A stretch of DNA of 60,254 bases, the filler included, from Dugesia japonica (taxonomy: Eukaryota), in the NCBI GenBank assembly GCA_001938525.1. It is 6 parts of 6 records of this genome, joined end to end, with 100 filler letters (N's around TTAATTAATTAA, not from the genome) between each part and the next. Parts side by side here need not be neighbours in the genome. Positions count along the whole stretch, not along the records: positions 1 to 10,043 come from MQRL01537070.1; 5 more parts are not named here. One strand, written 5' to 3'. Below are positions 1 through 60,254 of this stretch, in pieces (within the stretch, counting starts at the first letter, position 1; the number at the start of each line of letters is the position of its first letter). The position numbers and the translations under genes are program-made. The notes beneath the pieces are model-generated. The model saw only the letters and a list, made by a program, of their open reading frames with translations. It was not told the origin of the DNA and did no database searches.

Positions 1-248
1 TTTAACTCACTACATTTTAGTTGATAAATTTAACACACTACATTTTAGTTGATAAATTTAACTCACTACATTTAATTGATAAATTTAAGTCACTATATTT
101 TAGTTGATAAATTTAACTCACTACATTTTTATTTTAGTTGATAAATTTAACTTACTACATTTAGTTGATAAATTTAACTCACTACATTTTAATTGATAAA
201 TTTAACTCACTACATTTAGTTAATAAATTTAACTCACTACATTTAGTT
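1..248. repeat. ~28-bp tandem repeat array (TTTAACTCACTACATTTTAGTTGATAAA), about 8-9 copies, running off the window start
   Basis: The unit is directly readable with few substitutions. It abuts the 3' end of the Polinton fibre-like gene relic. Confidence 0.95.
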
Positions 249-249
249 T

Positions 250-1404
250 TAATAATTTTGTAAATATAAATATTTTTAAGTAAAATTAAAGTAACTTTAT
301 CTATAATATATTTATCAGTTAATATAATTTCTTGGTGTTCTATAAAAAAAGTAAATTATTGTTTTCTAATAAAGTTGTATTCAAATACTTTTAGAATATT
401 ATCAATCATTACATATATTTCCAAAAATGAAATATCAAAATATCCTTGAATTATAAAATAAGCTTTATCTCTTGTTCTATTTAAACAAAAATAAAGTTCT
501 AATGGTTTTTCAAGGAAATAATATTTATTTCTTTTTTTTTCTTTTTATTTTAAATGGTGAAATTAAACCAAAATAACTTGGTAAGGGGAACCCGTTGTAT
601 TCATTCATTCGTTATAATAAAAGTGGTTAATAAAAATATTAATACATCATTATACTTACCATATTTTTTTAAAATAAGAAATNGAAAATTATTATCAATT
701 ATTTCTTTAATCTTGTTTAATAAAGGTTGTTCATAAAGTTTTTCTAATGATGTTTGTTTATTTAACTTATCAATGTAATCGTTAATTTATTTAACACGGG
801 CAATATGAAGATCTTTCTTTATTTTATTAAATTCTGTTTCTAAAAGAATTAAAGGATCATTCTTCATTTGTTTATTACAATTGATTTTGTAATTTAATTT
901 TTCCAATTCTGAATTAATTTTATTAAATTTTTCAGGAGAACAATTACTTGTGAGATTTGTAATTTTACCAAGAGCTTTTTGATTTCCTTTATCAATTCTA
1001 TTATTTTATCATTAATATTTTTATCATTTTTAAAATCAATCTTCGTTGTGTTTTTAGCTTATTTTTTATTTAATTTATTTTAATAATTAATTCGCTATTG
1101 GTTTTAATCCAAGTTTTATTATTTTCTGAAAGTTGTTGAATATAGATATTTTGATTATTTACTTGTTTTTCTAATTTAGTAATTTCATTTTTAACTTTAT
1201 TCTTCAAATTATTTAAAAGTTTAAATTAACTGGATCTAATTCATTTCTAGGATCATTAATTATTTTCAAGCAAGTAATTGAATCTCCACTTTCACTAAAA
1301 AATCTTCCTTCATCATCTACAGATTCTAATTTTAATTTAGTGGAAACATGTTTTAATAATTCTGCATTATTTTGACTATTTAAAGTTTCTACACAAAAAT
1401 TCAT
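250..1404 (-). pseudogene. Homolog of Polinton ORF 55164-56090 (fibre-like), fragmented
   Basis: RFFSESGDSITCLKIINDPRNELDPVNLNF aligns with RFVNESGDTVKFLKIIYAPKDELDAVNLKF. Downstream KNDPLILLETEFNKI aligns with KNDPLFSLLLEFKKI. Confidence 0.85.
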
Positions 1405-1437
1405 TTTCTATTTTTTATAAAGATATACAATATATTT

Positions 1438-1830
1438 TTATAAGTTATTTTTTATAAAAGTAATAAATAATTCATTAATAATTTCATCAAAACTCTTGAA
1501 TGAAATTGAAAATGAAAAATATAAACATAATATTCCAAAAATACTAGTTCCAAAAGGTTGAACTTGAATTTTGTTATTTACATTTACATGTTTTTCAATT
1601 TCTTTAAAATGTTTTAATCCATAAGAATCAAAATAATAACCTCGGCATAAAGCAACCCAATGACTTCCTTTTTGATTTGAATTTTGATAATTAATAATTT
1701 GAGCATCTTTAACTTCATCTTTCATTAATATTTCTATTTCAAGATTTAAAAAATCTGCAATAGAATAAAAATCAAAATTAGTTTTAGTATTTATTCCAAA
1801 TGTTTTTAGAAAATCTAAGATTGCATACAT
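1438..1830 (-). pseudogene. Adenain-like cysteine protease (Polinton PRO), catalytic Cys replaced by Phe
   Basis: Motifs GSHWVA, YYFDSYG and QVQPFGTSIFGILC, versus QVQPFETRICGVLC in the 54767 copy. Confidence 0.88.
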
Positions 1831-2495
1831 TTTTTATATGAACTAATAAAGAAATAGTTTGCCCATTAGAATCTATAGGATTATTATTTTCATCTATAAT
1901 ATTAAATTTTAAAGAATCAATACATTTGCAGTTTAATCTTGAATAAATTGGAGGATGAAATCTTTCTATAATTTTATAACCAAAACCTACAGTATTTGAA
2001 GGAAATGAATATAATAAATTTGATGGAGAATTATTGATATAATTACTTTTAACTAAATTACAAGTTATATTTATCATATTAATGTTTAAAATATCAATCT
2101 TATTTTCTGATAATATTTTCNNNNNNNNNNNNNNNNNNNNNNNNNNNNNNNNNNNNNNNNNNNNNNNNNNNNNNNNNNNNNNNNNNNNNNNNNNNNNNNN
2201 NNNNNNNNNNNNNNNNNTTGTTTAAAGATCTGGTGTAACTTCTATTCCATGATCTTTTAATTTACTAGATATTTCTTTAATTTCATAAGCACGTGGTTCA
2301 ATGTTGTTTTTGTTCACATTGATCTGGTTTTTCATTTAATTCAAAAGTATTATTTTTACTAGTAACATTAAAAATTATATTATAACAACTAAAACATAAT
2401 AAACACATTTTATAATTAGAATCTAATTCTATTGGAAATCTTAAATCAACTTCTAAACTAGATTATTTACCAACAACTAAAAATTGATGAGATAT
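1784..2495 (-). pseudogene. Penton / minor capsid protein, fragmented and spanning an N gap
   Basis: N-terminal SHQFLV..LEVDLRFPIELD..CFSCYNIIFN. C-terminal INITCNLVKSNYINN..LYSF..GYKIIE..IIDENNNPID..GQTISLLVHIK, typical of Polinton minor capsid proteins. Confidence 0.85.
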
Positions 2496-3470
2496 TTTAT
2501 TTAACTAAAATATTTATTTTTATAAACATTATATTTTTCTTTGGTAAATAATTCTTGGTTTAATACTTTACAAACAGATTTAATTTCATTGTGAATTATT
2601 ATTATGACCTACTTTCACTGCTGAAATTAATAATGTTAATCTTTCAAATAAAGATAGCGGATCTGAGTTTTAAATAAAATTGAAATCTTCACATTTAATA
2701 ATATCCTCTTGGATTTCTTTTTCAACAGGAGTCTCTTTTTTTGCTTAGGTATTTTAGAAGTTTTTTTCCCAGTTAAAAATTTATAATAATTAGAAGTAGT
2801 AGGAATTTAAATATTTAATTTATTTAAATAAATATATTTTTTGCTTCTTTATCATTACTTCCATTTTCTAAAATTAAATTCTTTACTTCTTCAAAATAAG
2901 GTATTAGTTCGTCTTTTGTTAAAAAGTATTTCTTTCCATCACTTTCTTCAAATAAATATATTTCTTTGAGTGGATATATTAATAACTTCTATTTTAAATA
3001 TGGGTATAATTGTTTTAGATAAATTTTCAACATATAAATTAAGTTTAGGAAAGAATTGTATTCTATTTTCAAAAAGACTTTTAGATTGTGAATCAATTTT
3101 TAACTTAGGTTTTAAATCTGGTTGTGAATTTAATTTTTCATTAGCTATAATAGTAGGTTGTTGCTCAAAGATTAAAGTATCTTGTAAAGTTTTTTATTCA
3201 ATTACATTAACAGTTAATAAATTATTAAAATCATCTTGACCTTTAATTAATTCTTTCAAAAGTTTTATTCTTACCAACTATGAAGATATAATTATTATTT
3301 AATAATTTTGAGCCAATAGAAATTGAGTTAATTCTGGATAAAGATTTTTAAGCTACCATTCAATTATCAATTCTCTTATTAAATTTAGAATTGAAGTAGA
3401 AAAATATATAATGTCTAAAAACATTAGTTCCCATTTGAATAAACAATTACTAATTGACGATTTACCTAAC

Positions 3471-3590
3471 AATAATAATAATAATAACAATAATAATAAT
3501 AATAATAATAATAACAATAATAATAATAATAATAATAATANNNNNNNNNNNNNNNNNNNNNNNNNNNNNNNNNNNNNNNNNNNNNNNNNN

Positions 3591-3625
<35 letters not shown>

Positions 3626-3635
3626 GAATAATAAG

Positions 3636-3663
<28 letters not shown>
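3471..3663. repeat. (AAT)n microsatellite spanning an N gap
   Basis: Directly visible. It explains the poly-N and poly-I ORFs. Confidence 0.97.
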
Positions 3664-3666
<3 letters not shown>

Positions 3667-3816
3667 TTATTTAATTAGAAAGACATTACATTATCAAGTT
3701 TGTAATTATTTTTTTCTTTGATTAATTACCAATGAAAGCTAAGATAAATTTCGATTGGTTGGTTTTATCTTTATGAAACATATAATCTAAATTAAATTAT
3801 TATTAATTCATTGAAA

Positions 3817-4282
3817 ATGTCAGATAACACTGAAGAAAATTTTAACAGTCAGAAAGAAACATTGATTTATCATACTGACAATGAATCTTCATGGATGGAA
3901 CCATTTTTTGATAACAAATCAGAGGATAATGAAGAAGAAGATATGAAAACAGAAGAAATTAATATAGTCGCAATTAAAATAGGGAATTATATTGCTGACC
4001 AATATGTTGTAGAAAAAGGTAGTTTTTTATTTAAATTATAGTAATTAATTATTATTCCTTAGATACGGTTCTTGAGATATTGGAAGAAAAATTTCCAAAT
4101 CTTAAGAAAGAATCAGAGTACTGAGCAACAGAAGTATACTGGTACAAATTCCTGTAGTATATAAGAATCAATATTAATACGATAATAAAATAATACTTGG
4201 ATGAGCCATTCAGTTATACATATGTATGTGACTTTTGTATACAACTAAAACTTAAAAAGAGAGTCGAACGTATCTTTAAATA
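3817..4282 (+). pseudogene. Unknown two-exon gene relic (acidic N-terminus, ~44-nt GT-AG intron ~4019-4062, three in-frame stops)
   Basis: MSDNTEENF..YVVEK splices in frame to DTVLEILEEKFPNLKKESEY*ATEVYWYKFL*YIRININTIIK*YLDEPFSYTYVCDFCIQLKLKKRVERIFK*. No family recognised. Confidence 0.4.
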
Positions 4283-4429
4283 AATATTAGTCATTATTTG
4301 TTGTTCTGATGTTATTATGTATTATTTCGAGCTGGAACCGATTAAAAGTTTTTTGTTCGATAATTCGAAACAAATTTTAATCGATTAATTTCGATTGCAT
4401 ACATAATGCACTCATAAAATTCATTCATA

Positions 4430-5655
4430 AGTAGGTAGATATAAGTGCACTGGCATCGTACCCCCTCCGCCGTCGACTGTTCTACTAATTTCAGGATTTT
4501 GACTGTTTTATTATGGAAGCATTTTGATTGGTCGTTAAGGATACGCGAAAAACATTTTCGAATTCGGGTTGGAACGGTTGAAATTTTGCTCGAGAAGGTC
4601 AAAAATTCGAATTTTTGATATAAAATTTTTTGGGTCAAATTTCATCGTGTGATTTTGAATATGATATTGGTCGTCTTAGAATTGAAAGTTAAACATTTTT
4701 TTATAGGGTTTGCTATATGAATATGCTTGGTTCTCGCAGAAAAGGTATGAGCGCACTGGCACAGTTGACCTTGTTTTAAAGGTTTTTCAACAAAAACTTA
4801 TCGTATGGTCATACAAATGACTGCATTCAATTCAAAATAAAATTTTGAACATTTATCTATAATGTTTATCGTCAAAAATATTTTTAGTTCAAAAGATAGA
4901 AAATTTCTAGGAGCCATGTCGCACCAAGGATGAAAAATTATTTTTTATAGAAATTTTTATGATAAGCAAACAAATTTGGTATTGATGAACTCAGAATTAA
5001 AAACTGAATATTTTACGTAGGGTTTGCTATATAAATATTTTTACTTTCCAAGATAAAGGTATGAGCGCACAGGAACACTAGATCTTGATCTACAAATTTC
5101 TCAGTGAAAACTCTTCGTAGGGTTATGGATATGATGGCATTCGATTCAGAATAAAATTATGAACATATTTTGTATAGAGTTTGTGGTGAAAATATACTTG
5201 TTTCAAAAGACAGAAAATTCCCGGTTACCATGACCCATCGAGGATGAAAAATCGCACTTTAAAAATACTTATGATAATCAAAGAAATTTGTTATTGTTCA
5301 ACTACGAATAAAAAACTGAACATTTGTTATATAGAGTTTGCTATATGAATAAGCCTGGTTCTCTAGGAAAAGGTATGAGCACACTGGAACAGTCGACCTT
5401 GTTTTATAAATTTCTCAACCAAAACTTATCAAATGGTCATGTAAATTCAGAATAAAATTCTGAAAATTTTATTTGTAGGGTTTCCTGTAGAAATATGCTT
5501 AGTTTAAAATATGGAAAATTACCGGTTACTATGTCCAACCTTAGTTAGAAAAATATTTTTTCTAGAAATTTACTTAGGATAGTCAAACAACTTTGGTATT
5601 ATTAAACTTAGAATAAAAACCTGAACATTTTGTATATAGGGTTTGCTGTATAAAA
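4430..5655 (+). mobile_element. Left arm of a modular-TIR element: AGTAG terminus plus about three ~313-bp internal repeats
   Basis: Terminus AGTAGGTAGATATAAGTGCACTGG. TAG(G/A)GTTTGCT recurs near 4705, 5018, 5332 and 5637. Each unit holds a GGTATGAGC(G/A)CAC(T/A)GG copy of the terminal motif. Homologous in reverse to 18661-20173 and 13989-15033. Confidence 0.8.
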
Positions 5656-6184
5656 AAACTTCCTTCTAATAATTTTATTTCGTGTGTTAATTTGAATTCA
5701 TTGTTATTAAATTTCGAAATTTTAGATTTTATTTAATATTCTTGATTTTTCCAGTAAATGTCGAATTTTAATGATTTTTATAATAAAAAGTTTTATTTAC
5801 CTTTGAAAATAAGTGGTAAAAAGTTGTACAAACTATTTCCATTGAAAATCTAAAAAACTGAAAACAATAAAATTGCTTTGATAAAAAATTAAAACTATTA
5901 AAATGTCAATATTGGTAACACATGTAAAATTAACATTTTCAAAAATTTATTAAATTTACAAAAATTTACAAAATAAATCTATTGACAATAATAAAATCAT
6001 ATACATTTAAATTACAAGACTTATTAATTAGACATTAATTTTCAAAATAGTATATATTTTTCTTAAACATAATAGACTAAAATTAAAATAAATTATTGAA
6101 ATAAATTAAATATTTTACTTGAATTGTCTGATTTCAGCATATACTTTGACAAAATACTAACGATGTGTGGTGTTAATTGATTTT

Positions 6185-7340
6185 CATTGGTTTACTATGT
6201 TAACTTCTTTATTATACATATTGGATTACTCTAACTATTTGTTTACTGTATCACATAGACTTTACTATATCACTTGGTTTGACATTAGCACGTGAGCTTT
6301 TCTGTGTTACAATGGTTTCATCTGTAACACACTGGCTTTGCCGTGACACATTATCTTCATTTAAACACATGGGCTTTACTGTGTCACATTCGCTTACTCT
6401 TTCTATTGATTTACTAAAACGCGTGGATTTTACTGTATCAGATCAGTTTTCTTTACCCGTTTTTTTTTGCTTTATCAACTGATTTACTCTATTTACTGGC
6501 TTTCTATCCCTTACTAAACTCTGTGAAATTTATAAATTAAGTAAATTATTGGAAATTTAATAAATCTTAATAAAATCAGGCTATATTTTAATTATAGGTC
6601 GATACATTTCAATGGAATTGCTTAAAGACTTACTATATATTTTGTGTATATTTATAGAAATTTTATAAAATTAAGTTATTCAAATAGAATTTAGACTTGA
6701 AAAAATTTCATACTAATGTCTCAATGTAAAATAGTTGGTTACAACTTGCTTATATGTGACTATAATTTATTCATATTAATTATAATTTACTCATAACCTT
6801 CAATAATTTGTACATAGTTTATTTTTTTACGCATAGGTGGGGATAATTTGCTCATAGGTGACTACAATTTGTGCATAAGTGTCAGTATATTACACATCAA
6901 TGGTCGTAATTCATACATAAGTGGTAATAATTTGCTTGTAGGCGACTACACTATATTCATGGTTTAATAAAATCAGTGTATAGATGATTGGATTTGAAGT
7001 ATGTTCAATTGATAAATTAGTAATAAGTTGAATAATTTGATTCGATCAGAAACTTTGTGTGATATTCATTGACTTTACTATATTACACTGGTTTTATCTG
7101 TAACACATGGGCTTTACTAGGATCATCAGTTTCACAGTTACACATTAGTTTACTGTATTACTTGGGGTTTACTGTACTAATATGCTTACTTTATTCACTG
7201 GTTTTACTATATCCCATTGTTTTCACTCTATCATATTAAGTTACTGTACTTATTTGCTTACTCTATCCATTAGCTTTGTATATAGACTTTGCTATGTTCA
7301 TTGATTAATGGATTAATTTACTGTATTTACCCCGAAGAAA
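6185..7340. repeat. Degenerate minisatellites: ~19-bp TTTACTGTATCACA-type (6185-6520, 7070-7330) flanking ~21-bp ATAGGTGACTACAATTT-type (6740-6960)
   Basis: Recurrent TTTACT(G/A)TATC and ATA(G/A)GTG..AATTT cores. Confidence 0.6.
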
Positions 7341-8049
7341 GTTTTATATAACTATGCAATTTGATTACCTGTATCATTAGTTGTAAGATGAAATGGATTA
7401 TGACTATAGAATCATGTTAACTATCAGTAAACCTTAGAATCAGCTTAGTGTTTTTTTCAATGAAAATAGTGACTTTTGCTTATTGATTTGTGTCTCATGA
7501 GACAAATTAAACATATTCAATGGATAAGCTGGCTGTATTGCTAAACTTGAACGAGTAGATTAAGATAAATGACGGCATTGAATATAATATGTAAGTCAAA
7601 TATGTAAATGACTTGAATGTATAAGCTTAATGTATGTATCGGGTTCATTGAATGTTCTAGGTTTAGTGGATTTTTTTGGTTAATGAATATATCGGGTTTA
7701 ATGATTTGTACTAGTCTAGATAGAACGTATACAAGTGTCGACATGTTTTTCTTTGTAATATTGGACAATTTCTGAAAGATTTGACCTATATACACGAATA
7801 ACAAATTTTAGAAATTTGAAAAGATTACTTTTTTTGCATACAATGAATTTTAAAAAAATATATTGAAAATGCTAATATAATTAATTAATAATTTTAATTA
7901 AAATTATTTAAAATCAAATGTAGGTATATTTCTATATAAAATATTACTGAATGAAATTGATGATTTGTACGCATCAAACAAATATATGTAACAATCTTTA
8001 TTAATCCAAAGAAAGACAAATGTATGATTACAATGGAAATTCTTGGACA

Positions 8050-8450
8050 TAGTTAAATAAAGTATAAAAAATGTTATCATCGTATAAAAATTTATGACTT
8101 CTGTAAAATCTTTATTAATGTTCACACAAAACATGGAAATTATAGATATATTTCCATGACTACTGTGAAATTTTAGATAGATTTTCACGACTACTCGGAA
8201 ATTTTGAATAATTTTCCAACACTTCAATGAAATTCTGTGTAAATTTTGAACACATATCGGAAATATTTGCATTATTTTTCCATTGTTTTACATAGGATTT
8301 GAGAATTTTTCAACACTTCTCTGAAATTCTTTATAAATTTTTAATAAATCTCGGAAATTCTTTATAAATTTCCAACATTTCTATGAAATTATTTATAATA
8401 TTCCAACACTTCATGGAAACTCTGTACCATTTTCCAACAATTCCAAAATA
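8050..8450. repeat. Degenerate ~31-bp tandem repeat (TTCCAACACTTC..GAAATT..TATAAATT type)
   Basis: CAACACTTC and GAAATTC cores recur with a period of about 31 nt. Confidence 0.6.
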
Positions 8451-9281
8451 ATATAAGCATCATCACCAAATGCCTGCATTTCTGCGTGCACCTCTGCATA
8501 CAGCTCGTCTGCCCCTCTGCGTGCACCTCTGCTTTCTCCATTCCTTCTTTCCTCTAAAAATTAAAAACAAACCCTTGCGGTAGAAATCAGTTTAATAACA
8601 TTATAAAAAATATTACTTTTTTGTGAATTCATAAATATATAATAGATGCATCTGCTTAATATGAAATCGATACAGGTGAAAGCGCTCACAAATCCAAACA
8701 TTAGCTAAATATGAATCATTCAAGTATTTTACTGTAATATAAAGTCATTTGAACGCTTCTGAAAATTGATTACAAAATTCTTCAATCAAATGCTTGAAAG
8801 GATTTTATCTGGTTATTTCTAAAATATCCGAAGTGCACATCATTTTCCCATAATTCTAAATATCTTTCTGTTTTCTTTATTTTAACTTAGTTTTATTCTA
8901 ACCCATAGAATCACAAGAGATCATTTCCAAGCAGTTATCTCATGAAATTTTGATTTGGGAAAATAAATAATAGAAAACAATAACAATATTTAAAAATGGT
9001 TTAATTTATTTTTTAATAGAAAATTTTCTCTATAGTTAAACTCGAAAACTTTTAAATCAAATAGAAATTGCTTCATTAACTTTTTAAAAATAACTACTTG
9101 AAAATAACTTATGATAAAATTTTAATAAAATTTTAAAAATAAATAATTTATCAACTCTTTCCTTAAAATTTCAATATAAATTCTAGTTGTTTAACTTATA
9201 TATTTTAATGAATTGATTCAGACTCCATTGTCATATTTATTTGAATTATTTTTTGTGGGATTTGAAATAACTTTTTAAATT

Positions 9282-9805
9282 ATGGGTAAAGAAATGAGTA
9301 AAATTTTACCTGGACTTTAATATGGTCGGTTGGATATACTCAAAATGATAATGATATAATGGCTAATTGTATTACTCATGTTCTAAGTGTTCATGAACCA
9401 GTTAAGCAAAAATTACACAAGGTTTAAATTTTTAAATTTTTTTTAATAATTAATTTCGATTTAAGTTCAATTTCTATAAATATGTAGAAATAAATATTAA
9501 AGATGAGGAAACCGCTTGTATATTAAAGTATTTCAGTAAAAACAATGATTTTATACAAGAAGGCTGAATTAAAAATGGAAATGTTTTAATTCATTGGAAT
9601 TAAATTGCATTTTTTTCGCTGTATATAGTTATGCTGGTGTGACAGGAACACCAACCATTGTTTATATTTAATGTCAGTTTATCATTTAACTTTTCAAGAT
9701 ACATTTAATTGTTTGCGAGCTGTACGACAAAATATTAATCCAATAGCATTTTTTGTTAAACAATTTAATGGTTTTGAAAGTAATAAAGTCTATGCAGAAA
9801 GAGAT
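9282..9805 (+). pseudogene. DUSP22: Atypical dual-specificity phosphatase (DUSP22/DUSP15-like) pseudogene with two very short introns
   Basis: MGKEMSKILPGL*..ITHVLSVHE..[intron ~9422-9465]..KYVEINIKDEETACILKYFSKNNDFIQEG*IKNGNVLIHC[~32-nt intron]YAGVTGTPTIV..LRAVRQNINP..FVKQFNGFE. This matches the DUSP22 pattern MGNGMNKILPGL/THILSVH/LVHCLAGVSRS/ANPN.GF..QL..FE. It has stops, frameshifts and a catalytic R->G change. Confidence 0.8.
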
Positions 9806-10043
9806 GATTTTTTAAATTTTTTTTTGAAAATTTAATCTTTTAAAAGCAGATTTTTAAATTAATTAAAAAAATTTTGATATAATTTTACTGTTTTGATAAA
9901 ATACGAAAAAATTAGTTAAATATGACTATTTTAACAATAATAATAATAATTCAAAAATATTTTTCTAATTCCATTTAATTAGCGTATTTATTCGAATAAA
10001 CAGTGAAAATTACTAATATTATTATTTTATTATTTATTAATAT

Positions 10044-10143
10044 NNNNNNNNNNNNNNNNNNNNNNNNNNNNNNNNNNNNNNNNNNNNTTAATTAATTAAN
10101 NNNNNNNNNNNNNNNNNNNNNNNNNNNNNNNNNNNNNNNNNNN
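10044..10143. other. Artificial scaffold-joining spacer N44-TTAATTAATTAA-N44
   Basis: Exactly 100 bp with stops in all six frames; identical at five places. Confidence 0.97.
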
Positions 10144-11510
10144 TACAGTTAATGTTAAGAATAAGGATAATATGTGCTTCATCTACAGTAAACTTGTGGT
10201 TCTCAAACTAGATGAAGTTGATGATATCAAATTATAGAAACTTTATGAATGAATTGGTGTATGATGAAACTGATATGCCCATGAAGTTGGTAAATACCCC
10301 ATAATTTGAGAAGCAAAATCAAGGATATGCCATCAAAGTCTTCTCCTAGAACTCACAACAGTTAAGAATAATGATGATATAGTCATGAAGCATCCAAACT
10401 TGGATATTATTCAGCGATCAAAAGTAGAAGATGGACAAGAAATTAATCTTTTCTTGCTTGAAGATGTAGAAAATTACCATTACACTGTAGTAATAGATTT
10501 AGATAGACTGATAAATAGGGACATAAAAAGGAATAGAGAGCAAATTCGATCAATTTGGTGCCCAAATGGCTTAAATGGATTCAAGAATAATATTGCTTGG
10601 TACAAAAATTTATAAAATACCAACAGATCCTAATTTGGAGTAAAAGTACTTTTCAAATATGATAACTCCTCCATTTGTCGTATATGCTGCTTTTGAATCA
10701 AATTTGCCAAATGATCCGATTTATCATCAGAAACATCTGCCAATTTCAGCTGGACTACTGTTGGTAAAAAACTACATAAATGAGACTAAACACAGTAAAT
10801 TTATCGGGAATGACTGTCTTTATGAGTTTTTAGAAGAAATTGAGAATAGTACTAATAATGTAGTATACCCTTACTATTTGAAACATGGGAATAGGAAAAA
10901 TGGTAATAGCTCCTGCACAAAAAATTTAATTTGCTGCCACTGTCATATGTTATTCATGTAAAAAATCAATAGTTCAACCAGTTCGCGACTCATTTTTGTC
11001 AATAAACATCATGTTAAATCTGATGAAAATACAGAACTTTTGTATTTTGATATTTATAATTTGTATGAGTGGGCATTAAGTCAACAGTTGCCATATAAAG
11101 ATTTTGTGTGGTTACATTTAAGATTGGATGAAATATTAGCAAATTTTAGGAGAATGAACTTGGATTCGTTGACATATGGATATGTAATAGAGGTGGATAT
11201 AGTAATTCTCAATGAGTTACATAATTATTTGAATGATCTACGGGTAGCAGCTGAATATCAGAGCCCTCCTGGTAGTAAAGTGAAGAAATTACTCTTAACA
11301 CATTACCCAAAGAAGAATTATGTAGTTCACTGTAGGCTGCTGCAGATATACTTGCATTTAAGTGTGAAAGTGACAAATGTACATGGAAGTGTTAAGTTTA
11401 GTCAGGCTGACATATTTAAGAAATACATAAATATGAACACAGAGATAAGACCACACCGGAAAAACGAATTGGAGAAGATCTAATACAAGCTATTAAATAA
11501 TAGTCTACAG
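10144..11510 (+). pseudogene. polB: Protein-primed family B DNA polymerase relic (third Polinton), internally deleted
   Basis: Motifs VNVKNKDNMCFIYS, INLFLL..HYTVV.DLDRLI, PFVVYAAFES, YFDIYNLYEWALSQQLP (motif A), YVIEVD, KNYVVH, and YKLLNNS (motif B, interrupted by the hAT). Confidence 0.9.
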
Positions 11511-13980
11511 CAGGCCTGCACAACATACGGCCCGCAGGCCGCATGTTGCTCGTAAGGTTTTATGATCCGGCCCTCAATCCTTTAAAAAATTTCATAAAAA
11601 TGTCAAATGCAAAATCAAAGTTTATATTTTTAATCTTTTATAAAGCCTTTTTTATTATGTTTTCTACACATTTTAATTAACATTGCTGTATTTCATTGCA
11701 AATTGTTTATGATCTCTCCCTAATAACAATTCCCCACGCTTTAATTATTTTTAATTTGAAAATTTTATTTCAATTTGTAATTTTATATCAAATTATTTAT
11801 ATAACTACAACTACACTATAGAATTTTTCAAATGTTTTAACGTTTTGATTTTTAAAATAACTTTAGTGTACTTTTATAATTGATAAGAGAACATTTGCTA
11901 CTTTTACAGTTTAAAATAAATTATATTTAAAGCTTAATTAATTTAAAACTTTTATATTATAAGTTCAATTAATTTAAAAATTTATTTAATAAATTTATTT
12001 AGAAAAAAAATTATAAATGAACAATTAATCAATATTTTTTAGATTTTATAATGAGTGAAAAAAAATAGAAACTGAGCGTAGAATATTTAACTCGGAATGG
12101 ACAACCAGATATTTATTTACTTTATTGCAAGATAAGATACTTTGTCTCGTTTGCTGTGAAACAATAGCAGTCCCAAAGGAATACAATTTTCGTTGCCACT
12201 TTGGCACCAAACACCAAACATTATCCAAATTAGATGAGAAAGAGAAAAAACATAAAGCAGCGACTTTAATGTCAGCCATAAGCGGAAAGCAAAACATTTT
12301 TAAGAACATTGTAGCAGAGAATAAAACAGCAACTCGAATAAGTTTCCAGATTTTAAGGGAAATTGCTGCTGCTGGAAAAGCCTTTATTGAAGGGGAATTT
12401 GTGAAGAAATGTATGTTAATGAGAGTTTTTTATTTATGTCCATAAAAAAAGAAAATGTTTGAGAATGTTAACTTATCACGAATGACAGTACAAAGAAGAA
12501 TAACTGAAATTTCAGCAAATATCAATGATCAACTCTAAAGAAAAGCTCGGAAATTTTCATTCTTTTCTTTGTGTATAGACGAAAGTACAGATTTACAAGA
12601 TATTGCCCAACTTATTGTTTTTATTAGAGGTATTGACAAAAATTTTAATATTACTGAGGAGTTTGTTGGAATATGCTCCATGTCTGGACGTACGACAGAA
12701 AAAGAAATATTTAATGAAATGAAAAAATCTGTGACCGACAATTTGAATAATAATTTTACTAACTTGGAAGACATTTGTACAGATGGTGCCCAGCAATGTG
12801 TGGAAAAAATATTGGTGCCCACACTCCTTCAAGAATTTACTGGGAAGAAAATCATTCAATTACACTGTATTGTGCATCTCCCGGTTTTACGCAGCAAAGT
12901 TTTAAATTTTAAACATGTAATGAAGGTGATAGTTTCTGTTGTTAGCTATATTTGATCTAGTGGATTTAAGCATAGAACTTTTAAAGCTTTTCTAGAAGAA
13001 GTGGATATTAACTGTACGAGTTTACTCTACCATACCTATATTCTTTGGTTAAGCTGTGGACGGACGCTACAGCGTTTTGTTAATTTGAGATCCGAAATTG
13101 TTGCTTTTCTCCAAAATGAATCACGAAAATTTCTTGAACTTTAAGATGACGCTAGGAATTTCGATTTATTTTTCTTCTGTGATATTACACAGCATTTGAA
13201 TGATTTGAATATGCAACTTCAAGGAAAAAACCAATCTATATTTGAATGGCTAGCTGCTATCAGAGCCTTTAAAATGAGATTAAAATTTTTCAGAAGTCAA
13301 CTTTTAAAAAGTGAAATATCTCATTTTCCTACTTGCAAGCAACAAATTTCTCACCATAAGTATATAGATCTAGGACAAAAATATGCAGAACAAATCAATT
13401 TATTAATTGAAGAATTTGAGAGAAGATATGCCTTATCTGATAAAACATACGGTCATCTAAAATTAATTGAAGATCCATTTTATGTTGACGTTGAATATGT
13501 ACCACTCGAGTTGCAGTTTGAGGTTATTGAACTCCAGTGTTCAATATTGTATAAAAATAATTACAGGGAAAAGAACTTACTGGATTTTTGCAAAAGTTTG
13601 GACAGTAACAAACATAAAAATCTTATAGAACTTGCAATGAAAATGTTCTGTATTTTTTGTAGCACTTACTTATGCAAACGAACCTTTTCAGTAATGAATT
13701 TTAATAAAAATAAACACTGTTTTTATCTCACAAATGAACACATGGAAGATATTTAAAGAACAGCAACATCAAATATGACACCAGAATATGATAAGCTTGT
13801 CAAGGAAATGAAGTGCAATACTTCTCATTAAATTTTATAAAGATAATTTTTATTAATATAATTTAAAACACATTTTTTTTCTTTATTATTATCAAACATA
13901 GTCTTTTATATTAATTCTGGCCCTCGAAAGTTTTCCCTGAAAATTTAGGCCCTTGAAGCAATCTAAGTTGTGCAAGCCTG
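11511..13980 (+). mobile_element. hAT transposon, Buster/SPIN (GTF2IRD2-like) group, 2470 bp
   Basis: 14-bp TIRs CAGGCCTGCACAAC ... GTTGTGCAAGCCTG (1 mismatch). 8-bp flanks GTCTACAG (11503-11510) and TTCTACAG (13981-13988) have the central TA of the Buster nnnTAnnn target. Confidence 0.93.
12051..13831 (+). pseudogene. hAT transposase (SPIN/GTF2IRD2/EPM2AIP1-like), disrupted
   Basis: Motifs RIFNSEW..YLF, CLVCCETIAVPKEYNFRCHF, CIDESTD, CTDGA, HCIVH, LNMQLQGK, and STYLCKRTFS (catalytic E->K). Several stops and frameshifts. Confidence 0.92.
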
Positions 13981-13988
13981 TTCTACAG

Positions 13989-15033
13989 TAAACCCTATGT
14001 GAAATGTGTTTAGATTTTAATTCAGAGTTGAATAGTATGAGAATATTTTAAAAATTATCATTAATTTAACTATAATTATAAGTTATAATTAATTATATAA
14101 TTATATATTATTTCTTGAACGAAGCATTTTTATACTGCAAACCATTTATGAAAGATTTTCAGTTTTTTATTTTGAGCTCAAAGATATTCAATTTGTTTGC
14201 TATCATAAGTATTTCCAGAGTAAATAATTTCTTTTATCAAAGGTGGGGCATAGTACCCGGTAATTTTCTATCATTTGAACAAAGCATATTTATACAACAA
14301 AACTTATACGAAATATGTTTGGTTATTTTATTTTAAATCGAATGCTATTATTTAAAGAGCCATACGATAAGTTTTTACTGAGAAATTTGTAGATCAAGTT
14401 CAANNNNNNNNNNNNNNNNNNNNNNNNNNNNNNNNNNNNNNNNNNNNNNNNNNATAATTATAAGTTATAATTAATTATATAATTATATATTATTTCTTGA
14501 ACGAAGCATTTTTATACTGCAAACCATGTATGAAAGATTTTCAGTTTTTTATTGTGAGCTCAAAGATATTCAATTTGTTTGCTATCATAAGTATTTCCAG
14601 AGTAAATAATTTATTTTATCAAAGGTGGGGCATAGTACCCGGTAATTTTCTATCATTTGATTTTAAATCGAATGCTATTATTTAAAGAGCCATACGATAA
14701 GTTTTTACTGAGAAATTTGTAGATCAAGTTCAAGTGATACAGTGAGCTCATACCTTTATCTTGGAAACTAAAAGTATTCATATAATACACCTTATAAAAA
14801 AATGTTTAGAATTTTATTTTGTGTTCAACAATACTAAATTGTAAATTGTACGATAAAAATTGACCGAAAAGTTTCGAACCAAAAATTCGATCATTCCGAC
14901 CAAAATTCGAAAAAATCTTTTACTTACTCATAACGACCCATCAAAATCCCACATTTCTGTATCACTCAAATTACTAGATCACTTCATCGGTGGGGGAGGG
15001 GGAACTGATCCAGTGCGCTTATATTTCAAGTAT
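13989..15033 (-). mobile_element. Right arm of the same modular-TIR family, degenerate
   Basis: Contains the ~315-bp unit sequences (GATCAAG..CAGTGAGCTCATACC) and the terminal block CGATAAAAATTGACCGAAAA..TAACGACC..GGGGGAGGGGG..CCAGTGCGCTTATATTTC. The AGTAG tip is not conserved. Confidence 0.7.
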
Positions 15034-18000
15034 AAAATAAAAGTTACGCACCACCGATATGGAAATTACTAAATTAATCAATACTCTAGAAAGTTTATAT
15101 GTTGACTTTTACAATTCAATCCATGTCAAATTCAATAAGAACTTATAGTCTTGTTAATAAGTATTATGAGATGCAGTTTTAGTTTTCATTTTGATGACAC
15201 CATTTTTCTAATGTCCAAGCACATAGTTTCTTATGACATCTTTGTGTTATGCATTTTTTTAAAAATGTTTATTTCGAGTGAATTTTTAACATTGATTTAT
15301 ATTCATTAGCAAGAAATCAACAACATATGGTTTTGGCTCAATTTTCAAGGGATAGGAAAAACTTCATACATCCTTAAAGTTGCCACATGGACTCCTTGAA
15401 TTAGATAAAATTATTAGTGTTTAACCAAAAAGTACTGATGAAGAGCACACTTTTCCATTATGTAGGTTAGTTCTGAACAAATCAAAAAAGCTATCTATTG
15501 ACTGCTATAGATTTTATTTAATATTTTTACAAAATTTAATATTGTAAAAGAATAACATTTTTGAATAATTTTTGCATAGTTTATTCAAATTATTAGTATA
15601 TTCTCTCAAAGGTAGATATCATATTTATTTATAGTTTTTAATATCTTCTTTAATTCGATAAAATCTAAAAATTCAGTAAATAAGCCAATTTTTAAATGTT
15701 GAATTCGGATAAAAATCACTCTCAGTTCAACTATATTCTATATTAGTAAACCAGTTGTTAGGTGAGTCTGAAATTTAAAAGATTTTTAATATACTTTAAT
15801 TAACTAGTAAAATTAGAGAAAGAATAAAATATTCAAACAATTTGAACAGAGCCTGAAACTCAAATTTAGTTTTTAACATAAATTTTCATAATTACAAAAT
15901 TTATAAATTTCTGATTTTATTTCTGAAATAAATATTGTATTAAAGTATTGCTAGAAGAAAATGCTAAGAATAATTATTATCATTCAAAATAGGCATAATA
16001 TAAAATAATTAAGTAAAATAATAACTAATGAACAAAAGGAACCGATAAAAGAAAGAAATAAAAAACCGAAAATAAATAAAATTGCCAATACGGGAAAGGA
16101 AAATAAATTAAGAAAAATAAATAAAATAAAATAATAATTAAATTAAATTAAATTAATAATTAGATGAGAAATAATAAACCAAGTTAAAAGAAAAGCAACT
16201 ATAATTGGGTTCGAAGAAAACATCAGAGGAAAAAAATTACAAATTTAACCATTTCTGTGAAACCAAAATCAAAATCGAATATCTAATTAACGAAATCTCA
16301 TTAAATTAAGTGTTGTGCACATTTTGTTCCACAGATAAATAATATACTACGACTAGAAGTATATGAAACAACAAAAATTTAGTGGAAATTGCAATTTTCT
16401 GCAATAATTCGGTAATCATTAAAGTAAACGGAAACATGTTTGGAACTCATTACTAGCATCAGAAATGCACTTTAATTCCATAATTCTCCATGAGTGACAC
16501 AAAAGTTATTAAAGGATAGAGAAAAGATGGAAATAGAATAAAAATTTTGAGGAACTCTCAGTCGTATTTTAAAAGAAAAAAATAAAAACTGCAAAATAAG
16601 GAAAAATTAACCGTAAATTATTTTCTTAATTAATCTTCTGAAAAAGTACTTGATTATGTTCTTCATTGTTAGTACGCACAAAATTTTCTTAAGAGGCATA
16701 TGATTTCGAAGCAAGCATAAATACGGCTTCGAATTCACATTAAATTTAACCAAAGTTTGAGCCAAAAATATATTGAAACAAAATTTTGTTGAGAACTTTA
16801 AAATATTTTAGAAGAAACTTTTAGGACAAACATACTTTGATAGCGTTGAAGACTTTCGGAAGAAATCATTATTTGAAAAAAATTATCTTTATTGAATCAA
16901 CACAGATAAGTATTTATGTTTAATAATTATATTTATTTATAATCATATTATATTTATTTATTGTATAATATTATATTTATTATATTATTTACTAATATTT
17001 ATAAAATTATATTATATTATATTTACTAAAGTCATATTAATGAATAATTAGCATAAATATTTTGGTAATGTAATTTATAAATAATTTCCTTTTAGCTTCC
17101 CGAAATTCAGTAGCATAATGCATTTCAGAAATATATTTCATATTTAACATTGATTACTTTGAATAAGATATGCATGTTAAACAAGTTAATCGTCAAAAGG
17201 TTCTCAATAATACATATGCGTTTTTTGGTAGCCAAGAAATTTAAATCAGATCTCGTGTCATTTAGGACTAAATCGAATGAAATTTATCTTTACAAAACAA
17301 GCGATGATCCGCAGCCGCCAATATATTTTTTAATGTAATTATACTATTCCAGATGAGTGTGTAAACATGAATTAAATGATAAATCGAAAAGGAAATGAAG
17401 AAGAGATTTTTCAGAGATTTTTGACTATAATGTAATGACGGAAATCGTCAAAAATTGTCAACAGAAGCCGCTTATTTGCGATTTGGAGGAAGTTCTTAAA
17501 GAATCGATAACGGGTTATTGTATCTTAAACGAAGAATCCTATGGATTATTTTGGAAATAGAAAAAAAATAGAACAGAAAATATCTTTATCTAAGTGAAAG
17601 CTCGAAACGAATTTAAAAACAGAGAAAGGGACTATGATTGTGTGAGAAAAGGATTTTAAGGGAACTGACAATATTCCATGAACTTTTTATATTCGAAATG
17701 GAACAATATGTCACTGCCTCAAGTATAGTTTTCTCTTCTTTTCAATCTTTTTTTGTAGTTGCCAATGCTTAAAACTAAACTCAACACTTGAAAATATGAT
17801 CAAATTTTATAATTATATTCTAACATTAGCATGCAAGTTCAAATACAATATATAAACATTTCTAGCTTTTTATAATCAATTAAAATTCTACCAAAGATCA
17901 TTAAAGCTCATTATTAACTATTACATAATTGAGGGATAATACTATTGCCTTGGTTTATTATTAATCCGCATTCAACCAGTAATTGATATGATCAGAAAAT

Positions 18001-18354
18001 TTGGAATGTTTAAGATGATGGTTCACCAGTTGTAAATTACCTTCTTCACTAGCAGCCCTACATAGCAAAATTAATTCTAGCAAAATTTCTATCAAATGCA
18101 TTATATAAACNGTATTTTTGAAGATTTATTATGTGATTATTAAATAAGTAAAGTAAGTGTAAGTCATTTTATTATGTCATTAGAAAAAAAATGTAATTTT
18201 TTAACATTTAACTTTAAGCTGAAACAACTCAAGTCCAAATAAAAATTTTTAAAATAAGTAATAATATTTTAAAAATGTATGTAAAATAATATTTATGTGG
18301 TCTTTGTTTTAATATCAATTGATAAGCCTGTATTTTTATTAACAAATTCGAAAA

Positions 18355-18560
18355 TGAAAGAATGCAATGGAATGCGATTTATCTTCATAAGTTCAAACTA
18401 TGCTATGGAGCTGTGGAGGCCACTTGTAATGTCACCAGCGCATTCGGCAGGAAGAACGTAAATATTCGCACTATGTAACTATTGTTTCAAAGATTTCCAG
18501 AAGATAAAAGCCTAACAAATAAAGAAGGTTGCAGACTAAACAATTTAATTAAGACAGATC
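18355..18560 (+). pseudogene. Mariner (Hsmar/SETMAR-like) transposase N-terminal HTH relic, cut by the scaffold end
   Basis: AIYLHKFKLCYGAVEATCNVTSAFGRKNVNIRTM*LLFQRFPEDKSL resembles mariner AIFLFEFK.G..AAE..RNIN.AFG....ERTV..WF..F..GD.SL. Confidence 0.7.
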
Positions 18561-18660
18561 NNNNNNNNNNNNNNNNNNNNNNNNNNNNNNNNNNNNNNNN
18601 NNNNTTAATTAATTAANNNNNNNNNNNNNNNNNNNNNNNNNNNNNNNNNNNNNNNNNNNN
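18561..18660. other. Artificial scaffold-joining spacer N44-TTAATTAATTAA-N44
   Basis: Same 100-bp spacer as at 10044. Confidence 0.97.
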
Positions 18661-20173
18661 TCTTGGAAAATAAAATTATTCACATAGCAAAGCATACATG
18701 GAAAATGTTCAGTTTTTGATTCTGAGTTCAACAAAATCAAATATGTTATTTTATCATTAGTATTTCTTGAAAAAATAAATTTTCGTTCTCTGTGAGACAT
18801 GGAACCTGGTGATTTTCTATCTTTTGAAATAAAAATATTTTTACAACAAACCCTGTACAAAATATGTTCAGAATTTTATTCTGAATAGAATGCTATCATT
18901 TTTAGATCCATAAGATAAGTATTGGTTGAGAAATTCTTGGATCAAGGTCAAAAGTGACAGTGCTGACATACCCTTCCAGAAAGAACCAAGCATATTCACA
19001 TAGCAAACTCTATACATAATATGTTCAGATTTTAATTCTGAGTTTAAAATTACCAAGTTTGTTATTTTATCATAAGTATTTCTCGAAAAATTAATTTTTC
19101 ATTTTCAGCGCGATATATAACTCCTGAGAATTTTCTATTTTTTGAAATAAAAATATTTTTACAACAAACCCTGTACAAAATATGTTTAGGATTTTATTCT
19201 GAGTCGAATGGTACCATTTACAAAACGATCCGATAAAAATTCGTTGAGAAAATCTTGGATCAAGGTCAAAAGTGCCAGTGCTGACATACCCTTCCAGAGA
19301 GAACCAAGCATATTCACATANNNNNNNNNNNNNNNNNNNNNNNNNNNNNNNNNNNNNNNNNNNNNNNNNNAATTTTCGTTCTCTGTGAGACATGGAACCT
19401 GGTGATTTTCTATCTTTTGAAATAAAAATATTTTTACAACAAACGCTGTACAAAATATGTTCAGAATTTTATTCTGAATTGAATGCTATCATTTTTAGAT
19501 CCATAAGATAAGTATTGGTTGAGAAATTCTTGGATCAAGATCAAAAGTGACAGTGCTGACATACCCTTCCAGAAAGAACCAAGCATATTCAAATAGCAAA
19601 CTCTATACATAATATGTTCAGATTTTAATTCTGAGTTTAAAATTACCAAGTTTGTTATTTTATCATAAGTATTTCTCGAAAAATTAATTTTTCATTTTCA
19701 ACGCGATATATAACTCCTGAGAATTTTCTATTTTTTGAAATAAAAATATTTTTACAACAAACCCTGTACAACATATGTTTAGAATTTTATTCTGAGTCGA
19801 ATGGTACCATTTACAAAACGATCCGATAAAAATTCGTTGAGAAATTCTTGGATCAAGGTCAAAAGTGCCAGTGCTGACATACCCTTCCAGAGAGAACCAA
19901 GCATATTCACATAGCAAACCCTATACAAAAAATGTTTAAACTTTAATTTGTAGTTCAACAATACCAAAATTTCAATTGTACGATAAAAATTGACCGAAAA
20001 AATTGGTTTCGAAAATTCAAATTTTCGACCGTTCCAACTCGAATTCGAAATTTTTTTTCATGTATTCGTAACGACCAATCAAAATTCTTTCATACTGGCA
20101 CTTCAATTACTAGCACGATCGACGGGGGGGCGTGGGGGGGGTCATCGTGCCAGTGCTGACGTATCCCACTACT
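18661..20173 (-). mobile_element. Right arm of the modular-TIR element: ~318-bp tandem units ending in an AGTAG terminus
   Basis: GCATATTCA(C/A)ATA recurs near 18990, 19308, 19583 and 19901. The reverse-complement terminus AGTAGTGGGATACGTCAGCACTGG is followed by a C-run and GATTGGTCGTTA, as at 4430. Confidence 0.85.
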
Positions 20174-20730
20174 ATCAACTTATTGTTTTCAACTGTTTTA
20201 CTATAACCATTAAATACAACCACTGAACTGTATGACACAAATCCAACAAAGTTCACCTAATTAAAACTATAAATCTATTAAACCTTTTATATTAGATAAA
20301 GTTTAGTGAAATTAAGATGAGTTAAAGAAATTTTTGAAATATAAATAACTTTGTGAAATTAATTAGTTTTCATTAGCTTTAGATTAATTAATGAAATTTA
20401 TGAAACTTCAGAAAATTAAGGCAATTAATGGAAATTTAACAAATCTTAATAAAATTGTGAGGATTAATTACATTTAGGAATTTTTAGATTTTGTTTAAAT
20501 AATATATTCAGTTTTTTGGTGTTAAATTTGAAAAGTAAATCTTCGTCAAAAAGGTTTTATCGGTAATTATTTGATTTTAGTATTTTGGCAAGGTAATATT
20601 GTTTCCGTTGTAATTTTTACAGTGTAATTTTTAAATTTATATTGTTAAATTTATTTAGAATCCCTGTTATTATTAATAAATAATTATGATAAAAGAAGAT
20701 TGTTTTTTACCAGAGGTATGTATGCCTTAG

Positions 20731-22990
20731 ATGATAGGAGGGTTAATACCGACACAATTGCAGAGAAACTTTAGTAGAGATGGAGAATTGTGTTTATTTA
20801 TAAAACAGTGCGAGTTGTATTTTGCAACTAAAGGGATTAATGCTCAAAGAGATCAGGAAAAGCTAATAACTTGTTTATTAGACACTGATTTGATAGAAAA
20901 ATATTTTAAAACTGCAGATAGAGCAATGGGTTTTCAAGCACGTATGCGGCTGGCTTTTCACAAGGAAAAAGATATTTTAGAAGACCTGAAGAGTTTATTA
21001 ACATTCAGACGAGGAAATTTGGAGTTAGATAAATTCATTAAAAAAGCAGAGACTCTAGTAGAAAATATTTTTACACACAAAGATTTAACTAAAGAAGCGT
21101 TGTTAGCGAAAGTTCTAGTGAGTGCATCTGAGAGTAATACTTTGCAGAGAGAAGTGGTACTCAGAAAACAATCCACGGTAATGGAAATTAAGGAAACATT
21201 TGGTTTATTAGATAAGATAGAAGGCAGAAAAGATCATATTGATGCGATAAGAAGTCAGACAACAAGATTGAATAAGGATTGGCACAAACCAGTAAGTCCA
21301 CAAAACAGGAGCAACTTCGAAGATCAGAAAGAACAGTTGAATGTTGGGGCAGTAATAAGAAGGGTCATATGAGGGCACAGTGGCCTGGGAAAGAATTTAG
21401 AGAATCTTGGTTGTGTCATCAGAAGGGACATTTGAGTAGGAATTGTATAAAAAATCAATGAGGAAGATATTTCGGTTGCGGTGAATTGGGGTATATAAGA
21501 AATGAATGTTCAAAGTTGAAATGTTTTCGTTGTGGTAGAGCAGGTCATAAAGCGACAAGTTGCCGAGAAGTTTGGAAGAGTGATAGGATAGAGTTTAGAA
21601 ATGAAGAGAGACGAGAACAAAAAAATTGGTTTGGATATTTTAATACAGTTAAAGCGATAGATATAGTGTAGCAACATGAGGAAATGTTAGAAGAAAATTG
21701 ATCAGAGTCATCACACCCAAATGGGAGGGATCCGCCAAGAAAGGAGTAAGTAGGGGCCGATTATTAGTAAATACAGGTAAGGAAGATCCTCAAGGAGTAG
21801 AGACGTGGAAAAATAGAGAAAAGGTTTGTGAAAAAGTGTATATGTTTTTGAAGAAGGATAAGTTTTAATTGGAATGGGATTTAAAATGGGTGGGTGTTTT
21901 GTCAGGAGGACAAGAAGTAGAGATTAGATTTGATAGATTACAGCGTAGACCGAGTGAGATGATAACTATCGATGGAGTTTAGATAGAATGCCTTTTGGAC
22001 ACGGGAGCGCGCATAAATGTAATCAGCGAAAAATGTTTGAAGAGATGGCCAGAAGCAAGAGTAATACCCATCAAATGGAAAGTGTGATTAGAGGTGCTAT
22101 TAGGTGAGAGCAAATCGGGAGTGGAATTTATAGTAGCAGAAAATGTGTTTCCAGATATTATTGTAGGGATAAATTTCCAACGTATTTTTGGATTTCATTT
22201 ACGCAGGTAAGAGTTATCTAAAGAGATACGTAACAGTGAATTAGTAGAAAACATTGAAGCAAGATTCGGCAAAGAAGCTACAGAAAGAGACACATGGAAG
22301 CGAGTAAAATATATGATTGGAATGCAGGATGACAATTGTTTACAGGTAATTTTTAGATGGGATATAAATGCTTTTATGGCGTCAAAATGAGATGTGGAGT
22401 GCACTCACATTGTGAAGCAAATATTTGTGACAAAAGCTGAGCCAATAAAGGTAAAACTGTATAGAATTCCGATGCATTTAGTAAATCACATGAAAGAGAT
22501 AATTCAAAACTTGGTGGAAAACAGTATCATTCGGAAATGTAATTCACCGTGGAATGCACCATTAATTTGCATATGGAAGAAGGAGAAGAATGATGTACGA
22601 CCTTTTCTAGATTTTAAAAGGTTTAACGCAATTACAGAAAGATAAGCATTTCCGATGCCTAATGTAGATGACATGTTAGTTGCATTACATGGAAATGTGT
22701 ATTTCAGCTTGATTGACTTAAGTAATTCATACTACTAAGTAAAACTAAAAAAAGACTCGCAAGAAAAAACAGTTTTTTTGACAAAACATGACAGTATTGT
22801 TTCACGCGAATGCCTTTTGGGATAGCAGCTGCTCCAGGAATTTTTCAGGAGATGATAGGAAAAGTCATAGATAATATCGATGGGTCGATGGTATATCTCG
22901 ACGATATCCTCATTTTCTCTAAAGACAAGGAAAGCAATCACGCTCGAGTGGAGAAGGTATTGGGCTGGACTGAGAAATAATCCGGAAAAA
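20731..22990 (+). mobile_element. Ty3/gypsy LTR retrotransposon relic: gag with four zinc knuckles, protease, RT; 3' truncated
   Basis: Gag 20731-21670 with CCHC-type motifs. Protease CLLDTGARINVIS (~21990). RT SPWNAP, LDFKRFN, FPMPNVDD, MPFG, YLDDILIFS (~22890). A possible 5' LTR TG..CA at ~20457-20711 is unconfirmed. Confidence 0.9.
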
Positions 22991-23461
22991 TTACTTTTCA
23001 TATAATTTTAATTCTCAATAATAATTTCACTAATTGATATAAAACATAAATTTCAATTTTCGAAAATTTCATAATGAATTAGATCTTATTAATTTGAAAA
23101 ATTCATATTTGGATCGGATCTACTGATTTTGAATAAATATTATAAGTACTAGAATCTAGTAACTAAATGGATAGAATTCAGATAACTCCATACAATTTCT
23201 AAAAAAAGAAATTAGTACAATTATATAGGTTTGCTGATAATAATAATTATAGCCTCATATTGCATACACTATTTCTTAAAGTTTCAATAATCTAAAATTT
23301 TAAATATTTTTTGTTGCAAACAAAATCACAGTCAGTATTATTTGACTTTTATTTCTACATATAATGCACATTAGTCTTCGAAAATAGTTACTATTGTAAA
23401 TTAAATCTTACAGAAGTGTTTTAATTAAATAACCTAATTTATTTTCCTCGCAAATATTTAA

Positions 23462-26400
23462 ATGGTTAGAAACTGTGCATTTTTATCTACATATTTTTTC
23501 ATCTTAAACTTTTAAATACTTACTGATTTTTTTTCTTACAGAATTTTGATTCAAAAGAAGACGAAATAATTTTAAATAATCTATGTGCTGCTAATGGTAT
23601 AGATCGTGCCTGTTTAATAAAAGAATGTTCCAAATATGAAAAATTGGAAATATTTTTTTCAGGATTTTCTAAAATTATACAATTATGTATATTTCCGAAT
23701 CTATCCCACCTAGCCATAATAAATCAGCCTATCCGTGTTATTGAAAATCTCGATGTTTGTACGAATTTAGTGAGTTTATGGATATGTGAATGTGAAATTT
23801 CAAATATTGAAGGATTGGATCAGTGTGGGCAGATAAGAAATTTATATTTATATGATAATAAAATTAAAAAAATAAAAAATTTGTATTACTTAAGATTATT
23901 AGAAACTTTGTGGTTAAATAATAATAGAATTGAATGTATGGAAGGACTAGATGAATTATTAATACTACGAGAATTAAATTTAGCTGGCAATCTGATAAAC
24001 TGTGTGGGGAATAGTTTAAAAAATAACATTTCTTTGGAAAAATTAAATCTTTCTGGAAATCAATTAAAATTTTCGAATGATTTACTTAATTTATCAAAAT
24101 TACCAAAATTAAAGTATCTTACGATAAATGGTCCTGATTATGTGCCCAATCCTGTGTTCTATCATATAAATTTCTATTTGTTTATGATTTATCATTTTCC
24201 TAGCTTAAAAAGATTAGATACATTTGATATTAATTCAAGTTATTTAAAAGATATTGTCTTAAATATAATAAATAAGAAAAAATTGTTTTACTTCATGAAA
24301 ATTGCAACACTTCAGAGAGATACATCTTATTTAAAACTACAATTAAAAACGGATTGTAGTGAAATATGTAAAAATTATAGAAATCAATTATTGAATTTAA
24401 CAAAAGTGAAAAAACTCATTGAAATGACTTTATTTTTGGATACGAACTCAAAAGAAAAAGAAATGTCTCATAATGATACATACAAAAGTCAAATATTAGA
24501 AATAAATTCAAGAATAAATTCTACAGAGGCACTTATTGAATCTTTTCAAACGGAAATGGATTTTTTCCTCAACAAAGCTGAGCTACATAATAATGAAATT
24601 AAGAATTTATATCAAATAGAATTTTCTAGTTGTGGAAATTTCAAATTTGAATGTAGTTCTGAAAAAATTTGGGTCAACCTTTGCAATGAATTAATTAATT
24701 CACGATTTTGTAATTCAGAATTTAATATTGATGATTTTCAACAAATTAAAACTCATAGAGTAATAAAGATAAAAAACTTTTGTATGGAAAATGATTATGC
24801 CAAAACATTACATAATATACTTGATATGAATGATGAAAATGAACAGTTTGATATTATCAATTCCAAAATGCAAGATTATTTATTTCTATTTTCTGAAGAA
24901 AATGATGATCGTGATTTGAAATCAATATTAAATTCTATATATTTTTCATGTGATGGAGAAGTCATAAAGTTAACTAATAGCTTGTTTAATGGCAATTTTA
25001 TGAAAAATAATCAAAATCGATTATGTAATGAGCCTTATTATGGACGTGTGATAATATTTAAAGCCTTTATAGGTTATGCGTTGATAAATAAAATTCCTAA
25101 AGAACCCTATCGAAATGACACTTCTCTTTATAAAGTCGATAAAATTTCTGTTAATAAATGTGTACATAAAAATAATTGTTTGTGCTCTGATTATAAACAT
25201 GAATGGTATTTTAGAACAAATAAATTATTAGTTCCCGAATACATTGTGGATTTTGAGTATTTAATTGCTAACAAAATCAAATCTCGATTTTATTCCACTT
25301 TTCATGGTATTAAGAATGAATTTACCTCTGAATATCACAATGTAATTGAATTCGATAAAGACATTAATATTCTTAAAAAGGAATTGGAAGCGAAGACTAC
25401 TCCGAAAAATTCAATTACTTTAATTGGTACTAAGGATAGTAATTCTTTAAACTGTATAACAGTGTTAAATTTAACCAATTCTCATTTAAAAAGTATTCCT
25501 GAAATATCATATTTATTGAACTTGTCTGAACTAACATTGTCTTTCAACAATTTATTGAATTTAAAAGATATTTCGCTCGGAAAACTAAATTATCTTGATG
25601 TTAGTTATAATCAAATTCAAACTCTTGATGAAATGCATGAATTACCTGTGTTGACTATTTTAAACATTCAGAATAATTTTTTAATAAGGCAAAGTGAAGA
25701 AATATCTACTTTATATCGCTGTGCTCCAAATTTAATCAATTTAAATTTGAAATATAATTTGTTCCCAAAACCTAATGTACTACGATTAAGAATAATCAGT
25801 AAATTTAAAAATCTGAAAATTCTGAATGAAATTGAACCCAATGAAAATGAATTGAAATTAGTACCAGATTTTAAATGTAATGCACGAATATCAGAGTCGT
25901 TAATTGTTAATTATGGAAGAACTGATACGATAAAGCCCAGAACTTTAGTAATTAATAATACAGCTACAATTTTACTTCTTGATAGTGATAATAAAATAAA
26001 TTATCAAATTAATGATATTTCTAGATTTCTAAGAATTACTTCTTTATGTGTTAGTGATCAATCTGTATCAAAAATTTCCAAAATTGAAAAATTAGAAAAT
26101 TTAAAGTATCTATCTTTATCTAATAATTACATATCTAAAATTGAAGGATTAGATAATCTTACTCATTTAGAAGAGTTGAATTTAGACAATAATATCATTT
26201 TAAAAATTGAGAATCTTTCCAAGCTTCAAAAATTAAAGAAACTTTCGTTAAATGAAAATTACATTAATTCTGTTTTACATTTAAGAAATCTCCAAAATTT
26301 ACAATGTTTTTCTGTTCATACAAATAAAATAATATCATTAAATGGATTAGAAGGATGTATTAGTTTGACGGAATTATATGTAGGCAATAATTGCATTACT

Positions 26401-27675
26401 GATGCATCTGAAATAGCTAATTTGAAAAATTTAAATGATTTAATAATACTCGATCTCCAAAATAATCCTATTGTTAATATTAGTAAAAACTACAGATTGA
26501 ATGTCATTTTTCATTTAAAACATTTAAAAGGCCTTGATGGGATATGCGTAGATAATTCCGAAATTTTTCAATCAAAAGACATTTTAGGCGGAAGGCTTAA
26601 TTTAGACTTTATTAGAGAAAAAATTAGAATTGAAAATTACAGTGTTTTAAATGAATTAGATTTGTCAAATTGTTGTTTAAAAAGTGTTGATTTAACTCCT
26701 GTGGATAAATTAAAAAATTTACGAAGTTTAAATTTAGAAAACAATAATCTCACTTCTTTTTCGGGTTTAATAAGTTTATGTAACTTAAAAGTTCTGTGTT
26801 TGAATAGTAATTCCATAGAATCAATTTTACCAAAATTCATTAAAACTGGAATTCAGCCTATTCAGAAAACCGAAAATATTCAGAAGGTTGATTTGAAGTC
26901 GCTGGAAGTTTTACATTTGGGATATAATAATATAAGAAATATAAGTTCATTGGGATTACATGATATTCCGTTTCTTAAAGCATTATTTTTACAAGGAAAC
27001 GATATATCTACTATAGATGGTTTAGAATATTTACCATACCTTAGAGAATTGGTTGTAGATCAAAATAGAATAAAGACGATTTCAGAAACCTCTTTTATAA
27101 ATAATATTAATTTACGAGAGATACATCTTGATGACAATCGTTTAAAAAATTTGGCTAATGTTTATCATCTGAAACAGTTGAAACGTTTATATATTGGAAA
27201 TAACAAAATTTCAGATTTACATGATCTAGATCTATTTTATTCTTTTGAATCGTTAATTGATATTTCTTTATATGGAAATCCAGTAAGTCGTAGACATCAA
27301 CATCGACAATATTTGATTCATATGATTCCAACATTAATAATGATTGATGGAGTTGAAATTTCTGAAGATGAAAAATTGAGAGTAGAATCAAATATAGATG
27401 AAAACACTGATAATATTCTTCCTGGAATTTTGAACCAAAATAGAACTCAAAATTTGAAGTCAAATTCGACGTTTTATAATGCAAATGACTTTAATAAAAT
27501 AGACTATTTCAAAGGCGATAATAATTACAAGAAAAGAACTAACGCCATAACTTCATTTAATTTGAACAAAACGAATTCTATTCAACTTGCAGCGAATTCC
27601 AAAACGGTTTACTTTTATGATCCAATTGGGCAGATTGATAATATACCCCGTTTGAATTTTAATAAAAGAAAATAA
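23462..27675 (+). CDS. LRRC9: Leucine-rich repeat-containing protein 9, ~1378 aa; join(23462..23464, 23542..27675)
   Basis: Intact ORF. The N-terminus EDEIILNNLCAANG..LEIFFSG..FPNL..LWICECEI..IEGL matches LRRC9. SDS22-like LRR blocks flank a central non-LRR region ending LVPEYIVDFEY. ATG|GTTAGA...TTACAG gives a 77-nt intron that splices in frame. Confidence 0.9.
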
Positions 27676-28168
27676 TTTTTTTATTTTTTTCAAATATTTT
27701 ATGTATAATTATTCGCATTTAAAATTTTAAAGTTGTTATGGATGTAGATTTTTAAGTTTTGAGCTTGTTTAATTGTGTTAGCAAAATCGTTCTAAGACAG
27801 TTTATTTTCAATATCAAATCTATTTTCACATTTTTATTACAAAATTCAAAGATAACTTTGTACAATAAAATATCCTAAAGAGAATTATTCTTCTCATAAA
27901 TATTTTAAGTAAATATTTAATTGGGTAATAATTTTCACAATTAATTAAAAATTCTTAAAAAATTTCAAAAATAAATTCGTCGTTTTTTCTTGGGCTTCGA
28001 GGTTTTGTTTAACTCAATCCTATTGATGTTTTACTCGCTTCTTCTTCTATTGTTTGATACAATGGTGGTAGATAACCCGAAGCCAGCAAAAATGTGACAG
28101 TGGTTCATACACTGTTCATATACTTAGATTTATGTGGGTCTTAGAAAGTCGACTTGATGTTAATGCTC

Positions 28169-28268
28169 NNNNNNNNNNNNNNNNNNNNNNNNNNNNNNNN
28201 NNNNNNNNNNNNTTAATTAATTAANNNNNNNNNNNNNNNNNNNNNNNNNNNNNNNNNNNNNNNNNNNN
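28169..28268. other. Artificial scaffold-joining spacer N44-TTAATTAATTAA-N44
   Basis: Same 100-bp spacer as at 10044. Confidence 0.97.
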
Positions 28269-28333
<65 letters not shown>

Positions 28334-28338
28334 TATTA
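28269..28338. repeat. (ATT)n microsatellite
   Basis: Directly visible. Confidence 0.97.
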
Positions 28339-28399
28339 TGTACCAAATTATAAAACAAATATTTAGAGTATTATTAAAATATCTGAGTTTGTTGCCTAG

Positions 28400-31300
28400 A
28401 AAGAAAAACAAATTGTGGAAAACTGAATTGAGTATTTTTTATCGCCGATTATCTCAAGCTGTTATTGATTATAATGTATCTGAATGTGTTTCCAATTAAT
28501 TCAACTGCTGATCAAAAAGCGAATTATTGTTTCTTTTGGATTTTAATATTTATATTTGAATGATACGTTGCTCTATGTATAGTTCAAAGTAGTTGATAAA
28601 CGCGGGCAAGTTTTGGCTGAGGCTCCTGATGCAATTATTTATTTCATTCGTTTTTTAAAGATGTCATTTCTTCATTTAATAATGTTAAAATAATGCAGAT
28701 ATTCTAAAAGCAGTTATTGAAACTGTTTTAGATTATAATGGCGATAGTAAGAATATTTGTCTTACAGCAATTGGTTATTAGTGAGAGGAGAATAGAAAAT
28801 GGTTTGTTCAAGCATCTAAAGTATTGCCTCTTCGCGGTTCATTGCAACTAGATTTTGGATCAACCTAATCACCTTATTTTCTGTGTTAATGGAAAAATTC
28901 GAATGTAGAGCATCTTCAATAATGTGTTTGAAATAACCAGCTCACCAAACGATAATTTCATTTAAAAAACGAATGACAGCAACAATTATGAGCAACAAAT
29001 TGAAATGATTCGATCAGTTATGCTTTTATCATAGCAAATTTGGAAACAAAGCCAACATATGTCAAAGCCCCTGCAAATGAAATAAACTCAATTCAGAAAA
29101 AGATCAAATAAAATAGTAGAACCTAGCACTGTCTCCTCAACAAGTGTTTATACAAAGCTAGACTCGTACAGGCGTAAATCATTTTTTGTTGATTTTTATA
29201 TTAACGAAACATCAATGACATTCTTTGTTGATAATTTAGCTGATAAGAGTAGCAGATTAAATTACTTATTGGTGTCTGCAACCAATGAACTAATATCAAA
29301 TTATGGTTTCAGAACACTTTCTTTCAAAATCACTAACCACAACATTCTAATGATTTGGAAATTCATCGTTGCAGATGTATCCACATATCATGATGTTAGT
29401 ATTAACTGCAACATAAGAAACATAACATTTTTTAACTCCGGCTACATTATACCTGAACATTCTAGACAATATGATATGAAGATTGCAAATCAAGTGCTAA
29501 AAAATGATATTTCTAATATACAGATGAATATCAACATAGATGAATCAAATTGCACAGACGTTTCAACAATTATTTGGAGGGAAATGTGATACAGTAAAAG
29601 GAGAATTCCATTTCCTACTGAGACCTTGGATAATTTGCCACAGCAACAGTAAGTAGGTCTCGCCATTTGTTGTTGTTAAAAAAACAAAATAGATCGTGGA
29701 GGCATTATGAAGACTACAGATAATTAAATGAAAAAACGATACCAGACAAATAGCCTTTACTTAGAGTTTAAGATCTATTGGATAAAAATGGGGCTCTACC
29801 ATTTTCAGCAAACTATACCTTTAAAAAACATTTCATCAGATACCAATAGTAGAAAAGGACATTCACAAAACTACGGTTATCATACGATTTGGTTTATATG
29901 AATACTGCAAAATGCAGTTTGGATTGAGGAATTTCTAGTTATTTTTCAAAGATTCGTGGATACAATTCCGAGAAAACATCAAGACTTTGCGATATTATAC
30001 GTCGATGCAATTCTCATATTTTCAAAATATGAAGCCGGCCATGAAGATCATGTACGAAACGTAACCAGCGGCATACATTCTGTTGAGTTGGACTTTTCCG
30101 TCACATAAAGTAGAGTTCTTAGAATCCAAGATATCAAAGAATGGAATTCTTCCTAAAACTAAAAAATCAAAAGCCTGTGAAAAATGAGCCTTCCAGTCAA
30201 CTTAACGAGCTTGCAGAGATTTATAGGTTGTGTTGCTTTTTAACATTGGCTTATTCAAAATTTGTATAACACAATTACACCACTCTACTAGCTAATCATT
30301 AAAAATAAAAAATAAAAAAGAAGCATAATCAAATGAACCAATTATCAGGCAAACTCTTTTGACACTATTAAAGATGTACTACTAAATTTACAGTAATGAA
30401 ATTACTGAGACAAGTCAAAACGGTTTATGTTAAGAACTTATTCATCATTAGAAACAGTTCAAGTTGCGTTGGAGTAAATAGAATCAGAAGGAAGGCATAC
30501 TCAAATTGCATTTTTCTCAAAAGAATTGTCTTCTGTAGAGGGAAACTACTAAACCTATGACAAAAAACTACGAGCAGTAGTATTTACAACTATGAATTTC
30601 AAGAACTATTTGATTTCTACAGCATTGCAATATAGACAGATCACCAGCATCTATTAAAAATTGCAAGTATGAAAGATCCAAATCCCAGATAATGGAGATG
30701 GCTTGAATTCCTCGTTCAAGTTTCTTTTAATTTAGAATATTTGAAGGGATCAGAGAACACAGTAGCAGATTCCTTTTCGAGAATAGCAAGAAAATTAAAC
30801 ACATTACAGTGAATAAAATAATCAAACAGCAAACAATTGAAAATCTTTATGCATCACTGAAAACATTCTCCTTAAAATTAAGTGTCTCTAATGAAGGAAT
30901 AAGTGCGGACATATCACAACCCAAACTGCAAATAATTCTACCGGAATCACTCTGGTTCAGAGAATTCTAGAAGATGGCTGCCACTCTGGAGTAAAATCAA
31001 CAACAACACTATTGGCTGAGAGGTACGTTTGGCCAAGAATGCAAAAAGATATTCGTGAATTACGTTCAAAAATTTCGAAGCATACTAAATCTCTACTAAC
31101 AACATTTCCTAACGCTTCTAGATTTAAATATCTACATATTGACTTAATAGGACTACTGTCAGCAATAAACAACAAGCGGTATTTATTAACGATGATCGAC
31201 AGAAAAACTACATATGTTGAAGCAGTGTCATGTCAGGGCACAACATTCGACTACTTGATTAACATCTTATTAAACACGTGAATTAGTTTATTTGGATCTC

Positions 31301-32034
31301 CAGAAGTCATTATCAGGGATCCAAGACGACAAAGACCTACGACAAATTTTGTAAAAATATTGGCATCGAATTCAGAAGAACGACGGCATACTACTCATAA
31401 TCGAATGGTAAGATTAAACGATGGCACAGAATCCTAAAGAACGCAATTCATGACGCGTCAGTAAATGCAAATAAGGAGTGTATCCAAAAACTACCAAAGA
31501 CACTTTTATTTTTAAGAAACTTTATGGGTTCAGATAACAAAGCGTCGCTATCTCAACTGACACTAGATATGGACACAAGATTATTAGATGATATCATAAC
31601 TTCAGTTGACACTTTTGATGAAAAATTCCAAGATGACATCATGAATTTAGAAATGCTATAAACTGATCATAGCTCGAATATAAAATCGGGAGTCAATAAA
31701 GATCTGTTGAACTGCGAACAGTTTGGTACAGAGTAAAAATTCCTATTGGACTCAATAATTTATATTAGAGTTTATTCTAGGTTCTTAGTCGTATTGGTGA
31801 TAACAAAACTTTCGAAATCAATTTAGATAGCTCTCCAAAATTGTTTCAATATATAGATAGAAACCATCAATTTTATAGGAGAACTCAATTTAAAAATGGG
31901 GAGAAATGTAGAACTCTTAGTAAAATTCCATATTTAAATTAAAATTGAAATTAAATGATATTTGTGTGAATATTATATTTGTAATAATAATAAATATTTT
32001 AAAAGTGTAATTGAATTGAATCATGAACATAACA
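28400..32034 (+). mobile_element. Second Ty3/gypsy relic: decayed gag-PR-RT-RH-IN, PPT and probable 3' LTR
   Basis: RT SPFVVVKK..DYR*LNEKTIPD, YVDAILIFS. RNase H IAFFSK, TDHQ, GSENTVADS. Integrase HSGVKST, RYVWPRM, RFKYLHIDLIG, TTAY..SNG..RWHRILK. PPT AAAAATGGGGAGAAA (31892-31906) directly before TG at 31907. Confidence 0.88.
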
Positions 32035-35000
32035 AATATGAATTGTGGAATAACACTTGAGAAATTCAAAACCAAATATCCTTTCTCTTTTTGCTATTCC
32101 TCCAGATTTTGATATTAATTAGAGTCAATTACCTCAACAAGGAAATTTTAGACTGAATATAAGGTTTTAAAAGCTTTAGCTTCATCTGTATATGTAATAA
32201 TTTCTGGTGTATTTGAAAGCAGAATTTAAATAGTTGCAAACAGGAAAATATTAGTAAAAACCATATTTTGTATAACATTGTAATAAATTATAAACTAAGA
32301 TGTATTCAAAATTTACATTTAATTGATTAATTCTGTTCAAATTAAATCAATTAGATCAGAATAGCTAGGATCAACGTTTTTTATTTATATCCATTGGATA
32401 AGCCCCCATTTCTTCAAGTTAATAAAACCATAATCGTCAATACTCAACTATCAACTCTTAGTGGAGAATGTTGAATAGTCGTTCATAAAAAACCTACAAA
32501 TATATTGGTATTTGATCCGTTTGGATACTATTATTCATCATATTAGCATTACATAATTGAAAATGTTAGAACCGATTGTATATAATAAAATTCGATATCA
32601 GAAGTAGGTATATGTGAACACATGACTCCAACCATTAAGCGCGAAAGATGGTGCTGTTGTTATGCGCTCACATCTTTTTTGTCATGTATTAATATGAATT
32701 TTTGATTTAAAGATTTAGATTGGATCAGATTTTTGATCAAATCAAAGGTTTTATGTTAATTTTATTAGAAAATTTATGGTTAAATATTCTACTAATTTTA
32801 AAGTTTGTTTAAATTCGTTGAATTCTTTTTAAAACACTTTTATAGGTATTGTGGTATTGGTGACGTGTGGTATTGCTTATTTGTGTGTGGAAAGTTTATG
32901 TGTATTTTATTATACTTTTTTTATGTGTGTTATGTGTGTAAGGATATTGTAAAAATACAAAGTTTGACCCAATTGTTTTTTGTAAGTGTGTTCACATTTT
33001 GAGGTTTTGATGATAGAATTTGACTAAGAATGACTTATAAATTGCTTAAATGACTTATGTCGTAAAATACGCTTGGTGCCGGTCACGTTGTGAGCGCATG
33101 GCACCATAGCAATGAGTTTTCGTGCATTTGCGTGAAAAAGTACGTGGTGTTGTGGGAAATTAATGGATTTGAATAAATTTGGTTTTGTTGGAAAGGTAGG
33201 GGTTGACGCAGATAATAGTACTAGTTATGGATTGATTTATAGAATATTGATTTATTTTTTGTTGGTTGAAGTTTAGAGGTTAGTAGGTCGTAAATTTAGA
33301 TGAAAGAATTATTTTCCGAGTTGAAATTGATGGCGACGTAAAGATAAATGTTGGATTGATAAGAAAAGTTGTTTTATATTTTTTCAAGGTGTAGGTGTGT
33401 GTGAAGTTTTAAAAATCATGGTGAATGAAGGGCGAGATGTTTATAGATGAATGTTCGGACAGTCTTAATATTTATATGTTTGGACAGATACTTGTATGCG
33501 TGTTTCACACGTGTTGCATCTTGATGCAATCATGCTGCAAAAACTAATTATATATGTATTTTAATGCTCCGGGTAGTCGAAAAATCATCAGTTATGTGAT
33601 TTTAGGTTGCACTCGTGTTGCATACCTATCATAACAATGGGTCATATCAATTCAAACAAACATGAACCAATATAAACATACAAATATCTTATGTGTATGC
33701 ATCTCAACAAGTATATAAGCAATGGTTTTCAAAAAGTAAATCACCTTTAAAAACCAAAAATACCAGAAAATTTACTTACTAAAGACAATATCTCATTAAT
33801 TACGGAGGAACTTGGACAAATTACAGATTTCTTTCATCATAAGATTTATTTTATAAGGATATTGATTATTTATGACTTTAAAGTATTTTATTTATTATTT
33901 TTCATAAATAATTATTTTTTTAGAAACCAGTTATTATAAAAGAAAGATCAAAATACAGTTTGCTTCTTTCTAAAATTATCACGAAAGATAAAAACATATT
34001 AAAAGCATTATTTGCAAGATTTAGCAGAGAGATAGAAATAAAAGAATCGATTTTCATCAATTTTAATAATCGGGACCTGGACAATTGGGATTATAAATCT
34101 GGATGGATGATTCGAGATACTTAAAGATACAAGAAGTCGATAAATACAACTGCCATATGGAATATTAAAAACATAGAAAAGGAGATCCAACAATTGTATA
34201 TGAAGTTGATGTAATAAATGTTTTTACTTATTAATAAATTTTTTAGTGTTATTTTATTTTTTTGATAAATAATGTTTTTTGTATGTAAGTAAATTTTTAC
34301 TAATTAAATTTTTTTACAAATATTTTTTTGATATGTAAAATTTTTTTTCACTTAATTAATTTTTTTTTATTATTTATTTTAACAAGTAAATTTTTTATTT
34401 AATAATTAAAATTTTTTTTAAAAATATTTGTTTTATTATTACTTTTTAAAATTCTTTTAGTTTAATTTTTTTTCGTAAAATAAATTTTTATTAATACTTT
34501 CTGCTCAATCATCATCATTTGTGTCCTAAAGAGGGCCGGTTTATTCATTCACAAGTTATAATTTCTGCCTTTTGACATTTTAGTCTATCGCTTCCTTACA
34601 TTTTCTATTCAACTGGGATCTGCAGTATTCTTCTGTCATTACGGATTCAACTGTTGACTCTTGGAAAAATCCAATATTAATTTATCAACATCCATATTGA
34701 GTAAGTCATTAACTTTACTTCAATAATCCCATTCTATTGACGATGAATTTTTCTAATAATGTTTAAAACAGTAATAAAAAATTTATAATAATAAGTATAA
34801 GCTAACATTTCTCATATACAAGACTTCTTTTTCTTTTATATGAATAACTTCGTTGAAATTTGGTTCTTCTTCATTGATATATGGTTCTTATTTTTCAACA
34901 GATTACACATAATTTTTCTTGTTAAATATTTCATCATCGTCGTTCAAAAATATTTCTTCATCATCTTATTTTATCCGTAATAAACTGCATTTATATAAAG

Positions 35001-35441
35001 GTGTCATAATTAGTCAAAGTAAAAATAAACAAATGTAATACAAATGTAATGTAATATATATATGTTAAAATACCGCAAAATAATATATTTTTTATGAATT
35101 GAAAATAAAATTTATAATTTTAAATTGATATTTTTCGTTGGAGTTGAGAATCTTTAAAGTATTTTCCATTAAATTAAATAAATCCAATGTTACGATATCC
35201 ACGTGTCCTTGAGAATTCAAATTTTTAAGTCAGATTTTTACAAGTTTTTCCGTTAAGAAAACATTTACGCATATATGGTCATATTTTGCAGGAAATAACA
35301 AACAGTTGACAATTTTTGCAAATTTGTACAAATTTATTGCAGCTCCCATATTTGCGACAAGTGTTATCGATTACATTTGTATATATTTAGCATCATGGTG
35401 ATCTTAATCATGAGGTTCTAAAGGTGTCTTGCACACTATTA

Positions 35442-37030
35442 AGTAGTAGGATAGTAGTGCACCAGGCCACCCCTCTCCCTGTGTACAAAAATAGTGACTT
35501 GCAAATTTACAATGTAAATAGGCAATGACACACATTTGTGTGATATTACGTAACTGGCCTACAAAATCGCAATGTAAAAAGGCGGCGAGCAAACTTTATG
35601 TGTGATTACATAACTTTTGCTCGTACTTTTTGTGTGCTTAGTTCAAGTTTTTTCGAAATTTTTGGACTTTTTAAAAGTTTTTTGGATTTTTTTAAATTTT
35701 CAAATTTTGCGCAAATTTTTTATTTTAAAATTATTTAAATTTATATAGGAAATTTTTCCTTGTTTAAATATTTCAATTTAAATTTACAATAAACATTACT
35801 ATTTTAAATCTCATAAAATATTTTATAAAAAAGAAATTATAATTATAAATTATAAACACAAGTTATAAATAAGAAACACAACATATAACACATACATAAT
35901 TTTAAATACAAAATAATAATAATAAATAGGAAACTTCAATAAAGTATTACATAAGAACTTTACTCGAATAATTTTTAACTATAAAATTTTTTCTAGGTTA
36001 ATTTTAACAGATAAATTTTTAGTTAAGTTTTACAGTTTATTCTACCAGTGGTATTTAATTTTTTAAATAAGATTTTAGTAGTTTATTTTAGAGTTTAAGA
36101 TAGAAATTTTTTATCGGTTTAGTAGTTAATTTTCAAGTAGTTGTTTTTAGTATTAAATTTTCTATTCTATAATTTCTAGTAGTAGATTTTAGAATTTAAT
36201 TATTGATATTATAATTTTTACTTAGATTAATTTTCAAGTAGTTAAGTCTTTAATTTTTACATAGAGCAATTTTTTATAGAATTTAATTTTCTATTTAAGA
36301 CTTTTGCCAGTAGTGTTAGTATAATTGATTTTAGGTAGTTGATTTTTAGAACTTAATTTTAGATTTAATATTTTTTTATAAGATTTTTACCGGTAGTATT
36401 TTAATCAACTAAGTTTAAGTAGTAAAATATTTTATATAAGATTTGTACCGGTTTATTTTAGACGTTTTCTCAGTAGTATTTAATTTATTTTATATATAGA
36501 TTTTATACAGTGATATTTTTGACTCTGTTAGTATTTTGAAACTTTTTCCACAGTGATATTTAGTTTTTTATATAAGATCTTTCATAGGTTTATTCTTAAA
36601 TTTTTTTCCCGTGGTATTTAATTTTCTATATAAGATTTTTCATGTGTTTATTTTAGAATTTTTACATAGGTTAATTTTTAGTGTTTTGACTCTGTTAGTA
36701 TTTTAAAATTTTACCTTGATAGTATTTTTGAGTTTTACATCTGCTAGGTTTATTAATTTGTACCTCTAGGGATATTTTAAAGTTTTACATCATCGGTTAA
36801 ATTTCCCTTGTAGTATTTAATTTTTATATAAGATTTTAACATGGATTTAATTTTGCAAGGTTATTCTTAAGAGTTTTCTTTGGTATATATATAATTTGTT
36901 CAAGGTTGTTCTTAAAAGTTTTGTCTCTGTATATATTTAAATTTTACCTTATTTTAGTATTTTAGTAGTATTTTAGAGTTTTGCTTCTGTTTGATTTTTC
37001 AAATTTTTTGCCGCTGTATATATTTTTTTA
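35442..37030 (+). mobile_element. Left end of a related AGTAG-terminus element followed by a long degenerate AT-rich tandem array (~35970-37030)
   Basis: AGTAGTAGGATAGTAGTGCACCAGG followed by a C-rich run, fitting the family terminal consensus. TAAGATTTT and GTAGTATTT cores recur downstream. Confidence 0.55.
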
Positions 37031-37475
37031 ATGGTTTTTATATATTTTTAAATTTTTGAGTTCATTTGTTACATTAGTGTTCAATATAATTGGTATAGGA
37101 TCTGATTGATTTAATTAACTATTAAATTAATTTATGAATTAAGTAGGTTAAGTGAAGCAAACATATTAAATTAATTAAATATGCTGATTAGAATAGTGGA
37201 TACATTGTACTAGAATAATATCATTAAGCTTGAAAGTTTGGCCAAGAATGTTATCATTGTTATAAATCAATTAACGGAATTCATGAGAATTAATTGGTTT
37301 AATAAAACACCAAGATTTGCAATTCCTATTTCATATAAGGACGCCGTTGTCAGTGAGAAACATGATATTACGGCTGATAATAATGTTGATATTGACAAAC
37401 TTGATGACACTTGTATTATCATTGGAGAATCTTTTGTTAATCAACTTTGTTCCACTTGTGGCTTTAAAAGAGATG

Positions 37476-37575
37476 NNNNNNNNNNNNNNNNNNNNNNNNN
37501 NNNNNNNNNNNNNNNNNNNTTAATTAATTAANNNNNNNNNNNNNNNNNNNNNNNNNNNNNNNNNNNNNNNNNNNN
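37476..37575. other. Artificial scaffold-joining spacer N44-TTAATTAATTAA-N44
   Basis: Same 100-bp spacer as at 10044. Confidence 0.97.
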
Positions 37576-37669
37576 ACTTCGCATCCAAAATATCAAGACT
37601 GCTCCATCTCATACATAAATATAAAGTCTTCTCACAAAAAAAATAAAATGTTAATTACCAACAAAATTC

Positions 37670-38062
37670 TAGTATTAATTAAAACAAACCATTTTCATAT
37701 TTTAAAACAAAAAAAAACTTCATTAATTAAAACAAACCATTTTCATTAATTCAAACAAAAAAAGTCTATTAATTAAAACAAAAAAAAACAATTAAAAAAA
37801 ATTCCCTCCTAAAAAAAGGTAAAAAGAAAGATAAAAATAAAGATTAAAAAAATTGATCCGATCCAAAAATTCTGATCAAAAAAGAAAATTGATCCGATCA
37901 AAAAAAACTGATCCGATCAAAAAAATAATTTGATCCTAAAAATCTTAGAAGAAAAAGCCCAAAATTAAAGAACAAAAAACGCAGCTCGAACGTAATGTGT
38001 TTCCGCGGGGCCCGCGATAACTGCTTTAAAAAATTGTCGCAGTGCGCCACTATCCCCCTACT
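37670..38062 (-). mobile_element. Right end of a related AGTAG-terminus element with subterminal TGATCCGATC and ATTAATTAAAACAAA repeats
   Basis: The reverse complement starts AGTAGGGGGATAGTGGCGCACTG. Repeats are visible at 37674-37790 and 37853-37937. Confidence 0.6.
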
Positions 38063-39789
38063 GAAATTGATGCTCTGTTCTGTGTTTGAATTAAGTAGTG
38101 TTGAAAGTATTCTTTGCCATATTCATGAGTATTTAGAATGTATCAGGTGAGTTGATCTCGATTTATTTTGATTACTTTATACACCACATTTTTGTAACAT
38201 TTGAAATTAAATGTGTTGATAGAATCTGATTAATGGATTCCTAGTCGTAACAAAGCGATGTTATAATAGAGATAGGCTACTATTGAGAGTAAAAATTAGA
38301 AATATATAACATAATAGGTGTAAAACTAAAGCAAAAGACGTTGTTATTCAGGAATTGAGAGAGTATTAAAAAATATGATACAGAATACGAACAGTTGATA
38401 GAGATAGATGAGAAGTTGGTAGAAATTCAAAAGAAATGGAGCAGGCTCACGATCCACTGATATGACATCATAAATGACAGCGACGGGGGTACCGCACCAT
38501 GCACTATCACTTTTTTTCATATATTCGTAAAACATGATCCTTTGCAAAACACTTTAATTATTCTTTAATTATTATTTATTCTCTATTTATACAATAACGC
38601 TTGAACTGATAAAACAAACTAGTGTGAAATTCAGGTCTAAAATACTATGAAATATTAAAAGTTATTAAACAAATTATCCTTAAAATATACAAAACACACT
38701 TTCAAATTATATAATCAAATAAAATTTCTGATTATTGGGTTATATTGCAACATTGTTTTAAGGTTGAGTTATGAAAACGGTAGAGATATTTTCTAAAATC
38801 TCATAATACGCTGCTATAAATAGGCATAAATGGATGTAGTGACCGGAAACCGTTTTTCTATCATGGCACACAAAACGATTAATTACGTTTTCGTGGCACA
38901 ACCATAAAATAAAACTAAACAATTTTTAAACTGTGAGCAACAATTTAATAAAACAGTTTGCTAACAATAACATGGAATTATTATCTTTTATCAGTTATAG
39001 ATTGCTTATCATCGCAAATACGACTTATACAAGGCTCAAAATTCGAAACTAATAATATATTTACAAATTAGAGAAACTAAAAAAATATTAGCATTTTTAG
39101 ATATTTTCCTCAATTATCGGGTTACAATAAAATTTTCCTTTGGCACATGTGTTTCCAGACACTGCTGTACATAATTAGAAATAACTTATTTATTTCACAA
39201 ATGCATTAGTTAAAGCACATAATAATAATCCTTAACCTTTGATGATTTTTTAAATTTACAAAATTATAATTCAAATTTAATTCACTAAATTATTATTTCT
39301 AGATATCTCTTTACTCAAAATAACATTGCCACAGAATTTACGAATTCCAATTACGATTTTGTTTAAATATTTCAATGAAGTGTCATTTTATCAATGGATA
39401 TGTGAATTTTGCAAACAAACTACAAATCCTTATTTTGATTATTTATGTCTTAAAATCAATATAACTAACAAAGTCATAATATTCGATATGAAGTTCCAAG
39501 ACGAACCGGATTTGTATTGTTCATTTAATTTGTATACACTTTATTTTTATCCAAAATTTATAACTGCTAAGTTACAAGTTCCAATAGGTATGAATTTAGA
39601 ATATGTATTCAAAGTAAACTTGATTATTATTTTGTCAATTCTTGGTAAAAATTTAAATAGTTAAGTTTTGTTAAATATTTAAGGGTTTTGAAGTGGTTAG
39701 TGCAGCTCATATATTTGTTTAATTAATTCAAAAGATAAATATAACTTTAAATCGTTATTATAAGAATAATAATAGCTGTAAAATGTTTT

Positions 39790-40903
39790 TTATACATACC
39801 AACCACCATTCTCAATCATTTTCTTCATTGTTTTAACAAATGCATCCAATGCTTTACCCATAAGAATATTTGTGAATTTTGGTAACTCACCATTCTTATT
39901 TCATCAATAAGTTTTAAATCTGTATGACTTCTCTTTGGTCTTTTAACCCTTCATTTCATTTTGTAAGAAATCACTAAATTTTTATACATAATAGAAAAAT
40001 ATCTTTAAAAATATGATGCAATGATATTTCAATGATATTTATTTTTAAAAAGTCATGAAATGAAGGGTTAAAGAGATAATTGTCATAATTATTTATATTT
40101 GGTGAATAGAGAGGTTGACGAATCAGTTTTACGTTTTTAGAATCTAAGAATTCAATAGAATCGTGAACAATATGTGATCGAGCGTTCATGCGTAAGATAC
40201 ATATTTCGTGGGATAAAATTTTGATGTTCTTTTTGAAGAAAATTAATGAGATTTTGAAGAAATTGGATTTATTTCTTGGCTTTGATTATTTCATTCTGTT
40301 TTTATATTTCAAAGTAATGATACCCTTTTTGTAAAACTGCAATAATTATCATGTATTTCTTTTCCATCGTTCATCTAACATGAGTCTGAGAAAGACCATA
40401 TCCACGGTTAACCTAGTACCAATTTTGTTAGCTGCTTTAATTCTTCGACAATTAAAAGGCTTTTCATCAACAGTTTCAAGGTTTAGTCTAAAAAATCAAA
40501 TTATTCATTATATTGATAAACACAAAAAGTTTTGTTCACATCTTGAAGATCATGACGTCACCATTTTGTGTGATACCATAGAACCTCATGATCTTCTTGA
40601 ATTACACATTAAATCATAGATCGGGTTATTTGGATACTTCGTCAATAGTCATATTGCTATATTCTTCTATACACCTGTTAACATTATCAATGTTAAGTAA
40701 ACGTTCCTCGCTTTTTCCTTTTCCTTTCTGGCGCTGAAATTATTGTCTTTCTCCAGTACAAAATTATGTTTTCTAATTTGAATAACTCATATATTTCCGA
40801 GGCCATGTTTTATGAAGGATCTCATAAACGTCACAAGGATTAATGTTGTTAAGCCTAATATTTTCAATCAAGAAATACATTTTATCTTTTTGTGCATTCC
40901 ATA
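39790..40903 (-). pseudogene. Mariner (DD34D-type) transposase relic
   Basis: TVDEK (first D), MNARSH (HDNARPH), QPLYSPNINNYDNYLF (HPPYSPDLAP.DY.LF), C-terminal KMIENGGWY. Confidence 0.8.
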
Positions 40904-42387
40904 ATAATCTGAAATTAATTTATAAAACATAGATTTATAAATACTTGTTGAGATCATAGATAACCATAACACAAAAATACATAAAACATAAAATAGTCCA
41001 ATGTAATCAACTATCCTCAATCAGACCATCAATCCTCAAGTAGACCTTTTAGCCACAATCTCCGATGAACAGACATTTATTGAGTCTTTAGGCAATTTAA
41101 TATATTATTACTTTTTGTGATCTGAACATTGTATAGTTCAATTTGTGTTATTTTGCAATTTATTGATTTTTATTTGATTATTAATATTGTTTACCCTGTA
41201 AAAGAATTTCTCAAAATATGTGACAGGTGGAATTGTTTGTGCTGAATTAGAAAAAATCAACTATTAGTTATTGAATAATTTGCGATTTAATTATTTTATA
41301 ATCAATTGTTAGATTATTATTTATTGAGAAAAGTTATTGATTAAACACTGTTTGGATTATTAGTTATTGGAATTTAATAAAATCGCACAAAAATTATTTA
41401 TTTAAATATTTATTTATTTATTAAATTGGTTTTATTTAATTGGTTAAATGTATTTTTTTGTTATATCTGCATGCGAGTGAAATCAGTATAAATAATGACT
41501 GATTTCATTCAGTTTTCAGTTAACTTTTGTCATCTGGACTCTGAACTTTGTAGGAAGCAGCTCCAGTTTGATTCAATATTAGCTTATAAGGTTTTAAAGT
41601 TCACGTGTGTATTTTTATATATCCAAAAATAAATTTTATTGAAAAGGTATTAATTATCCATCTATATAAGGAAAGTACACAAATATCACTATATTTATAT
41701 CTGTTATATAATGCGGTATTGACATACAGCAAGATTTAAAATCAACAACTATAAATTCAGTAAACCAAGTATTACTCATTAGTTTCAAATTAACGAACCA
41801 TAAAATCTTTTGTTGAATAGAAATACCCAACATATTTATAAAAATAAACATATTAATAAATATTTAAAATTTAGAAACGATCATTTTTTCAATAAATCAT
41901 TATTTGGCAATTGTAGCAAATATCAATTAGAAATAAAACAATTTATCTAAATTAAAATTAAATTTATTAAATCGACTTCTTTCATGGGATGGAGTAAATA
42001 CTATTTTATATTATTAATTTGCTATTATCATTTATTTCTTATTTTTTTCATAGTGTTTAAATATATTCTTTATATGGTTTTCCATTTTTTTAAAAAAATA
42101 AAAATTATTGATAGTCAAGTACCTAAAAAACTTAAGCCAAACTAATTTTAACGAATGCCAATTATAAGTTATTTCTAAAATCGAATTTCTTTATTTTAAA
42201 TTTTTTTGCTAAGCACGAAAGCTTTCTTGCAATGAAGAGAAAAATCAAAATGTTTGATACAACAAGAATATTTGAAAAGGTTAGTAGTCTGACAAATCTT
42301 TAGTTACAATTTGTAAGTAACTAATAAGCGACTAATAATTCACTGTGATCTTGTAAACGCACAAAAAGTGCTACAAATAAACAAAAG

Positions 42388-43085
42388 AATATAATGGTTT
42401 GTGTTTGTTTAAATATTAAAAGTATGATTTGTCGGGAAATATTATGCAATCTTACTATCTTACTTCGAAAAGTTTTATATTTTAATTTAGAATTCTTGTC
42501 AATAATCATTACACCAAATCCACCGAACTTGTACAAAAATATTACTTGTATACCAAAAGAATCTTTATCATATTCATATTCATGGTCGTGTGGTTTTCAT
42601 GGTAACAATATAGTATTAGGATTTTCCAATATTAGTTTAATAAATGATTATCAAACAAATTTTTATTATTCATTACTACCATTCAACGAAAATCTATCTT
42701 TATATTACGTTTCTAATAAAGATAATATTCAATGCACTTGTTCGTTATTTTTGAAATATCATAAATTAAGGAGTAATGCATCAATAATATTGCCACAATT
42801 AAGTATATTTTTTTTAATCAAAAGAAATATATTGTTTTACTTGAAATAACTTCATTTTTATTAAAATAAAATAATAGAAATTTAATATTAAACTTTTAAA
42901 TTAATAGCAATTTTGAAAACTAGTGACGGTTCCGTAACATTACACGCAAACGAAGCTGGATAAACAATTGTGTTAATCACCAGCCGTAGCCAAAAGCATA
43001 TAATTAAAATAATATAATGGTTTGTGTTTGTTTAAATATTAAAAGTATGATTTGTCGGGAAATATTATTATGCTATTTTACTATC
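42388..43085 (+). repeat. ~72-bp direct repeat (42388-42459 and 43011-43085)
   Basis: AATATAATGGTTTGTGTTTGTTTAAATATTAAAAGTATGATTTGTCGGGAAATATTA occurs twice, 623 bp apart. Confidence 0.9.
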
Positions 43086-44899
43086 AATGCTGAATTATAT
43101 TGCCGACAACTGCAGTGCGTCACATATACCATTGCACAATAATGCTCAGAATTGAATCACGTAATGCTTCATCATGTTAATTCCTAACTATACATTGCAA
43201 ACGTATAGATACCCTTAAAAAAGTATGGTTACATAAATATGAACAAATATTCAAGTTATCAAAATGGAAATGAACATATCAGAAGAGAATTTGAAAATGA
43301 CAAATAGAAGTTATGTATTTACATATCATTTAAAAGAGAGAGATTTTAAATGTAGAGATGACATTTATAGAGATACTTTTATAAGCAAGAAACGATTATG
43401 TATCAGATCGAATACCCACATAATGAAACTCATATGAAAGTAGAGGTTATCAGAATCTTGAAGTAGGTATCACCAAAAATCGTACTTATAATAAAAGTTT
43501 CAGATAAAGTAAAATACATGCAAGAAAATAAAATAAAAAAATAGCTGATTACAAGTGCACTTAAGAAAGAATTATTAGAATCAAATCAGCCATGAAAAAT
43601 TATTTAAATGAAAGAAATTAGTAATGAAATACTCATAATTTAAGAAATAAAGCAACAAATAATAAGTTATGACTTTAAGTAAAATTAAATATTTTTATAA
43701 GTATAAAATTTTATTTACAAAAAATCTTTTAAATACAAATAGGACCGTGTAAAATTTTGGGGAAAAGGCGTAAAAACATACGAATGCAGATATGCATTTG
43801 AAAATAAATTGTGGTTCATTTATAGAAATACAACAAAAAACGCTGATAAAGATTTAATTCAAAGTTGAAAAACAATTGTTGATGAAAGTGGAGAAGCAGA
43901 TATAAAGTCAGAAAATTTGTATGATCCTATAATGTTCTAATAAATATTCACGATAAATGACATATTTTGGGAGACGAGGAAGGAAATTATCTAAAAAGGA
44001 ATATAGAAAAGCTTATAAAGTTCTTAAATCAAAAGGATGTAAGGAAATAGTGTCTTCATATGTTAACACTAAAAGCCTATGTCTGATCTTTATTGTTAAA
44101 ATTTTGCTATATATAAATAAGATTCAATTAAATTGTAAGTTATGATTTAAATATTATTTTTACTACCATAGATTTAAGAAATCCAATTCTGATACCATCA
44201 AAACCAATCATGTTTCAAAATTTAAAATGCTATTTTCTAGAAGATATCGGGGATTTAGTTTACAATTGGAGGTGTTACTCTAATCTTACCAAAAGGTTTT
44301 ATAATGAATTCATTGAAAGTTTACGAATTNNNNNNNNNNNNNNNNNTTTGAATTATGGAGCATTAAACGAAGAGATTTTTTGTGTTTGTGAAATGAAATT
44401 TTTATATTTCATCTCACCGCAAACTCTACCAATAATAGAATTTAAATTACCTGAAACAGGTTAATTTTATAAACTTTTATAATTAATAATTATATGCGAT
44501 TTATTGTTATTCAGAAAAAATCTTCTTAAAGCCAAATAAATTAAAGTTTATTGATAAAATAGAGTGCTACACTGAATATAATAAATTTATTTTGCTGAAA
44601 TGGTATTGCAGTCTTGATAACCATTCAGTTTTGATTGAAGATCGTTCAAAAATTCGTAATTTATCTGCTTATTCCAGGTATATCTTTAGACGAATTACTA
44701 TAGACTCATCAAATCGTATGAATATTAATTTCACTTTACTTTTAGTCAACATAACATGTTGGTGTCTTGCCACTTATAATTCTAGTTATTTCCCATATCA
44801 ATACAAATATTTCACTTTACCTATGACAAGTTAGTTAATCAAATAATACAAAAATTAATTAATAATTCGTTAGTTATTTATTTAAATATAATTAATATT

Positions 44900-45790
44900 G
44901 AAATAGAATAGATTAATTGTGTTAAGCATAGCTTCTAAAAACATTCTCTGTTATTGAAGTAAAGTCAACACCTTTAAAAAGAGCATCACTTGATTCTATC
45001 AAAACACCTTTTCGTCTTGTAATCTCAAGCTTTAATTCATTGGAGAAAAAAGCCACTTCTTGAGGATTCACCCATTATTACAATAAAAAAAAATTCTATT
45101 TATGGTATACTGAAACAATTATATCATTTGTATTTATTATTCCATATTATTCTGTGTCATAATATCTATGGGAAGCCACTTGGTTGCATATTATGAGATC
45201 TAGAGTTTCAGATCGTGTATTCAGAATGCAGCCATTCTACAATTCTACAATGCATAGGGAATAGGTTTTATTTCATTGGTGATCTTCAACTTTGACTTTT
45301 GTAATTGAAATTCAGCATAGTTTCGTCGATTTGGACAATATTTTAAGGACCTTCAATTTTGTTGTTTCTAACTTCAATGGAAGGTATTTTATTGGTACGA
45401 CCCTTAATAACCTTTAGTATAGTTTTGTTANTTATTTTTTATACGATATTGTGACTACCTCACTACATATTATTATAACCTTGATATCGTTCTTAAAGAT
45501 GTATAAATTTTTCAAAAAAATCCAGATCGTATCGATTCATAAAGGTTATAGTTTTAGCAACTTGATTGCATGCACCTCCAAGCATAGTCTTCTTTGGTTT
45601 GCTTATATGTCACCAGATTCAAAAAACTATTACATTTTTCACAGTTGTTTTCTTTTTCGATGAAATCTAATTCCATTATAAATTGTATAAATTCAAGAAC
45701 TTTAATAATTATAATGATAAATTTTGTTGTAAAATATCATCCGAAATCATCAAGCATATTAAAATTGATAATTTACAGCAAACCTTCATA
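44900..45790 (-). pseudogene. Merlin / IS1595 (ISXO2-like) transposase relic
   Basis: Motifs CEKC..DYAWRCMQSSC..SIRSGFF, KIEGP*NIVQIDETMLNFNYKS..RSP, and VNPQEV..SNELKLEITRRKGV. Confidence 0.8.
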
Positions 45791-46089
45791 TAAATAAAAA
45801 AAATTAATTATATACTTAAAATGCATTTATCATAACTAAATATTATTAAAATTAAATATTAAATATTAAGTAAATATTAAATTTTTTTTTCAGGCAGAAA
45901 CTTTTGACTTTTGTGTATTTTGCACCAATCAGAAACTCGTATTGTTAACTAAGAAATATAAGCCTTAAATATAAATCACAAACCGATAGTTTAATTATAT
46001 TTAATTATATTGAATTTATATCAGATTTCTAAGGTATTTGAAATTTTTTTACATTTAAAAAATGGTGAACACTTAGGCAAGTATAATGT

Positions 46090-46900
46090 GATTAGCGGTA
46101 ACGAAATTCAAATATTCGTTCTTGCTTAGAGTTAGATGATATTTTTGAAGTTGCTTGATCTTAAGTACGTTTCATATTTCTCTTGGAATTTGGCTATTTT
46201 ATGATGATATTTTAATACTGAAAGACTTCAGAATGTTTTGAACTAATATCTCCATTATTGCAAATGTCATCATTTTCTCGATCTTATTCCACTGGTGAAG
46301 ATATATATTTATTTATTTTCTCATCATTCAACATTTGAAATCCAGATTCATTTACATCGCAATTTAACGACTCAATGACTTCTTTTTTTGTTCTATTGCG
46401 CTTGTAATGTATTTTATTTCTCTTTCTATTTCATTACTGACACTTACTAAGGATTTATTTCAAAGTGAACGCATCTAAAAAATTCCAACAGTCTTGAACA
46501 GTCTAATCCATTATTTTTCTCTATTAGCAATAATTCTCGTAGTATCTTTTTTCTTTATAACCGTTTGAATGTTTCTANAACACTATGATGCATCAGTTGT
46601 ATTGTATGGATAACATTTTGTGGAAGACATGTTACCGTAAACATTCCATCGATTAATGGATTATATGGTGCATTGTCTAGTAATTTTAATGTTTTATCTT
46701 TATTATCAATTTATTTTTAATATTGTTCCTCTTTTGTAATGAAGCAGCAATTTTCCCCAATATATAACAACAAGTTTTGTTAAATACGTCAAAGCAGCAA
46801 GATTGCCACTACTTTTATGAAAAATATGTTTAAATCAAAGTATTAATTCAAATAATATGTCCGAGTCTCGAAATTCAAAAATTCTTTATTCACATTTTAT
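46090..46900 (-). pseudogene. Tigger/pogo (jerky/TIGD-like) DDE transposase C-terminal relic
   Basis: Motifs LKLLDNAPYNP, CLPQNVIHTIQLMHHSV.ETFKRL*RKKILRELL, and ESLNCDVNESGFQMLNDEKII..HSEVF. Confidence 0.78.
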
Positions 46901-47421
46901 TATTCTAGAATAAGAGTCGGCAACGTGGTGATCGTATTCAAATATCTAAAACTAGTAAAGAATCATATATATATATATATATAATAAAAAGTTTAGTAAA
47001 GTCGAAAAAATTGGACAATATGATTTTAATTTCCCTATTTTAATAATCGTACAATTTATGTAAAGTGGTTAATGACCTTGAATTAAATTATGAGCTAGGA
47101 CTCAATCAAAAATTTCGACTACTTGAAAAATCTGTTTGTGCATATACTAAACTAAATATTTTCTTTTCCCACAATCCTCATTTAGTAAGGGCATAAAATA
47201 AACTCATCATACATCGTAGTCTGTGTTCCTGTAGTTTTAAGGAGTAGTTTTCCAGGAGCGTGTTTTTTGTGCCTGCCAAAATTTTATATTTCAGAAAAAT
47301 GCTCGACTACTAAAAAATATTGCCAAACCCTGATTTAGAATCTATAATTATTTAATAATGAAATTTTAATTAGTTAATCGTGGATTTTAATTATTATAAT
47401 CACAATAGTTTTATTTTGTTG

Positions 47422-47487
<66 letters not shown>

Positions 47488-47626
47488 NNNNNNNNNNNNN
47501 NNNNNNNNNNNNNNNNNNNNNNNNNNNNNNNNNNNNNNNNNNNNNNNNNNNNNNNNNNNNNNNNNNNNNNNNNNNNNNNNNNNNNNNNNNNNNNNNNNNN
47601 NNNNNNNNNNNNNNNNNNNNNNNNNN

Positions 47627-47690
<64 letters not shown>
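47422..47690. repeat. (AAT)n microsatellite spanning an N gap
   Basis: Directly visible. Confidence 0.97.
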
Positions 47691-47693
<3 letters not shown>

Positions 47694-48947
47694 TATTTTA
47701 GTTGATTTAATTTTTTTTATTTGATTAGATGAACCTCATTTACAATTATACCCAGAAAGTTTTCGTTTCGATATAAAAATCCAATGTATTTCTTCATATG
47801 GTAAAGCATTAAAAATGAATTGGAGATGTCAATTTACAAACGACTGGATTGTGTTGAATAAATCAAACCCATTTTTTTTTAAAGATTCACAATTAAAATA
47901 TTTTTCTCAACATTTTTTTATAATTAATAATGATTTATTTGTAAAACGGTTATGGTTACAATTCGATGTTAACTGTGAATGTTTTGTAAAAATTGTTGAA
48001 AATAAATATCTGTATGAAAAAGCAATTGATTTTAAAATTCCAAGATCCGGTTGGTAGATTTACAAGATTTTAAAAATAAATTTAAAAAAATTATAAACTT
48101 GAAATTAAAATTAAAATTATCATTAAAAATAAAATATATTTGCTTATTTATTATTTGGTATATTTAGTAATATACCAATATTTAATAATATATGACAGAA
48201 TGTTTTATAAGAAATTTTTAAAAAAAATACAATAATGAAAACTTTTTAAAAATTGTTTATTAGGTTAGCAGCACATAGTAAGTAAGCCAAAATAAACATT
48301 AATGTAAACCGAAGAAATCCTTATAATTTCACGTCGGGTTGCGTAGGTAGTTGGTTTTCAGGATATTAACCCTGAGGGTATTTCACGACCCGAACCAACC
48401 AAAAATCAAGTGCATCTGGTAATTATAATAAGGAATATGTTAAATGATTTGGGGTTTTCTTTTGACAATAGTCCAAAACTTTATAAAGTTAATCAGGACT
48501 AGGACTTCTAAGATAGGTTTTAATGACTGAAACGATGTGTACTAATACACAAGAACCATAAACGAATTTTTCTTTCACTGGCAATGTATAAAGTTATCAC
48601 TAACCAAACACCGGCCAGGTGAGATGGACTTAGCTCATTAGTGTTATAAGTTTTTTAAATTTAAATTAAAAGATAAATTAAGTAAACTTGTGAAATAATA
48701 GTTTTTATTATTTAAACTTAGTCTTAAAGATTTAATTGTTCGAACAGCAAGGATGGTTTTCATTTACAATCTTTTAAATTGGTTTTATAATATGTAGAGA
48801 CTTTAAATATTCAAGCTTTTAGAAAAATTCTTTAAGTTATGGAAACCCGTCAAATTGGCTATAGAGAATCATAGTTTCAAAGGTGCAACGCTGATGAGTG
48901 CTGAACAATATTGTAATTTATGTTTAACAAACTTGTTGAGATAAACA

Positions 48948-49047
48948 NNNNNNNNNNNNNNNNNNNNNNNNNNNNNNNNNNNNNNNNNNNNTTAATTAAT
49001 TAANNNNNNNNNNNNNNNNNNNNNNNNNNNNNNNNNNNNNNNNNNNN
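48948..49047. other. Artificial scaffold-joining spacer N44-TTAATTAATTAA-N44
   Basis: Same 100-bp spacer as at 10044. Confidence 0.97.
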
Positions 49048-49221
49048 CTAAAATTCACACACTAAGCGAAAAAACTGTAAGAAAGTATTTAATTAGATTT
49101 AACATTCCTTATAATAAAATAATACAAAAAACAAAAGTATATAGAAAACCAAATGGAAGATTTATGTCAGTATTATATAGATATGCCGTGAAAATTATGA
49201 ATCTATAAAAATTATGAACCT

Positions 49222-49404
49222 GTGAGAAATTATGAACCTGTGAAAAATTATGATGATGATGTTTCTTTTTTTAAAGAGATGAAAGAAGTGATGATGGAAG
49301 CCAAAGAACTCTATAACGAAAAACAGACTGAAAAGCAGCGTGAAATCGACCACGGTAATAGAAAAGAAAAAAAGAAAACACACACCATTAAAAATTTACA
49401 ATAG
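49222..49404 (+). CDS. Small charged Polinton protein with NYEPV repeats (18-bp unit); true start probably ~49182 with a lesion
   Basis: AAATTATGAACCTGTGA is repeated. The ORF ends 3 nt before the MCP start. Confidence 0.45.
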   Translation: MRNYEPVKNYDDDVSFFKEMKEVMMEAKELYNEKQTEKQREIDHGNRKEKKKTHTIKNLQ

Positions 49405-49407
49405 AAA

Positions 49408-50680
49408 ATGGAAGTAAAAATAAATCTTGATAATAATATTATGTTTAGTCATGAAATGTTAAAAAATGATATTTTAAAAATTTCACCATCCTCTAGTANA
49501 NTTACAAATTTAATAAAAGGTGGGGAGATAACATTTCAATCTTTACAATCAACAAATTCATTAGACATTGTAATGCAATGTTATACTTTAGAATAGAAAT
49601 AGAATATACGGAAGGAAAAACTGCAATACTAGAAAATAATTTTTTCCCATCTTTATTTAAATTTATGAGATTAAAACTTGGGGCNNNNNNNNNNNNNNNN
49701 NNNNNNNNNNNNNNNNNNNNNNNNNNNNNNNNNNNNNNNNNNTACTCATAGACAAATATATGGAGAATTAACAGGATGGGTTTTAGATGAAGAGCGAAGA
49801 AAAAAATTATACAAAACTAAAAAATTTGAAGGTTATTTTCCATTGAGAAATTTATTTGGTTTCATGCAAAATTTTAACCGAGTACTTTACAACACAATGA
49901 TTGAATTTAATTGTTATAGACAAATTAATAATAAAATTTTATTTAAAGGAGAAGGAACACCAAATTTAAAATTAATGACTTTAGAATTACACATTCCAGA
50001 ATGTAGATTGGCACCAAAAATGGAATTAATGCTTTTAGAAAGAATTTCAACCGATAAACCAATTAAAGTTGCATTCTTAAATAGAATAACTGGTAAAGCA
50101 ATATTAAACACCGGAAATTATACTTCTATAAAATTAAGCATGCTAGCATACAAACCAAGGTATATATTTATAGTCATGAAAAATGAAATTAATTCTTTTG
50201 CAAATGATGATAATTTATTTATACAAAAGAAAACAAAAACCACAAAAGCAATAGTGCCATCAACAGCTGATAAAATTGAAACTTATTATTTTAAAAGTGT
50301 GTAAATACAAATAAACAATAATTACTATCCAATTAATGAATGTAAATTTAATATGGAAAATAATGAAATGTGTCCCCCTATTTTAATTATTTAAAATGTT
50401 GTCAAGATTTTTTAACAGAACCACAATTATCTCTTCAAGAATTTGGTGAACTATATCCAATTTTCTGTTTTGACTTAACAGCACAAGATGATAGATTAAA
50501 TATAAATAATGTTGATGTTACACTTCACATTACAAAAGATCCTGATTTTACAGCAAGTCTTTACTGGTGCATTCTTGAGGAAAAACATGTAGAAATGAAA
50601 TTNNNNNNNNNNNNNNNNNNNNNNNNNNNNNNNNNNNNNNNNNNNNNNNNNNNNNNNNNNNNNNNNNNNNNNNNNNNNNA
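49408..50680 (+). CDS. Major capsid protein (double jelly-roll, hexon-like), frameshifted and gapped in this assembly
   Basis: Motifs NL..GGEITF, LENNFFPSLF, YFPLRNLFGF..FNRVL, KPRYIFIV, INNNYYP, LYPIFCFDL, matching Polinton/adintovirus MCP motifs. Confidence 0.85.
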
Positions 50681-50682
50681 AA

Positions 50683-51160
50683 TTTACATGTGAAAAATGT
50701 CATAGAACTTTGTTAAAAAAAATAAAGCCCGACATGTAAAACTTTGTAAAGGTGGGGGGAGATCTACAATCTTCATGTTTTATTAGTAATGTTTTAAAAC
50801 CATTTCCTTGGGAAAAATACCCAGGTGAGCAGCATTTGTTCCATAATAATTACACCGGACCAGGAACTAGATTAGATATTAGACTTGATGAAAATAATAA
50901 TCCATTACCAGGAGAAGAACCAATTAATCGAATTGATGCAGCAGCACTGAAGACATGAGAGATCGCCATAATGAAGATGTAAATTTAATTCATGATATTA
51001 ATGATATTCCAGATCCTACACCAGAAGAAAAATTTCAAGGCACTCTTGNNNNNNNNNNNNNNNNNNNNNNNNNNNNNNNNNNNNNNNNNNNNNNNNNNGA
51101 AAAATTTCAAGGCACTCTTGTAAAAATTGCAATGAAGGGAAAATTATTGATAGGGCAGGG
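50683..51160 (+). CDS. Zn-finger plus parvovirus-type phospholipase A2 domain (PLA2X), reading into the integrase
   Basis: CEKC..H.KLC; GEQHLFHNNYTGPGT (YxGPG Ca-binding loop); PINRIDAAAL; RHNED; AMKGKLLIGQG. The catalytic HD segment is missing at a frameshift near 50953. Confidence 0.85.
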
Positions 51161-51955
51161 AGTGAGTGAAGCGAGCCATGAAGAACAACGGGCAGATGAG
51201 CTTCATCATGAATATAGAAAACTCGACAATTTCTAAAAGTAACTGTAAGTGAAAAAGATGAAATTTGGTCGGCAGATTTAACATTTCACAATAAAAAAGT
51301 AATGCTAACTGTGATTGATCTTTATACAAGATTCGCTTTTATAGAACTTTGTGAAAATAAAACCGGTCCAATAGTTACTAAAGCATTTGAAAAAATTCTA
51401 GAAAAAAATTTTCGAGCCCCAAATAATTTATGGGTTGATCGTGGAAAAGAATTTTATAATTCAACATTTACGAACTGGTGTGATGATAATAGCATTAATC
51501 GCTATTCCACAAAAAATAAAAGAAAGGCAGTTGTCATTGAAAGATTTAACTGAACATTAAAGAATAAACTCTTTAAACATTTTACTACTGTTGGGAATCA
51601 AGAAATCACCCCTGAAATTACAAGAAATAGTAGATAACTACAACAACACAATTCATTCTTCAATTGGAACAACTCCAAAACTTGCATATGGTGGTGAAGA
51701 AATTTTTGAAAAACATTTTAATTAATAAAAAATCCCAAATTAAAAATTGGAGATCGCGTTAGAATTTTTAAAATTAAAAAAAATATATTAGGAAAAGCGT
51801 ATAGATTTAAATGGACTGAAGAAATTTATACAGTGATAAAAATTTATACAACAAATCCCCCAACATATCAAATNNNNNNNNNNNNNNNNNNNNNNNNNNN
51901 NNNNNNNNNNNNNNNNNNNNNNNNNNNNNACTTCTCTATAAAAAAAGATGAGTAA
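51161..51955 (+). CDS. Retroviral-like (rve) DDE integrase, disrupted
   Basis: Motifs ADELHHEYRK, DEIWSADL (D), LTVIDLYTRFA, LWVDRGKEFYN (D), KAVVIERFN*TLK (E), YNNTIHSSIG, KIGDRVRI, WTEEIY. Confidence 0.93.

Positions 51956-60254: not shown

Follow-up and report, generated by a model that had tools for sequence, protein, structure and literature searches.

A conserved terminal signature on several scaffolds of Dugesia japonica: candidate Polinton-type ends

Genes and mobile-element remains in the window

The window (the whole stretch of DNA analysed, 60,254 nucleotides with filler) consists of six Dugesia japonica scaffolds joined by N44-TTAATTAATTAA-N44 spacers, namely S1 (1-10043), S2 (10144-18560), S3 (18661-28168), S4 (28269-37475), S5 (37576-48947) and S6 (49048-60254), and has a GC content of 25-26%. 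A decayed hAT element, LTR-retrotransposon-like remains, a 1,382-aa leucine-rich-repeat frame and much Polinton DNA were found, the last accounting for about one quarter of the window (about 15 of 60 kb), and an Rfam scan gave 0 matches. The leucine-rich-repeat frame (23527-27675), presumably LRRC9-like, is uninterrupted and unusual in its absence of introns. The LTR-retrotransposon-like remains (20731-22900 and 29086-31500) include a frame judged gag-like by eye and an integrase zinc finger match at 30895. Additionally, a 43-bp piece at 20413 matched position 6534 at 91%, and degenerate arrays with units of about 20, 21 and 31 bp, unrelated to the ~315-bp modules described below, were present in S1 (6150-7400, 6826-6960 and 8090-8450).

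Polinton genes occurred on three scaffolds, S1, S2 and S6. A Polinton gene set without its ends occupies S6 (49048-60254), in which a double jelly-roll capsid protein, an rve integrase and an A32-type ATPase were recognised by Pfam, and PolB (in the opposite orientation), a protease and a minor capsid protein by similarity to viral contigs. The best relative of its ATPase among 1.84 billion representatives was 54% identical, and one close match was returned for the PolB tail; judged by similarity, the S6 Polinton is a divergent lineage. A second, S6-related remnant (431-2982, minus strand) lies in S1, outside (to the left of) the element end at 4430. Beside it, at the scaffold start (1-248), there is a 28-bp tandem array of 8.8 copies, in a place where the S6 element has further genes; this array is possibly the subterminal array of another Polinton family.

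In S2, the gene for a Polinton-type protein-primed PolB (10144-11510, plus strand) is broken by stops and frame breaks and cut at the motif KLLNNSL. It matched locus L111 with an E value of 5e-29 and showed no tblastn match to the S6 PolB at E<=0.01, which points to several Polinton lineages, as several end families would need. The decayed hAT element follows directly (11511-13980, plus strand), with matches to Spin-doc zinc finger, DUF4371 and hAT dimerisation domains, intact 14-bp inverted ends and 8-bp flanks that match at 7 of 8 positions.

A terminal signature and its three families

The signature AGTAG-NN-RGATA-N5-GCAC had four exact matches, on S1 (4430-4453, plus strand), S3 (20150-20173, minus), S4 (35442-35465, plus) and S5 (38039-38062, minus). 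A preliminary description had reported them as gap-free ends on four different scaffolds, and its letters, coordinates and strands were exact. The ends start with AGTAGT at 20173 and 35442 and with AGTAGG at 4430 and 38062, two hexamers that together occur 50 times in the window. The block RGATA-N5-GCAC takes up positions 8-21, with its two conserved parts (GATA at 9-12 and GCAC at 18-21) nine bases apart.

The full pattern, matched four times in the window, averaged 0.00 matches over 100 dinucleotide-shuffled versions of the window, a test that is circular. In a non-circular test, the 16 positions common to 4430 and 20173 alone were used as the query and scored across the window. The 38062 end was recovered at 15 of 16 positions (0.0002 sites expected) and the 35442 end at 14 of 16 (0.007 sites expected); no site scored 13, and seven sites, including two module copies, scored 12 (1.8 expected). 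Either half of the pattern, AGTAG-NN-RGATA or AGTAG-N12-GCAC, was found exactly four times in the window and at the identical four sites. Over five ends, each of the first five bases was conserved in 5/5 and the positions outside stayed at background level (one column of 20 reached 4 of 5), and the GC content of the first 50 bases was 0.48-0.68 compared with 0.26-0.36 just outside (the four strong ends and the one at 15033). Because conservation starts at the A of AGTAG and GC rises inward, these sharply bounded sites are read as element termini, and it is well supported that the four strong sites and 15033 are termini of mobile elements.

The ends at 4430, 20173 and 15033 can be aligned with one another at about 70% identity, first along an outer part without repeats that starts at the tip and then along tandem modules (for 4512-5250 against 20094-19373, identity is 72.8% over 747 bp). 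They are thus copies of one element, here called family A, and the four strong ends represent three independent families. Earlier, the interiors had been described as different (~315-bp modules, GATC repeats or degenerate AT arrays); 4430 and 20173 belong to one family with common ~315-bp modules. In the first copy (4430-5670, plus strand), a GC-rich tip with a C-run and an unrepeated outer part of ~230 bp are followed by ~314-bp modules, and the inner motif returns at 4744 and 5058 and, as read from the sequence, in decayed form near 5372. The second copy (18661-20173, minus strand) has 318-bp modules that run past the scaffold start, with the inner motif at offsets 291, 609, 884 and 1202. 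The third (13981-15033, minus strand) has a homologous outer part and modules behind a decayed tip, the exact position of which is uncertain by about 2 nt; its inner motif lies at offset 280, and its array extends to the right end of the hAT element.

The modules of family A repeat every 314 bp at 4430 and every 318 bp at 20173, and a weaker periodicity of half that length appears near 157-161. The inner motif is found once per module, the first copy about 280-305 bases past the terminal one; the internal copies lack AGTAG and, in each array, show the same motif variant as the tip. At 14072-14733 and 18778-19913, nearly identical stretches (98.5%) overlap across N gaps, which indicates that assembly has inflated the module numbers of these arrays, and the duplication within the latter (18778-19320 against 19371-19913, 98.5% identical across a gap) is probably an assembly overlap. 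Since the family A members are ~30% divergent and the neighbouring PolB is broken, the copies are old. At 4430 the inner edge of the array, near 5670, passes into AT-rich DNA, and Pfam matched no Polinton gene or transposase over the 5.6 kb of S1 DNA inside this end; a phosphatase-like fragment lies at 9629.

Families B and C have only the first ~24 bases in common with family A. The interior of family B (35442) consists of degenerate AT-rich repeats over 2.0 kb up to the scaffold end at 37475, and Pfam found no Polinton gene in these 2 kb. It ends in an 87-aa frame at 37214 that belongs to no known family in Pfam (a weak unrelated match only) or the Atlas (nothing), and a reading of its CxxCG end as a TnpB zinc ribbon was dropped on the same results. 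Family C (38062) contains GATC-containing repeats of 18-19 and 23 bp over 487 bp up to the scaffold start at 37576. Cysteine-rich broken frames lie just outside the 4430 and 35442 ends (4060-4260, plus strand, and 35200-35441, minus strand) and are perhaps host or transposase fragments struck by insertions.

Two weaker versions of the signature had also been listed. The one at 15033 proved to be a homologous end with decayed first bases, whereas the one at 32603 (32603-32673, plus strand) is doubtful as a terminus. Although it starts with AGTAGG and carries an imperfect stem of 15 bp, its GATA and GCAC blocks are out of register, and it scored below 12 of 16 in the non-circular test. Its interior weakly resembles that of 38062, with a score reached by 9 of 500 local shuffles.

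Taking each end with its own scaffold, neither an inverted partner with a matching flank (0 of 6 ends) nor a target duplication was found, and the pairing of inverted ends that the preliminary description proposed for single long reads yielded no pair on the window scaffolds. The interiors of 20173, 38062 and 35442 exit the scaffold after 1.5, 0.5 and 2.0 kb, respectively, and the available interiors span 0.5-5.6 kb compared with about 17 kb for intact Maverick elements. Abundant non-autonomous derivatives, also suggested there, were not borne out as short elements, as a short two-ended copy was absent from the window and three interiors leave their scaffold within 0.5-2 kb. With no element traceable from end to end, membership of the Polinton family is likely but short of proven, and with no duplications the true first base of the ends is not fixable.

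Probable Polinton-type ends and rival explanations

Judged from sequence, the sites are probably, with some reserve, fossil Polinton-type (Maverick) ends. The commonest Maverick end is (AGT)2, with (AG)3 and (AC)3A also found; Maverick inverted repeats are 46-1,447 bp long with 6-bp duplications, and the repeats at the tip are expected to serve jumping-back initiation (PMC8097293). The family A arrays of 1.0-1.5 kb fit these published inverted-repeat lengths or the ~2-kb repeats of insect polintons. In the supplementary table of the same work, whole-word counts over all columns were 713 for AGTAGT, 339 for AGAGAG and 37 for AGTAGG. AGTAGG is the 5' motif in 35 of the 36 places viewed out of 37, in rows from tuatara (25), axolotl (9) and gharial (1) that are all marked 'fossil', most with a CCTACT partner and many with perfect 6-bp duplications. 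AGTAGT, earlier named as a Polinton end, is thus attested in the Maverick table, as is AGTAGG, and because the Mavericks of tuatara and axolotl include elements with AGTAGG//CCTACT ends, the broken repeat of AGTAGG is no objection. In the parts of the sources compared, insect polintons are reported in a preprint to have ~2-kb repeats and to include mobile polintons without polB (10.1101/2025.02.07.637071), and adintovirus virion proteins are apparently confined to animals (PMC8502044). Similar terminal 20-50 bases accompany related transposases (PMC7805219, in part), so the block in three families points to a common enzyme. The portions of PMC11445987, PMC3014272, PMC10045372 and PMC6431247 compared had little bearing on these ends.

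The PolB remnant of S2 points toward the 15033 end, and the hAT element sits between this remnant and the family A array. The right flank of the hAT element is module sequence (score reached by 0 of 300 shuffles) and the left flank is not (103 of 300) but is PolB; continuation of PolB to the right was rejected, because tblastx gave no match there and the flank matches modules. With module sequence on the right only and PolB on the left only, the two were presumably joined by deletion or rearrangement at or beside the hAT end. The simplest history would be a single Polinton from which the terminal part of PolB and the inner portion of the repeat have been deleted; the same picture would result from a deletion that fused two unrelated neighbours or from a mis-assembly. 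In the best matches of this PolB, L112 and L335, inverted ends are present and PolB is directed at whichever of them is nearer. One of the two visible inner array edges touches a Polinton gene, whereas the 4430 array runs into unrelated DNA. The sole contact is this rearranged junction and, with about a quarter of the window Polinton-derived, it may be due to chance. Of PolB or MCP between the ends, proposed beforehand as support for a Polinton origin, the window shows a PolB remnant inside the 15033 end across the hAT element and none inside 4430 (5.6 kb) or 35442 (2 kb). The proposed origin from Polinton terminal inverted repeats (TIRs) is partly supported: attested hexamers, Polinton genes and PolB beside one array speak for it, and 0 of 6 paired ends and no 6-bp duplication against it.

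Ends of Polinton-like elements outside the window were compared as well. Direct searches with the window PolB and ATPase returned no viral locus, and the outside set, gathered by alignment, comprised 15 distinct Polinton-like viral contigs, none of which had the motif at a contig end (0 of 15). Three contigs with inverted repeats at both ends had neither the block nor an AGTAG start there (0 of 3). These are L335/L464, L463 and L112, apparently whole linear contigs of 16.9, 15.6 and 9.8 kb with inverted repeats over 800 bp, of 123 bp and of about 490 bp, respectively. One contig is short only of the leading AG to read AGTAGC, which suggests possible trimming of the contig tips. In viral contigs, scans for the pattern gave 110, at least 120 and at least 120 loci. 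In the two 14-base scans, none of the matches listed begins at a contig tip, and the nearest of those listed is separated from the tip by 11 bases and is internal in other contigs too; in one scan, AGTAG-like letters stood upstream in 3 of the 120 loci listed. A metagenome scan gave 100 loci, mostly prokaryote-like by eye, with no match to the window's Polinton proteins and no inverted partner downstream, 20 of them having only 300 bases a side. The viral and metagenome matches look like chance. On the animal contig L129 (6001-6023, minus strand), the motif, a C-run and TCGAC are spaced much as in family A, but the further likeness of L129, which looked homologous by eye, is not significant (rank 3 of 99; score reached by 629 of 5000 shuffles), and L129 has no Polinton gene. 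L132 lies among giant-virus-like genes, and the results listed for L142 and L147 held nothing of note. As the outside scans gave no convincing match, the block is documented only for the Dugesia japonica genome.

From the motif, its sharp boundary, the three families, its recurrence in the modules and the adjacency of the PolB remnant, we infer Polinton identity and binding of a protein. The sites would be the outer TIR tips of at least three unrelated-looking Polinton/Maverick families or gene-less long derivatives, decayed and separated by deletions and by short-read assembly. A role of the terminal hexamer in protein-primed initiation and in integrase joining is established or expected for the Polinton family. 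AGTAG(T/G) would accordingly be the terminal repeat where the terminal-protein/PolB complex starts synthesis and then jumps back, and the same end would be joined to host DNA by the retroviral-like integrase with a 6-bp duplication. RGATA-N5-GCAC at positions 8-21, kept between families with non-aligning interiors, is most likely bound either by the terminal-protein/PolB complex or by the integrase, by analogy with the adenovirus core origin at 9-18. Family A would have tandemly duplicated and homogenised a stretch of ~280-318 bp with the block and without the AGTAG tip, leaving one internal site per module. These periodic copies may be extra binding sites or passengers of the duplicated unit.

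Foldback-type Mutator/MULE ends, on which a DDE transposase would bind the GATA-N5-GCAC block at the tip and its periodic copies and which would leave an 8-11-bp duplication, are an unlikely alternative. In Tetris, ~220-bp tandem repeats follow an outer flanking domain, the duplications are 8-10 bp long and an ORF is absent (PMC4079207, in part), Tm1 has composite repeats and 9-bp duplications (PMC3169594, in part), and the repeats of MULEs often extend over hundreds of bases (PMC6446971, in part). Family A follows the same plan of outer domain plus array, and one site per module is also typical of the array of a cut-and-paste transposase. Against this, the hexamers match Maverick ends exactly, AGTAG is absent as a MULE end from the literature portions compared, and Pfam found no MULE transposase remnant in 30 + 44 frames, which cover only 60 kb of the genome. 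Three text supplements of a MULE paper held 0 words starting with AGTAGT or AGTAGG, a weak point since their tables list lengths rather than ends. An other or undescribed inverted-repeat superfamily, with ends starting at TAG after a fixed AG or Harbinger/Kolobok-like from the G, seems quite improbable. The first base is not fixed without duplications, and the inner block is absent from the ends of the outside Polintons examined, both of which leave it some room. However, with the tip at G the flanks are ATAA, GATA, TTAA, TTCA and AGAA (TTAA in 1 of 5, TNA in 3 of 5), and a fixed AG target with TAG ends is without precedent in the literature portions compared. Academ ends are TAG, and the Kolobok target is TTAA. 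Academ duplications are 3-4 or 9-10 bp in the sources compared in part. piggyBac/Kolobok was rejected on its TTAA target in 1 of 5 flanks (tip at G), and Tc1/mariner/pogo because TA lies directly outside the end in only 2 of 5, a count that also tells against the pogo origin once listed as an alternative.

It is very improbable that the sites are Helitron-like rolling-circle 3' ends of the opposite strand (reading ...GTGC-N5-TATCY-NN-CTAC and inserted before T), with internal tandem repeats like those of Helentron-derived elements, although this would explain why no inverted partner was found for any of the six ends. Every end would have T next, small palindromes lie 10-25 nt from the tip, and 32603 has its 15-bp imperfect stem. 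Helitron ends have CTRR with a hairpin, or short repeats with a TT insertion (PMC8969392 and PMC11417382, both in part), but here the end would be CTAC in 5 of 5 and not CTRR (PMC11417382, in part), and a single CTAC end is known as an atypical event from a mutant donor (PMC4778049). Furthermore, tip folding was no better than in shuffles (0 of 6 significant, z from +1.16 to -1.25), an HLE2-type TT insertion was seen in 3 of 5 flanks, about background, and Pfam gave no RepHel remnant in 74 frames.

Meaning and comparison with known systems

For annotation, the 21-base signature locates ends belonging to several unrelated repeat families of Dugesia japonica, and the ~315-bp arrays are suggested to be parts of element ends rather than free satellites. 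If the Polinton origin and the inner block hold, a concrete site becomes available for asking how the ends are recognised in replication and integration, where the literature portions compared treat only the first six bases as the signature. Polinton ends as such are already known, and the conserved block at 8-21 is the only detail that is possibly new. No description of it was found in the literature, with Repbase/Dfam termini, the founding paper and adintovirus nucleotide ends outside the comparison, and a 12-mer literature search returned only papers unrelated by title. A tentative and rather doubtful extension would make the block, as a two-part site, the equivalent in Polintons of the adenovirus core origin, conserved across lineages with otherwise unrelated repeats and amplified in one family into a satellite-like ladder with one copy per 315-bp module. 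Should this hold, the block would add a defined cis-element to the terminal hexamer, make gene-less Polinton ends classifiable and link such ends to the way in which tandem arrays arise.

Like Tetris of Drosophila virilis and Tm1 of Meloidogyne, both filed with Mutator, these ends carry tandem modules behind an outer domain without repeats, lack coding sequence nearby and exist in many rearranged copies. Unlike here, the 7-bp end motifs of Tm1 differ from AGTAG, and the window contains no MULE transposase. In adenovirus, the core origin at 9-18 binds the pTP-polymerase (PMC2794291, in part). The likeness to the adenovirus inverted terminal repeat is a functional analogy only, namely a short terminal repeat and then a conserved block from position 8-9; the letters differ, adenoviruses do not integrate, and the site in Dugesia japonica is a putative one. 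Compared with published Maverick ends, the block at 8-21 and the 315-bp array repeating it are undescribed in the portions of text compared, and the Polinton/Maverick elements (adintoviruses; AGTAGT//ACTACT, AGTAGG//CCTACT) have paired ends and 6-bp duplications, neither of which was seen in the window. Their first six bases, sharp boundary and end regions of 1-1.5 kb are like those found here, and Polinton genes of the Beta-PolB type are present in this genome, with one remnant adjoining an array.

Follow-up and report, generated by a model that had tools for sequence, protein, structure and literature searches.

A family of Polinton/Maverick elements in Dugesia japonica encodes a zinc finger, a parvovirus-type phospholipase A2 (PLA2) and an rve integrase in one frame, and the comparison of its copies shows this architecture to be under selection on all three domains. 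With a probability of roughly 0.6, the ZnF-PLA2-integrase chain of this family is a virion precursor, which would be packaged and cut at its glycine borders into zinc finger, PLA2 and integrase. In addition, and new beyond the original prediction, a sister clade carries a start-less integrase in the -1 frame behind a slippery heptamer. We infer packaging, cleavage at GG|D and GX|G and an action of PLA2 in entry: the three domains would be translated as one chain from a single frame, the chain would enter the virus particle as a precursor, and the element's cysteine protease would cut it at the two borders. The freed PLA2 would then serve as the membrane-lytic entry enzyme, and the freed integrase would be carried into the cell along with the genome. 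In the distant sister clade, a -1 slip behind PLA2 would yield much PLA2 and little integrase.

The window, i.e., the whole stretch of 60,254 nucleotides that was analysed, holds a decayed Polinton/Maverick copy at bases 49405-60254, as established from Pfam matches and comparison with relatives. Its features are the following:

49405..50602, plus strand: double jelly-roll major capsid gene, broken (PF21738, E 8e-08 on 49675-50301)
50683..50747, plus strand: N-terminal zinc finger, CxxC ... HxxxC (CEKC at 50689-50700, HxxxC at 50733-50747)
50748..50763, plus strand: site 1, a predicted protease site (GG|D) formed by a glycine run ahead of Asp; the frame is broken in the window copy
50761..51155, plus strand: parvovirus-type phospholipase A2 domain (PF08398)
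51049..51098, no strand: assembly gap of 50 N, flanked on each side by the same 22 bases
51147..51164, plus strand: site 2, a predicted protease site of the GX|G type, where LIGQG closes the last PLA2 helix
51165..51191, plus strand: variable linker, always frame-preserving when compared across genomic copies
51192..51873, plus strand: rve integrase (PF00665, E 4e-12; D 51275, D 51437, E 51539)
51942..52703, plus strand: A32-like packaging ATPase (PF04665, E 5e-11)
52687..53022, plus strand: pX-like core protein encoded on its own, containing a GG|hydrophobic site (52840-52857)
54063..54785, plus strand: broken gene for a penton-like minor capsid protein (32% identity, E 9e-11, to its counterpart in the IMG/VR element L180)
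54767..55201, plus strand: adenain/Ulp1-like cysteine protease (H 54965, D 54998, C 55091)
56845..60254, minus strand: protein-primed family B polymerase, in fragments and running off the window (32% identity, E 4e-31, to the 1294-aa L181 polymerase)

The genes by which a Polinton/Maverick is recognized are all found here, namely PolB, an rve integrase with its DDE triad (D, D and E located), the packaging ATPase, the double jelly-roll capsid and the adenain/Ulp1-like protease. The element leaves the window inside PolB, for whose fragments no Pfam match was obtained. At the other end it starts directly after the gap 48948-49047, and its left neighbourhood is therefore another contig; the five scaffold joins at 10044-10143, 18561-18660, 28169-28268, 37476-37575 and 48948-49047 all show one gap pattern, with 12 bases between two blocks of 44 N. 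The major capsid gene ends within the N gap 50603-50679, ahead of the zinc finger, and the same gap hides the zinc finger start codon. No Pfam pX match was obtained for the window ORF 52687-53022 itself; its positional homologue in a relative matches Adeno_PX (E 0.003), and the GG of the pX-like protein is kept in 15 of 19 genomic copies. The window protease has no meaningful direct match in Pfam or among PDB sequences. It shares 35% identity (E 5e-14) with the protease part of P0097, which matches Peptidase_C5 weakly (E 0.019), and its adenain/Ulp1 family label rests on such weak matches of relatives. Its catalytic residues are kept among 20 copies (H 20/20, D 20/20, C 19/20). A 308-aa ORF at 55164-56090 contains fibre-like repeats of the kind seen in the L069 and L181 neighbours, with no Pfam match, and a low-complexity direct repeat (units QQPLVPQ/ETKPEIK) lies at 53263-53551, upstream of ORF 53467.

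The original prediction read a ZnF-PLA2-integrase polyprotein from this very copy, after correction of two homopolymer frameshifts. The motifs it named are in place, including the glycine run ahead of DLQ at 50748-50769, and so are both frameshifts, one near 50715 in an A-run and one near 50754 in a G-run, but the breaks are more numerous than listed. The catalytic HD segment of PLA2 is lost near 50950, as had been noticed, and this deletion also shifts the frame, the segment being 25 nt shorter than in 42 copies; a further frameshift lies near 51222. Similarly, the claimed passage from AMKGKLLIGQG into ADELHHEYRK is indeed free of stops (51129-51221), but ORF 50955-51236, in which it was read, spans the assembly gap 51049-51098, and therefore its gap codons correspond to no real sequence, while its stop at 51236 results from the frameshift near 51222. 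The PLA2/integrase junction lies wholly to the right of this gap, and other genomic copies are contiguous where the window has it. The integrase core (PF00665) is in a different frame from this ORF, with a stop at 51551 and more breaks after it. Because the domain is broken, the window PLA2 stays under the curated cut-off of PF08398 (E 0.009). Broken at many places, the window copy encodes no polyprotein, and the fusion is shown by other copies. The breaks may be mutations or sequencing errors.

Genomic copies were collected by two DNA searches, in which 40 of 3623 and 40 of 2249 candidates were scored, giving 58 loci (55 without 3 duplicates), which are the closest matches and no random sample. 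Motif anchors were set independently of frame. A stop plus a separate start between PLA2 and integrase had been named as the pattern that would speak against the fusion. The family does not show it: in 49 of 49 testable copies the reading frame continues from the end of PLA2 to the head of the integrase, and two of these copies carry a stop. Between the anchors, the linker measures 39-141 nt and takes 16 lengths, all of them multiples of three (49/49); such frame retention over 16 lengths has a probability of about 7e-8 if lengths are independent. The fusion is real for the family, although it could not be read from the copy in which it was first proposed. The second half of the zinc finger is in frame with PLA2 in 37 of 40 copies, and the integrase head with its core in 45 of 47. 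Of 44 testable copies, 40 retain HD, and PF08398 is above cut-off in family relatives; the family thus has the calcium loop GxG and catalytic HD that define a parvovirus-type PLA2, and the window copy does not. Pairwise comparisons among copies, in which pairs are non-independent, gave dN/dS of 0.16-0.50 in the zinc finger, PLA2 and integrase segments, and the zinc finger shows pN 0.09 vs pS 0.30.

The zinc-finger A-run is in frame in only 15 of 39 copies and out of frame in 24. Its state is unrelated to kinship, nearest neighbours agreeing in 12 of 24 cases vs 12.9 after shuffling, and it is best read as homopolymer slippage or miscalling; the other A-runs that served as controls differed from it in length. 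A programmed frameshift at this run was rejected as the main reading, since translation in the zero frame would yield a short peptide, close relatives keep the frame and the state ignores relatedness.

The purifying selection on PLA2, together with its retention of HD, also bears on a very improbable alternative, in which the family forms no particles, PLA2 is a passenger on an intracellular transposase and the integrase comes from an internal start or a spliced message. Every copy seen is fragmentary or damaged, and most own copies have a Met in the last PLA2 helix, both of which would suit this alternative. However, it is difficult to reconcile with that selection or with the presence of capsid, penton, ATPase and protease genes, and Met is absent, in 14 of 59 external fusions, over the whole span from the last PLA2 helix through the first 25 residues of the integrase. 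A conserved internal Met as integrase start was considered and rejected, as it is missing in many relatives; 36 of the 59 external linkers are without Met.

The original prediction also suggested looking for the same fusion in related elements, where in-frame PLA2 and rve domains proved common. PF08398 and PF00665 occur together in 25 of 59 long proteins matching the PLA2 part, and both also turn up in 36 of the 150 best representatives of a profile search. Among 80 metagenome loci, taken from 114 matches, 20 were fused, 35 had both domains in separate ORFs and 25 had PLA2 only. A further 21 fused matches were found at 51-55% identity, mostly on long contigs; IMG/VR scans yielded one weak locus and then L180-L183, from two contigs. 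In a FastTree phylogeny of 111 integrase domains, own copies nest among in-frame fusions in a clade of support 1.00, and several other positions also hold fusions; this tree is midpoint-rooted, with weak deep nodes and no formal test, and about 64 collected integrases were left out of it. The zinc finger in relatives reads CxxC...H...H, with weak zf-U1 matches (E 5e-4 to 0.016). The AlphaFold model of one fused relative (pLDDT 75.6, pTM 0.43) has an integrase that matches retroviral integrases (PFV integrase, E 1.6e-14), and Foldseek with the whole fused model returned, among the matches listed, integrases only.

PLA2 is not the only partner of these integrases. P0097, P0158 and P0076 are protease-integrase-chromodomain fusions with GAG, GKG and GGG/GSG linkers, and in P0152 and P0193 the order is reversed, with integrase-chromodomain followed by a GxG linker and then PLA2. 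The C-terminal chromodomain that defines an adintovirus integrase is present in more distant fusions, and no Chromo match was found in 14 close fusions. Several other arrangements were observed. Many Lottia gigantea gene models (P0009-P0039) hold PLA2, and P0026 continues past the end of PLA2, via GMG, into the integrase head and diverges thereafter, hence the fusion probably also exists in Lottia gigantea. In P0083, the integrase is joined to a fibre-like repeat with no glycine motif and may be a gene-calling chimera. L183 encodes a zinc ribbon-GG|D-PLA2 at 9800-10372, with no integrase among the downstream ORFs.

Conservation of the glycine borders, which had been anticipated for GG and GQG, holds for the first site and in altered form for the second. 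At site 1, GG is present in 35 of 40 copies and in 23 of 31 testable external fusions. At site 2, the first Gly is kept in 48 of 49 copies and what follows is variable, with G-x-G in 27 and G-x-S in 17, hence not GQG as such. The border Gly is kept via all four synonymous codons in the genomic copies. Of 59 external fusions, 50 have GG or GxG where PLA2 ends, compared with 5 of 1332 integrase windows of ten residues; among other integrases, only 11 of 103 have such a motif in the 45 residues ahead of the domain. In contrast, 12 of 49 own linkers and 9 of 59 external ones are without any GG or GxG.

The cleavage rule has to be revised. The strict adenain consensus is given, in the available part of the source, as (M/I/L)XGG|X or (M/I/L)XGX|G, GX|G being cut before the last Gly (PMC4246237). 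The second cut, proposed as GQG|V, would hence fall at GQ|G. In the window, site 2 fits the consensus (LIGQ|G) and site 1 does not; M/I/L occupies P4 in 8 of 50 external relatives, where K is found in 26, and site 1 has C or K at this position, so that the adenain rule as such is mostly not obeyed. In mavirus, the integrase is found within virions, the protease cuts GG|X and GY|G, and one hydrolase of the virion is cleaved, possibly at GK|G (PMC6048507). As motifs, the borders agree with this mavirus rule (GG|X, GX|G) better than with the strict adenain consensus: by sequence, site 1 reads GG|D in 26 of 40 copies, and a mavirus-type motif occurs at site 2 in 27 of 49, though adjoining a helix end. 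In the AlphaFold model, both sites fall within or next to low-confidence stretches that separate independently folded domains. Site 1 is inside a segment of pLDDT <50 (residues 29-52), and the last PLA2 helix ends directly at the first Gly of site 2, which may therefore be a helix cap.

The last point leads to the main rival of the precursor reading, which we regard as unlikely: a fusion that is real but uncut, or cut at site 1 alone, in which the glycines are an inherited helix cap and flexible linker. An origin by loss of the stop between two neighbouring genes, a stand-alone PLA2 and an integrase, is held to be unlikely to the same degree. This rival owes its rank to unfused PLA2s ending in the same motif, with only 1-3 residues following the site-2 glycines in L079, L080, L082, L083, L085 and L087, and likewise in L183, P0152 and P0193. 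Furthermore, PLA2 and integrase are adjacent separate genes, the integrase having its own Met, in L080, L082 and L087, and the G-x-S forms and site-less linkers among own copies would agree with a mere linker. However, protease-integrase fusions have no PLA2 helix and share the linker motifs, GG|X also recurs in the pX-like protein, and the homologous mavirus protease cuts such motifs in the available account (PMC6048507). Packaging and protease release in the precursor reading would lean on the analogy with mavirus and on the independent protease-integrase and integrase-PLA2 fusions.

A second group of loci suggests that the dose of integrase may be regulated. In the 35 metagenome loci with separate ORFs, the two are adjacent in 30 and in -1 frame in 25. 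Sister-clade loci were taken as the 26 whose integrase has an ELHxP head, 9 of the 35 split loci being left out (no head or distant). The integrase is in the -1 frame in 24 of the 26, and no locus has a Met before the integrase head (0/26), which leaves the integrase ORF start-less in all 26. An in-phase slippery heptamer lies in the overlap in 22 of 26 loci vs 0 in 2342 PLA2 codons. With peptides fixed and codons redrawn, using one locus per 90% cluster and counting the whole tail, a tail heptamer was found in 17 of 17 cluster representatives vs 7.5 expected; the P value of this test is too small owing to kinship among the loci, which form 17 clusters at 90%, 3 at 80% and 1 at 70%. Four of the 24 -1 loci have no usable heptamer, and L180, a 16.9-kb near-complete element with polymerase, protease, capsid, penton and ATPase, shifts frame without one. 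No downstream stimulatory RNA structure was found within 60 nt behind the last heptamer in 22 loci (z -2.1 to +1.2, mononucleotide shuffles, pseudoknot-free folding).

The short form dominates across ENA, JGI and Logan, with many clusters of several members. Among proteins without genomic context, the chain stops 2-62 residues after GxG in 115 of the 120 best homologues, and the short PLA2 of the sister clade ends in GL|G in 117 of 120, with a basic tail in 108 of 120. Full in-frame forms above 65% identity number only 3, the 21 others belonging to a more distant group. From these sequence patterns, the sister clade likely makes the PLA2-integrase fusion at low level by a gag-pol-like -1 slip. 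In P0209-P0328, DUF5679 corresponds to the N-terminal zinc ribbon of PLA2 precursors, and their tails show a recurrent Ser-Lys-Asn or Leu/Phe-Lys-Lys motif where the heptamer sits in sequenced loci.

It is conceivable, though improbable, that the -1 arrangement instead reflects homopolymer error or decay of an in-frame gene, as is probably the case for the zinc-finger A-run of the Dugesia family, which is out of frame in most copies irrespective of relatedness. Junction homopolymers reach A7-A10, and the near-identical loci L077, L116 and L099 differ in phase. Long A-runs occur almost only at the PLA2/integrase junction, so sequencing errors would gather there too. Against error or decay, the shift has the same direction in 24 of 26 loci, several loci have only A6 runs with canonical A-AAA-AAC or T-TTA-AAA heptamers, the integrase frames are otherwise in one piece in 25 of 26, and the short protein dominates all three collections with few full in-frame counterparts.

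In retroviruses, the integrase enters the particle as the tail of a structural precursor, Gag-Pol, which is made by read-through fusion or a -1 frameshift, and it is freed by the viral protease. The elements described here would share the integrase as precursor tail, but they are DNA virus-like, with PLA2 replacing Gag, a cysteine protease and no stimulatory RNA structure found. Adenovirus pVI loses an N-terminal propeptide and lyses membranes. In the available part of the source, pVI is also cut at IVGL|G, which releases the short basic C-terminal peptide pVIc (PMC4246237). The sister-clade short PLA2, which ends in GL|G and a basic tail, resembles this virion precursor, with no claim of sequence homology; unlike here, the adenovirus system has no integrase and needs M/I/L at P4, mostly absent from these elements. 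Mavirus has a homologous cysteine protease cutting GG|X and GX|G, a virion rve integrase and a cleaved hydrolase; however, its integrase MV02 and hydrolase MV13 are separate products, and the available sections report no tether or frameshift (PMC6048507).

Parvovirus-type PLA2 acts in entry (PMC8502044). It is known from adintoviruses and Polintons as PLA2X, which similarly accompanies capsid, penton, ATPase, adenain, rve integrase and PolB but has a C-terminal pX-like domain (PMC8502044), whereas in this family PLA2 is attached to a zinc finger and the integrase, with the pX-like protein encoded by a gene of its own. The PLA2X-type relative P0053 shows Adeno_PX, and the order PLA2 then pX is not found in this family. 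A -1 frameshift in the adintovirus penton and hexon-adenain fusions were predicted by Buck et al. 2024 (10.1101/2024.03.25.586562), who likewise place slippery sites in virion genes; these concern penton and hexon-protease, and PLA2-integrase is unmentioned in section 16 of that work. What the available literature already contains is PLA2X, PLA2 as a separate gene of Polintons, and the predictions of frameshifts in penton and hexon-protease. A PLA2-integrase fusion or frameshift is not described in the available parts of PMC8502044, PMC3671162, PMC5803895, PMC10748475, PMC8097293, PMC11161782, PMC13215967 and PMC6048507, nor in those of bioRxiv 697771, 2023.10.16.562556, 2024.03.25.586562, 2026.06.19.733378, 2026.10.13.758929 and 2023.10.06.561300. 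The words "fused" and "polyprotein" have no occurrence in the main text of PMC8502044. The domain pair is plainly visible in database annotations, and an earlier annotation of the fusion is possible, for example in supplementary genome maps or Repbase.

For the wider group, we give even odds to the proposal that Polintons repeatedly evolved gag-pol-like loading of integrase, by a cleavable glycine tether to a virion protein, with one widespread clade dosing it by a -1 slip. The tether partner would be PLA2 in front, PLA2 behind, or the protease itself. If this is true, the main product of the sister clade would be a short pVI-like PLA2 precursor, made of zinc ribbon, GG|D, PLA2, GL|G and basic tail. 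For annotation, many "PLA2" ORFs followed by a start-less "integrase" ORF may be one gene. These findings bear on whether Polintons form infectious particles and on how the integrase reaches the incoming genome, as a selected fusion of integrase with an entry enzyme would make little sense for a purely intracellular transposon; if the reading is true, the fusion would constitute direct sequence evidence for Polinton integration straight after infection.
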